DNA of 64,000 bases, from NCBI GenBank assembly GCA_004022145.1, contig RCNU01000014.1. The stretch is one strand, 5' to 3'. The notes beneath the pieces were generated by a model. The model saw nothing but the letters and a program-made list of their open reading frames with translations, did not search any database and was not told where the DNA came from. This document shows, in pieces, positions 1 through 64,000 of this stretch. The position numbers and the translations under genes are program-made. Source of the stretch: Paecilomyces variotii (taxonomy: Eukaryota). Within the stretch, counting starts at the first letter, position 1. Every line of letters starts with the position of its first letter.

Positions 1-74
1 ATGAAAAAAACAAGAATACAAGTCCATATCCCCCGTAAGCGCCGTAATGTGCCATGAGCTATGAGTTATGAGCT

Positions 75-2360
75 TCACGGCTCATGGCCATGATGCCCAG
101 ACTCGGATAATGCATAGTATCGCTGCGGCCCCTCGGCGGGGAGAGCCCATCGTCGCCAGTGCCACCACGGCCGTCCATCACTGCCATCGCGCGCCTTGCG
201 CTCCATCTCCTCCAGCGACTCCTCCGATCCATCCCGCAGCCGCGTCAATCGATGCCGTCGATGAAACCGCCGGAGAAACACAAAGGCCACTCCCAGCCCG
301 ACGACAACGCCCAGAGAAAGCAAGACCCAAGAGTCCGCCAGAGAGGCCAAGACCTCGCCGCTGTCTTGGCCCTCCTTGTCGTCGCTGCTGGAGCTGGATC
401 CTTGTCTCCAATCTGAATCAACCTGCTCCTCTGCCTCCCCCGGATCTCCTCCGCTCACCGTTTCCCCAGACTCCTCCGGACTCGAGGGCGAAACAGACCC
501 CTCGGGTTCAGCCTCCAGCGGACTGATCGGGGGCGGAATGATAGCCCCCGCCCCTTCCTCTCCAGGGTATCCAAAGGCGGCCGCATTGTCGCACGCCGTG
601 TCGGCGCAGTAGCTGCTCAGTTCGGGCGACGGAACGAAGGTGTACTTCGTGCCAGATCGTCGCAACACCTTGCCCTCTGCGTCGAGCGCCTCCACATAGC
701 ACCATCGATGATAGTCGGGATGAGCATAGGACGTTTCAAATCCGTTCTTGTCGACCATGGCCAGCACCTGGAACGGTCCCTCCTGCAGGTCCGATCCGTA
801 GAACTTCCAGGTCTTGACGCGGGTCGCACCATTCCAGCTCACATAAAAGCTGGTCTGGTTGTTCCCGGGAGTCGCTTTCGAGTAAGCCCACAGCGCCGGT
901 TCATCGGTGGGGTCTGCATCCCACTGGTACTTCAATGCACGATAATTCATCGTCCATTCCTTGGCGATATAGCCCCAGAGAAGGAGCTCGCCATTCTCAC
1001 TGTGTTCCGACACAAACGGATTGTTACCCCAGCCCTGGAACACGTTCTTATTGGGCAGCACCTGCGTGTTACCCTGGCTGGAACTAATCATCTGGTTACC
1101 TGGCGGTCCATACTCCCGGATCAGAGTAGCCGTCTTTTCCACATGGTCAATGGCAATGATCATGCCGGACGAATAATCGTTCGTCTGGTTGAAGCCGTTG
1201 TACCCGTTGTTGTAGAGGGACAACACGGTATGCGTCGAATTCTCCTCGAGCCAGCGCGCATCATGTTGCTGCGAGAAGTCGAAGTTGACGCTCTTGAAGG
1301 ACGGATTGGCGCCGTGCAACCGCCAGATCACCTTGCCGTCCTTTCCAGAGATCTTATAGATGCATGACGTGTGACGCGAGGAGATCAGGTAATCCCCATC
1401 CTCGTTCTTGTCGATCGAGTTGATATGGAAATAATCCCAGGGCGAGTGCGGCTCCAATCCCGTCCCTGACGTGTCCGTCGCGGCTGGATAGGTATAACTC
1501 CAGGTCGGGTCAACATGGTCCAGTGACCTCCACTCGAAAATCACCTCGCTCGTTTCGACGTCCACTTCCTGGAAAATGCTTTCCATGATCCATCCTACGC
1601 CAGTTCGGATGTTCCACGCGCTCATGTCCCATTGACGCTGCTGGTAGATCGTCATCAGCGCCGTCTTTCCGTTGTTGATCACTTTGAACTCGTGCATGTC
1701 ACTCGACGACATGCCGCCGCCTGCCTGCACGGATCGCACGATCCGGTACCGGTTATCCATGATGATGCCATGTCCTCTGCAATAGCCCTTCTGCTGGTTT
1801 CCCTGGAAGAAACATAGGTGATCGCTGCCTTTGTACTTGCACACGTGCATTCCATGGGCATTTCCCGGTCCGGACGAACCCCAGCCGCTCCATACTAGGT
1901 TCTACGTCATGAAGTCAGTATATTCAAACATCGACCAGTATTCAACGATGGGAGTCTCGTACACCCTGGTTGTCGTAGATATACGGGCCGGGGTTATCTG
2001 CTTCGTAGGGAGTGACGAAGATGTATCCAGGGCTCAGCCGTTCTTGGACACTTAACTCTAACGTCAGGATGGGAGGATACAGGTCCGGCCTCTGCAAGTC
2101 ATCAAGTCAGCATATCCTTTCTTTTTTCCCCTTCATCTTTCCTGCTCAAAACGTCTGTCGCGCATCGGCGCTAAAGCGGACTGGATTGGATTGGACTGGA
2201 CTGGGCTCAACCGTACCGACTTAAAGAGTGAAATCGGATTTGTAACATTATCGACAGCAGCGACTCGATTCAAAAATAGGAAAAGAATTACTAGAAAAGA
2301 GAATGAAAGTCGGGAGGCTGTCCAAGCAACGGAATCCCTTCCGCTGATAGTCACGCCCAT
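75..2360 (-). CDS. Arylsulfotransferase (ASST)-domain protein with N-terminal hydrophobic leader and C-terminal TM anchor; 3 exons (2360-2217, 2091-1963, 1901-75)
   Basis: ORF 75..1850 has ASST-type motifs DMHEF, WDYFHINSIDK, YLISSRH, FSQQHDAR and SQGNTQVLPN. GT-AG splicing restores the N-terminus MGVTISG...LFKS|RPDLYPP...|NLVWSGWG. Hydrophobic TM segment WVLLSLGVVVGLGVAFVFL. Confidence 0.88.
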
Positions 2361-4850
2361 GGAGCCTCGAGCATAACTCCGAAGAGCTCTAAACTCCGCG
2401 TCTGAGAAATGATGGTTCAACAAGGAACAAGCAAGAAAAGGGAGAAAAGAAGAAGACGGTCAGATCCAGGGAACAAAACAAAAAATATGGTCAAAAATGA
2501 AGGATCAAGGGATAAGAGTTATTCGCAGATCCCGATCAAAGTGTACTCCAGAAGTGCGTGGCCGAGGACTGGCTGGACTCTAGAGAGTACGAGCTTTTTC
2601 CCCTACCTCTTTCATTTCATGTTGGATCAGACTGGATGAGCGGCCCACGCCTGACGGGTGACGAGGCCCAGAGGGGTGGTTCTTTGCTGCTTTAGGTGGG
2701 CAACGCAGCTACCATACTAACTAAGCTCCTGACTTGACGTTTAGACGCCGTTTCGAGCGGCTAGACTTCCTCTGGGAACAAGGGAAAAAGCAGAGATCAA
2801 ACATCAAAAGAGTCCCGCTGTCCACTGCCAGATGAACGCTGGTTCCGGGGTCAGTCCAGTCGTGGTAATTTGGAACGATCTGTCTTATCTGCTTTGATAG
2901 ATAACTTTTTCCCCAAGCCACTCGGACTGCGTATGCGATGATGGCGACGGATGGCTGGATGGCCACGCAGGCATTCGATTACCGGGGCGGTACATCGATA
3001 CGACACAGCGTATTCATGATTACAGGGAGACGCCACCGTGTTGATACGGAGTAGTCTAGTGAGTTAAGGTCTGTTCGCCCACGGGCTCCAGCGAGGGTCC
3101 ACGCAAGCTTTTTAGCCAGACCGGTGATCGGCGCCTCTGCCGTCTTGTTCAGACTTTAAACCTGCCGATGTTGGAAGTTGTATACCATTTATTATTCTCA
3201 AAGACCCTCGACAGTGGCAAGGAACCGCGATCGAGGAGGAACGCATCTAGAAGTAAATAGTACTACTAGTTACTGCGTACGTATTTCATAATCTGCAAAG
3301 GTATTCGCAGGCGATCCGATCTCTCCTAGAGTAGGTTAAAATATAGTTAGCGGCATTATTATTATTCTGGAACGTCCACTCATCAGGTATGTATGTAAAT
3401 CATCCAGTATTAACTATCCTTTTGTGCCAGTAGTAAATTGACTTTCGTTGTGTCTCTCTCTCCCTATCAAGTACTATTAGTAGTGTCATTAATATTGGTG
3501 ATTCTACCATACCTCCCATGCAACTTCTCTTGATACTCGTCCAAAACACCCGAACAACCCAAGCATTCTTGATGACGAAAGCATCCGCAACGCCACGCAG
3601 TCATCATGTAGAGCATTGCATGCAAGGCGTTTTTTGACAGGAGAGAGTACTCAGTACCATGATGATACTCTAGTGTAAGGGTTAACTTAGTCAACGGAAG
3701 TACATACATACGTACGCACGTCAGACGAACTCAGGGCTGGAATTGAAATTCAATACCATATGGTACACAGGCCCAGCGGTAGACTATCTAAGGTTAATTT
3801 CAGTCCGCAAATAGTAAATTCTAGAGATACATAGATCGATAGATTGACATGACAGGTAGATAGGTAGATACGGATAGATAGACGAAACTTGGATGTGTCG
3901 CGCGACTCGGGGATTCTCGAAGACTGTTCGCTTTCTTGGCGAGCGCTCTGCCAAGACACTAACGATGTTAGAGTGGGCGGTTTTGTTTCCTTTGCCCCCT
4001 CCACATTTTATTATTGACTCCAGTACAGTAGAACTAGTTAGATGGTAATTTATCCGTATTGGTGATTAGATATCTATCTGTACCAGTCTGTAATTTATTA
4101 AGTTGGGGATTGCAATCAATCAGGAGAGCGGTCCGTGGTACGGAGGTCCGGTCGGAGGTCCGAACTATCTACCAATCTACGGAGTAACTTAACGTATGTA
4201 TGTATGTATGTATGTACAACAAACTGAGGTCTGCTGGATGGATAGACAGATCGGCTGTTTGTAGTTAGTAATTAATAATTACTAACCGAGAGAGAACTTA
4301 GACTATGCAACCATGTAGAGGATGGGAATCGATTTCAAGGAAATTTTGTAACTATGTAGTATGGTAAAAGGACGTCGATCAGATACAGTCCTACCCCGCA
4401 CAGAAGAATGCATTTGCACTGGACTCTGCGTGAAACATGACGGAATCAAATGGAGCTCATATACACAAGGAAATGTAAATTTCTTGATGCTTACTACAAA
4501 AATAGAAACTATCTTGAATACATCGAATTTGTACCTGTCTACGTAGAGACAACCAAGTAGAACCGCCCATAAAGAAAAAAGAAAAGAGAGTAAATCCCTA
4601 AACGCCCCGAGGATAGATGCGCCCATCCCATGAACCATACCGGCACAGCCCTTCTGTCCCCCTAATTTTAAAAACCGACAAGAAATTATTATGCATCTCC
4701 CGCATAGCTGGAAGCTGCGCGACGTGAAGCCGTCCGAAGTAGCGAGTCGCATATCTCCAAACGAACGAATTTGCGGACCAATCAAGAGGCGCCTGCGCAT
4801 CATTGGTGTACAGTGCAGTACTGATTAAGAAATTCCAGGGAAAACGCGGT

Positions 4851-5900
4851 TTAAGCACGGAAGAAGCGCTTGTAGGCAAAGGCCACCGCGGCCCCGGCAG
4901 CCAGAACAGCAGTTCCGTTGACAACAGCCTGCAGGGCGGCGTTCATCATCTGTCGGCGGTTGCGGGTGCGGCATCGGGTGTAGAAGTTGCTCATGTCGTT
5001 TCCACGAGGGAAGGGAGTGTCCGGCACTTCCTCCCCGAGGAACTCGCAGAGCGGGCCCCATCCGTCGTTGATGTTGTACTCCAGCAGTCTCTCGGGAGGC
5101 ACCAGGCTGCGCACTTCAGCGACGTGGTCCAGGTAAACCTGCTTGCCCTTGTTGGGGAAGTCACCCCGGAAGAAGGTTTCGAAAAACTTGGTCAGCATGG
5201 GATAGTACATGCTAGCCGCCCAGCTGATGTGCGAGGCGAACCGGTGCTCAGGATCAGTGGCTCTCCAGTAGACAGTCTTCATCACAGATCTGTGTACCCA
5301 TATGTCAGTATCTAGATATAGTAAACAAGATACCTTGGGGAGATCAACATACGCATGCCACGAGTCCACATCTCTGGTAGTCAGAATAACCTTAGCATTG
5401 GGGTAGGCCTCGATGAGTTCCTTTGCAAAGGCGCAAGCAGGCCAGTCACAGACCGCCTAGAAATTGTATTCGTTAGCCAAAGACGCTCTTTGTTTGTGTA
5501 TATTATTTATGGCATTGAATTACCTGGCAGTCACCAAGCAGCTGGTCCCATTCCTTTCTGCCAAACTCGCCCACTCCATCGTACTTGGCGGCCAAAGCAT
5601 CATGCCACATCAAGCAGTCCGGAGGGTTCTCAACACTGGCGCACATCATGTGGTAGGTGTTGACATATCCGAGCCTCTGCAGCGCCTGACGCAGCGCTGG
5701 TTCTTCGAGTCAGTATACGGATCAACCTGTCTACCCCGCAGATCCAAGTACATACAAGCAGTGCCAGTTCGTCCAACACCAAGGCCCAGGACCTTCATGG
5801 GCACCGTTCGATGGCACTTGCGCCGGTCGATACAAGTGTCATCTGTAAAGATGTCGGTCCATGGCTGGGGAGAGAGGTTGTCCGCGTGGATCAGAGACAT
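4851..5900 (-). CDS. P-loop sulfotransferase-family protein (often annotated NAD-dependent epimerase/dehydratase), multi-exon, C-terminal hydrophobic tail
   Basis: N-terminal MKVLGLGVGRTGTA P-loop. C-terminal VPPERLLEYNINDGWGPLCEFLGEEVPDTPFPRGND motif typical of this fungal family. Several GT-AG introns between the ORF pieces. Confidence 0.8.
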
Positions 5901-7753
5901 AGTGGACGCCGGGGATTTTAGGATCAGAATGCAATTGAATCACTAACTGCGAACGAGAGGATGCAGAACAGGAAAAGGGAAGAGCAACGAGAGACTGGAT
6001 CTCGATTGTTAAATGGGAGAAGATGAAAGAGAGCTCTGGTTTAAAGAGTTCAAGCGAAGCAGCAGCTTCCTGGCAGGAAATAAATGAATACACCTTGGGT
6101 ACGGATAACAGCTGTATCGTAACGAGATACCCGCGTTACGTAGCATCTGTCCCCGGCGACCACAAGGTGGCAACGGCGCCTATCCTTTCCATTTTCCAAT
6201 AATAATACAATGATGAGGAACCCTTTTCTCGATCATAGCGGGGCCCATCCACTGCAGTAAAACAGATTGCGGCTTGGCATCGACGACGTCACGGAAGTGA
6301 TACTCAGGAGTCAGGGGAGCCCCTTTGAGCGAGTGTAAACGGCTGGATGCACAAGAATTCAGGAGGCTAGCCAGGCCGGTGGTAACAATTGGTAACAATC
6401 AATAATAATAATGGTGAGTTAGTTACCAGCCTACCAGCCTGCCAGCATCGAAAAACTCCCTGTGTGGCCCTGAAAAGATCCATCCATACCATAACCATAA
6501 TAGCAGATTTGCCCAGTGCAAGCCTACCATAGATTGATAGCGGGCCGCGCGCATGGCGACGTACTCCCGTACGGTCGTGTACCATAGATACGGAATAATA
6601 AGCACCGTACGTGGCACTGTGGCAGGGCCCCATCAAGCCGCGTATGCACATTGAAGATAGACATCCCAGCGCAGAACGGGCGTCGTCGATCGAGCTCGCT
6701 TGGCGGTGGGCCGTCGCCTCATTGGCCAGCGCTGCGCGGAACGTGGACTTTAGCGTGAAACGGGCAGCGTTGTCGCTTTTTTTCCCTGAATCTCCATCCC
6801 ATCCCCTGGATCTCCATGATGAATCCATACCATACTGTATCATTTCTTTTTTCTTTCGCCGGCACCGCAATGGATCCAGTGGACGGGAGAGCCAAACTCT
6901 CTCCAGCAGGCCGAGCCCTCCTGATAATGCGATCGGACCCTTCGTTTCACCGTGTTAAAAAAGGGCCATCTCCTCGGGCGAAATATGGGGAAGTAGACGA
7001 GTTGCCCATGCTAGTGGCAGAGAGCCTATTCGTCCCTTGATTGAGCATGATTAGTAAGAGCGTCCATCACGTGGTCAGTAGTGCTGCCATCTATCGAGCC
7101 TCAATAGATCGAAATATCAGCAAAGAAAGCGTTTTCTCACGGCCAGAGAACAAGCTAAGGGGCGCATTTAACAATCCGAATCCATCTCACAGAGGATGTT
7201 ATCCTCATCTTATATATCTGCTTGGGTGCCAAGAAGCCAGCGCCCATCCTTCCTCACACGGCCATGAGCTCAACGGCAACCAGGATCACATCATCGCGGG
7301 CACTTCCATTTTGGTGAAAGACTTGCCCACCACAGTCGGACGGCCACCAATGCCATGCAACTGCGTTGTCTGATCAAGCTGTTCATCTTAAATTGAGCTT
7401 ATTTCGACCCTGGCTTGCAGCTCTTTGCAGGAATGGTTTTCCGCGCCAGCTTGTCAATCATATTTTCGAGTTCCATGCCAAGAGCCATCTCCCTGGTACC
7501 TGCGCCCGTTGATCTGACAAAGGCACCAAATAGCTGCGGCGCTCAAGGGGACTTCAAAAGCCAAGGCTAAAGGAGAAGACATGATCCCGAAAGAGAAAAG
7601 CATCGAATATATGCAGTGGTGCTCGAATACACTTATAGTGATATCATAATAACGGCAATAATCCTCCAACTCCAGAAAATGGGATATCCACAAAATGCAT
7701 AAGAACTAGCAAGACGCCCGGTGGTGCAGAAAGCTCCCAACCTCTACCTGACT

Positions 7754-8469
7754 TCACTCCAACTTATCCAAGTGCTCGAGCCTGGTTAACACGACTTGCT
7801 TGCTTGTCTCTTCAATTTCGCCAGCAAGGAAGACTTCGTCAAGAATAGCATAGACCTGCTCAATAGCACCATTAGCATCGTGCAATTATCCCCACCAACT
7901 TGCTCCCTCCATCCCGCCAGACACGACAAGCGTACCTTGTAGAAGTTGAAGACTAAATCCAGCTCGCACACGTTTCCAAAGAACTGATCGAGCACCTCCA
8001 CGAAGAAATGTATCGCCTCAAGATATGCCAGCTCGTTGTCGTTTGCATCGACGCATACACAAAAGAACAGACCCGCATACCGCCGATAAACAATCTTTGT
8101 GCTGCGCTTGAACTCCACGAAGTTGGACTGGTATTTCTGGTCTCTAGGTGCGACGAGGCGATGGACCTGGAAAATGGTCAATATCGTCCGACTGACGTCG
8201 AAGTAATCTAGGAAGGATGCGGATGGTGGTTTCGGACCTCGCCTTTCAGTTTCACTTTCTCTTCATCCTATACCTGAGAGTCAGTACTCGCCCATCACCA
8301 TCATCGGGAGTCTCGTAGTCGACTTACTGTGTAAGACGCATACCACTTCGCCAGGCGCGTCTTGCCTCTGTGTCGCTCAACGATTAGCAATGTCCCGGAA
8401 CGGGGAACTGTCAGGGGTCCCAACTGCGACTCACTGGCGGTTCTGTATCAGAATAAAAGAGAGCACCAT
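7754..8469 (-). CDS. aps2: AP-2 adaptor complex subunit sigma, multi-exon
   Basis: Spliced product [21 protein letters not shown]...[77 protein letters not shown]...LEHLDKLE. Confidence 0.95.
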
Positions 8470-9063
8470 CCCGCCCGAATAGATCCTACGGGATCCGCGA
8501 AGATCCCGGATTTGGTGGGTCTTTTAAAGAAAAAGCAGAGATCGCGATAGCTCTTGAAGCTTCGCTGGTTCTTGCACTCCGCAACGCTTCGGAGAGATCA
8601 TGGCCAGATCCGATATTGCCGCGTCTCACCGCCTCGCATGTGATCCGACCGCTTATGGTATTAGTCCACCGGGTTAACTATGTAGTTAACTCTTGATGAA
8701 GATACACATGATCTTTCTTTGACTGATGAATTCTGGTAAATAGTTGAGGCCTGGTACTCCGCTGGAATGCTTTCAGATGCTTTGTAAACGTCATGCTAGC
8801 GATTATTATACATTAGAAAAGAGAGACATTATCAACATAACCATCGCCGATGAATCCAACATATGTACTAACATATGTACGTGCCCTCAGAGAGGTGCTC
8901 TGAGAAGCGTCAATTTTTCCAAAAAAAACAAAATATTATATAGACCCGAAATTAGTCCGCCGCTCAATCGATTGCCAGCTGATAAGACCGTGTATCGAGA
9001 GGAAGCTCGAACCAGAAAATATGCAAGCCCGAGACGTACAGCTCGTCCAGCCAATGGCTAATT

Positions 9064-9793
9064 TCAGGCGCCCTTTCTACCAAAAAGTCTGTGTCGCAGC
9101 TTTTCTTTTGGAAGCGGAGGCACTGGCTGTTGAAATTGGTCAGTCGCTCGGTTTCCCCTCATACTTCATTCAGTGAACACAACTCACCGGTACTTTCTCC
9201 TCTCGCGGCTCCCGTCTGAAAATGCTCCCAGCTGTACGGGGCCTAGAAATCATGGATGCGGCCGTACGAGGTCTGCTATCAATTGAGGCTGCCTCCTCCT
9301 CCCCCTCCTCTTCTTCCTCCTCTTCGGTTTCCTCGTCCTCGTCAAAGGCTCGGTCAGGATCGCCGTTGTAGACGACCCACCAGCCGATTTTCTCATTCTC
9401 TGCGTATTTGGCCCTAAGCTCTTCTAGCGCTTGCGAGCTTTCTTCTGACAGTTCAGAGCCTAGTTTAAGGATCTCCTCAACATTTCTGCTCAATCCATTC
9501 TCTGGCATCGTCTTGTCCGGTAACGTGATCACTTTGTCTGCAACATACGCGTACGGTTGACTAACGCCTTCGAGGTCATCGGGGTCGTATTGTTCTATGA
9601 AATGAATTTCGGGTATCCTGGCCATAATGTCCGGTTCTATTCTTTGGAATGTCTTGAGAAGCTCGCGGGATGTGACTGGTTGTTGAAGGTACTCTGCGGC
9701 CGCTTCCTCGACATTGTGAAGGACAATAAAAACTCGGATTCCCATAAAGCCATCGCGGGGCCAGCGAAAGCCGTGGAGTATGTAGACGGGCAT
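9064..9793 (-). CDS. flbE: Developmental (conidiation) regulator FlbE; 2 exons
   Basis: N-terminus MPVYILHGFRWPR..GIRVFIVLHN, FIEQYDPDD...SQPYAYVAD, IGWWVVYNGDPDR and an acidic tract match Aspergillus FlbE as I recall it. An intron from GTGAGT at 9187 gives the tail PVPPLPKEKLRHRLFGRKGA*. Confidence 0.85.
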
Positions 9794-10238
9794 TTTGTAG
9801 AGCGCTCGAAAGGGTAGTAGTGTGTCGTGCAAGCTAGGATGAAGTATTGCTGCTCCGCTGTGCTCGTTGAGAATAGGAGGGCTATAACCGCTCCGATTGA
9901 CGCCTCAGGTCAGTCAATTCGTGATGCTCGCTGACTGGGCCTGTTTGGCTGTGGGTATGGAACAATTGCTCTGCTGCTCGTGTGTAGCTGAATCTCTGCG
10001 GCCCCATGGGGATGCTCTACGCACGGTGGTTACTCGGAGCTCAGCTGTGATTAGCACGAACCATCACGTGATTGATATCCACAAATCAGTGTTCGGTATG
10101 AGATAAGATCGTATTGTACGCAACTTCATATTCAGATCCTACCACTCTGCAAGTTCTGCATGCGTACTGGGTTCATCATAGTTCAATTGCATCTATTGCC
10201 TATCAGATATAGAATAATCCTGGCAGTTTTCTTTTAAA

Positions 10239-11238
10239 TCATGACGTTTCGCCGTACGTCTTCTTCCAGTTGGCATCGAATGACGCTTGATCCACAGCGA
10301 ACTCCCTGATATAATCTCTCTCCAGATCATGAGTTCTCTTCCCCAGAAGGACCAAGCTGTGCAATGGTCTCCCCAGGTCAACCTCGGTTAATTCCTTCAG
10401 AGTGCCTGCGGCCAGCTTCTGGTCTGCTGCGCCTACTCTTGCACAGCCCACTGCGAGGCTGTCTGGCCCATATACACCCTCCTTCCGCTCTTCCTCGACT
10501 TCAAGCATCTGGGAAGCGCACTGCGCTACAGTCATATAACGGGGCGGCTGGAAAACCTTTCGCCCCCTAGCCATATCCTCCAAGGATTGTTCCTTGACCT
10601 TGATGTCCAACAGCACCAACGTGTGTAGGCCAATCTGCACGTTCTCCTTAATCCTGTCGTAGAACGATGATGGTTTCCATGTTTCCGTGAAGAACACCAT
10701 GCTCACTGTTTGTCCGAAATTGTAAAGCTGAAGGCCAGTGCAGCCAATTCCCGACATGATGGACGCATTAGGAACGGTCTTGGTCTGGATACCAATTTCG
10801 CGGGCACGGAGGACAAGGTCTGTATGGGTTGTGGCGCTTCCGATCAATTAGTTTCCAAAATTTTCAGATCACTAGAAATCCCACATACCCGAATGGATCT
10901 CCGACGACAAGGAATGCAACATCTACCTTGTCGGCTCCTTCAAGGATCTCATCGCTACCAGATTCGACCAACTCTCGGTCGGCTACAATGACAGGGCGTC
11001 CATAGAAAGCTTCCTACTAGTGAGTCCCAGCCTTGATTAGTACGATGAACTACTATTTCTTTCTCAATGATTGAGGGCTTCAAATGTCTGGGAAATCACT
11101 CACTAGCTTTTCTTTATCGACTAGAAGAATACTAGTGTAGGCTTCAAGGTACACCCTCTCGGCTTTCTTGACGATCTCCAGTCCCTTGACTGTAATATCA
11201 GTCTCATCAGCGAGACCAAGACCAACGAGATAAAGCAT
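10239..11238 (-). CDS. dph5: Diphthine methyl ester synthase, 3 exons
   Basis: [21 protein letters not shown]...; [48 protein letters not shown]. Confidence 0.96.
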
Positions 11239-11502
11239 GTTGACTGTATTTCAATTTGCAAGTATATGGCGGGGTAACCTGCGAGATAGATAATTTGAAG
11301 TTTTAGATATGCGGCGGGGATCGGCAGTGGAGAAACAGAATATCCGACCAGCTGACCAGGGCGCGCTCCCTTTCCGCATTCACATCTAACATCTAACCTC
11401 CAGAACGCGCTCGTTGTTCTGGCTAATGTCAACTTTTCTTATCTACCAAGAAGAACTGTCTGGAGACTTTCTCAGGATTATCGCTTAGCCCTCGTTATCA
11501 CC

Positions 11503-13341
11503 ATGGCGGAACGTTCTCCGAAATACCGCCAGGAGATTCAACAGGTAAGCTCTCCTTACTCACCGTCCTCATATAGATCTCGTCGTCTTCTTGCGCGTCC
11601 CTGGGTTCAAGGTCCTCCTGGCATCAGTATGCTCTCTGAAAGATGAGTGTGGCTTGTTGTCTCCGAGCAGAAACATCCTGGCTTCTATATTCAAGCAGTT
11701 TCTTCTAGCGCGGAGCTATTTCCGTTTTGATGTCTCTGATAACACATCTTATATCCGAATGCTGTGAATGAATATTCGGAGTATCATTTATCCTCATGTT
11801 GTGTTCCTATATGGGATTATGGTTACAGTTCACGACTGTTTCATTCTGTTCTTGCTGTCTCATTTCTATTGTACAATGGATCCTACAAGTTCGCCTATCT
11901 TTGTGTTTCGTGCACTTGAGACATCCTCAGCCTCCCTCTTGTTTGTCCTATCTCCTTTCAGTCATGGCTTTTACTAGCCTGCCTCTTTATTATGATCTCA
12001 GGCACCCTCTTCCTTTTCTGCGCCTGGAGACCGTTCCAAGTGCGCAGGGACCTACAGCAATACTGGTTGTTGCGGAAGACTGCCATCACTGGTCCACTAT
12101 TGAGAATACAGTTCATGAGCAAGACATTACGGACATTACCAGCTCTATAGGCTCTTCTCAAGAAACAGTGGAAGCTGCATCAGTTGAAGAGAGCGCCTGG
12201 GACCAGGACGAGGACCTAGAATCCCCAGAAAACGCAGAAGATGCAGAGACAATGAGAGACTTCGAGGCTCGACTTACTGACGCCATCAAACAGATGATGT
12301 TTGTCTCCGGCGAGACAGCAGAACCGTCCATAGAAACAACCACCCTCATTGAAGACATAGTGCGTCAGCAGGTCATCGAAATGGTTAGTACCCTGTCTCA
12401 TCTTCACCTACAATAACATTCGAATATCTCCGCTGACTTGGACATAGCTTTCTCGCAGTACTGCTCTAGCTACTCGCCGTGGTGTCCGCTCGATCTCCAC
12501 CGATGATCTCATCTTCTTGATCCGTCACGACAAGGCTAAAGTCTCTCGTCTGAAGACCTTCCTTTCCTGGAAGGATGTGCGCAAGAACGTGAAGGACTCC
12601 GATGACAAAGGAGGTGCCGACGCTGCTGACTTTGCTGGTGCCGATGATCCCCTTGCCGGAGCTGGGGTCGCTGGTCCTCAGGATGTCGCGGCGAAACCCA
12701 AAAACAAACGCGCTAAAGTCGGCTTGCCCTGGGATGTCAATAGCTTCTATTCCGTTCAGGTTCCGGAGAGAGATGATGAGGAAGATGAAGAGGAGGAGGA
12801 GCAGAACTATGCTACGCTCCAGCGTCTCGCCACTGCCGATGAAAGGACTAAGAATATGACCAAAGAAGAATATGTCTTCTGGTCCGACTGCCGTCAGGCT
12901 TCGTTCACTTTCCGCAAGGGAAAGCGCTTCAGGGAGTGGGCTGGCTTCGGTATTGTCACTGAATCGAAGCCTAACGACGACATCGTCGATATTCTCGGCT
13001 TCCTCACCTTCGAAATCGTACAGACTTTGACCGAAGAAGCGCTGAAGGTGAAGGAACGCGAGGACCGCGAAAAGAAAGGCCGCGGAGGTGCCGAAAATGG
13101 TGGCGAGAACAAAAAGCGCAAGCGTGAGACTGGCCTGTTTGATCCGCCAGAGGAAGGACGTACGCCTATTGAACCGAAACATATCCGCGAGGCGTATCGC
13201 AAATTGCAGGCAACCCCGAACAGAGCCGTTGCGCTGCTGCTTCACAACGGACGTGCGCCATCACGTACCCCGATAAGGCTGGTAAGAAAAATCCTTTCCC
13301 GATTTGCAGGGTTCCAGTGCTGATGTGCTATCTAGATCTAA
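11503..13341 (+). CDS. spt3: SAGA complex subunit Spt3; exon 1 11503-11544, long 749-nt intron 1, further exons from 12294
   Basis: [26 protein letters not shown]...; [67 protein letters not shown]. The terminal micro-exon is ATC TAA. Confidence 0.95.
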
Positions 13342-13823
13342 ATTCAGCAGAGAGCGCTGCTGTCTTATTTTACATCTCTACGTAGAGACAGCTTAGGCTG
13401 GGTCCCTCGATATTTCTCGAGTATCTCTCTCGACTTTGTGCCATTTTTGAGGAGTTTAGGGTGAATATGGATCAACGTGATACCTTCGGGAAGCGAACTT
13501 CAATCGGCTAGGTTTAGCAATATTTCAATTACAGCAGGTGGGAATCAATGCTTCTTGAGGAGTTCCAGCGCGCGGAAGGGCACACATTGGAGTAACGGCT
13601 ACAAACGATTTTATGGGTTTCTTTTCTGAGAATGTCATTCCATTATGTATTTGTATCAATGATACAGACTGGTGTTTTCCAGACAAGCAGTTATTCAAAT
13701 TCCGTTGAGATCTGCACCTAGCTTCTCGAACGAATCATTTATATTGTACAGGATATCGTAACCATTTGATATGACGTCATTATCATATCACGTCTCAGTA
13801 AACACGTTACTGCTCAGAGTAAC

Positions 13824-14598
13824 TCAGTTCTTGTGAGTGCGACGCCCTATTGCGAATTCCCATTAGTACCTTTACTGACGCTTCGTAGGATCTCCGCCAA
13901 GTATGGTGCACTTACATTCAGCCAATTCTTCCTGGCTGAGCTCCCGCAGCTTGTTATACGACGGGGTCTCTCCACTGGCTGCCCCCTTCACGGTTTCCAC
14001 GGCCCTTCCAAGGGCACCTTTGTCAGGGTGCATATAGGTCGCCAGCTTGGCCTCGACCTTGATAACACCGATGCGGGGATCAGTAGGGCCTCCGTCATGC
14101 ACGCCATCGCCAAGGTCCCCAAGCCATGCTTTCAGCTGAGGAGAGTAGTATTTACTGATGGTGTTCTGGTCTGCTATAATCGAGGCTGTACCAGACACAG
14201 ATGCCCACGCACCAGATACCGGATCGAGGAAGGAGACATTAGTCTCTTGTGGGTGGACCGTCAGGTCCATGGTCTTGCCAGAGAAGAGATTCGTGTGGAA
14301 GATAAGGTCGACGCCGCCGTTCTCCTGAAATTTCACGTCTATATTAGCTCATGCTTTGGGGAAATTGAGATATAACAACAGCATGGAATATACGCACCTG
14401 GCCAGCCAATGCCATACATCGCGATGTGAGCAGCTCCGAATCAGATGACAACTTCGTCGTCAACATGCCATACTTGACCTCCTTAATGAACTTGGCGAGA
14501 TCCTCAACCTTCTGAGGCAACGGAGGGTCCTCGAAGCTCTTGGCCTTGTAGGGGTCTACGGGCTTGGTTCCCGCACTGGTGTTGATGGTCGTCGACAT
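13824..14598 (-). CDS. bli-3: Blue-light-inducible Bli-3-like protein (pyridoxamine 5'-phosphate oxidase-like fold), 3 exons
   Basis: MSTTINTSAG.KPVDPYKAK, KYGMLTT, SRCMALA, GGVDLIFHTNLFSGKT, LKAWLGDLGDGVHDGGPTDPRIGVIKV. Confidence 0.85.
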
Positions 14599-15382
14599 GG
14601 TTGTTTGGTACGGAGAAATTCGGTTCCTGATAAGACGGATAATCTGTTTGACGGAGATTAGAGGGTGCACAGTCCGAAGAGACTATATATAATGCAAATT
14701 CTTAATAATTCAATTAAGTAGGACACTGACGTTATACCAGAGTCCTTGTTGCAAGGATGTTCTACTTAGGGCTTCAGGAATAGCCGTAGTAACTTGGCGT
14801 AGCTGTGACGTCAATCCTTGGCCTAGATTGTGTTGTTGGTATTTGCTTGAATGTGAACTATATAGTAAATCTTGGCGTTGACGCCATGGAGTTGGTATTT
14901 TACATGAGATCCCCTGGTTGTTTATTTGTTATGTGGAATATTGATTAGGAATATCGTCTGCTCTCGGCCTTGTGATAGATAGTGGCTTTCCCGCTGCAGT
15001 AAGTATCGAGTGTTGTCTTTCCGGGACTCACGCGTTATGTGTATCCACAAGCCCTCTGCAACAAGTATATCTGCTTTTCTAAATGGAATATGGTCTGGAA
15101 TTGTTCCGGATAACTCTTTTACTATCCTTTTTTTTTTTTCGCGCATAATTTAATACGTAGTCCTGTACTCTGTAGTTGTGGCTGGTAAGCGTAAGAAGTT
15201 TGGCAAACCAGACTATTTTACCGTCAATTTTTTCCAACACGTTGCTACCAGATGTTTCATTGATACCAGAGTATCGGTTCAGAACGACCGATATTCATTC
15301 AGTGGTCGGGACAGAGAATAAAAACACAAACAATGATGCCAGGTAGTTGTGGGAGAACAAAAAATGTTGGCAAAAAAAGAAC

Positions 15383-15501
15383 CGCCCGAAGCGGGGCTCG
15401 AACCCGCGGCCTTAGGATTTACCCTGTAGAACCCGCTAATCAGGATTTCCTGATGAGGTTAGCGTAAAAGTCCCACGCTCTACCGACTGAGCTATCCGGG
15501 C
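15383..15501 (-). tRNA. tRNA-Lys(TTT) with about 46-nt intron
   Basis: Reverse complement GCCCGGATAGCTCAGTCGGTAGAGCGTGGGACTTTTA-[intron]-ATCCTAAGGCCGCGGGTTCGAGCCCCGCTTCGGGCG shows acceptor stem, D arm, TTT anticodon and GGTTCGA T-loop. A downstream T-run is the likely terminator. Confidence 0.95.
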
Positions 15502-16287
15502 AGCTGTTGAGTGCGAAGTCGCTTCTTGTGATTGTAAAGGCAAACGGACAACTTTCAGGCAAGTAGATCTGTATCAATCGATCGATCGATGTTAGTAAAC
15601 TATTCCATAGCGACACTCGGGTGGGCTGTCTGAGATGAGCAATGTGAGTAGCTTTCTTTCCCTGTGGAGAGGAGATAATTCGATGCCGTGCATATATAAC
15701 ATCTTCATGGGTTCTCTGGCTCTTTTTCCGGTTACCGGCGAGGGATATATATAATTAAAACATGATGCTCAGCAAGATCGTACTGTTCGTTCTCATGTTC
15801 AAATCACTTCCCTTACCTCGTGCGCGTATTATAACCGTAGCAATAGCCCATAGAAGAGAGACTTTGTCTTTATCATTTCCTCCACCTTCTATGCCCCTTG
15901 ATCAAAGCAAATGGCCATAGATGCTAATCCAGGAGACAGATCCCATACAGAACAACCCCTTTTCTACTCCCCCCTCCTTCCCCCCTGGTGTGTCTTCTTA
16001 ATGGTCACTGAGTGTTATTGGTAGCCGCAAATAGTATCCAACGCAGAGGATTAAATCCCATCTTAGCTGGGAGGAGGCGGAAATGATTCAAACGCGCCAC
16101 CGGATTCTGGTAACGGCGAAAAAAATAGGAGTAAATAGAGTTACACAACCTCTGGCCACAACCTCTGGCCACATCCATTGGAACGTCATTGATACACAAT
16201 GTGCCACACTCGAATAGTTAAATTCAGGAACCGTAGCCCCTTTTACAATGTGGATATGACTATCTCATCTTGTGTTAGGGAGCAATA

Positions 16288-17770
16288 ATGCCGTTGACTA
16301 CGACTATTACCAGGGCGTTACTACTCTTGGGGGCTCATGCCGCCGCTCAAGACACCACTATGGGGAAGAAAGTGTTCGCTCATTATATGGTAGAATGCAT
16401 ACCTTTTCTTGGATCTCTCAATCATGGGTGAGGGTAATAACTGACCGTAAGAAAACCGAACCAGGTTGGCAGTATGACCTCGAGCGAAGCAGTGACCGAT
16501 GTCAACGACGCTAGTAATGCTGGAATTGATGGCTTTGCGCTGAATGTCATGAGCACAGATCCTTGGTCCACCTCTGCCATAGATGATCTATTCGTCGCTG
16601 CAAATTCGTCCTCCGGATTCAAACTGTTTTTCTCCTTCGACATGACCCACTTCAACGATCCGTCACAGTTCCTCCCCTTGATCGGTGAATATCATACTAA
16701 CTCTGCCTATTATCTCCAAAATGGTAAGCCGTTTGTAAGTACTTACGACGGAGGAACTCTCACGTTCGGTAACACTACCCCCGGTGACGGATGGGAGGCT
16801 GCGTTCAGACGACCTCTCGAGGGTATGGGAATAAGTCCCTTCTTTGTTCCTGATTTTGACGACTGGAGTGGCTATCCGAACGGGTTCTTTAGCGCGTTCC
16901 CAGTCGTGGATGGAGCTTTCAGCTGGGAAACCGCCTGGCCTCAGGTGAGTGAGGGAAAGGCAAATGTCAGTGATGCGGTGGATGCAACATTGCTGCATGA
17001 CGCTCACTCCGCGAGTAAAGTCTACATGATGCGTCAGTTCTCTCTTACCCTGAAGTACCAAATATCATCGGGACTTATCTGACCGGGAAATGCATTCAGC
17101 CCTGTCCACGTTCCAGTTCAAGTATCTCGGTCCGGGGCAACAGTGGTATCGAAGAGGAGAACTGAACTTCGCACAGCGCATGGGCCAGATTCTGCAGCTC
17201 CAGCCTGACTTTGTGGAAGTAGTCACATGGAATGATGCTGGAGAGAGCCACTATGTCGGGGATTTCTGGCCCGAACAGATCGCTGGGAGCGACATTGGAG
17301 CATATGCCAATGGATTTGACCACAAGGGCTGGCTCCAGGTACTCGGCCCTTTCATCACGGCATACAAAGCCGGTGTGACGGATACATCGAGCATATTACC
17401 GCCATCTGGAGCAAATGCTGTTGGAGCAATCTGGTATCGTACGCTTCTGACGTCTGCGAGCTGCTCCTCTACGATATCTGGTTCCCAGAATGCCGACGAC
17501 GCTATGAACTTTGCTATTATTCTTCCAGCAGATACCTCTGGAGTCACGATTAACGTATACAGCAACAACAATCAAATCGGCTCTTACTCCGGTCTCCCCG
17601 GCCTGAACGCCCAGTCTGTCCCCGGTCTGCAGGCTGGCGGGAACCAGAGAGCTGAGGTCGTCGACGCAAGTGGCACAACTATTGCATCTGCTGTAGGGAC
17701 AAAGGACGTTCAGCCGCAATCGACCGGCTCCGTATGCAACTACAACTACGAAGTCGTGGGACTTTCCTGA
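16288..17770 (+). CDS. Secreted GH71 alpha-1,3-glucanase (mutanase), 3 exons
   Basis: Signal peptide MPLTTTITRALLLLGAHAAA followed by KKVFAHYM|VG; GIDGFALN; FKLFFSFDM; KPFVSTYDG; VEVVTWNDAGESHY. Confidence 0.92.
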
Positions 17771-18031
17771 GCCGTCAAATCAGCCATCTGAAGTCGAATA
17801 TACATATATATATTCCGCTATATACTTGCATTTTTTCCTGCATCAGACTAACTCAAGTCATAGTGCATTTTTGAGTATAGAAGAAGTTTTTCCTGCGAGG
17901 CTGTCTTCCTGTTTTACCTTAGGTTCTATATGCAATAAACTATATGACATATCTATGCTTGGTTCTCTTGATACTCGCAGATCTAATCTGTCTGATATCT
18001 GCATATATTCCTGTTTTTCTATTCTATCAGC

Positions 18032-18094
18032 ACACACGACCATTGGGTGTGGAAAACAGGGCTTCCCGTCCGTTCAGCCGTACTTAAGCCACAC
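18032..18094 (+). rRNA. 5S rRNA gene, 5' half (outer), interrupted after AAGCCACAC
   Basis: ACACACGACCATTGGGTGTGGAAAACAGGGCTTCCCGTCCGTTCAGCCGTACTTAAGCCACAC matches the first 63 nt of Eurotiomycete 5S. TATA-like CATATATT at about -30. Similarity to 5S stops abruptly. Confidence 0.92.
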
Positions 18095-18116
18095 ATTCCA
18101 CACAGTTAATTGTTGA

Positions 18117-18655
18117 GAAGCCTTCTTTGTATCTAAGGCTTCTGATGGAGTAATGGTGAGAAGTCTCTTAGCATGGGTGCAGGTGAGATGGGGTGGCCCC
18201 CAGAGGCCTGTTTTCAGGACGAGTTTTACAGATGCTTTTGGAGCGTACTCGGACCAGGTATTGGCGTTTCAAGTGAATGGTCTGGTACTGGCAAGGGACG
18301 AATCGACTTCCATCTCCAGGAACCAGGATGGGGATTTGAATTGCTAAAGGACGGAGATCGAATAGGACAACACTGCGACCGATTCGATCCGAATGGGACC
18401 TATTATCCGTGGATACAGAACGACAAGCTCAAAGATTGGCTGATACTCGATTGCAGACACACTTACCCTCGTACGATTTGTAAGATACTTCCTTCTCATT
18501 ATGATTCCATTGACGATCAATGTTAATGCTCTGCTCCAGATCCAAAGCAGCAAAAGTTGTGGAGAGTTGTGTTCACAGATAATTACTCTCGCGTTCAGAT
18601 TCTTAATTGCAAGAATGAGAAGGTTGTTCCGGAGTTTCAGCTAGTAAATGTATAG
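18117..18655 (+). pseudogene. 5'-truncated fragment of a Crinkler-associated PD-(D/E)xK nuclease-like gene (2 exons)
   Basis: PPEACFQDEFYR...SSEW...GRIDF...WGFELLKDGDRI..HCDRF...YYPW...DWLILDCR, then intron 18480-18539 and KLWRVVFTDNY. An in-frame stop lies at 18114-18116 and the N-terminal domains are missing. Confidence 0.6.
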
Positions 18656-19418
18656 GTTATTGGCGTTTTCTTTCTTCGGTTACTTCCTCATAAACTTATC
18701 AAGTACTCTTAACTCTGCGCAACTGTTATACTAAAATTCTCGCTTTCCGTATGTCAAAATGTGTACTTTCCTCTTGTGCATGTAAGAGTGCGTCCCGACG
18801 ATCGCACGCGAGATGCAAGTGTTGAGGGCATATTTACTCTTATCTCAACCCCTCTATGTAATATCTGAGATCTGAGAACTAGACCAGCATTCCAGTGTAG
18901 TGATATTACCATACATGGATTATATGGATTATATGGCGCCGTCACACGCACTGCTATCTTAGTATGGCGTAGAGTTAACTGTAACCTCTACTTAGCTCGC
19001 CCGCATGGCACCCACCACCTTCTGGCGGCATTCAATCTCAACGGAGCTTCTCTGTGGTGTTTCTCGGGTGGCACGACGAGGCTCTGAGTTAGGGTGAGTG
19101 CGCGAACGACGGGTTACTTAGACGCATTTATCCCAGTCGCTTAACGATGTCGGGCCCGAAACACATCGTCAGCTCGTCAGCTCAGCTCAGCAGCTCCAAT
19201 TCCCCATTTGAATTCGATCTTTAATTTTAAAATACCTATTAGCTCATCTGTTTAGCCGAGCAGTTCCTTTAAAGTATAAAACTGGATATATATGCTGGCT
19301 TGGACCATCGAGGAGGGTCTTCGAAGTTACTTTTCAAACGTGCTCTCGATTGGAGCCGACCGCATCGTAGGTAATGGCAAATACCATGTTCATTATTCGA
19401 AGTGAGCTGCGTAGTTGA

Positions 19419-21066
19419 TCAACCCCCAAGTTTGAGAAACGGATGATCCATGAGTTCACGAGCTGTTCCCCTCTTCTCCGGGACCCAGTTGAGCATTTGT
19501 CGAACAAAAGATAAAAATGCCTCTTGATCTTTCTGTTCGAGGAATGAAGTAGTATCCTCTAAGCTTCGGGACGGGATCAATCCAGTATAGCGGAATTCAT
19601 CTAAAATAGTCAGTACATCAGGTATTTACATATGAAATGGTTGGCCAACTTACCTTCTGCATCAAAAAAAGGGCCGTCAAAGAATTCCCGAGCACTGTTG
19701 CAGAGTTTGCCAGTGTCGTTTGCAACAGGCTGGGGCCACTTTTGCTCTGACATAGTCTTTGATTTCGCAAGCAATACCTTGGGGGGCGGGCCAAGTAGAG
19801 CAATCATTTCTGCGAGGTGTGACTTTGCGTCGTATGTGCCGTCTGCATTATGTACCTGTTGGAACAACTCCTTGCTCCCAAGGATATTCCACAACTTGCC
19901 GAACAGGCTTGTTAGTATCAAGGCCAAGCCAGCGGTTGTAACCAATAGGGAAATAGACAGTCGCAGGGGACTGACCAACACACCAAAATTCCATATATCT
20001 GCCTTGAAATCCCAACCACAGCCAAGGATTACCTCTGGAGCGCGGTAGGGGTCTGGTTGGATAGGATAAACACCAAGTTGCTTTCCTACCATCCCATCTC
20101 GAGTATGTGGCTTGTCGAGCCTTGTTGCGAGCCCGAAATCGGCTATTTTGGGAATCATATTCTTGATATCTCGCCCGTCAAGAGCGCCGAAATCATTATG
20201 GCAGCGGTAGATAGTTCGACCACTCTTGCTATCAATCTTGTATTGCATTTGTTGTTGTTGTATTATGAAGTTGGTAAGGACGTTTTCGTTTTCAAAGCTC
20301 ATGAGGATGTTATCTAGCTTCAGATCTGAAAGGGAGATAAGGTATTTATATTTGAGGCAGAGTCAAATTGCGAAAAGCACTTACCGCTGTGAACAACTTT
20401 GCATTCTGAGTGAAGATAATCAAGACCAACAAGGCAGAAGTAGATGTAGACCTTCGCAATGGGCAAGGGAATCTTGCGATCAACGAAACGCCTTTGGAAC
20501 ATCCACAGAGGCTCTCTCATCGGTTCGTACACGAGGCACATGTGCTTCCCTTCTGGACCAGTTACTTCGACGTCATCTAGACATGTTCGTAGAATCACGC
20601 GGCCACGGTGCTCTGGATTTTGCTGTTTGATATGGCTTTCAATCTCCTTCTCATGTCGAGCATCATTGGCATTGTTACTGTCGATTATTTTGAGAACCAC
20701 TGTTCGCTCAGATTGCCATTTAAGTCTTAATTGGGTGGACCATGGTCAGTTTCTCTGTAGTTGAATGAAGCATGAAAGCACATATGCGGACGTGGGTAGC
20801 TACCTTGAAATGTCTCGGGCGAGCCATACGGTAGATTGCGATCCCCAGCCGATTTTGACAAGTAGTTGAAACCTCTCTGCCAGTACTTCCCCAGGATTTG
20901 CTGGGTAAAAACTTGCCGAATTGTAGCCTGGACAGAGCTCCTCGTCGACAGGTTCCTGCTGAGGAATTGGAGGCTCAGATGTACGCCGCAATTGCCAGAG
21001 AGACTTTCTGGCAAAGGAATACACAGTACGTCGCGATATCAAGGTCAGCCACCGATGAGGTAACAT
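19419..21066 (-). CDS. SRPK-like (CMGC) serine/threonine protein kinase, multi-exon; element cargo
   Basis: KIGWGSQSTVWLARD; VVHS|DLKLDNIL; IADFGLA; IQPDPYRAPEVILGCGWDFKADIWNFG; MLNWVPEKRGTARELMDHPFL*. Confidence 0.9.
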
Positions 21067-21501
21067 CACTCCATCCGAGCGTTATGGAATGCTATTGGAA
21101 TGCTCTGGGAATGGTTGAGTGCCAGGGAGATTGCAGAAAAGCTGAACTCAAAGTTAGCATTAAAGCTAATCTACAGATTGACAGTGAATTGGGACCCAAA
21201 TGATGATACCCGGTGTGGTTACTCACAAGTCCAGGGGTAAGGATGCAGAACGAAACGGATCTAGAGGTGGTGCGTTGGGGGGACGCCGGACAAAGAAATG
21301 TACTCAACGCCGGAAGGAATGTTATATAGAGGTAAAATAAACTCTATTAAAAGTCCAAAGGCGAAGGAAAGAAAAGAACAAGATGCGACATATTATGCCT
21401 GGACCAATGTTGCACTTGTTATGGGAACATCGGGGGTCGGTCTTGGCCGGCCAAGCTAACCGTATATAGAAATATACCAATCTTACTATGGTGTTCCCTT
21501 C

Positions 21502-21505
<4 letters not shown>

Positions 21506-21535
<30 letters not shown>
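21506..21535 (+). repeat. (AGT)n microsatellite, about 10 units
   Basis: agtagtagtagtagtagtagtagtagtagt. Confidence 0.9.
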
Positions 21536-21536
<1 letters not shown>

Positions 21537-22068
21537 TGGGAGGTACTTAGCCCAGCTTAAGTTGAGCTCCAAACATCCTTGAAAGTGATTTAATTAAGCA
21601 TGCTGTTGAGACTTCAAAACAATCCTCCAACATCAATACTTGATGTTTTGCCGCTGCGACCCAGGCGCGACTACGCACTTGAAGTAAACTGGGAAGGCCC
21701 GGGGAACAGATGCCATGAGAACCACGCATGTCTCCTAAGTATTGTACAAGCAGTCAAGTAGCCGCCCTCTATGATCAATGTTATGGACGCTTCCTCTCGT
21801 GACATCAAATGAGTGCTATATGTGCCCAACTTTTCAGGAGCTGCCTTTGCCCATTGCTGCGCTCTTCACGAAACCCTCTTGTCTTTCAGTTTTGGGTGTC
21901 CCATCTCCTTCTCGAACAAGTAGAGACAATTATAGCGGCTGTGTATTCTTAGCTAATCTATCATCTATTCAAAGCACTGTAGGAGCACCCTTTTCCCTAG
22001 CGCAAAACCCTGAGCAAAATCACCGAATTCCTGTCCATTTCCACGGAGTTCATCTCTACAGGACCCAG

Positions 22069-23655
22069 CTATCCTGCAATCTTATAACCGCGTTCGATGA
22101 CATTATCAGATGCGACAGTGAAACACCAGTCCAGGTAGTGCCCTGACCTCGCTGCATAACGGAAGAATCCGATAACATTTCCGTCGTCATTCCAGATAAC
22201 GGATCCGCAAATGCCGTCCTCCAGGTAGTCAACAGACCCTTGACCCATATATAGCCACCGAGCCTTGACCCATACAAACTTTGGTTCGTAAGGGTCATCG
22301 CTCGGAACGCGTATCCGCGAATGCGGACCGCAAGTGCCTTCCGAGTAACCAAGGAGAGGGCTGTTCATGTAGATTTTCGAGCCGATCTGTGTCTCGTCAG
22401 CCGGGATGAATTCCTTCAACTGGGTAGGTGTTGCTCCGTCAAGTGGACTCTCGAAAGTTTCATTGACAAAATGGACCTTGTCGTGCAGTTTGACGAGGGC
22501 GACGTCCGTATGCGAAATTTCCATGATAATCTGTCCGACTTCTTTTCCCGTGCTGCACGGATGGAAGACTTTATCGCCATTTGGGAAACCATGGGAGGCG
22601 ACAGTCATATACCTCTCGCCTAGACAATCTTCAACCAGGACGCCGGAGGTGGTACGATACTCAACGTGAGTGGTATCATGTCTTGCAGAGCTCAACATGA
22701 CACCAGGACGCAATATATCATACTCGCTATCGTCGACGACATCGCCAGTCGGGTCACGGATCCGGCGGGCCGGAAATTCGTTCAGCTTTGGACGTCCCAT
22801 CTCCTTCTCGAACAGGTAGAAACAATTACAGCGTCCTATGGCAGAAGGAACTTCAGCCAGATCGGTGTCCTCATTCTCTAGAACAATAACGAAGAAATTG
22901 TTCCAGTACTGAACTTCCGTAATCGAAGTTTCAGATTTTGCGAAAAAGTCAAACACCAGCTCAAATGCATCGTCAATCCTAGTGGGTGGAAGGTTGACAG
23001 CGTTGATTTCAGCGGACACGCGAAGGCGTGATTTGCTCGGGCGTTTTATTGGCGGAATTGGGCCATCATCATTCGGATCAATTGTGAAGTAAGGCTGGAC
23101 ACCGGCAATAGTAACTGGCCAGGGCTTCGGTGGTAAAGTACCGAGCCAAAACACTAAGAAATAGCCATCAAAATTCACCGCTTTTGTGTCTGGAAAGAGG
23201 TGGAGTAGTAGCCCAGAATCCTTGGTAGCGAAGGCTTTACGATTCTGCCGGAGATTGAATGGAAGAATGAGGTGGCGAGACGGGGGAATTTGGATTTCCG
23301 GTAACGACGACTCTGGCGACTCAGGGTGGGCATGCGTCGTCTTAAGCGGAGATCTTTCGTCTAAGACACAATAAGTAGATGATTTAAAAGGTAAATTTGA
23401 TGAAAACTTACTGATCAAAGCTTCGCCTGATGGGAAAAGACGCTTCGATGGCTCGAAGAGGGGCGAGTCACCCAGACGGAGGACCGTCCTCTCTGAAGGG
23501 AAAGCGCCACGAGGAGATAAAATGAAGCTTTTGCTAGGGGACGACAACTCTGACGACGGGGTGACCTTTCTCTTACTACTCCCAGGTGACTTCTCTGATT
23601 TGCACGCGCGGGGGGTGACAATAAGCCCCTCCTCGATATCTGCTGGACCTGTCAT
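22069..23655 (-). CDS. Intronless hypothetical protein with C-terminal chymotrypsin-like peptidase-type domain (Cys in the nucleophile motif); element cargo
   Basis: Long uninterrupted ORF with a Ser/Pro-rich N-terminus. C-terminal TSGVLV...MTVASHG, HTDVAL and DGICGSVIW...VIGF motifs occur in trypsin-fold order. Start codon uncertain (ATG 23655). Confidence 0.7.
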   Translation of the reverse strand: MTGPADIEEGLIVTPRACKSEKSPGSSKRKVTPSSELSSPSKSFILSPRGAFPSERTVLRLGDSPLFEPSKRLFPSGEALISKFSSNLPFKSSTYCVLDERSPLKTTHAHPESPESSLPEIQIPPSRHLILPFNLRQNRKAFATKDSGLLLHLFPDTKAVNFDGYFLVFWLGTLPPKPWPVTIAGVQPYFTIDPNDDGPIPPIKRPSKSRLRVSAEINAVNLPPTRIDDAFELVFDFFAKSETSITEVQYWNNFFVIVLENEDTDLAEVPSAIGRCNCFYLFEKEMGRPKLNEFPARRIRDPTGDVVDDSEYDILRPGVMLSSARHDTTHVEYRTTSGVLVEDCLGERYMTVASHGFPNGDKVFHPCSTGKEVGQIIMEISHTDVALVKLHDKVHFVNETFESPLDGATPTQLKEFIPADETQIGSKIYMNSPLLGYSEGTCGPHSRIRVPSDDPYEPKFVWVKARWLYMGQGSVDYLEDGICGSVIWNDDGNVIGFFRYAARSGHYLDWCFTVASDNVIERGYKIAG

Positions 23656-24689
23656 GGCTAGGTATTTTGGAGTCTTGGACAGACGAGGAAACACTGGAGC
23701 CCGAGAGATGAACGGCCACTACCCCGACTTTCCGTGACGTGAATAAGAAGTCCTCCTCTTGGTATTATCTGAGCTTAGTTTTGAAAGATGAGTGAGCTTG
23801 GCCTTGAGAGATGAGTGAGCTTGGTTTTGAGAGATAAAGGTTAACTTGGCGGTAAAAGCGTCAGAGGTGAAGGCGCGACCTGGGGCAGGCAGAAGGACGT
23901 CACGTTGACCAGGCTGCCGAAATTGAGACTCATGGGATGCTAACGACATGCTCCCTGGTAATATAAGCTCTACCACCGTGGTAATTGCACTATCTCTCAT
24001 CACTAAATTTCGTCTATCCATTCCTCAACCGTCGTAGTATCTCGACAGGTTAGTAGACCAAAGCCTTTCGCGGCGATGAATATCTCAGATAACACATTAA
24101 TAATATCTATAGGTTGGACTGTTACTACTTGTCCTAGTACCTCAATAGGGTCATTGTATTAATTAGTCTTCTGGTCAGTTTCAGGATCGATATTGCCAAC
24201 TTCGTTTAGCTACCCGGTTAACATACTTACCCCAGCGATAAATATTAAGGACAATGCTGTGAATTCGGACTATAATATAAACAGAGGTAGCACATAACAT
24301 TATCCAATACTTTAAGGAATATCCTGCCTAAAGCTTATCAACAATAATAGGTCTTTATATTTTTAGATGCCCAAGACAGCTAACTAATAATAGGCTGTTA
24401 ATCAGCAATTATTCTCGTCTAACTAATAATAACAGCGTGAAAGTTCAGCCAATAATGATCTTCGCTGGCTCACAAATCCTTGACGCTGTTCACACTCTGT
24501 CTGTGCTCGGTAAACCAATAGATAAGTGGGCTATAATAATAAGAGCGACACGCCGACTCCTCGGCGGCAGCCACAAATCTAGTTCTGGCTAATAATCGCT
24601 CGTATATAAGCGCCTACTTAAGTAATCAAGTGGTTATCACAATCAAACTGAATTGTAGGGTTACGAAGACCAGGATATGACCTGATGCA

Positions 24690-25050
24690 GATAATGCACC
24701 CGATTTATAATTGGACCCAAGAAGCTTGTGGTCTGAAACGAGCCCATACTTACTCGTCCTGACGCCTATTATTCTGATAAAGGCGGATTCGACCGAGAAC
24801 GACGGAATCTGTAAGTTAGACTCACAGGGCTCTTTCAAGTTCTCCACTCACCCAAAATGTCTGATTATCACACACTCAGAGAGGCCATCTAATAGAAATC
24901 ATAATCTGAGCAGCAAGAATTAATGTATTTGGCTAAGCGCAAGCTGAGATATAATATCTCTTGCATGGATTTCTGATAGGAAAGAATAATGCTACATCTG
25001 CTTACTAGCGATCTTTTTAGCTTATGAAACTTAATCCAAGGCCCTGTGAT
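24690..25050 (+). pseudogene. Degenerate, RIP-damaged coding remnant of unknown family
   Basis: EPILTRPDAYYSDKGGFDRERRN, a GTAAGT...CAG intron, then RGHLIEIII*AARINVFG*AQAEI*YLLHGF with stops explainable as C-to-T changes. TpA-rich surroundings. Confidence 0.3.
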
Positions 25051-25761
25051 GGCATCGGCTTTATCCAAATTATTATAGGAGTTTCACACCTAAGCGCTGA
25101 ACTAAGCGGATAATATCGAAATAGCAACGTACATTTGCTGTTGACTCTCTAGCTGAACACCTAACGGGGGGGCAACTCAACTCCCAAGTCATAGCTGCCA
25201 ATAGAACTTGGGTGATGTTCCAATATGCCTGTGATGCCCCATCTCCCCTAAGCGCTGTACTGTAGTCTAGTCGCCCTCTGTTCCAAAAGCTATATTGGTT
25301 ATCTCTTCACAGCCAGTCAAGTTATGCGCAATAATAAAGCGTGAAACGGGCCATCTTGACAATCCCTGAATACCTCTCAATAGCTTGGATCAAAATGCAG
25401 GAGTTTGGGAGCTACAAGGGTGGCACTCCAAAGTGTGCATACATTGCACACCTAAACAACACGCCCAGGTAGCTGCTATCATTGGCAGAATGGTCCCCTA
25501 CATGCTAAAGGATAGTCCTGGCCGAAAAGCAAGCTACTGCTCGTCAAGTAGTATAAATATATGCCATCCACTTCGTTGAAAAAGAAGGGGACAGTCGTCG
25601 CTTCATCTTCTGAAAAATTACGTGCACGCCATTTGCATAGAAGGTTGGTTTCTCTCAGTAAAAATCATGTTTTTAATATTAATTTCCCTAGGTCCGTTCT
25701 CATTTCTTGGTTGCAGACACATTGAAAACGAGCCTCAAACGAACTACTCAATTCTTCAAAC

Positions 25762-26208
25762 ATGAACAAGACCTATCAACTTTCCGTTTCGATATTTGGT
25801 CCGGGGAGCTCCGAGCGCGCCCACTGGGGATTCGTAATCCATCAACCACCGAATCTCTATGGAGATCTCCTCCACGTTAGAGTGATCGATGTTCCTGCCA
25901 ACCGGTTTATATTCGAGAATCGATCCGGACATGGCCTACGCTCCCAGAACGCGTGGGGATTGTGCAAGGTTGCGCTACTCGATAATGCACAGCGGATTAA
26001 GGTGACTTCGATACTCTCGAGCGAGAAGCCACCAAATGGTGGAACAAAAGACTGCCAAGACTGGGTAGTAGATGCGCTCGTTTCATTGGAAGTAGAAGAA
26101 TTGGTCCCTGATGGTACAACACAAACCTGGAAATCGAGGGTGGGAAAGCAATCAGTGGCCATCAAGGGAGAGGTGGGTAGGGACTGGGAATCTTTGAATG
26201 ACAAATAG
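25762..26208 (+). CDS. Small hypothetical protein with HWG...H...CQDWV motif (permuted papain/NlpC-P60-like); element cargo
   Basis: 148-aa intact ORF with good start context (AAAC ATG); AHWGFVI, LLHVR, KDCQDWVVDALVSL. Confidence 0.75.
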   Translation: MNKTYQLSVSIFGPGSSERAHWGFVIHQPPNLYGDLLHVRVIDVPANRFIFENRSGHGLRSQNAWGLCKVALLDNAQRIKVTSILSSEKPPNGGTKDCQDWVVDALVSLEVEELVPDGTTQTWKSRVGKQSVAIKGEVGRDWESLNDK

Positions 26209-26211
26209 ATA

Positions 26212-27081
26212 TTATACAGGAGAGTACACTCTCATCGACCGATCAATCTCATCCCACAATTTGTACTCTTCCGGGAAAGCGGGAATAAAACAGGGGATTA
26301 TTTCAATCCAACTTTCTTCCATAGCAATCCGCTTAGCGGCAAAGTATTCCCTCTCTGGAAGACTGTACCCAGCCTCGCCCCAGTCTACTATTCCACTGAC
26401 CAGCCCATTCTGAATAATAATGTTATCTGTATGCAGGTCGCCGTGAGTCATAACTCCTATATCAGCAGAGCGCTGATTGTCATAAGATAGAATCTTCTCC
26501 TTCAGTTCTTCCTCTGTTTGACCCCAGACTCCATCTGGCCTTGATAAACGAAGTGCTTCAATAACACCAAGTTTATACTCTTCTAGCGATTGAAAAGGTC
26601 CATATCGCTTTAGAGAAGTATAGTCCCAAGGATGTTTGAAGATGATATCCTCACAAGGCCCACCATCCACCGAGCCTAGGAAAGGAGCGCCCAGTTTGCG
26701 CCATTCTAGAACGTAGGAGTTAAGTTGGCGTGCAATCGATTGGCGCTCTTCGTGCGACATATTATCCCAAGATGAGCCAAGTGGTTCGCCCTCCACCTTG
26801 CTCATCAGAATGAAACCTATATCCCCAATCGTATATGCGCTGAATACTTTAGGCACCGGGATGTTTGTTTTCGTAGCCAGAAGGATTAGTGCCTCCGCTT
26901 CACTCATTTTCACCGTCCAGCCAACTTTCAAAATCGTAGATTGGGATATCTGCCAGATAGCATTCCCGCTCATTCGATTTGGGGCGAGATCTATTGCTGA
27001 TTCGAGTTGATCGACTGGAACAATGAAGTTATCCTGTCCACGCAGTGAACTTGTGAAGACAACATTTGATGGCTCGGCCAT
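26212..27081 (-). CDS. APH-family (aminoglycoside phosphotransferase-like) kinase; element cargo
   Basis: 289-aa intronless ORF; EAEAL...TNIPVPKV, FILMSKVEG, MTHGDLHTDNIII, IVDWGEAGYSLPEREY. Confidence 0.9.
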   Translation of the reverse strand: MAEPSNVVFTSSLRGQDNFIVPVDQLESAIDLAPNRMSGNAIWQISQSTILKVGWTVKMSEAEALILLATKTNIPVPKVFSAYTIGDIGFILMSKVEGEPLGSSWDNMSHEERQSIARQLNSYVLEWRKLGAPFLGSVDGGPCEDIIFKHPWDYTSLKRYGPFQSLEEYKLGVIEALRLSRPDGVWGQTEEELKEKILSYDNQRSADIGVMTHGDLHTDNIIIQNGLVSGIVDWGEAGYSLPEREYFAAKRIAMEESWIEIIPCFIPAFPEEYKLWDEIDRSMRVYSPV

Positions 27082-27384
27082 AATCTCCTTTAGATATCCA
27101 AGGATTGATCGACCAGGATTCTAGAATTCTGCTGTTAGATAGGAGCTTTGTGAAGGGAAATACAGTTTCTACCTTATTGAAATAGGCCAACACACTTTCC
27201 GGGGCGCGAGACATGATTGCAATTGCCAACTGTATCAGTTGAAATTATTGAGAGCAAAGTTGACTGGGGCCGATCATGGTTGCAGATGACCCCGCCAGGC
27301 TCGCCTCGTTTTTAGCGTCGCTTGACGTGGCGGAAGAGGCAAAGTGACCTGTGTACCTACTCTTTCTCTTTATCATTTTTTGAT

Positions 27385-27619
27385 ATAGTCGTAATGTGGC
27401 AATGATAGTGCTAGCAAGCCCGAGATTGTCGGTTCTACCGTGTTGCTCGTGAGAATGGGTAAACATGCTCTTAGGTTGGACGATTAAACACTGCTAAGAT
27501 TAGGTATTCCGCGCCCAGATCCTCCGCACATTCAATATTTGCGCAACTGAGTCACAAGCCATTCTCCAAATTTGAGTCTTGTCCTTGGAGATCTTAACCC
27601 TCGGGCAAATTCAAAATGA
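27385..27619 (+). repeat. Diverged direct copy of the sequence downstream of the 5S 3' half (partner at 31865-32124)
   Basis: 22-nt exact match ATAGTCGTAATGTGGCAATGAT, plus AGATTGTCGGT..TACCGTGTTGCT and TGAGTCA.AAGCCA.TCTCCAAAT.TGAGTCTT..CCTTGGAG...CTCGGGC.AATTCAAA.TGA. Confidence 0.85.
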
Positions 27620-27666
27620 AAATAACATCTAGTTAGTATATGAGGCCAATTGAAGTAATTTCTAGC

Positions 27667-27729
27667 ACATACGACTATAGGGTGTGGAAAACAGGGCTTC
27701 CCGTCCGCTCAGCCGTACTTAAGCCATAT
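27667..27729 (+). pseudogene. Second 5S rRNA 5' half (inner), RIP-mutated, broken at the same position
   Basis: ACATACGACTATAGGGTGTGGAAAACAGGGCTTCCCGTCCGCTCAGCCGTACTTAAGCCATAT, with TATA at about -30 and CpA-to-TpA changes relative to 5S. Confidence 0.9.
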
Positions 27730-27826
27730 ATTCCGCACAGTTAATTGTTGAGACGCCCTTTATGTCTTTAAAGTTTCTGAAGTGACGATAAGAAGTCTCC
27801 TAGGGTAAGTGCAGGTGAGATGGGTG
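27730..27826 (+). repeat. Diverged copy of the element left end (partner at 18095-18195)
   Basis: ATTCC.CACAGTTAATTGTTGAGA.GCC...AGAAGTCTC.TAG...GTGCAGGTGAGATGGG is shared by both junctions. Confidence 0.88.
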
Positions 27827-28035
27827 AGTGCTCGATAACTCTCACCTCTGGAGGTGAGAGACTCACGCGATAGGGCAAGACACTCACCCAACAGGGCAAG
27901 AGGGCTCACTTAGAGCGGCCGAGCTCGCCTTATCGGTGGAACAACCCCCATAATAGATGTATTAAATAGGCCAGGCACCCTTCTAACTCTCTTATCCTCA
28001 TATAACTAATATAGACAGAATCCCCCGATACTTCC
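27827..28035 (+). mobile_element. Possible solo-LTR-like insertion remnant
   Basis: Starts where left-end homology stops and precedes a 5'-truncated LysM gene. It has internal short repeats (AGGGCAAGA x2, CTCAC x4), a CTCTCACCTC/GAGGTGAGAG hairpin and a TATA-like box followed by a pyrimidine tract. No clean TG...CA ends. Confidence 0.25.
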
Positions 28036-28071
28036 AATATTGCACGTGACTTCCACATAATTATAGCTACA

Positions 28072-29658
28072 GGTTGAGCTTCCAACATTCCGCTCCTGGA
28101 ATCCTAACATCAATTCCGCTTGCTCTAACCTAGGCGCTTTGGAAGGACAATACATATGTCTCAGGTCAGTAAATCCTGTATTTATATGAGCTCTACTGAC
28201 GCAATAAAGCCCTCCTGGAATGACAGAAATCCCAGATTCTTTTCCATTGATGCCTGCAAGTGTCGCGGCGTAAGTACTACATACGACCTAAAGAGGATTC
28301 GAGGACTAATTGCTTACAGGCCTGTCCCAATAGATGCTGTTACGACCTCCAATACGAAATGTGGACATTGGTATAAGGTTTAGAGTGGTGATACCTGTGA
28401 CAGCATTACAAATGAGTTCGATATATTACTCACGGATTTCGAGTTTCTCAACCCGCAGTTAGATATGAATTGCACAGACCTATGGTTGGGAAACAGTTAT
28501 GTAAGTCGTCGGGGAATATTGCAAGATGCTTCAAGATATAAATCTAATATATCTATTTTAGTGTGTCCAACCAGTCGGCAACATTAAAACATATTCTGGG
28601 TATTCTGTGTCATCCTCAGGCTACAGTGCACTCCCGACTACAATTAACCTCAACGCTACACTAACAGCGAACCGATCAACAACGTAAGATCACTCTTCTT
28701 CTTCTTCTTCTTCTTCTCTCTCTCTCTCTCTCTCTTTCTCTTTTTTTCCCTTTTTTTTTCTTTTTTGAGAGGTTGGCTAATGATGTATGTTCAATTTATT
28801 AACCAAGCAGTCATTTTTTCCCCACCCTTACCCCTGTTACTACGAGTACATTCGTCTATAACTCAACAGCCGTCTCCTTTGCTCATAACTATACGCTCTG
28901 TTCACAAGCTTTGAAATATTACAATATCACCAACGGCGATATCCCAGAGAGTGTGGTCCAAGACTCTCAGTGGTACTCAGAATACCAGAGGGTCTGTTTA
29001 CTCAATCTGAGTCAACCGTTGCCCACTATACCTTTCAATATAAGTATTACTACCCCTCCATCAAATGGTGCAGGTCCGACTACTACAGTCGTAATAAGTG
29101 CTTCTTCTGCAATGTCGTCAACATCCACGGCATCAGGTACTACAGGTATCAGAATTTCCCCGGATGGCACGTGCGGAGAGTCCTACGGATACACCTGTAA
29201 AGGGTCATCTTTCGGCGACTGTTGTAGTATTTACGGTTATTGGTATAGTATTCCCATCTTCACCACGTTCTATAGTCAAGATTCAGATTCTAATTACCAA
29301 TATACAGTGGTTCTGGTAGTGACTACTGCGGTTCTAATTGTGATCCGGAGTATGGGGACTGCAGTTCGTATAGTTCATCATCTACGGCTTCGGCTGGTGC
29401 TTCTGCGACATTGCCATCAGCTTCAGCTACATCAACTGCAGCAATTACAGTTTCTCCGGATGGTACATGCGCAGAGACTTATGGATATACTTGCAAAGGG
29501 TCAACCTTCGGGGACTGTTGTAGCATATATGGTTATTGGTATTTTTTCCCATCCCCGCTTCCTCTTCGTGTACCATGCGATACTCATGTATTCACAGCGG
29601 TTCCACCAGCGACTATTGTGGCTCAAATTGTGACATCAACTATGGCAATTGTACTTAG
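28072..29658 (+). pseudogene. 5'-truncated LysM + 2x hevein/CBM18 chitin-binding protein pseudogene
   Basis: LysM-like TFRSWNPNINSACSNL..GQYICL and CGHWYKV*SGDTCDSIT...FEFLNPQLDMNCTDLWLGNSY|CV, with TAG at 28381-28383 (likely from CAG). Two SPDGTC..YGYTCKGS.FGDCCSIYGY|CG repeats. Confidence 0.8.
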
Positions 29659-30261
29659 ACCGCGCATTATCCGAACAGGTCAGCGTGATCTCACGAAGCT
29701 ACTGTAGTTGTGATAACCTATGATGAGTGAAAGGACAACTGGTCCTTGATTACTGTCGTCGTCCATTGTTGTGCTTGATCCGACGCATTCTATTTGTGAA
29801 ATACCAAAGCAGAAGAGAAAAAGGGTTAGCACGAGTCCCTATAGATGAATTCTACTTTCGTGTACATAAATAATTACTCGATTCGATCTTCAAAGCAAGG
29901 TTGAAGATAGCAAGTAATAATCAGAATTTTATTAAATTTACGAGTTTTTTAACTAAGAGGCTACAGAACAATAATTAATTAACCACTGTAACAACATTAC
30001 TGTTAAGATGGCAATACGCCTGCAAAGCAAAAAATGATAGAGAATATGCGCTCTTTTCCCTTTAACTCTAAATTACTAGTACGGTACTGCGGAATAACCA
30101 CTAATTAATAGCGGGCGAGTGGTGGCAAATGTCTCCACAGTTGTACCGCAGAAGATGAAAAAAATGTAAGGCAGATTCCATGATACCAACAAAACAGCGA
30201 CTCATAAAGACCTTAGATCCCTCCAATCTCCATACTAAGTCATATTTCCAGACACCCGAGG

Positions 30262-31524
30262 ATGGCGACTTCAAATCATACAAGGCCAATTCGATATTGG
30301 CCGGGAGGAATCCCTGCCTCCGTTCAGTATCACCCGACGAAACAACTTACTGAGCAAGAGAAAGATAATGGGAATTGGGATTTTCCTACTCCTGAGGAGA
30401 CCATTGAAGAATCAAAAGGTTGGCTGTTATTTGTCGAGGTATGTGTCATGTTTATGTTTGGAAAATAAAAGAAATCCGAATTCTTACTTAATCCTCCATT
30501 TCATATAGGAACAATGGCTGTCTCGCGAGGCAGCAGGTAGCTCAGATGAAGACGAAGAGTACGAACTCCGTCAAAGACGTTCTTTGGTCGAGAAGTGGGC
30601 CTCAGCAGATCAGTCATTTCGTGATGTTCGTAATATCTGTCTTATCTTGCACAGGAATCCAGCACTAATTGACAGTCTTTTCATAACCGCGCGCACCCCA
30701 GGAAATCAGCGATAGATTATCCATCTTCAGCTTTAGAACGCCTTGAAGACACGCGGCAGGATTATAGCTCTTGGGTCTGCATAAATCCTGTAGATACGCC
30801 ACTCAAGCGTGCGCGCTTTGTCAAGTTCTTGATCCTTTGTTACCGACTTGATGGACAGAATTGGCATCCAGAACCAAACGGCGAAATCCTTCCCACAATG
30901 GTGAAACCAAACCCTGCTACATTCCCGGATGCTAACGACTTCACTATTTCCGACTTCCCTATGTGGGCGGTTGTCGAAACGGCTGACTTCAAAGCTATAT
31001 CAATGTCTGTTACGGGGCATCTTATCCTCGAAACCAATTACGGTCCATATTTCATCATCGATCAAGCTTCTCTTGAGACAGGCCGATTCTTCGTTGTAGA
31101 ATATAAATCAACAGGCCATATCGACCATATCATCCCACGACGACCGTACTTTTTAACGGATCTTGTGAATTATTCCGAGCTTGGATTCACAGTCGAGCGT
31201 ATGGAGGAAGAAAATATCGGTGGACGCGAACAATATCAGAATCAGCCGTAAGTGCAATCCTACTTTCGAAAACGCAGTATTTGGCGCTTACGACTTTCAC
31301 TCAGGATGGATATGGATCTACCAATTCTAGACATTATTCAAAAAGCGAAAGATAATAATCAAATGACGAAGTTCTTTTACACTGAGCGTGATCAGTGGGA
31401 GAAGGATATTGAGCTATATGCGCCAGGTTACTTGGCCATGGAGGCGGAAGGGAGGGCTTCAGAGTATGACATTCGGAATCTAAGAGACACACGCGAAGCG
31501 AGTAGGGCACGTTGTGGAGGATGA
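30262..31524 (+). CDS. Hypothetical multi-exon protein; last cargo gene of the element
   Basis: MATSNHTRPIRYWPGGIP...GWLLFVE, with GT-AG introns linking ORFs 30262, 30829 and 31252. Protein-like composition; family not recognised. Confidence 0.65.
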
Positions 31525-31745
31525 AATATACCTTTTCTTCGGATAGCAATTAGCTACTCGATTCATACCATGGGGAACATACTATAAACACTAAAGTTTT
31601 GGCCCCTAAGGTCGCGCGACTATGTGTCGCGTCTTACCCGCTATCGCTCGCGCACTTACTCTAACTTACCCCAGTTGCGCGACCGTAAAGCGGCTCTTGC
31701 CCGTTACTTACCCGGGCGGCACCCAGGGCCCTATTGACTGCAGAG

Positions 31746-31810
31746 AAGCCACACGCCGGCAGGTTAGTAGTTGGGTGGGTGACTACTAGCGAATCCCTGC
31801 TGTTGTATGT
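31746..31810 (+). rRNA. 5S rRNA gene, 3' half, followed by Pol III poly-T terminator
   Basis: AAGCCACACGCCGGCAGGTTAGTAGTTGGGTGGGTGACTACTAGCGAATCCCTGCTGTTGTATGT then a T run. Joined to either 5' half it gives a 119-nt 5S gene. Confidence 0.93.
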
Positions 31811-32509
31811 TTTTTTATTTTTTTTTATTTTGTATTCTTTTTCTCCTTTTCTTTCTTTATATAGATAGTCGTAATGTGGCAATGATGCTGCTAGATTGTC
31901 GGTGTTACCGTGTTGCTGGCGTTTCATAACCAACAGCGGAGTCCGTTTCAGCGTCCCGAACGTTGCCACAGGTAGTTCTCACACTGGCTTAATGAGAAGG
32001 TTTAATCGAAATGCTGCAAAATTTACTCCGCCCAAATTCGCACTTTGACATTTGCGTATTGAGTCAGAAGCCAGTCTCCAAATCTGAGTCTTTCCCTTGG
32101 AGTCTCGGGCGAATTCAAAGTGACACTGCCTGTCCAACCTTGGAAAAGTCTTCCCTGAAAGTTGTTGCCACACGTCGACGATCTTCCGTCGTTTATATCT
32201 GGCATAGCTGCATCGGTGGTTTCGCGCATGGATGGTGATGCAGATAGTATTTGCTGGTGTATTGATGCTTTCACCCGTGGATCTCAACAGCAGTATGCAT
32301 GGACCCGAGACTCAAAAGTCCTAATGAAAGGTGAATGAAGAGGAGGATGATCAGGTCTTATCAAGGGAGGGGTGGAGTCCCTCCGAATGGCTCTCGCATG
32401 GTAATGTCGTATAATTCATGGGACGGAAACACCTAAAGGCTGTGGCAGTAGGCGCCTGATTGTATAAATAATGAATTAGAACTAGGATCATCACAAGCGC
32501 ACCGTGATC

Positions 32510-33088
32510 TTACCTTGAGAGTAGACCCCAAAGGAGATTGATAACGACGAATATGAGCCATATAATCAATACTGCATACGGGTTAGAAGAGGCGCCAAAA
32601 TTCAAGAAAAAGCTCCATCGTGAGCAAAGATACAAACCTTCAGCACCCCATATTTCGCAATGTCTCAAAACCGTCTTCCAGCGTTTGGTCTTCAGCCAGG
32701 TTGGGACGAGGTCCATTTGACACGTCTTGCCTCCGATGACGAGACAGCCTCCTTTTGTTCTTCGACATTCGAGATGCCTTCTTCTTCTCTCCATGATCCT
32801 TCTGATCCTCCAGTTACAGAAGGACTCGTCGGTTCTGAACGAACATTTCTCCATTGGACATTCGAGCTTCAGTTCGAAGCGTTCCACGAGCCAGTCCACT
32901 TTCAAATGGACGCCGGTATATACGAGATAATAGAAATGGCGAGATGTGTGCTTCAATGCTAGCGCATCTGGGTATGTGAGGTAAGATGCAATGTGTAGAT
33001 GAAGTTCCGTGGGTAGATCCATCAGTCTCAATGGTCGTTCTTGAGCATGTGCTCGTGGCACGGTATCTCTGCCCTGAATATCTTCCAT
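32510..33088 (-). CDS. F-box domain protein (start uncertain; one intron near the 3' end; C-terminal hydrophobic segment)
   Basis: LMDLPTELHLHIASYLTYPDALALKHTSRHFY F-box; Cys-rich CPMEKCSFRTDESFCN...HLEC...GGC region. Confidence 0.8.
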   Translation of the reverse strand: MEDIQGRDTVPRAHAQERPLRLMDLPTELHLHIASYLTYPDALALKHTSRHFYYLVYTGVHLKVDWLVERFELKLECPMEKCSFRTDESFCNWRIRRIMERRRRHLECRRTKGGCLVIGGKTCQMDLVPTWLKTKRWKTVLRHCEIWGAEGLYLCSRWSFFLNFGASSNPYAVLIIWLIFVVINLLWGLLSR

Positions 33089-33856
33089 GACTGCATCAAA
33101 TGGATTATACACGGGAAATTGAATAGAACTGCTCCCTGGGACAGAGACCAGGATATAAGACAACAATATAGAGCCAGCAACAGTAGAGCAAATGGCAACA
33201 GAGCAAACAACAGACAGACGAGTCAAGATGGAATATGGCTGCCTAGCTCCACCGGCATGATTGGCTCTCCATTTAGAATGAAGATGACACTTGGAATACA
33301 GCAAAATGAACAAAGTGCTTCTCAGAAATAGAGAAGCCTGAAGGATCAGATCTTCCGTTGGATTATTCGGACGTGCAGTACTTGACGGCAGGATAGACCG
33401 GTGTTAAAGAACGGGAGTATCTTTCCAGTAGGTACAGGTGAGATGATCAAGCAATAGTAAACCCTGCAGATTGTAAAATGCAGAGCTTGAGCCACCCAAC
33501 TGAAGTAGAAACATTAGAAATACAAGTCCCCATGGATAAAAAACAGAGCATTATCTGGGCGACTGTTCAATATGCGAGCCCCTCCATGCTGAGACATCCG
33601 AATGCGGCGTTGTTTGTTCTCGGGCAGAAAGCACGGGCCACCCATCACATGTTCCATTCGTTCTCTCCGCCTTCAGTTTTGGGCTATTTTGATGGACTTC
33701 TCTTAAAGCTATCAGCAACAACTTGCTTACTTGCACCCATCTGCCGCAAAACAGCCCACTGCAAGAATCCTTATACCTAAATTACGATATTGCAAGGACA
33801 AGCATAATTTTCAGGACCCCTCAAAGAACAAGAAAAGAAATTTAAAAATTTCAACA

Positions 33857-34516
33857 ATGGCAGACAAGTCCAAGTCTGCCTACGGTGTCGCCTCCGACGA
33901 CACCTCCTTCCGCAAGACATGGAACCGCGAAGAATACGCCAGGAAAGCCGCAGAGGAAGAAGCCAAATCCAAAGAGGAATCCAAGGCGCGATATGAAGCC
34001 AAGCTCGCGGGAAAGAAATACCATGCTCCCGTCGACTACAGCACTCTGGAGGCGACGTCCTCGCGCAAGCAACGACTAGATGTGGCGTCGATGGTGGGAA
34101 AGACGACGATAGTGCCAGCTGGTGCGGGAGTGGGAAAGAGAGGAAGAAGTGCTGGTTTCTACTGCCCCGACTGTGACCTTACGTTCAAGGATAACATACA
34201 GTTGGTGGAGCATCTGAATAGCAAGCAGCACTTGATCGCCACCGGACAGAGTGGAGAAGTCGTTCGTGCAACGGTGGAAGATGTACGGAACAGATTGCGC
34301 TGGTTGGCGCACCAGAAGCGAGTGAAGGAGGAAGAACAGCGAAAGGCCTGGCAGCTAGATCTGGGAGCTCGACTTAAGGAGAGAGAAGAGGAAGAAGCCC
34401 GCGAGCGCGAGGAAAAGCGCAGAAAACGGAATGAGAAGCGGAGAAAGGCGAAGGAAGGCGAGGACGGAATCAAGCAAGAAGACGGTTGGGAGGGTAGGCT
34501 GGGAATCATCGCATGA
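33857..34516 (+). CDS. snu23: U4/U6.U5 snRNP zinc-finger protein Snu23/ZMAT2
   Basis: DTSFRKTWNREEY; GFYCPDCDLTFKDNIQLVEHLNSKQH; RATVEDVRNRL; charged C-terminus. Confidence 0.9.
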   Translation: MADKSKSAYGVASDDTSFRKTWNREEYARKAAEEEAKSKEESKARYEAKLAGKKYHAPVDYSTLEATSSRKQRLDVASMVGKTTIVPAGAGVGKRGRSAGFYCPDCDLTFKDNIQLVEHLNSKQHLIATGQSGEVVRATVEDVRNRLRWLAHQKRVKEEEQRKAWQLDLGARLKEREEEEAREREEKRRKRNEKRRKAKEGEDGIKQEDGWEGRLGIIA

Positions 34517-34749
34517 GCTATCTACATTGTGCCGGTTGCGGAGTCTACAATTATACCCATGGCGTTTTGGTGCAGGAGGCCTTGGCTGGTCATATTACAA
34601 TTCAGAGCCAGGAAAAGTAGTTATGCTGCATGTTGAAAAGAACATCTTAGATTAATCCGAACATTATATCCTATCCTTCCTGGATATGTACCTATGGTAA
34701 CGCCGTGATCCCAGACCGTGACCCTACCCCGACCTAAACCTGCTCCGAT

Positions 34750-37384
34750 TTAATCAACGCACTCAATTCCCTCCAGTGTCCTCATTGCTTTCCCGCCTTC
34801 TTTCTCGAAGAGGCCGACCAGCCGCTCACACTCATACTTCAGTCTCTCCTCCCCATTCTTCGCATTCCACAAGATCCATTCCTCGACGGTCATTTTCTTC
34901 TCTGAGGTGCTGAGCTCCCCCTTAACATCGCCGAAGAGTCCGTTTACATCGATGTTTTCCTTGTCGTTCGATCTGGTAATAACAATTTCATCCACGTCAA
35001 CAGGCTTCCATGGATGTGAAGTTCTCAGTCGTCCGATGTTAGTATTGCGTTTGGAGGGCGAGACTGCGGGAGTAGTCTCCCCAAGGGGTATGCGAACAGT
35101 CTTCGTAGGAGAAATCACGGGTGGACGGACTGCCGATGGCCTAGAGGATGGAGGGCGATTTTCAGCATCTGAAGACTGCGGAGATGGCGACGGCGTGCTC
35201 TTCTGAGTGGGCGCGGGTAGGGACGATGGGGCTACATGAGCCTCAGCATCACTCCTAGAGCTCGTCCGCCTTGAATTGCTCTTGCGATGTTGTGAATTCG
35301 CAAGAGCCTCTGCGTGATGTTGCTCACGAGGAATATCACTGTATCTCTCAGCTGTCTTCGGTGGGACTTGGGAGGACCGGCGAGAGCTATTGGAATCACG
35401 CTGTGCATGGACTTTTGCGGTTTCTTTGCCAATTGACATCCTCGGAGCGTCCTGGCCCAGTTCATCGTCAGACCTCGAAACATCATCCGGAACCGACTCG
35501 GTATCCGCTACGACGAGCTTTTGCGCTTTTGCGGGCTTCTTGCCCTTAGGAGCAGCCTTTTTCTTCGACGGCTTCTTGCTCACTGGGTTGGTTTCCAGCT
35601 CTGCATCCGACTCCTGATGTCCTCTCGACTGAACACCGACTGATATAACCGAGTCTTCTTCTGGATCAGCAAGACCGTGGGAGTCTGTATGAGACACGCG
35701 AGCGTGAGCGTCCTGTCCTTTCGAGTTGGAGTCCGTTGCCTTCTTCTTCTTCGGCCTTCCTTTTTGAGATTTACTTTTCACTGGCGCTTCAACCACATGA
35801 GTCTCAGGTCCGTTGAGTTCGTCATCGTCATCCTGTCGATCCGCTGTCTGGTCCAATGATTCTCTGCTGGTTCGGATGTGCGCTACGGATGCAGTTGACT
35901 TCTTTTCGGGAGCAGAAATTGTCGAGTCGTTAATGGTCTCAACGGCCGTGTTACCTGCCAAAGAACCGTCGCCATCCAAGTCCGCTTCGAGCGCCGCATC
36001 AATCTGGGCGTCATCAGGTATGCGTGACCTAAGAGAAGCTTTCGACGCGGCGGAAGCTCCAGATACTTTGCGAGTTGCTGATGAACGGCCCGGTTTGCGC
36101 CCACGTTTCTTTGGCCCAGGTTCTGTCACCGATTCTTCCGCATCCGTATCCATACGCTCATTCTCGCTCATTGTGCTTGCTCGAGCTTTGGCAGCGCTTT
36201 CGCGGGACTGGGTAGCTCTCTTCTTGGTCGGTGGCTCTTCAGCGGCTTCTTCGTTATGTGGTTGCTGCTGCACATCCTCGCTTATATCATCGCTTGTCCT
36301 CTTCTTTCCCTTTCTGCCTCGCTTTGGCTTCGGAGGCTCGGGACGTTGCCCATCATTACTGTCTATATCGACCTGATGACCCTCAATCTCATCGACTTCC
36401 TCTTTCTTGATTTTGCTGCTTTTCGCTTTTGATTTTGTGGACTTCTTGCCGCGTGTTGATTTTGTTGTAGCCTGTGACATGATACTCTGGTCCATTGCAT
36501 CATCCATATCTACCGTTGGGGCCTCAGAGACAGCCGTAGCCGTAGACTGGGTCGATAATCGGGATGTCTTGGAAGCACGGGGCTTCCTGGTTTTGGATCC
36601 TTTCGTTTTCTTGCCTGGCGGTTGACTGAAAACGAAGAAGGAACAGTCGGGAGAACGACGGTGGTGCTCCTCACTGGTGACGGTTAGTTGCAGTCAATTG
36701 GAAAGAACAGCACAGTCGTTACTCACTAAGGGTCGTCTTTGGGCTCCCAGCCATCGAGGGATAATTTGCAGTAGGCACAGCTAGCCAGGTCGTCGCTTTC
36801 TTCTTGCGGACAGAAATACCAGCCCGCTTCGACCATCTATACGGGTCACATGTTAGCGTGGTCTATAGGATGAGATCAGTGAGAGTAACGCTGTCACACA
36901 ACCTTTTCAGTCTGGCACATCCATCCTCGCTTTCCCTCATGTGGCCACGAGAGGCTGAACGTTGCCTTCCTCGCTTCTGCGATCCGGTCGCTGGTTGGAT
37001 CTTCGATCTCCGAGGGATTGGAGCTATGCTGTTGAATATCCATCATGACGGCCCAGCCACAATCTGGGGAGTGCTTTAGATGTTCTGCCAGTGGGTTATC
37101 ATCCTCCTCCCATCCATCCAGCCCTCTGTGGCACAGGAAACATGCTGTGTTGTCGGGGTTGCTCTCGTAGGGCTTGTAGTAGAAACCTGCATGCGCCAGC
37201 TGCAAGACGCAACTAATTAGCCGTTTGTACCAGCGAAATTGATGGCCGACTGTACCTCTGCAGGAGACGGTGAGCTATGTGGCCATGTGATGTATTTTGA
37301 CCCTTTCGCGCCCGATGTTCTTCGTTTCAAGGTAATGTCGAAGCTGGCCAGGCGGGCAGCGAAGGTCTCCATGCCTTCGCTCAT
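34750..37384 (-). CDS. bir1: BIR-domain chromosomal passenger protein (survivin/Bir1), multi-exon
   Basis: METFAARLASF...WPH; LAHAGFYYKP...DNTACFLCHRGLDGWEEDDNPLAEHLKHSPDCGWA; a second BIR repeat; C-terminal EKKMTVEEWI...CERLVGLFEKEG. Confidence 0.93.
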
Positions 37385-37859
37385 GGCGGCAAAGGAGGTC
37401 TCTTTGGGGAGACTTCAAGACCCAAACAGTCCAATGTGCCCCCAGGAAACTGCAAATTGCTCTGTCGAGGCCGGTGTCGAGTGTAACTAGTCGAGTAGCT
37501 CAGCTGTGTCTCCGTGTTGACTCTATTGTTGTTTTTGGCTCCAATTACGGCCTGGCGCGCAACACGCGAGGGACGCAGCCACGTGACCCTCCCCGGAAGC
37601 GCCCGCGGTTGCTGGCTGGACTGGCCGGTACGTCAGACGGTCTGGCGGTAACGTTAACTGGCAATTATTATTATTACCAAGCCCTCGTTCCTTCATCCCC
37701 AGCTTCAAAGGATTCCAGCTGGGCATTCCCATCATCACTGTTCCCCTTTCTCTGGCATCATGGTTTAATGGTCCATCAACAAATGCTCCATCGTCATTTT
37801 GCGCAATTGCTACAGCCTCTCCGCTGTCTTCCGCATTCATTCTCCCCTCAGCCGTAATC

Positions 37860-39496
37860 ATGCGACAACCATCGGTAAATTACCCCCTCCCTCAGAACCG
37901 GGCAGTATATGTGGGATATGGGATCAGGACACTGACCGATTATACTGGCAGACTCTCATTTCAAACGCAGGTCTCGGGCCATCGGTCCAGTTACGATCCC
38001 TTCTGCTGTCCTCTTCGCGATACCGCATTCCGTCCGCTGCTCACTTCCGTTCCCTCTCGACCGAATCTTTAACAAACTCGTCTGCCAATGGAGAACATCT
38101 CCCTGGACTCAATGCTTCCGCTCGCAAGTCAAACGCTGCACCCTTGAGATCTATTCCAGGAAGCCAGGAGTCGTTATTGACGCAACCGTTTTCGACGTCT
38201 CCATCGCAGCCCGCGGATTGGGATGCCAACCCCAATCTCTCCATCTCCGCCTTTTCCGAGCTTCCGTCGAAGAACTTCGGGGTCAACCAGCACATGATAA
38301 TCAATGAGGAGTTCAAGGAAGCACTGCGTCAGATTCTGTGGCAGTTTAAAGCACCAATTCGATATGCATTCGCCTACGGTTCTGGCGTTTTCCCCCAGTC
38401 AGCTTCGCCATCCCCCAGCCAGAGTCATCCGGCGCCTCCGCAAGCGATCCAGACTGTTCAGCAAGGCAAGGGCAAGATGATCGACTTTATTTTCGGAGTT
38501 TCATACAGCCAACATTGGCATTCGCTCAACCTCCACCAGCACCGTGACCACTATTCCGCGCTTGGATCTATGGGGTCCTATATGGTGTCCAAGGTCCAGG
38601 ACAGCTGGGGAGCGGGCGTCTACTTCAATCCTTATGTCACGGTTAATGGTACCCTGATCAAGTATGGTGTTGTTAACCTGGACACTCTCTGCAGAGACCT
38701 GAGCGAGTGGGACACTTTGTACCTCGCTGGCCGATTGCAGAAACCGGTCAAGATCTTGCGGGATCACCCTAGTGTCCGCCTGGCAAACCAGATAAACTTG
38801 CTTTCTGCGTTGCGCGTGGCGCTGCTGTTGCTCCCCCCGGACTTCACGGAACACCAGCTCTACAGCACGATCGCCAGTATTAGCTACATGGGAGATCTCC
38901 GTATGTCTCTTCCAGCCGAAAACCCTCAGAAGGTTAACAACATTGTGTCAAACCAAATGGCCAACTTCCGTCGACTTTATGCACCGTTGATTGAGACTCT
39001 CCCGAACGTCACATTCAATGACCCCCAGAGCAGCCATTCAGACTGGCTAGACAACCCCGAATCGAATTTGCGCCTGTCCCAGGACATGGACCCCGTTAAA
39101 CGCGGTAATATGGTCCGGCGACTCCCGAAATCCTTCCGGGAGAAGCTTTACTTCCAGTATCAAGCACGATATCAGATCCCACGAGCGGAATTCAACGAAA
39201 TGATGCAGAAAGCAAGTGATGAAGACCCCGACAGGATTCATCGTCGCCAGGGCGGTCCGTTTGAGAAGAGAGTCGCCGCAGACGAACATCTGAAGGAAGA
39301 AGTCCAAGCTTCCATCCGGAAGACGATCCGCTGGCCGAGTACAGTTCAGACGATCAAGAGTATTTTTACAGCAGGGATCAGTAGGTCCTGGCGCTATCTC
39401 CAGGAGAAGCGTCAGAAATTCCAGGATTCTGGCAAAGAGCAGGCAGAGCCTCCCAAAGTACCAGACGCTCAGACGGATAAGTCCAAACATGAATAA
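37860..39496 (+). CDS. tam41: Mitochondrial phosphatidate cytidylyltransferase Tam41/Mmp37; exon 1 37860-37874, exon 2 from 37952
   Basis: MRQPS|TLISNAG... presequence-like N-terminus via an intron with CTGAC branch site; APIRYAFAYGSGVFPQ; MIDFIF; GAGVYFNP; LYLAGRLQKPV; ISYMGDLR. Confidence 0.93.
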
Positions 39497-39929
39497 ACTT
39501 TGTCGCTTAATTCATTTGCGCGATGCTGTGCTCGTGATGAATATTGGCATATTTGGCGGAATAGTTGCGCTGTTCTGAAACTCTCATAAGCAGGTTGGCT
39601 ATTATAGATGGAAGAGCATTATAGGCGTTTGGCGGATCATCACCAGCTGGCGAGTGTGTGGCTGTTAGAAAATTTGTACATATATAGTTGAGTGTCTACG
39701 TTGGCAGCAGAGATTCCTGCGTGATAGAAGGGAAAGAACTGAATGGATTGATTGTTTTCAGACCAAGAACCCTGAACATCCGTAGCTGGACGCAATTATA
39801 AAAAGAAGAGCAGCCCTTGGTCTTTTCCGGTCTCGTCTCTCCTTTTTAGAATTTCCGAACACTGTAGAACAGAATCCTACGTACATATTATAAGAACTAT
39901 GAAGTCGAGGACCTCGCGATTCCGCAGAA

Positions 39930-39955
39930 AGAGTCATCCATCCCCGCGGAGTCAT
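39930..39955 (-). promoter_or_regulatory. Two CpcA/Gcn4-like elements (ATGACTC) upstream of the histidine biosynthesis gene
   Basis: GAGTCAT at 39931-39937 and 39949-39955, about 100-125 nt upstream of the ATG. His genes are classic cross-pathway-control targets. Confidence 0.6.
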
Positions 39956-40053
39956 AACGTTAGCTCCCAGGCCGCTTCCGGTCTTTGAAATTTAAAGCCC
40001 CTCCGCCACTCCGACCAACACTCTGCGCTCAATTCACCACACCTGCCGGCACC

Positions 40054-41494
40054 ATGGCATCCAGAACATCACCGTTCGATCTGTCGAAATGCGCGCGTCC
40101 GAATATTCTGCAGCTGGAACCATACCGCTGCGCCCGGGAGTGAGTCGCCGACAATTGCGGCCCCAAGTCGTCGTTGTATTGCGATCAAGAAGCTAATGAG
40201 TCAGTGACTACAAAGATGATGGGACGAACGTCCTGTTGGACGCGAACGAGAACGCCTATGGTCCTGGTCTCGCATTGAATAAGGAGGGTGCGCTCGAGGA
40301 ATCAGCTGCCAATGGCGTCCCAACTGGCTCATCAAAACCGGATATTGATTTCTTGGGTTTGAACAGATACCCGGACCCGTGAGTACTACGCTCTGGGTTA
40401 ATATGGGATTGGTCTGGTTCTAATGTCTTTCTCATACTAGACACCAGGTCGAGCTTAAACAGCTGCTCTGTCAACTGCGCAATACCCACGTTCACACGCA
40501 AAAGGAACTGCGACCGGAGAACCTGTTCGTTGGTGTCGGATCTGACGAGGCGATCGACGCTCTTCTGCGATGTTTCTGCACTCCAGCCAAGGACAAGATC
40601 CTGACGTGCCCTCCGACATATGGCATGTACTCTGTCAGTGCCCATGTCAACGATGTCGGTATCGTCAAGGTACCCTTGGATGCTGCTCGAGGCTTCCAGC
40701 TGCAGCCGGACAAGATCAATGAGGCCCTGGCTGAGGATAGCTCCATTAAGATCGTCTACATCTGTTCTCCAGGAAACCCGACGGCGAACTTGATCGCAAA
40801 GGAGGATATTCAGAAGGTTCTGGAGCACCCGTCTTGGAATGGAATTGTTGTTGTCGATGAAGCATACATTGATTTTGCGCCTGAGGGATCGAGTCTGGCT
40901 GAATGGGTGAATGACTGGCCCAATCTGGTAGTCATGCAGACTTTAAGCAAGGCCTTTGGTCTTGCTGGAATCCGACTTGGAGTGGCTTTCACCAGCCCGC
41001 CCATTGCTCGTCTTCTCAACAGTCTCAAGGCCCCTTACAACATCTCCAGCCCGACTAGTGCTCTAGCGAAGGCTGCGCTTTCACCCAAGAACTATGCCGT
41101 CATGCAGAGTCACAAGGAGAAGATCATCGCCCAGCGCGAGAGACTTCTGAACGAGCTCCCTAAGATCCCCGGCGTTGGCCGCTTCCTCGGAGGACGCGAG
41201 GCCAACTTCCTTCTCGTCGAGTTCCTCGACAAGCCAGGCGGCAAGCCCAGCAACCCCATTGCTCTGGCCACATATGAGGCGATGGCGGAGAAGAAGGGCG
41301 TCGTCGTCCGATTCCGAGGCAAGGAGCTGGGTTGTGAAGGCTGCCTGCGTATTACCGTCGGGACAGAAGAGGAAAACACCAGATTCCTCAATGAGCTGAG
41401 AGTTGTCCTGGACAATCTGTATTCTGGAACGCCAGTGGTATCCTCCAAGGAGGAAGCACGGAAGGAAGCACAAGCCAGCAAGGTCGTTGATTGA
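40054..41494 (+). CDS. his5: Histidinol-phosphate aminotransferase, 3 exons
   Basis: RPNILQLEPYRCARD; LLDANENAYG; LNRYPDP; VGVGSDEAID; CSPGNPT; VVDEAYIDF; TLSKAFGLAGIRLG; CLRITVGT. Confidence 0.96.
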
Positions 41495-41787
41495 AAGGGA
41501 TACTCGTTCTGGGTATTCCTTCTTATTATCATCTATATGCATCATTCAGCGCCTAACGATTACGCCACTTTTTTAAAAAAAAATAGATGGAATTCTAGAC
41601 CCGAAGAATAGGACCAGATATATAGAAATGCGGGGTTTTCATTGAATGCACAATAGTGTCCGACCCCTTATATGGGCTTGGATGTGACTGTACATATCTG
41701 CAGTGAATTAGGTCACTAAAATCAACAGAGCTCATATATTACTCTCAGATCCCCTACTCGAGCTGTTGCCTAGTTAGATGCCAACGC

Positions 41788-42062
41788 CTCTTTTTTTTTT
41801 TCCCTCTCTTCTGCTTTTCTCTCTACTCTTCTCTCTCTATTGCTGTTATATTGCTTCTCTCTATTAAGGTCTTCTAGATTCTTTTCCTAAAATTGCTAAT
41901 AATAGTCGGCTATAATTAATAATATCTCTCTTTTTCTTCTCTCTATAATTCTATCTTATATTCTTCTCTCCTTGTCGCTAATTTATTACTATTTTTTTAT
42001 TACTTTATTGCTGCTATATTACTTCTCTATTTATATTATTTTTTTATTCTCTTCTCCCTCAG
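41788..42062. other. AT-rich RIP-like degenerate segment
   Basis: Very low G content on + and many TpA steps. The minus strand has repeated AGAGAAG(C/T)AATAT(A)..CAGCAATA units resembling a decayed E/K/Q/R-rich coding repeat. Confidence 0.5.
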
Positions 42063-42099
42063 CTTGCTGATAAGAATAGGCTATATTTAATTACCGGTC

Positions 42100-42840
42100 T
42101 TATTCTTGGAAGTGCCGCAATAAGCCTCCCGTTTATCTGTTGCATATCCTGAATTTGTGCTACAAAAATACCTCCCCGGGGTCAGAAACAACTCCAGGAT
42201 GGCCGGACAATTCTACACGTTGACCCTGCTACCCTCACACGCGATGAACTCGAAGTCCTGGACTCCATGAACACTATCTGAGATGACCCCAATGGCCTGG
42301 AGAAGTTGCGGAAGTTCAAATGGATTTTTGATCTTCTTGTTAATTCCCGCCAGTCGCGGTCGAACAAGACACTTCCGGCGACCTCTTTTGACAACGTCAT
42401 TGCTGCTAAAAATGCTGTTGGTGTTCGAAATCATCCATGTGATGATCAATACGCGTTGCAACTGAACGAGACTGCCAACCTCTCGGATGAGAAACTGTCA
42501 CAGTGGGCAGGAAGACTCTTTGAATATTGTTACTCCTTGACTCAAAACAACACATGTTTCAATCTTTAAATGATTCAATCAAAGCCATCTCGTCCTCTAA
42601 ATACTTCGAAAATGCTGAATCAGAGTCTATATCTAGGACAGTTATTGACATTATCTTCTGTGATCGCCTAAACCGGCTTGAAGACCAAGATGCACATAAA
42701 TGTCTAAACTGGCTCCCCGAGATGGCTATCTCGGCGGAAAGTGCCTCACTGGGGAAAACGATACAAGGAAAGGTTGATTGGTGTCTCTCACACGGGAATA
42801 ACGACGTATCAGAACTGGATACTACCCTGGTCGTGCTGTA

Positions 42841-42884
<44 letters not shown>

Positions 42885-42960
42885 CTCGTATAGTTTATTG
42901 TTAACAGATTTTTTAGGGAAGCTACGAAGTTGGGAGAGGGTATCTTGTCACTTCAATGGA
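42100..42960 (+). pseudogene. Crinkler-like PD-(D/E)xK nuclease pseudogene
   Basis: RTILHVDP...LDSMNTI*DDP (TGA 42279-42281). ESISRTVIDIIF...LPEMAI...IQGKVDWCLSHG...LVVL|EA nuclease-type motifs. Broken splice acceptor; 42-nt poly-T in the last intron. Confidence 0.55.
42843..42884 (+). repeat. Poly-T tract (42 nt)
   Basis: Directly visible, immediately after a GTAAG donor. Confidence 0.9.
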
Positions 42961-43746
42961 TGATCCAGAGAGTTGTGAGTGAAGATGTACAGTAGAACAA
43001 GCGGAGATCACACACAACCATCCGGATAACCCAGAGTCCTGCTAATGGTCTTCGTGACCTTTTAAGGGCCTAGTTATATTCTCTTGTCGAGCCTTTGCTG
43101 GGCAGAGCTTAAATAATTGGTCAATTTTGTCCTTTAGCCTTCGGGCAAGAGTTGCTTCTTAGCACGTCCCTATACCCCATGGGAGGTCTGCAGGGCTATA
43201 TTAATAAATATCATCATCATCACTCTCTTCTGTAGGTATGTACTTAGATAGTCGTAAGTAGCTTCCGGGAGGGAACCCCGCTCAGGCTGTCAGCAAAGTC
43301 AGCAAACCAACCACGGACCTAGTCGCCACTTACAAATCAATGGTCCTTGGGACAGATGCGTAACGGACGACAATAATGGTGTGCTAATCGGTATCTACGA
43401 CTCTATTTTCTAGAACCTCGAACAACAAAGAGATTGCGCCCGTTTATTTTTTTATTTATTCATTTATTTTTTTTTTCCCTTCGTGGTTCTATGACCAAAG
43501 AAACTTCCACAGTATATCTACTCACTTTTCATGAGTAAGTAAACCCCAAGTTCCGACCCCATCCAATAAGCATAGTGAGAATATACTGTTCTGACCAGAT
43601 ATGCTAGAGAGCACCTCGAGTGTGATTCCTTCAGTCTGTCCCCTTGATTCTAAGGCACGTGGGGCTAAGAGATCCCACCCTAATCGCCGATCAGATATTA
43701 ATGTACCTGGCTCTACCCAGACATCTGACATTCTCAATCGGACAGA

Positions 43747-45046
43747 ATGAACTGGATTCTCAAGCAGAAGAAGAAAGAGCATGTGCTCTTCACACTCCCG
43801 TTGCCTGAGCCGCCAGAGCTGTTGAACCGACTGAGAGAGAAATTCCCGGATATCGATTTCGAGTATATTCAATTCGGGACATTAGAGACGTTTCGGAATC
43901 CGCCGACGATACCTAGAGGTGATACCTACCTACCTACCTATTTCCGCATTGCACCCCCTTACAGTATCGGGAGGACAATCTCCTATAATAATCAACCTGG
44001 ATAAAAACAAAATACAAAAAAAAAAAAAATGCCTCACTAACCAACCTTACAACCCATAGAAACAATCGCAGGCAAAACCGTCCTCGTAACTGCAGGAGCA
44101 TTACCAGCTACAGCGGCAGATTGTCCTGACCTGGAACTGATCCATTTCATATCCGCTGGAATCAACCATATTCAAAAACACCCGATATACACGAATAGCG
44201 ATATCCCACTCGCAACAGTGAGTGGGATCCACGGGCCGCCGATCGCGGAATGGGTGCTCATGACGACGTTGTTAAGAAATCGGGAGTATGAGCGATTATA
44301 CGAGGCGCAGAAAGAGCATCGGTGGATAGAATATCCGGAACAAAGACCCAGGGATATGGTTGGGCAGAGGATAGGGATTCTGGGATATGGAAGTATTGGA
44401 CGGCAAGGTTGGTCTTTTGTTACTTCTTTACGCATAGGAAGGAGGGAAAGAGATCAGAACTAACGACAACACCTCACCAGTCGCCAATGTCTCTCGCGCC
44501 ATGGGCATGGAAGTCCTCGCCTACACGGCGACACCGAAATCAACACCTGAATCCCGCAAAGACCACGGCTTCGTCGTCCCCGGCACAGGCGACGCCGATG
44601 GCACAATCCCATCCCAATGGTTCAGCGGCACCGACAAAGCTGACCTACACAACTTCCTCTCTCAGGATCTGGATATCCTTCTGATCTCCGTGCCACTCAC
44701 ACCTCAAACACACCATCTCATCAGCAAGGCTGAATTCGAAGTGCTCGCGAAACGACGCACCTTCGTAAGCAACGTCGCGCGTGGTCCGGTCATCGACCAG
44801 CCTGCTCTCGTGGACGCGCTCAAGAAGGGGAATATTCGAGGCGCGGCTGTCGATGTAACGGACCCAGAGCCTTTACCGGCAGATGATCCGTTGTGGGATG
44901 CTCCGAATGTGGTGATTACGCCGCATGTGAGTGCGCTGAGTGCGCAGACGCTAGAAAGAATATTTCAGGTCATAGAGGCGAATCTAGAAAGGAAGGAGAA
45001 GGGGGAGAGATTGATCAATATCGTGAATAGGAAGAGGGGATATTAA
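43747..45046 (+). CDS. D-isomer-specific 2-hydroxyacid dehydrogenase, 3 exons
   Basis: SAGINH; SGIHGPPIAEW; IGILGYGSIGRQ; VPLTPQT; SNVARGPVIDQ; AAVDVTDPEPLP; ITPHVS. Confidence 0.92.
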
Positions 45047-46960
45047 TCTACCTAGAGCTGATCTTAGGATGATGTGTTCTCTCTTGTTAGAAGGGTCACG
45101 AGGAGAATTATTGTTTCGGGACGTCGTTATTATTGTCTCGGGGACCTCCGATGAATACATTAGCCTGCAATGGACCCATTATCGCGTATCAAGAGACACA
45201 ATCATCATACCGATGACTAAAATTTACGAGCAACCAATTCCAAGGTAAAAATACATAAGACCACCCCGAAAAGAAGTACAAATGTAGAACAAGAGGCCTT
45301 TGAACGGAAGGACCCCGTCGTCATATCCGCCTTGGAATCATCCATGCACACTAAACCCTGAATAGTTGAAAATGTGGAAATTACCAACTGCCTCTTTTCT
45401 CTCTGGATTGGTCCAGACCTTGTCTTATCCAATATTCGACCAAAAATGAGGCATATCATTTCCCGAGTCCGTTTTCAGCAAACGCCCGTTCTGATAGTTC
45501 ATTTGACATTGCGAGTGTGATCGTAACTGATGTAGTTATAGGCTTCTGTGAGGACCAGGTGCGGTTACTTACCTTATTTTACGTATCATATTTGAGTTTT
45601 ATTGTTATATACTTAGCTAGCTGTGTTTTTGAGGACGAGGACAGTATACGCAGAAGGTCGAGATAGAGATTAGAGTACGTAGACTCTGATGTTTATTGGC
45701 ACTTCGTATCTAGAAACTTAGACTTAGATATACGAATACTACTTGAAGCATACATATTAACTAACCCTTTTAACTTAGCAAAACTGTTCCGATAGAAGCG
45801 TTAGGATGATTCGTAGGTAATAGCCAAGCACCAAGTTCGTTAACCCACAAGAGGCTCGCATGCAAACACCAGACGACGTTTCAATGTCGCACTTACAGAG
45901 ATCGACTGTATCCGGAGTAGTCCTGAATAGTCGAATCAGAAGATAAGTGGTGTTTAATCGTAGAGTTTATCCCCATCGCGTTTGACTTGGCCTAAGTAGC
46001 GCTTACAGGGCCTTATGCTTAGGGATTTCCAGGAGTAGCAGAGTAACCTGCAGTGTGCATGCATTATCGTCTAGAGTAGGGTTCTTATCATTTAGTAGTT
46101 AGGAGTGATATGTTACAGGTTCATTTCGTTTTTTTTTTTTTTTTTTTTTTTTAGGGCCAGGGAAACATTGGCTTGCTTGACTCGGGTGTCTGTCTTTGCT
46201 GGCGGGCTGTTCCGCCCGGGGAGTTGCATGCGCATGTGAATGCAAGTATATCCTAGAGGAAGGGGAGTTGCAAGCCACATCTTGAAGGGAGGATAGCTGC
46301 AGTGATCAAAAAAAAAAAAAATTGGTACTTTCGAATAACAATTGGTTTTAGTGGGGTGTCGATGGGACGATGTTACCGAATTGTTCATCCTGAGGTAACT
46401 AGATCATTCGGATTCGCTACCCCCAGATGGGATGCTGGATATGATCTGCGTAATTACCTGTTTTGGATTCATGGTTGGATTGCTCTTTATATATATTTAG
46501 AGATTGATCATTTGTATGTATATTGGTGAAGCGGGAACGCCAATTACGAGCTGTGTCTAGGTGTATAATGTGAAATGTCTGTGATGTGCTCTGGTATACG
46601 CGTGTTGTATTTCTCGAATTAGACAACAGTTGCGGGGATGTTCTATTGGTTTTATCTTGCGGGATGTTGATAAACTAGGCCATTGGCTGCTGATAAAAGA
46701 GAGCAATAATGATAAACCGTTTCAGAGAATGTTGCGTCCCCTCGAAGTCTGGAAAGATTATTATTATTCTGGACTGGTCCTCGACAAGGGATTCTACAGG
46801 TGTAACTACCAATACTCCCTAAATTTATCAGGGATGCGTGATCGACTTCCGGAACAAATTCCAGCAAGCACATTAGGATAGAATATCGATTCCTTGATTG
46901 GGTCCATAAATTAACCCTTCACGGTCCACCAGGCACTTCAACTAACAGTTACTAACTAAG

Positions 46961-47420
46961 CCCCTCTCCCACGTGGACGCCCATGAAAATCAAAATTGGG
47001 TTCAGTGCACGGTTGTGTTAAGAACTTAGCGGACCATTTTGATGCCCCGACGTCCGACCAGCTCAATCTGTGCGCTTCCTGCATCCTAGGAAAGGCTTTT
47101 ATTGAGTTCATATTTAATGCACTTAGAGCCCTAGGGATTCCGCTTAACGTTCCATCCTATCTTGGATTGTCCGCTTTTGCATAATACTCCGATGGTAGCG
47201 AATTAATAAGAATCCAGATTTTTGGTTCGAAATCAATGTGGCTTTTAGCGAGGCTAGCCTGGGCACGAGGGATATTTCCAAAAGCGGTCACATAGGTCCT
47301 CCTATACTCCATATGGATTTGGGTGCTTATCAATAGGGACCACTCGACTGCGGTTGTTCGGAGGGTCTCCGTCGCTGTTCCGGGATAAGAAGTGGGAGAC
47401 ATTCTCGTCGGTATACTCCG
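46961..47420 (-). mobile_element. Highly degraded Ty1/copia retrotransposon remnant (tentative)
   Basis: Gag-like ILINSLPSEY, a frameshifted RNase H C-terminus-like QIELV.DVGASKWSAKFLTQP, then polypurine tract GGGAGAGGGG, all in the expected order on the minus strand. Confidence 0.35.
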
Positions 47421-49079
47421 TAGGGAGACTACACCTATGGCACAGTCTAGAGGAGGCCATGAAGGGCAGTAGAAGTCGGCGGTTAGGGCCGCCACTACAG
47501 CGGGAGATGATCTCTTGCTCTCTCCATCGATGTTAGGGGAAGAGAGAAGTGATGATCTCGCGTACCTGTTGTTGTATCAACCTATGGTAATGGCAAGCAG
47601 GTACGAGTGTCACCCTGCGACAGTTGTATGCAGATGTGCCATGGCGATAGACAAGAATCGAAAGTAGAGCTATCAGATGGTAGCAATCAATTCGACGGAT
47701 AGCTGTTGCTGTCGCAGTCGTTACCCTTCGATGCCGCTAATCGTCACCCTGGCTAGGACACCAGTCCCTGCACTGGCAGCATGGGTGTTTTCTGACGGAT
47801 AGAAGTCTAAACGTCAGAGCAATAATAGAATCGGATCGAGTGCTATATACGAGTCAGTCAAAGTAGTCACTTAGACTATCCTTCGGTTCCATCGGGCTGT
47901 CAACTCCTTATCAGCGTCCAGAAGCTTTGACCATGTCGCCTCGTGAGGAGAACTCCATCCATCAATAGAGTATGGTCGATATAGGTAACCCCGTTAACTT
48001 ATCGGCAAATAGCGATTCGTTGCTCCCTCCTGCTGTCACCGTGCACCGCATCAGCCTCCTTCCGATCAGTTCACAAACGATACTGATTGGGCTTGCCGTC
48101 TGAAAGCTTCAGACCGTTTGGTACGGAGTAGACGCGGGTATCCTCTCGTTCGTCACCTTCTCCTGGCGACTCTGATCACTCACTGGTCTGTTCTGGGGTG
48201 TTCTGCATGATGATGGCACTGCGACTTGGACTTGTCAAGCCAGTCGAGGACATCCGTCTGGCTCCCTCGGTCTTCTCCGGAGCCGCGGTAGGTACTCCAT
48301 CCTGGGGTTCGACGATCCAGCCGCTGTAGTTGTCCGATGAGAGGCCCAGAGCGCCTGGAGAGGCAGTGATGATGATCAACTGTCAATTTTATCCTGACGT
48401 GACGGATAACCGCCCGGCTCGATGCAGGCCAGTAGGTGAGCACGCAGTGTGAGCAAGCAGTGTGATCTCTCACGCTGAGCTGGCGGGTGTCGCTGCCCGC
48501 ACTTCGGGTAGATGGCAATCGTCGTTGCTCGGGAAGCAGACTTCACCAGCTCCAAGCCTCAGCGCCTCTTGACTGGTTTGGTTCAGCATGGCGGCAATCT
48601 CGCGGAGCTGGAGGCGCTTGATCAACCATCCCACCATTCTGGCCGGCCCATTAAGCTGTTCCCTGTGTCACGCTATGGCGGTCTGTTATCTCTGACCCTG
48701 CCAGCGGGCAACCCCGAGTACTGAATACTTGTAGCGACCCGGTTCCTCGAGCAGTGTTGGGGAGGTTAGTTCTTCACGATGCCTCGCCAGTCAGTACCTG
48801 GTTTTATTTCTTTTCTTCAGGAGAACTGAATGCCACACTCTCCAGCGGTAGGTTCACTCAGAACCGTGGTGTGTGCACCCCGCTCGTTGAACCCTACATC
48901 AAGCGCGCCCGATAGAAACGTCAGATGTAGTCGAACCTGAGCGCATCTCAATCACTTCTGGAAACGAAAGACTGTCGGCACGGAACGAGCATCGCATATA
49001 CACGAGTCCACTGAGGAACTGAATACTGTTGAAATTCAGCTTTTCTGACCCCTCTCCGGAGGTGGCTCAGTAAGTAATC

Positions 49080-50863
49080 ATGGCATCCATTTCGACGCTG
49101 GTTGCTCGAGGACTTGGTTCCCAAGAGCCTCCCCCAATCGAGACGAAGGTGGACAGCAATCCGACTCTACTTATGAGCTGGTGGGCAACTGGCTTCTCAC
49201 TAGTTATCATTATTGTCCGGGTATGCGGTCGCTATGTCCGGACAGAACGCTTTTTCCGTGAAGACAAAGTCATGATGGCCAGTATCATACCGCTCTTGAT
49301 ACGGATGGCCTTTGTGCATGTGGTCTTGATCTGGGGAACCAACAATACGCAGACGGAGGGCCTGTCAGAAACCGATATTCGACATCGCGAGATAGGTAGT
49401 AGATTAGTCCTTCTAGCGAGGATATTTTATGCTATCTTGTAAGGATATACAGATCCGCCTGAGATATTTGACTCCATGCAGACCACTGACCAGGAGAGAT
49501 ATATAGCATCTGGACGGCAAAGTACACCGTCTGTGAATTCCTTTCCAGAGTGACAGGGATAGCCTGGAGAAGATCCATCCAATTGATACTCCGCTTTCTG
49601 TACTACTTCCTCGCTACCACATTGCTTGCCGTTATCATCGCGACGCTGGCGGAATGCCAACCGTTCGACCACTACTGGCAGGTGGTCCCTGATCCAGGTC
49701 CCAAGTGCCGGTCAGGCTATGCCAATCTGATCACTATGGGGACGTGCGACGTGATCACGGATGTTCTCCTTGTTACCTTTCCTATCCCGCTCGTCTTGAC
49801 GACCTCGATGCCTCTCAAACGCAAAATTGCTCTTGTTCTCCTCTTTGCCCTGTCGATGCTGTTGGTTGCCATCACATGTTACAGGGTCCCTACAGTCATC
49901 CACTACCACGGTTCGCAGCAGCATCGTTCCCTTATAGCCTCACTGGAGATACTCGCTGCCACGGCCGTATCAAACGCCGTTGTCATCGGCTCTTTCATCC
50001 GGGACCGTGGTATCAAAAAGCCCAAGTTCAAGCAGCCATACGGTTCGGTTTCTGCGAGTGATATGGACCGTAGCTCTGTGCGACGGCCGACCTTCACACA
50101 TCACCAATGGGGCAGCGACACTGACCTGGCCGGCGAGCTGGGTTTCCGTCTCCATACAGACATGCAGGACCCTGAATTCAAGTCGCTACGTCCTGCGCCG
50201 CTCCTTTCACCCAGGTCCCCTGCGCGCACCGGATCGATCGACCCGAACTGGTCATTTAGCCGCAACTCTACAGGGACGGAAGATGATCGAATCTCTGCGA
50301 CCGACAGTTTGGGAGGCCAGAATATCAGCCCGCATGAATATATCGAAACAAACAAGACCCCGCACGACTCTGCTGGTAAGATGTCACCTCGAAAGGTCTC
50401 CTTTTTTGATGTTGGTGGTCTGCTCGATGAGCCTGTCTCGCCCACCGCGCCGGCCGCGGCCTCCAGAGTTCTGCCGGATCGAGTCCCATCCGCCCCCGAC
50501 AACAAATACCGTCGCGGAAGCAGAGCTTTTCTTGAGGATGTAGGAGGGCTTCTCTCTACAGGCCCCGGGCTTCGCATCAAGAACATCTCCCGGACACGAT
50601 CGAGAACACGGTCTACCTCCCCCAATAGCAGTCGCCCTGGATTTCGACGCAGCTCTACTTCCCCCAATCCTATTCCTCCATATCGAGCAGAACAGGAGGT
50701 CAGCGGGCCTGCAATGCGAGGAAGCATCATGGAGCTGCAGGACGCCGGTGGCCTTCTCTCTCAGCATCGTAACGCGGGGCCTGAGATGCGCGAGTACGGG
50801 ATGGAACTCCAGGATCCTGGAGGCCTGCTCTCCCGCGATGCCCATGCTGAAGACGGTCGGTGA
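49080..50863 (+). CDS. PTH11-like / fungal rhodopsin-domain integral membrane protein, 2 exons
   Basis: About 7 hydrophobic segments; LAECQPFDHYWQ...KC; CDVITDVLLVTFPIP; LKRKIAL; long Ser/Arg-rich cytoplasmic tail. Confidence 0.88.
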
Positions 50864-52223
50864 TTGCGCAGCAACAGCTGAGATATGGAGTTTGTTTTTT
50901 CTGATACCCTGCCCCGATAATGTCTGGTTTATAAGGATTTATGTGGTTAGCGATGGCGTTGGGGGCTGGATACTGCCACGGCACTGGAGGATAATTGTTT
51001 AGGAATGTGGCTTCGGAAGCGCACGGTTGAGATCTGGGATCTCCCTACCTACCATCTACTGGGTTTCATCTATTTTCATTTATTGTCTATTCTGTCTTTC
51101 TTCTGTACATGATCCACTCTTTTGACTGCTGGACAACATGGTTCTTTTCGTTGTGTAATGTACAGTACTATGTATGGGACGGCCAGACTTTGGACTCAGA
51201 AGGATTTTCTACTTCCTCCATATATGCTAAATATATTGCTGTTAATATAATACTCGGGCTGTGCGGCTTAGTTTCTTGGAGATAAGATACCGGGTGGTTC
51301 TTGCGCTCAGATCAGCAGCTGTCATAACCTCCACTTGGTCAAGGCTGTCGAGTTCTCTCCAGTGTGGAGCTCCTCCGTCATTAGACACCGCTATGATCTA
51401 TCCAGTCGAGATCTGCAAACGCCTGGACCACTGTCCCTGACTGCTGAGCACGATATGCGGATGAGAGGGGTCTGCAGAACACTGCGTGGCGTGGTGATGT
51501 GACTCTAAGTAGAGCCTCCAGAGCGTGCTGCAGATAAGATCCAGACCTGATAGTCACATGTGGCTTTCCAAATGAATAACATCTAGAAGTCTCCATCGCC
51601 TTGCAAGCCAAGCAGGGTTTGGCGGGGACGGAAATCAAGCTTCGTCCAGCCTCCCGATTTAGAATCTCAGATGCGCTATCGACAAGCGACTCGAGTAGGG
51701 ATGATGGCAATCCAGTGGGAATAGAAATCATAGAAAATACAATATAACGAAACGAAACAAAACAGATGAGATAGTAGACTCGAAATTGCCGCACTGCTCA
51801 CAACAAGCTCTCGACTGTTGGCGCTGGACTGTGTCGTGGACGGAATCCAATCCTGTTAATAATAACTCTTCCTTGTCCCGCTCTCCCAGCCACGCGGCTT
51901 ATGCTGCTTCGTCTCTTGTTCTCCCCATCTTCTCGTCTCCCCCATTCTGCTTTTCCTTTCTTTTCTCTCCTTCTACTCGAGAATGCCATCGTCCTGCGCA
52001 ATCGCTGCGGCAGTTCTTGTCCTCAACACCAGTCGCCAATGTCGTTCGTTTTATAGTGGAGTTGCCCGATAAGGTACTGTACTGTACGACCTCAGGTTCC
52101 GTGGACCAAAAACGCAACTGTGAAATAATACAAACGTCCATTTGTACAGTCGCGGGAGCCCGCATTCCATCGTCCACATTCCTCGGACGCTCGACCCGTG
52201 GCTCGAGATCGCTGTCGTGCCCG

Positions 52224-52838
52224 ATGGCACCAATACCCCTCTCTCGACCGTTGATATCCACTCTTATCAGGCCTCGCGCCGATATCGATATCGATAATTA
52301 TACACACGGCTATGCGCTGCACGACCGATCGACAACGGCGCACTCATCCGCAATTCTCAATCCCGGATCCTCCCTCGTCTCCCGTCAAACGCAAGTCGTT
52401 TCCATCCCCGCGACATACGGCGGACTAGATGCCGGCCCGTCCCCCGGCGTCGTTGCGGGTATCATCCTTGGTTCCGTCGGCGGGTTCTTCCTCCTTCTCT
52501 ATTTGATCTACACGGCTGTCGCATGGAACAATAACCGCCTCAGCGTAGTAGAAGAAGATATAGTCGTGCGAAGATCACCGTCCCATCGCCGTAGGTCGCG
52601 AGAGGTGGTCGAAGTAGTCCGGTCGCGGTCACCGCCGCGATCTCGCCATCATGATCGAATCGTGGTTGAGGAATCGGTCACGACCCAGACGGAGGACGAT
52701 GTTGTGGAAGTGATTGAGGAAGCCTCTTCGGTCGAACCACCACCGCGGAGGTCACGCAGATCGGGAGGTTCGTACAGAACTGTTGATCCGTATGAGTATG
52801 GCGGCGGTGATGCTCCACCGAGACGGATGCGCAGATGA
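52224..52838 (+). CDS. Conserved-type hypothetical single-pass membrane protein
   Basis: IPATYGGLDAGPSPGVVAGIILGSVGGFFLLLYLIYTAV TM segment followed by an R/S/V/E-rich tail and YRTVDP. Confidence 0.75.
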   Translation: MAPIPLSRPLISTLIRPRADIDIDNYTHGYALHDRSTTAHSSAILNPGSSLVSRQTQVVSIPATYGGLDAGPSPGVVAGIILGSVGGFFLLLYLIYTAVAWNNNRLSVVEEDIVVRRSPSHRRRSREVVEVVRSRSPPRSRHHDRIVVEESVTTQTEDDVVEVIEEASSVEPPPRRSRRSGGSYRTVDPYEYGGGDAPPRRMRR

Positions 52839-54441
52839 TGGTCGTGATGGGACATACTTTTTCTGCAATTGTTCGATATACTAGCAGAAGACTGTATATC
52901 TGGATTTCGCTCCATTTTAGTCAGATCAGTCGGATTATTCGAGTGTGGGAATCTGCAAGTCTTCTAGCACTGAACAGGTGAATTTCCCTGGGGTCTATTC
53001 GAGGGTGCCTTGATCTCGATATGGTTATGGATACCAAAACTATTCCCGCGGAGATGATACGATCACACCTATGAATCCTACTGGAACAGCGAAGTGCATT
53101 CGGCACGGATGATCTGAGAAGGCACCGTTTATTGATCTACTCGTTCTTCACTCCGTCAATCCCGCATCTTCACTCGAAACTCGACCCTGCTTGGTCACCA
53201 TTGCCAGCGTGGAACCATTCCATCTGCTGATCTCTGCGAAGAGATCATATCTCTTCATCACCTATTCATCTCATCATCGTCATCATCATCGAGTTGTGAT
53301 ATCCGGTGGAATTTCTGATTTTTTTTTTTTTAATTCTTTTCTCTTACGCGATAATACCCCCTTAATGTTGCTGCTTTTCCATCTTATAGAAACGGAAAGA
53401 TGGAAGAAATACTCGATGGGAGAATGGCTCAGAAATACAGAATGGCCAGTTACTTATCTATCGTCCTACCTAGGACACCCAACCCCTCCTTCCCGTGGAA
53501 GAGATTGAATTTCTCCAGAACGAGGAGATAATGAAGAATACGAATTGTATCCAAGGAGGACATACAGCGTCATTCCCCTCAGCCAGAATTGGACTTACTT
53601 CATGAAAGATTCAACGTCTGAAGGAATAGTTTATTTTATGTGAGAAAGGGGTCTCAGAGCGGGGATATATAAGGACCCTATTTCCTTCTGATTCTTCTTT
53701 CTTGATTGATTGGACATATTCTCACTCATCTTATTTATGTATCTATGAATCCTGACGTGTGTATGTATGTATGTATCATTCGATCTATGATATATCAAGT
53801 ATGGAGATATGAAATTACTACAGTACTTCATCGCATTTGACGATAATGCATAGGATTACTGTATATAGATCGGTATGCATGTGTGTAGTTATTGCTCTTT
53901 TCTCTTCTTTATTTCTTTTTATTTATATGCTATGTACATTCTATCTACGTAGGGATATAATAAATCTTGAATATCAAGTTTCTTTATAACTAGATAGACA
54001 AAGTAAAGAGAAAATTTTAATTTGGTCTCAGGCCGGCGCCGATATTCTAAGTGTGACTGGGCACGTGAGATGGTACAGAGAGAATTAAAAAAAAAAAAAG
54101 CAGAGACAACAGCGGTAGGCAATAGAAATGGGGGGGAGTTAAAAAGTTCTGCATTATCCTGGAATGCCATAACTGGGTAAGAGTGTTTCTGTCACGGGGT
54201 AAGATTCTTTAATCGACTTGAAGATATTTATTCTGATCTGTATTAATATATGCATGTACCGATGTGATGTTTCCTGCATCTTCTCGTGTAGAGATGAGGA
54301 AGATAAACCCCCGTCAAAGTCTCAGGGTATGTATACACTCGACTAACTCCGTCCCAAACTCCCGGAATGATAGTGGCAAAAAAAAGAAAGAAAGAAAAAA
54401 AAAAAAAAAAAGAAACAAGAGAGAGACAAAGATTGAATCAA

Positions 54442-54777
54442 TCAGAATAGCAAATCCATACAGCAGCAGCAGGCCAACGCAGCCATGATACCTGCGCACA
54501 GGCCTTCTGCGCCGCTACCACCCCGATCCTGAGCATAGTATCCCTGTGGAGGCGGACCCTGTTGGTAGTACATCCCGCCTGGGGGTGGGGGGCCGTAGCC
54601 TTGCTGCGGCGGCGGATAGTATCCCTGGGGCGGAGGAGAGCCGTACTGGCCGGGAGGAGGACCGTAGGCAGCAGGATGGCTGTTGTAGTAGTCTGCGCCA
54701 GCGCCGGGAGGAGGGGACTGAGGGTAGCCAGCAGGCGGTCCCTGAGGCGGATAGTAGGGACCGGCGTCCTGATGCAC
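54442..54777 (-). CDS. CYSTM-domain (Pro/Gly/Tyr/Gln-rich, cysteine-rich tail-anchored) protein; 5' exon(s) may lie upstream
   Basis: YPPQGPP/YGPPP repeats ending in GLCAGIMAALACCCCMDLLF*. Confidence 0.88.
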   Translation of the reverse strand: MHQDAGPYYPPQGPPAGYPQSPPPGAGADYYNSHPAAYGPPPGQYGSPPPQGYYPPPQQGYGPPPPGGMYYQQGPPPQGYYAQDRGGSGAEGLCAGIMAALACCCCMDLLF

Positions 54778-56161
54778 TGGCGGAGGGTATGCGGGTGGAT
54801 CACCTTGCTATATGTAGATCTGACGGTTAGCTATCTTGCATCTAGATATCTCACGTACGAAGGGATGGTAGGGACGAGGTATATTTGTCTGTGAGGAGGG
54901 AGAATCTTTGGAGGGACGACATACAGGCTTTGCAGACATCCTGGAGAGAGTCTAGATGACTTGTTGAGTCTTGAATGCGCTGTTTAACTAGCGGATGATA
55001 TAACTCGATGACTCGAGATCGGGAAGTCGCAAGAGTGGCTCCTTTGGTAGTTGAAAGGAGAGCAAACAACACCGAAAAGAACAGATGGCGAGATAGTCAA
55101 GGACTGCCTAGAAATCTGTGGCTTCAAACTTCAAAGGAACAAGTTAGTCAAAGTTGCGAGCCAAGCGTAACGGCGCGGAAATAAGCTAGAGGCTTGGAAG
55201 TGCGCGAGAAACACTAGAGCTTCTGTTGCAGGCGGGTGACGTGGAAATGGGAGAGCACGACATACCTGATAGCGCGAAAAGTCCACGGCCGAGATGATCA
55301 GTAAAGAAGTGAGAGATAAGATGGAGAGGAAAGAAAGATTGTCAGACGGAGGCGACGGACGAGGACTTGTCGGACTTCAGTCTCAGGATGAGCCACACCG
55401 GAGATAGAAATCTGCACCGCCACCTCCACGGGCCGCGGCTCAGTCACTCGGCGTCCGTTGCGAATCTCGGCCGTCGGATTGAAAGAACAGGAGAGACTGA
55501 GAACGAGACGGCGACACAATACATATTATTGTTGCTGACATTTCCACGGTTCAAAGAGACCCTAGTCGATTCTTCCGTCCTTCATGCCGTTTCTAATTGC
55601 TGATTCTGACCATGGACACGAATCACATGCGTGTCTACATCTCAGGTCCCCGTTGAACGACCGCATCAACCATCCCATCCTAACCACGACAGGCAGATCG
55701 GAATTCATGACTCCAGCCATCTATCCACGATCGCAATGAGAAAATAACACCAGACGATGCCCAGTTCTTTCTGCCAAGGTCACCTGTCCATGCCTGTCTC
55801 ACGTTCCCTTCTGCTCTAGAAAACGGCCCGATCGGTAGCTTGCGTCTAAAGATGTCGCGGGGCGCAACACAGCCTCACTTAGACGTCAGCGCATGCGATG
55901 GACTTGCAGACAACGTTCTTCCTTGCTTCTTGATACCACGACATCGAGAGTATCCGGGGCCATCCGTTCGAATCGAAGTGATGCTTGTCTGAGGGAGACT
56001 TGAGGTTGGTCTCTGCGTCGTCGTCATCAACGTTCGTTCCTTACCCGCGACCCAACAACAGGCCCCTCCAAGCAGATATACGCTTTGTTCCAATTCTCCC
56101 CCAGCAATTGAGGCGCGGAGCAAATCATTGGAGGTTTGCCTGGTCTGTAGACCAACATACT

Positions 56162-57019
56162 ATGACCCAGCTGTTCCCACCTCGGCATGTTTATTTCCCT
56201 TCCAGCTCGTTGCACGACTCCACCGTGATTCTGCTCCACGGTCGAGGCAGTAATGGACCGGAGTTTGCGTCCGAGTTGGCGGAATCTCTAACCTCGTCGG
56301 AAAAGACTCTATTCGAGCATTTCCCTTCCTGTCGCTGGGTCTTTCCCTCTGCGAGATCACGCTGGTCTGAAGAGTTCGAGGAGGATCTGAGCGAATGGTT
56401 CGATGTACCCTCACTCGAGGATCCGGATCGGGAGCCGGAACGGCAGTTGGCAGGACTCAAGGAGAGTGTCGAGTACGTGCTGCGGATCGTGGACGAGGAG
56501 ATCATACGGCTCAATGGGGATAGCACCCGAGTGATCCTCGGTGGTGTCAGCCAGGGCATGGCTGTCGGCCTCGTTGCGATGCTATGCGCTGAACGGAATC
56601 TTGGGGGGTTTGTGGGTGCCATGGGATGGATTCCCCTACGGGACAAGGTTCTTGCGCTGCTGGATCGTGGGGAGAAGGAGCAGGCATTAGAATTCTACAG
56701 GTGGGCGCTTGGCTTATCTGCAGCGCAATCACAAATGACGACCATGCCAGCTCCCGAAAATACCGCTTCGACGCAGACACCGCCAGAAGGAACAGCCAAA
56801 GGGTCATCCCTCGAGACGCCGGTCTTTTTGAGCCACGGTGAAGATGACCAATGGGTCGATGTGAGTCTGGGAAGAGCTGCTCATGACCTTCTTGTGGTAC
56901 TCGGCTCGCAAGTCTCCTGGAAGACCTACACGGATGCAGAGGGCGACGGTCACTGGCTGAAGGAACCTGAACAGGTCGACGATATCGTCGCCTTTATAGC
57001 CAAAAGGTTCTCTTCATGA
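56162..57019 (+). CDS. Phospholipase/carboxylesterase (acyl-protein thioesterase-like alpha/beta hydrolase)
   Basis: TVILLHGRGSNG; RWVFPSA; EWFD; GGVSQG nucleophile elbow; PVFLSHGEDDQWV; GHW. Confidence 0.9.
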   Translation: MTQLFPPRHVYFPSSSLHDSTVILLHGRGSNGPEFASELAESLTSSEKTLFEHFPSCRWVFPSARSRWSEEFEEDLSEWFDVPSLEDPDREPERQLAGLKESVEYVLRIVDEEIIRLNGDSTRVILGGVSQGMAVGLVAMLCAERNLGGFVGAMGWIPLRDKVLALLDRGEKEQALEFYRWALGLSAAQSQMTTMPAPENTASTQTPPEGTAKGSSLETPVFLSHGEDDQWVDVSLGRAAHDLLVVLGSQVSWKTYTDAEGDGHWLKEPEQVDDIVAFIAKRFSS

Positions 57020-57628
57020 CTCATGTCATCTACCGACGGGCACGCCATTCACACCAATACTGATTACAGAACATCAAGTACGTGGGCAGTTTAACATAAA
57101 CAGGAAGCTCGTTTTATTTGCATCCTTTCCTTTCCCTTCCGGACTTTTATTTTAAGAGCGGGGCATGCACCGTTTTTCCACAGTGCGCCTGCTGTCTCTC
57201 ATCATCTCATACCAAATGGAAAAAAACAGCATGAAGCCGGCTGGAAATACATATCCGAAAAGAGGAAGAAAAAGAAAAGAAATCAAAGGGTCGAGGTGAC
57301 AGGAAGAGAGGTTGATATAAACAAGAAAGATAGCAACGGGGAGGAGCAGTGGAAAGTCATGTATATGGCAGACAGTGGGAATGAAGCCAGGACCCCAGAG
57401 CAGATATGCATCTTCATAGCTATGTAAAAGGCGCAACAGCAACAGAAAGGGAGCATGATCTGCATGTGCAGTGCGAAAAAAAGGATGAATATAAGAGAAA
57501 GAAACGTTGAAAGAAAAATGCTGAGATCGAGAGGACCTCATTCCATGCAGACGCTGATGCAAGCAAGCGATCAAGAGCACACGTGCGTATATAAGGTCTA
57601 GAGTGCGGTCGTATCAACGCGACCAGGT

Positions 57629-59361
57629 CTATGCCTTCTCTTCGAGAGAAGTCTCCTTCAGCTCCTCGGACACGTCGGCAACTGCATCCTTCTCCTGCTT
57701 CAGTTCGGCGTCCGCAGAGGCCTTGCCATTGACACCTGCGTTCGCCTGAGCAGGCTTCTTGGCCTTATCAGTGGAGCGGTCGTCGGCAGAGGCAAACTCC
57801 TGCTCCAGACGCTCGATCTCCTCCTGGGCCTTCTTGATGTTCTGTCCCAATGTTAGAATTGTTCCACCACGAGGAGGGGCTTCTCGCGTATCAACTTACC
57901 TCCTGAGTCTTGGCGTCCTGGTTCTTCTTCCACTCAACAATCTTAGCGGCCAGCTTCTCAACGACAGTGGGCACGTCGGTCTGGTTCATCGGAGGGTCGA
58001 CCTTGATCTTGGCAAAGTCCTCGATGAGACCGATGTTCAGGTTGAACTTGTCAGAGGGAGCGGTAGCGCCGTTGGCGCCGCCCTTCTTGCCCTTCTTACC
58101 CTTCTTGCCACCTGTGCCAACGAAGTAGTCGTCCTCCTCCTTCTTGAGGACCTTCATACCCTTCAGACCGGAGTCGTCAACGGTACGGCCGACCTCGGCG
58201 CGGTAGTTCGCGCCCTGGTCCTTCTTGTCGCTGAGACCAATGGAAGCAAAGTCATAAGCCGGGTCGAAGTAACGGATGAGACCCTCTGCGGTGAGGATCT
58301 CGTCGGTGTAGGCGGGGCGAGAAGCCTCTTCCAGCTTCTTGTCCGCGATCTTCTTCTTCTTCTCCCGTTCGAAGGCATCGCGCTCGGCCTTCTGGCGCTC
58401 ACGACGGATCCTCCAGGCCTCATCCTCATACTCCTTGTAGGCCTTGCGGGCCTTGTAGTAGTTGTCCTTGTGCTCACGGATAGCAGTGTACTTCTGCTGC
58501 TGCTCCGCGTGGATCTTGGTGCGCTCGTCCCGCAAAGCGTTGAGGTTCTTGAACGCGCTGTCCTGCTCCGCCTTGATAGAGTCCAGCTCCTTCTGGATCT
58601 CCGTGTACTTGTCGCTGAGCGCCTTGGCCTCGGGGTTGTCCAGGCTCTTCTTGAGCTCTGAGATCTGAGCCTTCAGGTCATTGATCTGCTTCTGAGCATC
58701 GTCCAGGCCGGCAAAGTTCTTGCGCTGCTTTCGCAGGGTCGAGATGTCGGCCAGGGTCTTCCTCTCATCCACCAGACGCAGCGTACCCGAATCGACCTGC
58801 TTCTCGAGACGGGCGATCTCCCGGTCGATCTCCTCCACGTTCTTGAACGACAGCTTGCTCCGGGAGCTGTTCTGCTCCGCGATGCGGGACTTCAGGGTGG
58901 CATCAAGAGCGTTGATCTTCTCCTGGGTGCTTGTCCGGGAGGCCTTGAATCCCTGCTGCTTCTGGCGGATAGAAGCAAGCTCCGCGCGGAGTTCCTTCTG
59001 TCTCTTCGCGGCAGGAGAGTCCTGGTTGTTGGGCTTGGCGCTCTCGATCTTGGCCTTGATTTGGGTCTGGAATGTGTCAGTAGATGCTCTGTAGAAAGTT
59101 GCAGGAAAAGAAAAGAAGAAGAAGAAAATAACAAATATGTGTAATCCACATAAAAGGTATTATTCGCAAATCCAGCACAATGACTCTGAACCCCAAATAT
59201 AATCAATCCATTGTAGATGCAGTGCTACTTACCAGCTTCTCCTGAACGGCAGCATGCTCCTTCTCCAGCTTGGCGAGCTCGGTCTTGTACGCCTGCTCAT
59301 CAGGCTTGGCCGGCTTGACCTTGTGCTCAGTGGCCGGTTGGGATGCGGCAGCAGCAGCCAT
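57629..59361 (-). CDS. bfr1: Nuclear segregation / ER mRNP protein Bfr1, 3 exons
   Basis: KVKPAKPDEQAYK...; LSFKNVEEIDREIARLEKQVDSGTLRLVDERK; DDYFVGTGGKKGKKGKK; coiled-coil; strong codon bias. Confidence 0.9.
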
Positions 59362-59803
59362 TGTTGACGAGCGTGCGATGTGGGAGAGATCGAGGGAATT
59401 GAGCGACTCGACGAGCGCAGGAAGGGAACGACAGGCAGCCGGTCGATCGCCGACAGCAGACGTTCAAGGGAGGTGAGAGAGAGGAAGAAAAGGAGGAGGA
59501 AAAGAAAGGCCGATTGCTCACGAAAGCGTGAATTTGTTCTTTTTTCGCTCTGGCCTTTGGGGATGCTTTTCCGGGCCAAGCCTGAAAGAGGCGCTTACCG
59601 CAGCCGCTGCTAGCGCCGGACCCCGTCGATTTTTCGAGATTCTTCCCATCCGGACCTTTGAACGAGCGCAACGAACTGCGAATATCTGCCGTTGTCATCT
59701 TGGGAGCTGAGCGCGACGGTCTCAGTGTCCTCTGATCAGCCTCTTCCAGCTTTTACTTCCTCGTTATCTTTTCTAGCGGCTCGTGCGCCTTTTATTCGCC
59801 ACG

Positions 59804-60649
59804 ATGGATGAAGACTACTCCTCAGGCTCTGCGGACGCAGAGCGCGAAATGACTAGACTCTGGCGTACCTGGAGAACGGTCTTTGAGATGCTTGCTGATC
59901 GGGTATGAAAGCGCATTGTTCTGGAGGGTCTGTTTGCTCAGAATCATTGCTGACGTGCCGCGGCAGGGTTACGAAGTCACAGAGGAAGAAGTGCAGATTC
60001 CGCTGGATCAGTTCAGAGCTAAATATTCAGATCCCCTTGGATACCCTGAGTATGCTTCCCTTCTCCGTGTTTGGTACAGGTCTATTTTATCAGACATTTA
60101 TCTGACTTGCCCCCTCTCTGCAGCCGAGCCAAGATGAAAATCAGCGCCCGTCCCACCGAAGCAATGATCGCCAAATACACACCTCTTCCCACAAAGAACA
60201 ATCCGAATCCTCAGGGTGAATGCGGTACAATCTACGTCGAGTTCTGCCCCGATGCCAGCGGTGTTGGTACCAAGCAGATCCGTGCTTTCAACCACTTCGT
60301 TGACGAGCAGAACTTCCACACCGGCATTTTCATTTCGCAAACGCCCATCTCTCCCTCTGCTGTCCGTCTGCTGAGCAGCATGCCCGGCCGTTTCTGTGAG
60401 CACTTCCAGGAGCAGGATCTGCTGGTCAACATTACCCGACACGAGCTGGTACCGAAGCACGTTCTGTTGAGTGCGGAGGAGAAGGCTAGACTACTCGAGC
60501 GCTACAGGTTGAAGGAGAGCCAGCTGCCTCGAATCCAGGTCTCCGACCCTGTCGCTCGCTACTTGGGTCTGAGGAGAGGTCAGGTGGTGAAGATTATTCG
60601 GAAGAGTGAGACGGCTGGTCGTTACGCCAGTTACCGGTGGGTCATCTAA
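59804..60649 (+). CDS. rpb5: RNA polymerases I/II/III shared subunit RPABC1, 3 exons
   Basis: [20 protein letters not shown]...; [58 protein letters not shown]. Confidence 0.97.
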
Positions 60650-61330
60650 GGGGCTGCGGGAATCCAAGGGATTATGCATACACGATGCGGGCTCAGTATT
60701 CACAGAAATGAGGAGCTCGTACCGATATTTCAGCGCTCCGGACCTGTTCTGTCCACATCAGTGGGCTGTGTACTTTAGGTACGAGTGAACTATTCTGCCA
60801 CGGCTCCGTATGGACTCTCAGTCCCGGAAACGGCCCCCGGATCCGCTCCCACTTGATTCTCAGGAAAGAGAAGGAGATTGAGTGAAAGAGAAAAGAAAAA
60901 GAAAAAGTTTACACCTGTATTGGCAGCATGGCGTACCGGCGAATATCGAGAGAGAACCGTTTGGCTGGGTGGTATTTGCTTGATTTGAGTGTTACTAACA
61001 TCATCACAATTTCATGTACGTTATTACGGGAAATTGGTTCCATCATCATTGCTGCTGTTCTCATGCCATTTTCATGCCTATCTCGTTAGATGAGGAAGGG
61101 TTATACGTGATATGAGAAAGAGGCAAGAAATCTAAAAACGAAAACAAATAGATCAACAAGATACCAGCATTTCTCATTGAGATTATGTATTTCCTTGATT
61201 GATATAGTCATCCCTCCCACGTATTTACGAATGGAACCAAGTTCCACCAGATCCTGCGTGAGGAACAGAAAAGAGAGCTGCAGACCTATCCCTAACTATC
61301 TACTATCTTCCCTATTTCCTCACTGCTGGA

Positions 61331-64000
61331 TCAATATGCCCCATCCCGCTCCGTATATCTCGGCTGTTCCACAGACTGAACTCCCTCCAAAGCCGTCAAA
61401 ACCGGCGTCTTAAACTCCAGCTCGAAACTATCCAGCTTCGCACCATCCGACTCCTGCGCCCACAAACTCAACGCAACCCAGTTCGTGCCACGATAATTCA
61501 AAATCCCCTCCGGGACATGAAAACTAGTCTGCGGACCAACGTTATTGACGTACTTCCCGAATTGGTATCCATTCACGTAGAGCTGCACGCGATATGCCGG
61601 CGGCGGATACGTGCTATTCCCGAACGTGAAGTAGAGAGGAACGTCCCAGCCCGAGGGAATATCAAGGTCAAAGCTGGCCGCGTAGAACGCCACGCCTGGT
61701 TTCGTGAGGCCGGTAAAGGGACTGGATGATTCCCAGGATTGGCTTGGGGGGTAAGGTTGGTGAAATCCTTGCCGTTCGGCATATAACCCGCCTTCGTTTA
61801 AGGGTCCGCGGACTTTATCCTGGTAGTCCTCCCCGCCGAGATTACCGGTGAGTTTCCAGGTGAAGTTGCTGGCGTTGTTACCCTGGAGGTCATAGCTGAG
61901 GATACCACGGGGATATTTCATCTCGTCGCTACCGACGGTCCAATCTTCGTCTAGACCCATGTTATCTACGAGGACGGTGAATACGTATTCTTGGCCGCGG
62001 CTGAGGTTCGGGAGTTTGTATGTTGAGTTATAGTTGCTGTATTTGTCGACGCCGGTCCAGGAACCGATGTAGGTCGAGTTTAGCCAGACGGAACTGCCGA
62101 ATGCGTAGCCGCCTTGCGTTTCGATTGAGAATTGGGCTTCGGAGCCTGTAGCGACGATGTGTCCGCGGTAGAGGAGGTATCCGGTGTGGAAGCCGTAATC
62201 TGAGGAGTAGAGCGATGTTGGAGTCCGCAGGTTAGTACGGGTCTTGTTGTTGGCTGTAACCCAGGCGGAGTCGTCGTAGGATGACTGGATCTCAGGGAGA
62301 GTGTCGATGTATTTCCATTCGAGGTCTTTCAAATTAGGAAGTTTGATTGCGGGCTCGGGGTATTCGACTGTGGTGGACCAGATTCCGTTCTTGTCAATGG
62401 AGTGATTGACTTCCTTACCGTTGATATAGAGAGACTTGGCTGTGCTGGGTGCGCCGATAATCTCAATGGGTGTGGTTGCGTTGAAGTCGGCCGTGAGGTA
62501 GAGTCCATTGTCTTTGAGATATGCTGTTCGGACGAGATATCCGGCTTTGACGATGATTGATGATGCAGTTTTCTCCTGGGTGCTGAGTCCAGGAGAAGTG
62601 CTGTCGGTTGGAAGTTCGGGTACCCAGTAATTGTATGCGGTGTTTTTGTCTATTCGATATCAGCATGTGTAAACTGCAGATTCAATACGGATGGAATATG
62701 TTGCTGACATACCTAGGAGGAATAGCTGGAGGTCTCCGACTTGCACGATGCGGCGAGTAGAAGAGGCATCCCAGCCAATGACGACATACTGGCCCTTAGA
62801 TTCGCTTGAGATATCCGGACTCTCGTTCTCAAGGACCGTAGCATTGGTGCTGCCAGATATGGCAATTTCATGATGCTCGCCTGCTCCGCCATAGACAACG
62901 AGAACCTTCTTGTCTTCGAATTTCTTCCATGTAAAGACCTCAGCGGTAGAGTATAGGACGTTCGTCCCCGCAACGTCATAGTCCGTGACGTGAATCTTAG
63001 AATCACGTCCGTTAAGCGTGAGCGATCCTCCGAGTTGAGGGATAGTCAGGTTACCAGCGCTTGTAGGTAGCTTTAGCTTGTAGCTGGTAGATTCCTGGCT
63101 GCTGTAGTCAGAATGTCTGAGAACAAAGAAAGAGGTCGATGACCCATTGCCAAAGAGCGGCGTAACTGTCAGGTCAGTAGTGTCGGTGTATACTCCGGTA
63201 GTCAAGTTCCCAGGAGTAGCTGTGATATACGACTCGGAGGCCTTGACGAAGTTGCCGATCAACTTGAGTTCGCTATATTTCTCCCGGGTCACGTTGCGGG
63301 ATTCAGTTATAGCTGAGCCATAGTCGTATGAGGAATATCCGCCAGGATGACCCAAGTTGCCCCAGTTGGTGCCGCCGAAGATCTATCAAAGTGATTAATG
63401 GTGGGCTCAGTGATCATTATCCAGGGCTTGTACCATGTAGAGATTTAGTATAGTAACTCCAAAGCTTAGATCGTTCTTGTAGAACACGCTTTCGAATTCG
63501 TGATTGAGGAGGCTGGCACATGCTTCAAAGCCTAGTCCACCCCACGGATCATATGAGCCTCCTTGAAACTTCATGATTGTCAGTAGCAACCACGAGGCTG
63601 GGTAAGCAAGCAACCCACCTCAACGATAGAATATGGAGTGGAGGGACTCTGCTGCAGATGGAGTGTGCGGAAATCTGTAGGGAGGTCCCCTTCCGGCCAG
63701 GTAGTGGGGTGGGCCTTCAGTATGTCAGTAAATAGAGCATTATTCTGTATGAAGTGTGATCCATACACAGTCAAATCCCAGACTACATCCCATTAGTGAT
63801 CATTTCAATGTACCTAGAGGAGCAGACTTACGGGTAGCTATCATGGCCGTAAATATTCACCTCTCCGACGCCTTGACCCGGCACATCGTGACCATCAGGC
63901 GAAGCATCATTGTTGATGAGCGGGATGACAATGCCTGCGTTTCTCGCTTGGTCGATGACATATTGCATGTACTCATAATCCGGGAACTTAGCACCGCAGC
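61331..64000 (-). CDS. lacA: GH35 beta-galactosidase (LacA-like), multi-exon, 5' end outside the window
   Basis: [92 protein letters not shown]. Confidence 0.93.

What the first reader, a model, noticed from the sequence alone, without database searches (positions are those of the whole stretch)
18032..31810. 5S rRNA gene split by a 13.65-kb gene-carrying insertion: a captain-less Starship-like element
Seen: a 5S 5' half (18032-18094) and a 5S 3' half with terminator (31746-31810) rejoin into a 119-nt gene and share the 9-bp direct repeat AAGCCACAC. An 8-bp imperfect inverted repeat sits asymmetrically at the ends (CAGTTAAT, 8 nt in from the left; ATTGACTG, 5 nt in from the right). Everything between is accessory-type cargo, while both sides return to ordinary genes. 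Known: some Starship lineages in Eurotiales, mobilised by DUF3435 tyrosine recombinases, target dispersed 5S rDNA and have short direct repeats and asymmetric inverted repeats. Inference: this is a small derelict or non-autonomous member. Both termini look retained, so a captain elsewhere might mobilise it in trans, and captain-based searches would miss it.
Basis: partly seen in the sequence, partly recalled or inferred. Interest (0 to 1): 0.9.

Follow-up and report, generated by a model that had tools for sequence, protein, structure and literature searches.

The report
Two relic insertions in 5S genes
A stretch of a Paecilomyces variotii chromosome holds the remains of at least two gene-carrying mobile-element insertions that hit two neighbouring 5S rRNA genes at the same nucleotide; they have no recombinase gene left and seem fixed in the species, so this is an old relic of a known kind of fungal element, not an active one.

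Summary
The 5S 5' half (18032-18094), the 3' half with its T-run (31746-31810) and the 9-bp AAGCCACAC overlap are real. But the interval is not one element. A second 5S 5' half lies inside it (27667-27729). It is cut at the same nucleotide and followed by the same ~98-bp left end. Just upstream of it is a copy of the sequence that follows the 3' half.

My reading: two tandem 5S genes were each hit by one site-specific element family. Unit 2 (27730-31745, 4.0 kb) keeps both junctions. Unit 1 (18095-~27360, 9.3 kb) keeps only the left one.

No DUF3435 or any other recombinase or transposase domain appears in 98 ORFs or in six read-through frames. The inverted 8-mer is near chance.

Contigs of three other studies bridge the left junction. 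No contig showed an empty site here. One cargo gene occurs in many P. variotii strains.

Verdict: a fixed, captain-less relic, probably Starship-derived, and a new member of a known kind. Family membership is not shown. Interest is moderate to low.

The parts
18032..18094 (+). 5S rRNA gene 5' half, copy 1 (63 nt); its last 9 nt (18086-18094) are the direct repeat AAGCCACAC
   Evidence: Rfam RF00001, 21.3 bits, model positions 1 to ~66; sequence read
18095..18192 (+). Left-end module L (~98 nt), shared with 27730-27824; holds the 8-mer CAGTTAAT at 18103-18110
   Evidence: Self-BLAST 18029-18192 vs 27664-27824, 83.5% over 164 nt. Alignment. 18 substitutions over 95 aligned nt, 14 of them transitions
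18173..18649 (+). 5'-truncated gene fragment: the last ~140 codons, up to the natural C-terminus, of a multi-copy Eurotiomycete family whose longer members carry an N-terminal P-loop/STAND-like NTPase. It has one ~60-nt intron-like gap containing a stop
   Evidence: 16 homologues. All 16 map by tblastn only inside 18116-18649. A family HMM scores 223 bits over HMM positions 222-360. Pfam nSTAND3 hits are weak, below cut-off, in 5 of 10 members scanned
19613..20745 (-). Protein kinase gene or fragments (cargo of unit 1)
   Evidence: Pfam Pkinase, E 2.9e-08 and 9.4e-04, on two adjacent ORFs; 3 ORFs hit it
22072..23718 (-). 549-codon ORF with no Pfam family; belongs to an Ascomycota hypothetical-protein family, with only a lead towards trypsin-like/Nal1/S64 peptidases
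   Evidence: 0 PDB sequence matches
25726..26205 (+). DUF6540 gene (cargo of unit 1)
   Evidence: Pfam PF20174, E 2.6e-07
26212..27214 (-). APH-family phosphotransferase gene with two exons, intact
   Evidence: Pfam APH, E 1.6e-15. 100% identity over 100% of the query to named P. variotii proteins. Exon map by tblastn
27360..27625 (+). F': a copy of the sequence that lies just downstream of the 5S 3' half (31837-32125). No 5S 3' half precedes it
   Evidence: Self-BLAST 27360-27447 vs 31837-31917 (73.6%) and 27537-27619 vs 32050-32123 (77.1%). Alignment. A third F-type copy follows a 5S 3' end elsewhere in run X16 (table 5c)
27667..27729 (+). 5S rRNA gene 5' half, copy 2, cut at the same nucleotide; repeat position reads AAGCCATAT
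   Evidence: Rfam RF00001, 23.5 bits; alignment. With the 3' half it gives 119 nt and an unbroken helix I
27730..27824 (+). Left-end module L' of unit 2
27825..31732 (.). Interior of unit 2. Holds a weak LysM-like stretch (28372-28491), a repeated cysteine-rich ORF region (28803-29707) that I read as decayed hevein-like chitin-binding repeats, and a gene at 30898-31512 (+). It has the most RIP-like dinucleotide indices in the window
   Evidence: LysM, E 0.1 only. Internal repeat 29098-29258 / 29397-29553. P0017 at 74.6% by tblastn. RIP indices. The chitin-binding reading is mine and has no Pfam hit
31733..31745 (+). Right end R: ATTGACTG plus 5 nt, abutting the 5S 3' half
   Evidence: Sequence read. 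Contigs of X13 and X16 run from the element to 31771, only 26 nt past the junction
31746..31810 (+). 5S rRNA gene 3' half (starts with the repeat AAGCCACAC), followed by a T-run terminator. The T at 31784 is private to this copy
   Evidence: Rfam, 25.3 bits. At 31784 the multi-copy contigs read C (table 3)
31837..32125 (+). F: 5S downstream flank, the paralogue of F'

Best explanation
The span 18032-31810 is a compound relic. The ancestral locus, between the GH71 gene and the F-box gene, probably held two tandem 5S genes, each followed by an F-type flank (5S_a-F'-5S_b-F). Each 5S gene was hit at the same nucleotide and in the same orientation by an element of one family. That family integrates site-specifically at the AAGCCACAC core of 5S rDNA. 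It is most likely a Starship-type element moved by a tyrosine recombinase, which exchanges strands within a short core shared by element and target and so leaves the core as a direct repeat.

Unit 2 (27730-31745, 4.0 kb) still has both junctions: 5' half no. 2, L'...R, 3' half. Unit 1 (18095 to about 27360, 9.3 kb) has only its left junction. A later deletion removed its right end and the 3' half of 5S_a, up to the start of F'. Both units have lost the recombinase gene, or never carried one. What remains is cargo: a kinase, a 549-codon ORF, DUF6540, APH, a truncated STAND-like gene fragment and decayed LysM/cysteine-rich ORFs. The relic is now inherited vertically in Paecilomyces variotii.

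Shown: the three 5S pieces, the shared left end, the duplicated flank, the absence of a captain, and the presence of the left junction in other samples. Inferred: the tandem ancestral locus, the deletion, the recombinase type and the Starship origin.
For: Exactly three 5S fragments lie in the window, two 5' halves and one 3' half. Both 5' halves end at the same nucleotide and continue into homologous L sequence. The similarity begins only 3 nt before the 5S start, while the upstream flanks are unrelated. That is what two different 5S copies with independent insertions would look like. A segmental duplication would not be expected to stop there.

F' lies upstream of 5' half no. 2, and F lies downstream of the 3' half. 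A third 5S 3' end followed by an F'-like flank exists elsewhere in run X16 (table 5c). F-type sequence is therefore a usual 5S downstream flank.

The 9-bp direct repeat lies within the 6-16 bp reported for 5S-targeting Starships. Strand-specific insertion is typical of them. 23% of curated Starship sites are in 5S rDNA, with at least 5 distinct target sites (PMC11162782, passages). The host is P. variotii, a Eurotiales species and a model host of Starships (PMC10104507).

The cargo is of accessory type. Unit 2 has the most RIP-like indices in the window. L and L' differ mostly by transitions, 14 of 18. Degraded, captain-less 'derelict' Starships are documented (PMC9156397; PMC11623301). The left junction is not an assembly artefact: single contigs span it in X1 (16000-19521), X17 (16090-20877) and X13 (17107-19905).
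Against: No DUF3435 or any recombinase domain was found. No DUF3723, FRE or PLP gene was found. The only NLR-like trace is a C-terminal fragment with weak support. The units (4.0 and 9.3 kb, 13.65 kb together) are below the smallest published Starship, 15,020 bp.

L is seen only twice and R only once, all in this one locus. A local duplication followed by rearrangement is therefore not excluded. Exact-pattern scans of JGI metagenome contigs with a 24-mer of L and a 24-mer of the R/5S junction each found 0 matches. The inverted 8-mer is near chance, and no longer terminal inverted repeat exists.

No contig showed an empty site at this locus in the 4 runs laid. No genome of this or a sister species could be searched. 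Insertion relative to an ancestral state is therefore inferred from the split gene alone. The model needs an extra deletion whose end falls within about 30-50 nt of the 5S_a end.
Confidence: 0.55

Rival explanations
1. One reading: one 13.65-kb captain-less element (L at 18095, R at 31745) inserted into one 5S gene. The inner 5S 5' half, L' and F' would be cargo. For example, a second copy nested into a 5S gene carried by the first, followed by a deletion between the two right junctions.
For: 5' half no. 1 and the 3' half also rejoin to 119 nt with the 9-bp repeat intact. Nesting of Starships is documented (PMC9156397).
Against: It needs as many events as the tandem model: two insertions and one deletion. 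It leaves F' upstream of the inner 5S gene unexplained. 5' half no. 2 forms the unbroken helix I with the 3' half, while no. 1 has a mismatch; this is weak, because mutations may be later than the insertion. The outer element would have to carry a 5S gene as cargo.
Confidence: 0.15
2. A site-specific element that is not a Starship. Candidates are another tyrosine- or serine-recombinase element, or a DDE transposon making 9-bp target duplications (Mutator-like elements do so; recalled, no call) with a strong preference for this 5S site. Here it would be represented only by non-autonomous, gene-carrying derivatives.
For: A 9-bp direct repeat. Small size (4.0 kb for the only unit with both ends). 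No Starship hallmark gene. The two units share only a ~98-bp end, as non-autonomous derivatives of cut-and-paste elements often do.
Against: No terminal inverted repeat beyond a 7-of-8 8-mer. No transposase remnant in six frames. Identical orientation at an identical nucleotide in two targets fits site-specific recombination better than a staggered-cut duplication. My searches for Starship with 5S found no other fungal 5S-targeting cargo carrier, though they were not designed to find one.
Confidence: 0.15
3. No mobile element at all. The locus would be the product of local duplication and illegitimate recombination among dispersed 5S genes and pseudogenes. A single ancient breakage fused a 5S 5' half to foreign DNA, and the junction was later duplicated together with neighbouring sequence.
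For: Truncated 5S pseudogenes are common in filamentous ascomycetes; 18-83% of 5S sequences are pseudogenes (Rooney and Ward 2005, as cited in PMC5555474, passages). L is seen only in this locus. F and F' show that local duplication has occurred. The cargo is fixed.
Against: The L/L' similarity starts at the 5S gene start, not at an arbitrary point. The 3' half begins exactly where the 5' halves end, with a 9-bp overlap. That is the signature of insertion, not of breakage. The interior differs in composition and gene type from the flanks.
Confidence: 0.1

Closest known systems
5S-rDNA-targeting Starships (Enterprise-, Arwing- and Voyager-family elements; Osiris in Aspergillus fumigatus)
   Same: Insertion inside the 5S coding region, which fragments the gene. 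A long direct repeat that matches a 5S motif (9 bp here; 6-16 bp published). Fixed orientation. Accessory-gene cargo. A Eurotiales host. Clusters of 5S genes that become hotspots with several insertions (PMC11162782; PMC12153272).
   Different: No captain here and no auxiliary genes. 4.0 and 9.3 kb against 15-511 kb. Voyager inserts 20 bp from the 5S 5' end (PMC9156397); this site is at nucleotide 63. I could not check whether this site is one of the 5 or more published 5S target sites, because the figure and supplements were not available.
Degraded or 'derelict' Starships (Derelict in Macrophomina phaseolina; derelict ssf regions in Aspergillus, Penicillium and Paecilomyces)
   Same: Cargo persists after loss of the captain and is then inherited vertically. 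This is the proposed end point of the Starship life cycle (PMC9156397; PMC11623301).
   Different: Published derelicts are recognised by Starship-specific cargo (3 or more of DUF3723, FRE, PLP, NLR) or by homology to a known element. This one is recognised only by its 5S target-site signature and a shared end. It would fail the cargo-based criterion.
miniHephaestus, an engineered captain-defective Starship of P. variotii mobilised in trans
   Same: Same host species. It shows that a Starship without a working captain can be excised when the captain is supplied from elsewhere (PMC10104507).
   Different: An artificial construct of the Hephaestus family with target TTAC(N7)A, not 5S. No natural counterpart is shown here, and no matching captain is known.
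3'-truncated 5S rRNA pseudogenes of Aspergillus followed by a conserved block
   Same: A 5S 5' half followed by a short conserved non-5S sequence found more than once.
   Different: Recalled from older literature (Bartnik and co-workers, 1980s). I did not see it in any call, and one search did not retrieve it. Sequence relatedness to L is unknown.

Membership tests
Starship (Pezizomycotina giant cargo-mobilising elements) | [quoted passage not shown] | tested here: not met
   0 of 98 ORFs of 55 aa or more and 0 of 6 frames read through stops hit DUF3435 or any recombinase at E <= 1. 0 of the 10 large ORFs scanned elsewhere in the window hit one either.
Starship (Pezizomycotina giant cargo-mobilising elements) | Direct repeats at both boundaries that reflect the target site | tested here: met
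   AAGCCACAC at 18086-18094 and 31746-31754; AAGCCATAT at 27721-27729.
Starship (Pezizomycotina giant cargo-mobilising elements) | Presence/absence polymorphism with an identifiable empty site in another individual (the criterion used by starfish) | tested here: inconclusive
   No contig showed an empty site at this locus in the 4 runs laid. Contigs break at 5S repeats, so an empty allele could be missed. 20 of 24 listed runs hold both flank and element words. No fungal genomes were searchable.
Starship (Pezizomycotina giant cargo-mobilising elements) | Size in the published range (15,020-511,117 bp) | tested here: not met
   13.65 kb for the whole span; units of 4.0 and about 9.3 kb (range from PMC11162782).
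Starship (Pezizomycotina giant cargo-mobilising elements) | Terminal inverted repeats (only occasionally present) | tested here: inconclusive
   Only a 7-of-8 inverted 8-mer, which occurs in 236 of 5000 random pairs. No longer match between L and the reverse complement of R.
Degraded Starship as defined in PMC9156397 | At least three hits to DUF3723, FRE, PLP or NLR genes without DUF3435 | tested here: not met
   None of these families is among the Pfam hits. One C-terminal fragment of a STAND/NLR-like family at 18173-18649 has only weak support.
5S rRNA gene (Rfam RF00001) | A match to the covariance model at the gathering score (38 bits) | tested here: not met
   The halves score 21.3, 23.5 and 25.3 bits on their own. 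They cover complementary model halves. The rejoined 119-nt sequence could not be given to cmscan. High-depth contigs in public runs confirm the rejoined sequence as this organism's intact 5S.
Mutator-like or other DDE transposon with a 9-bp target duplication | Terminal inverted repeats and a transposase, or homology of the ends to an autonomous copy | tested here: not met
   No terminal inverted repeat. No transposase domain in six frames.

The most novel reading that the evidence does not exclude
Unit 2 (27730-31745) would be a natural 4-kb non-autonomous 'mini-Starship'. The ~98-bp L end shared with unit 1, together with the R end, would be the complete cis-requirement for a 5S-targeting captain encoded elsewhere in Paecilomyces genomes. 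Captain-less derivatives of this family would then have spread from one 5S gene to the next in trans. Such elements would be invisible to captain-based annotation, and they would offer a compact system for defining Starship ends in the species where Starship genetics already works.
Probability: 0.12. Interest if true: 0.7.

Novelty: new member of a known kind. Interest (0 to 1): 0.35.

Why it matters
If the Starship origin holds, this locus shows the end of the Starship life cycle at a 5S target. The captain is gone, the cargo is fixed in the species, and only the split 5S gene and a ~100-bp end betray the origin. Split-5S signatures could then be used to find relics that captain-based tools miss.

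The locus also shows that tandem 5S genes can collect several insertions, as reported for the A. fumigatus chromosome 3 hotspot (PMC12153272). P. variotii is the experimental model for Starship transposition, so a 5S-targeting family there could be tested at the bench.

As it stands the finding adds an example rather than a principle.

Tried and rejected

2. Handing whole frames with stops to Pfam was turned back. I replaced it with 98 ORFs scanned through an alignment and with frames read through with X at the stops.

3. JGI metagenome scans with a 24-mer of L (one degenerate position) and a 24-mer across R/5S gave 0 matches each. This says little, because fungal DNA of this species may simply be absent there.

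4. No cover in runs X1 and X17 over 28769-31753, although both cover the rest; X13 and X16 do cover it. The tool states that a hole proves nothing, so I draw no conclusion. Absence or a diverged haplotype are both possible. A P. formosus (named 'P. variotii No. 5') homologue of the unit-2 gene is only 81% identical.

5. The joint 27720->31746, which skips 4025 nt, is not an empty allele of this locus. Its depth is far above single copy and it has 24-38 nt on the shorter side. It represents intact 5S genes elsewhere.

6. Is L itself coding sequence of the STAND-like family? Two of the 16 tblastn alignments extend to 18116. The family HMM supports homology only from 18173, with the envelope from 18143, and finds nothing at L'. 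I rejected this as unproven.

7. My reading of the C-terminal domain (motif GRIDF...GWGFELL) as a PD-(D/E)xK nuclease has no support. The PDB profile search gave one weak hit (E 0.017). Foldseek gave 0 matches at E <= 0.001, with NLRC4 and RuvB best, on the helical N-terminal part.

8. Subterminal GGGTRAG-type motifs and the 26-of-28 inverted match 19087-19114 / 31640-31666 were not shown to exceed chance.

9. Literature. A full-text search for the 9-mer gave only unrelated papers. A search for the old Aspergillus 5S pseudogene work did not retrieve it. Supplementary tables and figures listing direct repeats of 5S-inserted Starships could not be seen.

10. ARAGORN found no tRNA, although Rfam finds one with a 47-nt intron.

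Full report
OBSERVATION

18032-18094 aligns to the first half of the Rfam 5S model (21.3 bits). 31746-31810 aligns to the second half and is followed by a T-run (25.3 bits). Neither half reaches the gathering score of 38, and no 5S is reported at gathering in the whole window. The two alignments cover complementary parts of the model. They overlap in the 9 nt AAGCCACAC, present at 18086-18094 and 31746-31754.

Joining the halves with one repeat copy removed gives 119 nt. Independent confirmation comes from public runs. High-depth contigs read across the site as ...CCGTACTT followed by AAGCCACACGCCGGC (tables 5 and 7). That is the organism's intact 5S sequence.

The inverted 8-mers are at the stated places but match only 7 of 8. 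A match that good occurs in 236 of 5000 random 20-mer pairs from the window.

The interval holds a second 5S 5' half at 27667-27729 (23.5 bits). It is cut at the same nucleotide and followed by the same sequence as the first. 18029-18192 matches 27664-27824 at 83.5% over 164 nt. The similarity begins 3 nt before the 5S start, and the upstream flanks are unrelated. It ends about 98 nt into the inserted DNA. The two left ends differ by 18 substitutions in 95 aligned nt, 14 of them transitions.

Just upstream of the second 5' half, 27360-27625 (F') resembles 31837-32125 (F). F is the sequence that follows the 5S 3' half. No 3' half precedes F'. A whole-window scan at a permissive threshold finds exactly three 5S pieces. 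In run X16, a contig at single-copy depth joins a 5S 3' end to an F'-like sequence through 25 other letters (table 5c). F-type sequence is therefore a common downstream flank of 5S genes in this genome.

CONTENT

No DUF3435 or any recombinase, transposase or reverse-transcriptase family is hit by the 98 stop-to-stop ORFs of 55 aa or more. None is hit by any of the six frames read through stops at E <= 1.

Unit 1 (18095 to about 27360) carries:
- a 5'-truncated gene fragment at 18173-18649;
- kinase ORFs (19613-20745, minus strand);
- a 549-codon ORF with no family (22072-23718, minus strand). It belongs to an Ascomycota hypothetical family, with only a lead towards trypsin-like peptidases;
- a DUF6540 gene (25726-26205);
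- an intact two-exon APH-family gene (26212-27214, minus strand).

The truncated fragment is the C-terminal ~140 residues of a family that is multi-copy in Eurotiomycetes (16 homologues). All 16 map only to this place. A family HMM scores 223 bits. Longer members have an N-terminal P-loop, with sub-threshold nSTAND3 hits in 5 of 10 scanned. A model of one member (pLDDT 79.5) finds NLRC4 and RuvB as best but non-significant fold matches.

Unit 2 (27730-31745) carries:
- a weak LysM-like stretch (E 0.1);
- a repeated cysteine-rich ORF region that I read as decayed chitin-binding repeats, with no Pfam support;
- a gene at 30898-31512 whose nearest named relative is 81% identical.

Unit 2 has the most RIP-like dinucleotide indices in the window, but they are mild. 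The genes outside the interval are ordinary: GH71, an F-box protein, a zinc-finger protein, sulfotransferases, a TFIID subunit, Tam41, an aminotransferase and a beta-galactosidase.

ORGANISM AND POPULATION

The APH gene product is 100% identical over its full length to named Paecilomyces variotii proteins. Its 90% cluster has 16 members. The 15 listed lie on 40 contigs and carry 12 different P. variotii strain tags.

A 10-kb query, half flank and half unit 1, is held at 0.85-1.00 of its words by 20 of 24 listed runs from 8 studies. These are two isolate runs and grain or food-fermentation metagenomes.

I laid four runs from four studies on 16000-34000. Single contigs bridge the left junction in X1 (16000-19521), X17 (16090-20877) and X13 (17107-19905). 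Overlapping contigs carry on through unit 1, F', the second 5' half and L' in X1 and X17. The junctions are therefore not assembly chimeras, and unit 1 is widespread.

No contig showed an empty site at this locus. Contigs break inside 5S repeats, though, so an empty allele could escape. No fungal genome could be searched, so sister species remain unexamined.

INTERPRETATION

The same end sequence is joined to the same 5S nucleotide, in the same orientation, in two 5S copies with unrelated upstream flanks. This is the signature of a site-specific mobile element. The F'/F arrangement suggests that the targets were two tandem 5S-plus-flank modules.

The most economical history is two insertions and one deletion. 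The deletion removed unit 1's right end and the 3' half of the first 5S gene.

A tyrosine-recombinase mechanism, with strand exchange in a core shared by element and target, fits three features: the long direct repeat, the fixed orientation and the lack of inverted repeats. Starships are the only fungal cargo carriers that my literature searches returned as targeting 5S rDNA. According to PMC11162782 (passages):
- 23% of curated insertion sites are in 5S;
- at least five target sites exist;
- direct repeats are 6-16 bp;
- Enterprise-family elements of Aspergillus are typical.

The same pattern appears in A. fumigatus, where a 5S cluster is a hotspot with several insertions (PMC12153272, passages). 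Captain-less derelicts and a life cycle ending in fixed cargo are described in PMC9156397 and PMC11623301.

MEMBERSHIP AND LIMITS

The defining captain is absent, and so are the auxiliary genes. The size is below the published minimum of 15,020 bp. No captain-bearing relative with these ends was found. The only wider searches possible, two exact-pattern scans of metagenome contigs, returned nothing.

The locus therefore behaves like a relic of a 5S-targeting Starship but cannot be filed as one. A different site-specific element, or local rearrangement without any element, remains possible. Trans-mobilisation is possible in principle: the Hephaestus captain acts in trans on a captain-defective mini-element in this very species (PMC10104507). 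The ends here are diverged and the locus seems fixed, so I think current mobility is unlikely.

VERDICT

The span is a compound, fixed, captain-less relic of at least two insertions into neighbouring 5S genes of P. variotii. It is a new example of a known phenomenon. Confidence in the compound site-specific-insertion reading with a probable Starship origin is 0.55. Interest is 0.35.

The supplementary tables and figures that list direct repeats of 5S-inserted Starships were not available. They could confirm or exclude identity of the target site.

Noticed in passing
window 15383-15501 (-): A tRNA gene with a 47-nt intron scores 57.8 bits in Rfam, but ARAGORN run in its bacterial mode missed it. 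A Pol III gene thus lies 2.5 kb from the 5S remnants.
   Followed up: partly
window 18173-18649 (+): A C-terminal fragment of a multi-copy Eurotiomycete protein family: 3 members in Rasamsonia byssochlamydoides and 2 in Penicillium taxi among the 16 hits. Members have an N-terminal P-loop/STAND-like NTPase and a highly conserved C-terminal domain (invariant GRIDF and WG..L motifs) with no Pfam family. One distant Amanita relative carries a Crinkler N-domain.
   Followed up: partly
window 18404-19004 and about 30169: In isolate run X16 the laid depth rises above single copy. At 18821 a second contig with G>A has depth 2324 of 3825. At 30169 the total depth is 9557 against about 2000. Short parts of both units therefore have further copies elsewhere in that genome.
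   Followed up: no
window 19166-19196: Runs X13 and X17 carry 40 other letters between 19196 and 19166 (table 5c). This is a small structural variant inside unit 1 among strains.
   Followed up: no
window 26212-27214 (-): Strain DTO271G3, labelled P. variotii, has an APH homologue only 83% identical. The record named 'P. variotii No. 5' has a 60%-identical fragment. The cargo gene may predate species splits in the P. variotii complex, or it may exist as diverged haplotypes.
   Followed up: partly
window 28686-28768 and 21497-21544: A T-rich 10-mer array and an AGT microsatellite. Public-run contigs end at both places.
   Followed up: no
window 42842-42884 / 54378-54418: A ~40-nt inverted pair at 88-90% identity, with a related 25-mer at 46128-46152. 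It looks low in complexity.
   Followed up: no

Follow-up and report, generated by a model that had tools for sequence, protein, structure and literature searches.

How did two 5' halves of a 5S rRNA gene, with only a single 3' half behind them, come to lie in one region of a Paecilomyces variotii contig? We propose, with about even confidence, that the region holds two adjacent, recombinase-less remnants of Starship giant transposons that target 5S rRNA genes. The locus would thus represent, in degenerate form, a type of mobile element that is already known.

Arrangement of the locus

The window, i.e., the whole 64-kb stretch of DNA that was analyzed, contains exactly three partial 5S matches when searched with cmscan in E-value mode (Table 1). 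Each match covers only half a gene, which explains why none reaches the gathering score of 38. Between 18 and 32 kb, the order of blocks is 5S5'-L-cargo1-F'-5S5'-L'-cargo2-R-5S3'-F, as an earlier note on this DNA had described; the coordinates were slightly refined. A self-comparison, as suggested in that note, recovered the pairs L/L' and F/F' by self-blastn, and no other similarity was found between cargo1 and cargo2. The other structural observations of the note were borne out as well. The second 5S 5' half is broken at the same nucleotide as the first, both being 63 nt long, and the approximately 100 bp behind it that were said to be homologous to 18095-18195 correspond to L/L'. The diverged direct copy of the flank following the 3' half is F', and the inner unit of about 4.0 kb can be recognized as a mini-element with both ends from the inverted subterminal repeats common to L' and R. 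Three features go beyond that note: both units lack a recombinase gene, the outer unit is devoid of a right end, and the L/L' homology stops where the outer unit has a rearrangement breakpoint.

Table 1. Positions of features in the window (5S, 5S rRNA gene; E1 and E2, outer and inner element).
Feature	Position	Strand	Evidence or remark
cmscan 5S match 1	18032-18114		21.3 bits
5S 5' half (a), 63 nt	18032-18094	+	cmscan partial match, exact 9-mer, sequence reading
Repeat AAGCCACAC at end of 5S(a) 5' half	18086-18094		exact 9-mer
L, left end of E1	18095-18192	+	L' homology; cut off at +98
Cargo1, about 9.2 kb	18193-27350		ORFs, Pfam scans, homologue search
5'-truncated gene fragment	18194-18649	+	16 homologues; Pfam scan of 11
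Kinase-like ORF pieces, cargo1	19422-20745	-	Pfam scans
549-aa ORF, cargo1	22072-23718	-	without Pfam match
DUF6540, cargo1	25726-26205	+	Pfam scans
APH-family phosphotransferase, cargo1	26215-27120	-	Pfam scans
F', diverged copy of F	27351-27619	+	47 bp before 5S(b) half; self-blastn, alignment
47-bp spacer before 5S(b)	27620-27666	+	sequence reading, alignments
cmscan 5S match 2	27667-27766		23.5 bits
5S 5' half (b), 63 nt	27667-27729	+	cmscan, sequence reading
E2, inner unit, 4.0 kb	27730-31745		both ends present
L', left end of E2	27730-27900	+	27730-27824 homologous to L
GGGYAAG in L', 3 copies	27803, 27873, 27894	+
Cargo2	27901-31632		ORFs, self-repeat
Cys-rich gene with two repeats, cargo2	28803-29704	+	ORF; no Pfam family
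Internal 160-bp repeat of Cys-rich gene	29098-29258 / 29397-29553		self-alignment
192-aa ORF, cargo2	30673-31248	+	81% identical to Paecilomyces variotii hypothetical protein
R, right end of E2	31633-31745	+	only right end in region
cmscan 5S match 3	31675-31811		25.3 bits
5S 3' half	31746-31811	+	starts with AAGCCACAC (31746-31754); cmscan, 9-mer
T-run (terminator-like), then flank F	31812-32124	+	F homologous to F' from about 31828

The 5S halves and their break point

The 3' half overlaps the 5' half of 5S(a) by the 9-mer AAGCCACAC, and the 63 nt of the 5' half together with the 57 nt after the repeat give 120 nt. This 9-mer occurs three times in the window, where 0.31 occurrences are expected, and 0/100 shuffles reached three. 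The copy at the end of 5S(b) is mutated and reads AAGCCATAT. A T at 31784 is private to the 3' half; almost all of the remaining 5S copies have C at this position. The halves (a) and (b) are identical at 57/63 positions versus 77/95 for L and 193/241 for F, a lower divergence that is not significant (Fisher P = 0.06-0.6; binomial P = 0.058). A TATA-like ATATATT is located about 25-30 nt 5' of the 5S(a) half, and the spacer before 5S(b) contains TATAT at about -30 to -26. In alignments, neither the sequence preceding 5S(a) nor that behind F was significantly similar to this spacer. A TATA-like box of its own near -30 and the presence of F' upstream give 5S(b) the appearance of a genuine gene with its own surroundings.

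The region is present in 20 of the 24 sequencing runs listed, all 20 with 85-100% of its sampled words, and neither an empty site nor an insertion polymorphism was seen among them. Contigs from other runs provide independent links across two junctions, flank/5S(a)/L and 5S(b)/L', each in 3/4 runs. For the link from F' to 5S(b) (27343-27697), no bridging contig was present among the 32 listed of 956 pieces, and the contigs of all four runs end at 27275 or 27343 and restart at 27697. Since the 50 nt at 27677-27726 are identical to other 5S copies, the two sides could belong to different loci, with an assembly mis-join inside the 5S(b) half connecting F', spacer and part of the 5S sequence to a 5S-L' part from elsewhere. 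We consider this most improbable. The shared stretch is shorter than an ordinary read and thus trivial for modern assemblers, and the contigs break as a graph with k = 31 would give. Furthermore, the shared stretch is bracketed by bases private to copy (b), at 27676 and 27727/27729, ordinary single-copy genes continue on both sides, and no alternative joint leading out of the locus was reported among the contigs listed.

Element ends and cargo

L and L' share a block of about 98 bp that is 81% identical (77/95 pairs). In self-blastn, 18029-18192 aligned with 27664-27824 (83.5% over 164 columns, E 4e-43); the homology thus runs from 3 nt before the 5S start to GTGCAGGTGAGATGGG, and the global alignment score of L with L' was matched by 0/1000 shuffles. 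The flank copies are less regular. Two blocks of F' and F align well (27360-27447 with 31837-31917, 73.6%; 27537-27619 with 32050-32123, 77%), and the middle part aligns poorly; over the entire flank, the alignment comprises 83 gap columns and 241 aligned pairs, of which 193 are identical.

Directly behind L, the outer unit continues with a gene fragment that encodes only a C-terminal domain of about 130-150 aa (GRIDF...ELLKDGD...LILDCRH). Full-length relatives have 268-748 aa, and all 16 that were detected match by their C-terminal part and carry at least about 130 residues ahead of it. A weak, sub-threshold nSTAND3 or Crinkler N-terminal region was seen in the full members by a Pfam scan of 11 of the 16. 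Because the sequence adjoining L is the C-terminal domain of a longer protein family, a rearrangement breakpoint lies at the end of L, and it coincides with the 100-bp limit of the L/L' homology. Pfam scans and searches for R-like and 5S-like sequences found no captain, right end or 5S 3' half in cargo1, and a 7-mer comparison detected no sharing between L and R.

The inner element has both ends, because L' and R carry matching inverted subterminal repeats. GGGYAAG is present three times on the plus strand within 171 nt of the left boundary and four times on the minus strand within 113 nt of the right boundary, compared to 28 occurrences in the whole 64 kb; the motif was picked after seeing the sequence, so the Poisson P values of 8e-6 and 1.5e-8 are post hoc. 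In an unbiased count, L' and the reverse complement of R shared nine 7-mers (2.5 in random pairs, of which 1.3% reach at least nine), and two were shared in direct orientation. An imperfect terminal inverted repeat, CTATTGACTG, is located in R at 5 nt from the direct repeat; its 8/10 match was equalled by 92-98 of 2000 shuffles. Alignment of L' with the reverse complement of R over the whole length was not significant (92/1000 shuffles reach the score). Pfam scans of the ORFs found no recombinase and no Pfam family in cargo2.

Relation to Starships

The repeat at the break, AAGCCACAC, is the published direct repeat of the Enterprise-family ("Osiris") Starships that target 5S genes in Aspergillus. 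The listed direct repeats of Osiris h1-h4 of A. fumigatus include aagccacacg, ttaagccac and aagcc, and those of 5S-inserting Enterprise-family elements in two other Aspergillus genomes are aagccacacg and ttaagccacac (PMC12153272, Table S3 for Osiris; PMC11162782). The TIR of Osiris-h4 is given in the published supplementary tables as ctgctgctttacg. Its counterpart here is the 11-mer GCCGCTTTACG at 31684-31694 on the minus strand of R. It is the only perfect GCYGCTTTACG in the window, one among 23 matches with at most two mismatches, and lies 51-61 nt inside the right end of E2.

Both insertions are derelict, and neither has a captain gene: no DUF3435 recombinase was found in the window, in ORFs of at least 60 aa in 18-32 kb (E up to 1) and of at least 110 aa elsewhere. 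With no captain, assignment to the Starships is confined to the evidence of the target site and short end motifs. The insertions might instead stem from an undescribed 5S-specific system, or from recombination at a fragile 5S site, that has only the Osiris-type target position in common with Starships. The missing DUF3435 gene would fit such an origin, as would sizes of 4.0 and 9.3 kb, far under those of typical Starships. Moreover, the four terminal 10-mers of L and R have no occurrence in the TIR lists of two published supplements, and metagenome scans for L gave no matches. We nevertheless find a non-Starship origin unlikely, considering that the direct repeat is identical to the published one, that R has an Osiris-like 11-mer at the expected subterminal position, that the cargo is of the accessory type with patchy distribution, and that captain-less derelict Starships are documented.

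Origin of the arrangement

The explanation that we prefer, and that holds about half of our credence, is that two neighboring 5S genes (5S-F'-5S-F) were each struck by related elements, which later decayed. Repeated strikes of related elements on a 5S landing pad were among the alternatives in the earlier note, and this has become the best-supported reading in view of the published target, the separate TATA-like boxes and a third F-like copy. The latter was seen at another place in an isolate of the same organism (run X16), where a contig at single-copy depth connects a 5S 3' end, through 25 other letters, to F'-like sequence. Both here (F) and in run X16, the F-type flank is located behind a 5S 3' end.

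The ancestral pad, 5S(a)-F'-spacer-5S(b)-F, would most likely have consisted of two adjacent 5S genes, and related Starship-type elements of the 5S-targeting Enterprise-family or Osiris kind would have inserted into it on two occasions, each time at the same nucleotide. By analogy with published Starship work, in which a circular intermediate has been reported, the captain, a tyrosine recombinase, would recombine the core on such a circle with its identical counterpart in the 5S gene, AAGCCACAC. Copies of the core would then flank the insert as a direct repeat, and the 5S gene would be split at position 63/64. A subsequent deletion would have removed the right end of the outer element along with the T-run and the 3' half of 5S(a), bringing cargo1 next to F'; of the left end, the first 98 bp remain. 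Sequence comparison detected no trace of this right end or of the 5S(a) 3' half ahead of F', and their deletion is thus assumed, not seen.

Tandem duplication of the whole occupied unit (5S5'-L-cargo-R-5S3'-F), another proposal of the earlier note, is now disfavored. It does account for the order of the repeated blocks, and the comparison of divergence suggested in that note agrees in so far as mismatch levels are alike (L/L' 19%, F/F' 20%). The patterns of change, however, differ between the 5S+L pair and the F pair, both in gap columns (3/98 versus 83/324, P = 6e-8) and in transitions to transversions (19:5 versus 23:25, P = 0.013). The duplicated unit would also have needed full replacement of its cargo, as the two cargos have no similarity, and the first copy would have had to lose R-5S3', of which no remnant was found before F'. 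The spacer between F' and 5S(b), unlike the sequence after F and unlike that before 5S(a), fits poorly as well, making a duplication very unlikely.

A nested or carried junction, the remaining alternative of the earlier note, is less likely than two struck genes but retains some probability. A single outer element would have extended from L (18095) to a right end now lost, and a 5S gene preceded by an F-type flank would already have been part of its cargo. This gene may have been captured from another 5S locus or acquired by excision through a neighboring 5S core. E2 would then have entered the cargo 5S, and recombination between the two 5S 3' halves, or between the two right-hand cores, would have removed the rest of the outer element. 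The 5S(a) 5' half and the 3' half at 31746 would in that case belong to one original gene. Consistent with this, nested Starship insertions are documented, only a single right end is present, and the repeat of copy (b) is mutated, whereas those at 18086 and 31746 are both intact and match each other exactly. F' is also nearer to the third copy (at least 90% over the covered part) than to F (about 80%), as if it were imported, which a carried flank indeed predicts. On the other hand, more events are required (capture of 5S and flank, nested strike, deletion), the homology of an imported F' to the resident F would be a coincidental membership of one flank family, and no 5S 3' half is present at the cargo1/F' boundary, although one precedes the F-type flank in both other cases.

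Comparison with known systems

The closest known systems are the Osiris and other 5S-inserting Enterprise-family Starships (mBio 2025, PMC12153272; NAR 2024, PMC11162782), for which the same 5S core and direct repeats are described. Further common features are the subterminal GCYGCTTTACG-type motif near an end, the left end following the 5S 5' half, and the accessory cargo. Unlike Osiris, the units described here have no DUF3435 captain, are smaller (4.0 and about 9.3 kb versus 11.7-140 kb for the Osiris entries listed), have a left-end sequence not found among the published TIR strings compared, and display no presence/absence polymorphism among the runs that contain the region. Captain and mobility are likewise lost in derelict Starships, reported to keep cargo that becomes fixed host sequence (Gluck-Thaler et al., 2021, 10.1101/2021.12.13.472469; PMC11623301; 10.64898/2026.05.11.723792). 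The derelicts in these reports are large regions known by cargo or decayed captains, whereas the present locus is recognized by precise 5S junctions and element ends, and one of its remnants has kept both ends intact in a compact unit of 4 kb. On chromosome 3 of A. fumigatus, a 5S-rich Starship hotspot is described in which close 5S copies serve as repeated landing sites, and in Macrophomina, Starships are reported to have inserted sequentially or in nested fashion. The present locus similarly combines close 5S copies with elements adjoining or inside one another, but appears fixed and decayed, whereas the elements reported at those hotspots are large, segregating and captain-bearing.

The 5S5'+L unit may have the same form as the 5S pseudogenes of Aspergillus nidulans that Borsuk and coworkers are said to have described in 1988 together with an associated conserved sequence. 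In these, the 5S sequence reportedly stops behind the 5' half and gives way to a conserved stretch of some 100 bp that is rich in GGTGAG/GGGGT-like motifs. Our literature search found no Starship paper that links them to Starships.

In bacteria, integrative and cis-mobilizable elements (ICE/CIME) accrete in tandem at att sites. The locus resembles such arrays in that recombinase-less units with att-type bounds stand in tandem with related units. It differs in being eukaryotic and in its internal junction, which consists of a second target-gene half plus flank and not of a hybrid att site. By this analogy, a recombinase acting in trans could in principle move either unit or both.

Two 5S rRNA genes broken at the same nucleotide

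A search of the whole 64 kb with cmscan in E-value mode returned three partial 5S matches only, at 18032-18114, 27667-27766 and 31675-31811. With 21.3-25.3 bits they stay below the Rfam RF00001 gathering score of 38, and none is a full-length 5S gene. Two of them contain 5' halves of 63 nt each, referred to as 5S(a) and 5S(b), with a homologous block directly downstream in both; the third contains a 3' half. Self-blastn aligned 18029-18192 with 27664-27824 at 83.5% identity over 164 columns (E 4e-43), the homology starting 3 nt upstream of the 5S start and stopping at GTGCAGGTGAGATGGG. The sequence AAGCCACAC is present both at the end of the 5S(a) 5' half (18086-18094) and at the start of the 3' half (31746-31754), and its count in the window is 3, compared with 0.31 expected. 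A length of 120 nt results when one 5' half is joined to the rest of the 3' half.

The flank that follows the 3' half (F) has a diverged copy upstream of 5S(b) (F'), which was recovered as two blastn blocks of 74% and 77% identity; over the full flank 193/241 aligned pairs are identical, with 83 gap columns. The earlier note had claimed that both 5' halves break at the same nucleotide and run into a shared block, and that F' is a diverged copy of F. Both claims were borne out by these searches, and the block order it gave, 5S5'-L-cargo1-F'-5S5'-L'-cargo2-R-5S3'-F, is correct. Here L is the left end of the outer unit E1, L' and R are the left and right ends of the inner unit E2, and cargo1 and cargo2 are the contents of E1 and E2. 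Self-blastn found no further similarity between the two cargoes. A third decayed 5S gene was sought downstream of F and upstream of 5S(a), with no significant match. Mimicry at a circle junction, in which the element ends would resemble the missing 5S halves, was rejected: alignments of L and L' to the 3' half, and of R to the 5' halves, scored at shuffle level, the observed value being equalled or exceeded by 44 to 898 of 1000 shuffles.

Features of the locus and of its surroundings
Feature	Coordinates	Strand	Remarks
tRNA gene	15383-15501	-	57.8 bits; 47-nt intron; UUU anticodon by reading of the anticodon loop
5S(a), 5' half	18032-18094		
L, left end of E1	18095-18192		
C-terminal gene fragment	18194-18649	+	directly downstream of L
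549-aa ORF	22072-23718	-	cargo1
F'	27351-27619		diverged copy of F
5S(b), 5' half	27667-27729		
E2, inner unit	27730-31745		4,016 bp; both ends apparently present, recombinase absent
Internal 160-bp repeat	29098-29258 / 29397-29553	+	75% identical; cargo2
5S 3' half	31746-31811		
F	31828-32124		

The window is fungal; its ORFs match fungal housekeeping and glycosidase families. Overlapping the tRNA gene on the opposite strand, 15446-15533 resembles an A. fumigatus C/D snoRNA family, with a weak score below the threshold. The window contains no tRNA according to ARAGORN run in bacterial mode.

The inner unit apparently has two ends

On sequence grounds, E2 appears to be a unit with two matched ends, as the earlier note had proposed in calling it a mini-element. 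L' shares nine 7-mers with the reverse complement of R, compared with a random mean of 2.5 (1.3% of random pairs reach nine), and two with R in direct orientation. The motif GGGYAAG occurs in clusters of opposite polarity, three times on the plus strand at 27803-27900 and four times on the minus strand at 31633-31713, among 28 matches in the window; the motif was picked after inspection, and its Poisson P values are post hoc. A terminal inverted repeat matching at 8/10 positions, CAGTTAATTG / CAGTCAATAG, is set 8 and 5 nt away from the direct repeat and is reached by 92-98 of 2000 shuffles. Whole-end alignments of the E2 ends were not significant, and neither repeat search nor local or global alignment found long terminal inverted repeats.

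Cargo2 consists of a Cys-rich gene with two repeats and an ORF of 192 aa, the sole named relative of which is a Paecilomyces variotii hypothetical protein (81% identity). The internal repeat of the first gene encodes two Cys-rich modules (…DGTC…YGYTCKGS.FGDCCS.YGYW), which sit in a Ser/Thr-rich ORF. The repeats at 28.8-29.7 kb matched no Pfam family; the modules bear a possible resemblance to hevein-type chitin-binding domains.

The outer unit is probably broken at both sides

What the coding sequence next to L retains of its protein family is the C-terminal ~130-150 residues alone. Sixteen members, of 268-748 aa, were detected in a search that covered longer proteins, and all of them match by their C-terminal part. 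Where the L/L' homology ends, E1 therefore probably has a rearrangement breakpoint, which would explain why L and L' have only ~98 bp in common. At the other side, where cargo1 meets F', neither R-like sequence nor a GGGYAAG cluster nor a 5S 3' remnant is present, and no similarity links L of E1 to R. E1 appears to be broken at both sides. Candidates for the missing parts were rejected. A hidden right end before F' was discarded after local alignment of R with 18190-27400 stayed at shuffle level, and the same held for a 5S 3' remnant when 5S was aligned with 27121-27359. A 7-mer signal at 24.1-24.3 kb turned out to be a single 11-mer resembling a splice donor.

The conserved C-terminal domain of the truncated product carries the motifs GRIDF, ELLKDGD and LILDCRH, matches no Pfam family itself, and resembles a PD-(D/E)xK nuclease. 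A Pfam scan of 11 family members gave weak nSTAND3 matches below the curated cut-off in five and a Crinkler N-terminal domain in one (Amanita). Possibly it is a hitherto undescribed effector domain in NLR-like proteins of fungi.

Cargo1 further contains kinase-like pieces, a DUF6540 ORF, an APH-family ORF and the 549-aa ORF. The last belongs to no Pfam family and has 142 homologues across Eurotiales, Onygenales and some Sordariomycetes, with 69% identity to a Histoplasma protein and 56-60% to full-length Penicillium proteins. This patchy distribution would fit cargo that moves horizontally. The best named relatives of the cargo proteins are found in Eurotiales and Onygenales.

Support in public sequencing runs

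Of the words sampled from 24001-34000, 20 of the 24 public runs listed contain 85-100% and the other four next to none, with no intermediate cases. These 20 runs come from nine studies; among them are metagenomes of food fermentations and of grain, and two isolates of a single organism. Presence/absence polymorphism with a clean empty site was not found among the 24 runs.

Contigs were compared for four holder runs, each from a different study, and bridging was counted from 31 letters. In three of the four (X12, X14 and X17), contigs run unbroken from the left flank across 5S(a) and L to cargo1, and contigs of the same three runs also bridge 5S(b)/L', where 33 letters fall within the 5S half. 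The 5S 3' end is contiguous with F and the right flank in two (X12 and X17). At the R/5S3' junction, contigs ending at 31771 reach 26 letters into the 3' half, which under the 31-letter rule does not count as bridging. The interval 27343-27697 is bridged by none of the 32 pieces listed of 956; such a gap is expected of a k = 31 graph, as 27677-27726 is identical to other 5S copies. The 3' half has a T at 31784, where nearly all other 5S copies have C.

In isolate run X16, a 5S 3' end is followed by 25 other letters and then by F'-like sequence (from 27396) on one contig of single-copy depth, so a third F-type flank follows a 5S gene elsewhere. The joint 27720>31746, seen in 4/4 runs, is not an empty allele: it stems from intact 5S genes elsewhere and has sides of 24-38 letters. 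The lack of depth at 29008-31675 in run X17 was taken as a filtering hole and not as a deletion, as this run holds 0.95 of the sampled words of 24001-34000.

Run X12 differs from the window over 18001-35000 by 64 C>T or G>A changes among the 110 differences listed; the run apparently contains a diverged strain, or a close relative, with the same arrangement. In run X14, a fermentation metagenome, nine contigs carry a 5S 5' half as far as 27726, beyond which their sequence is different and mixed (agreement 0.62); fungi of this community may thus have other elements inserted at the 5S position in question. One X14 contig passes from a 5S end and a T-run of ~15 nt directly into a 5S start (joint 31826 > 27663), so some organism in the sample has close-tandem 5S genes.

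Origin of the arrangement

The simplest history starts from a doublet, 5S(a)-F'-spacer-5S(b)-F, in which related elements would have inserted, one into each 5S gene. E1 would then have lost its captain region, and another deletion would have taken away its right end along with the T-run and the 3' half of 5S(a). The captain, the DUF3435 tyrosine recombinase that moves the giant transposons called Starships, is reported to act via a circular intermediate (10.64898/2026.09.21.753150). Going by the mechanism in the literature, it would recombine a core common to element and target, and recombination at such a shared core would leave the 9-bp repeat at both junctions. A TATA-like box lies near -30 of each 5' half, the upstream sequences being otherwise unrelated, and F-type flanks are found downstream of 5S 3' ends in both cases with known upstream sequence. 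Identity is 57/63 for the 5S halves and 77/95 for L/L'; the 5S halves are less diverged than L or F, a difference that is not significant (P = 0.06-0.6). Lower 5S divergence would agree with two genes that stayed functional up to their own insertion.

Tandem duplication of the entire occupied unit followed by divergence of the cargo, one of the origins offered in the earlier note, is unlikely, since the cargoes share no homology and no R-5S3' precedes F'. The repeated pairs also diverged unequally. In the comparison of L/L' with F/F' for which the note had called, gap columns number 3/98 versus 83/324 (P = 6e-8), and the ratio of transitions to transversions is 19:5 in L/L' plus the 5S halves versus 23:25 in F/F' (P = 0.013). 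A nested history, or one in which an element carried along a previous junction, is less probable; it would be favoured by the third copy being nearer to F' than F is. A mis-join within the 50-nt shared 5S stretch is unlikely, though compatible with the contigs listed. The arrangement described in the note is real, and its interpretation stands in part: the inner unit is retained, tandem duplication is not, and separate hits on the two genes of a doublet give the simplest history.

Possible mobility and significance

In its form, the 5S5'+L unit is reminiscent of the conserved 5S pseudogenes that Borsuk et al. are said to have reported from A. nidulans in 1988. We regard it as rather improbable that E2 is a non-autonomous 4-kb mini-Starship (captain-less, with both ends and subterminal repeat arrays) that could be moved in trans by an Osiris-type captain elsewhere, that such a captain could also move the 13.7-kb composite L...R as one unit, and that scars of the 5S(a)-L type are the conserved Aspergillus 5S pseudogenes described in the 1980s. 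The Starship literature searched yielded no link to the A. nidulans pseudogenes and no description of a compact, both-ended, captain-less unit; the term "derelict" does occur, and one instance of "non-autonomous" refers to a Tc1/mariner passenger element. If the left-end scar were the sequence tied to the classical Aspergillus pseudogenes, an old puzzle would have a simple answer. A compact both-ended captain-less unit would in addition be a convenient substrate for studying the end requirements of an Osiris-type captain.

The locus may be viewed as the end of a Starship life cycle at nucleotide resolution: two hits on one target nucleotide in neighbouring 5S genes, then probable loss of the recombinase and of one end, with ~13 kb of accessory genes apparently fixed within an otherwise housekeeping region.

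Relation to Osiris and other Starships

No DUF3435 domain was found in 58 ORFs of at least 60 aa from 18.1-32 kb with E up to 1, in 24 larger ORFs, or in 87 ORFs of at least 110 aa from the rest of the window. Starships carry the captain as first 5' gene; here the first coding sequence downstream of L is a truncated gene unrelated to a captain. E2 (4,016 bp) and the outer span (13,651 bp) are small compared with published Starship elements of tens to hundreds of kb. Kinase-like, APH, DUF6540 and orphan ORFs make up a cargo of accessory type. Exact-pattern scans of public metagenome contigs gave no locus with another copy of L, which says little as fungal DNA is sparse there. Because a captain and presence/absence polymorphism are both lacking, we class the locus as derelict remnants and not as Starships proper.

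Osiris elements are Enterprise-family Starships of A. fumigatus, and the TIR of Osiris-h4, ctgctgctttacg, corresponds to GCCGCTTTACG at 31684-31694 on the minus strand. The latter is the sole perfect match to GCYGCTTTACG in the window, located 51-61 nt inside the right end. The Osiris h3 TIR 13-mer, allowing up to three mismatches, gave 10 matches compared with 13 expected, and none at the element ends. Direct repeats listed for Osiris h1-h4 of A. fumigatus include aagccacacg, ttaagccac and aagcc (PMC12153272, Table S3), and those listed for captain-bearing elements of two other Aspergillus genomes are aagccacacg / ttaagccacac (PMC11162782 supplement). Aspergillus Enterprise-family elements are reported to target 5S rDNA, insertion fragmenting the gene (PMC12153272, PMC11162782). 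The boundary direct repeats found here match this target, and the break in the locus corresponds to the published Osiris / Enterprise-family site. Published accounts already describe 5S-targeting Starships, 5S-rich hotspots, nested insertions and captain-less derelict regions, and the present locus is a decayed example of this known kind.
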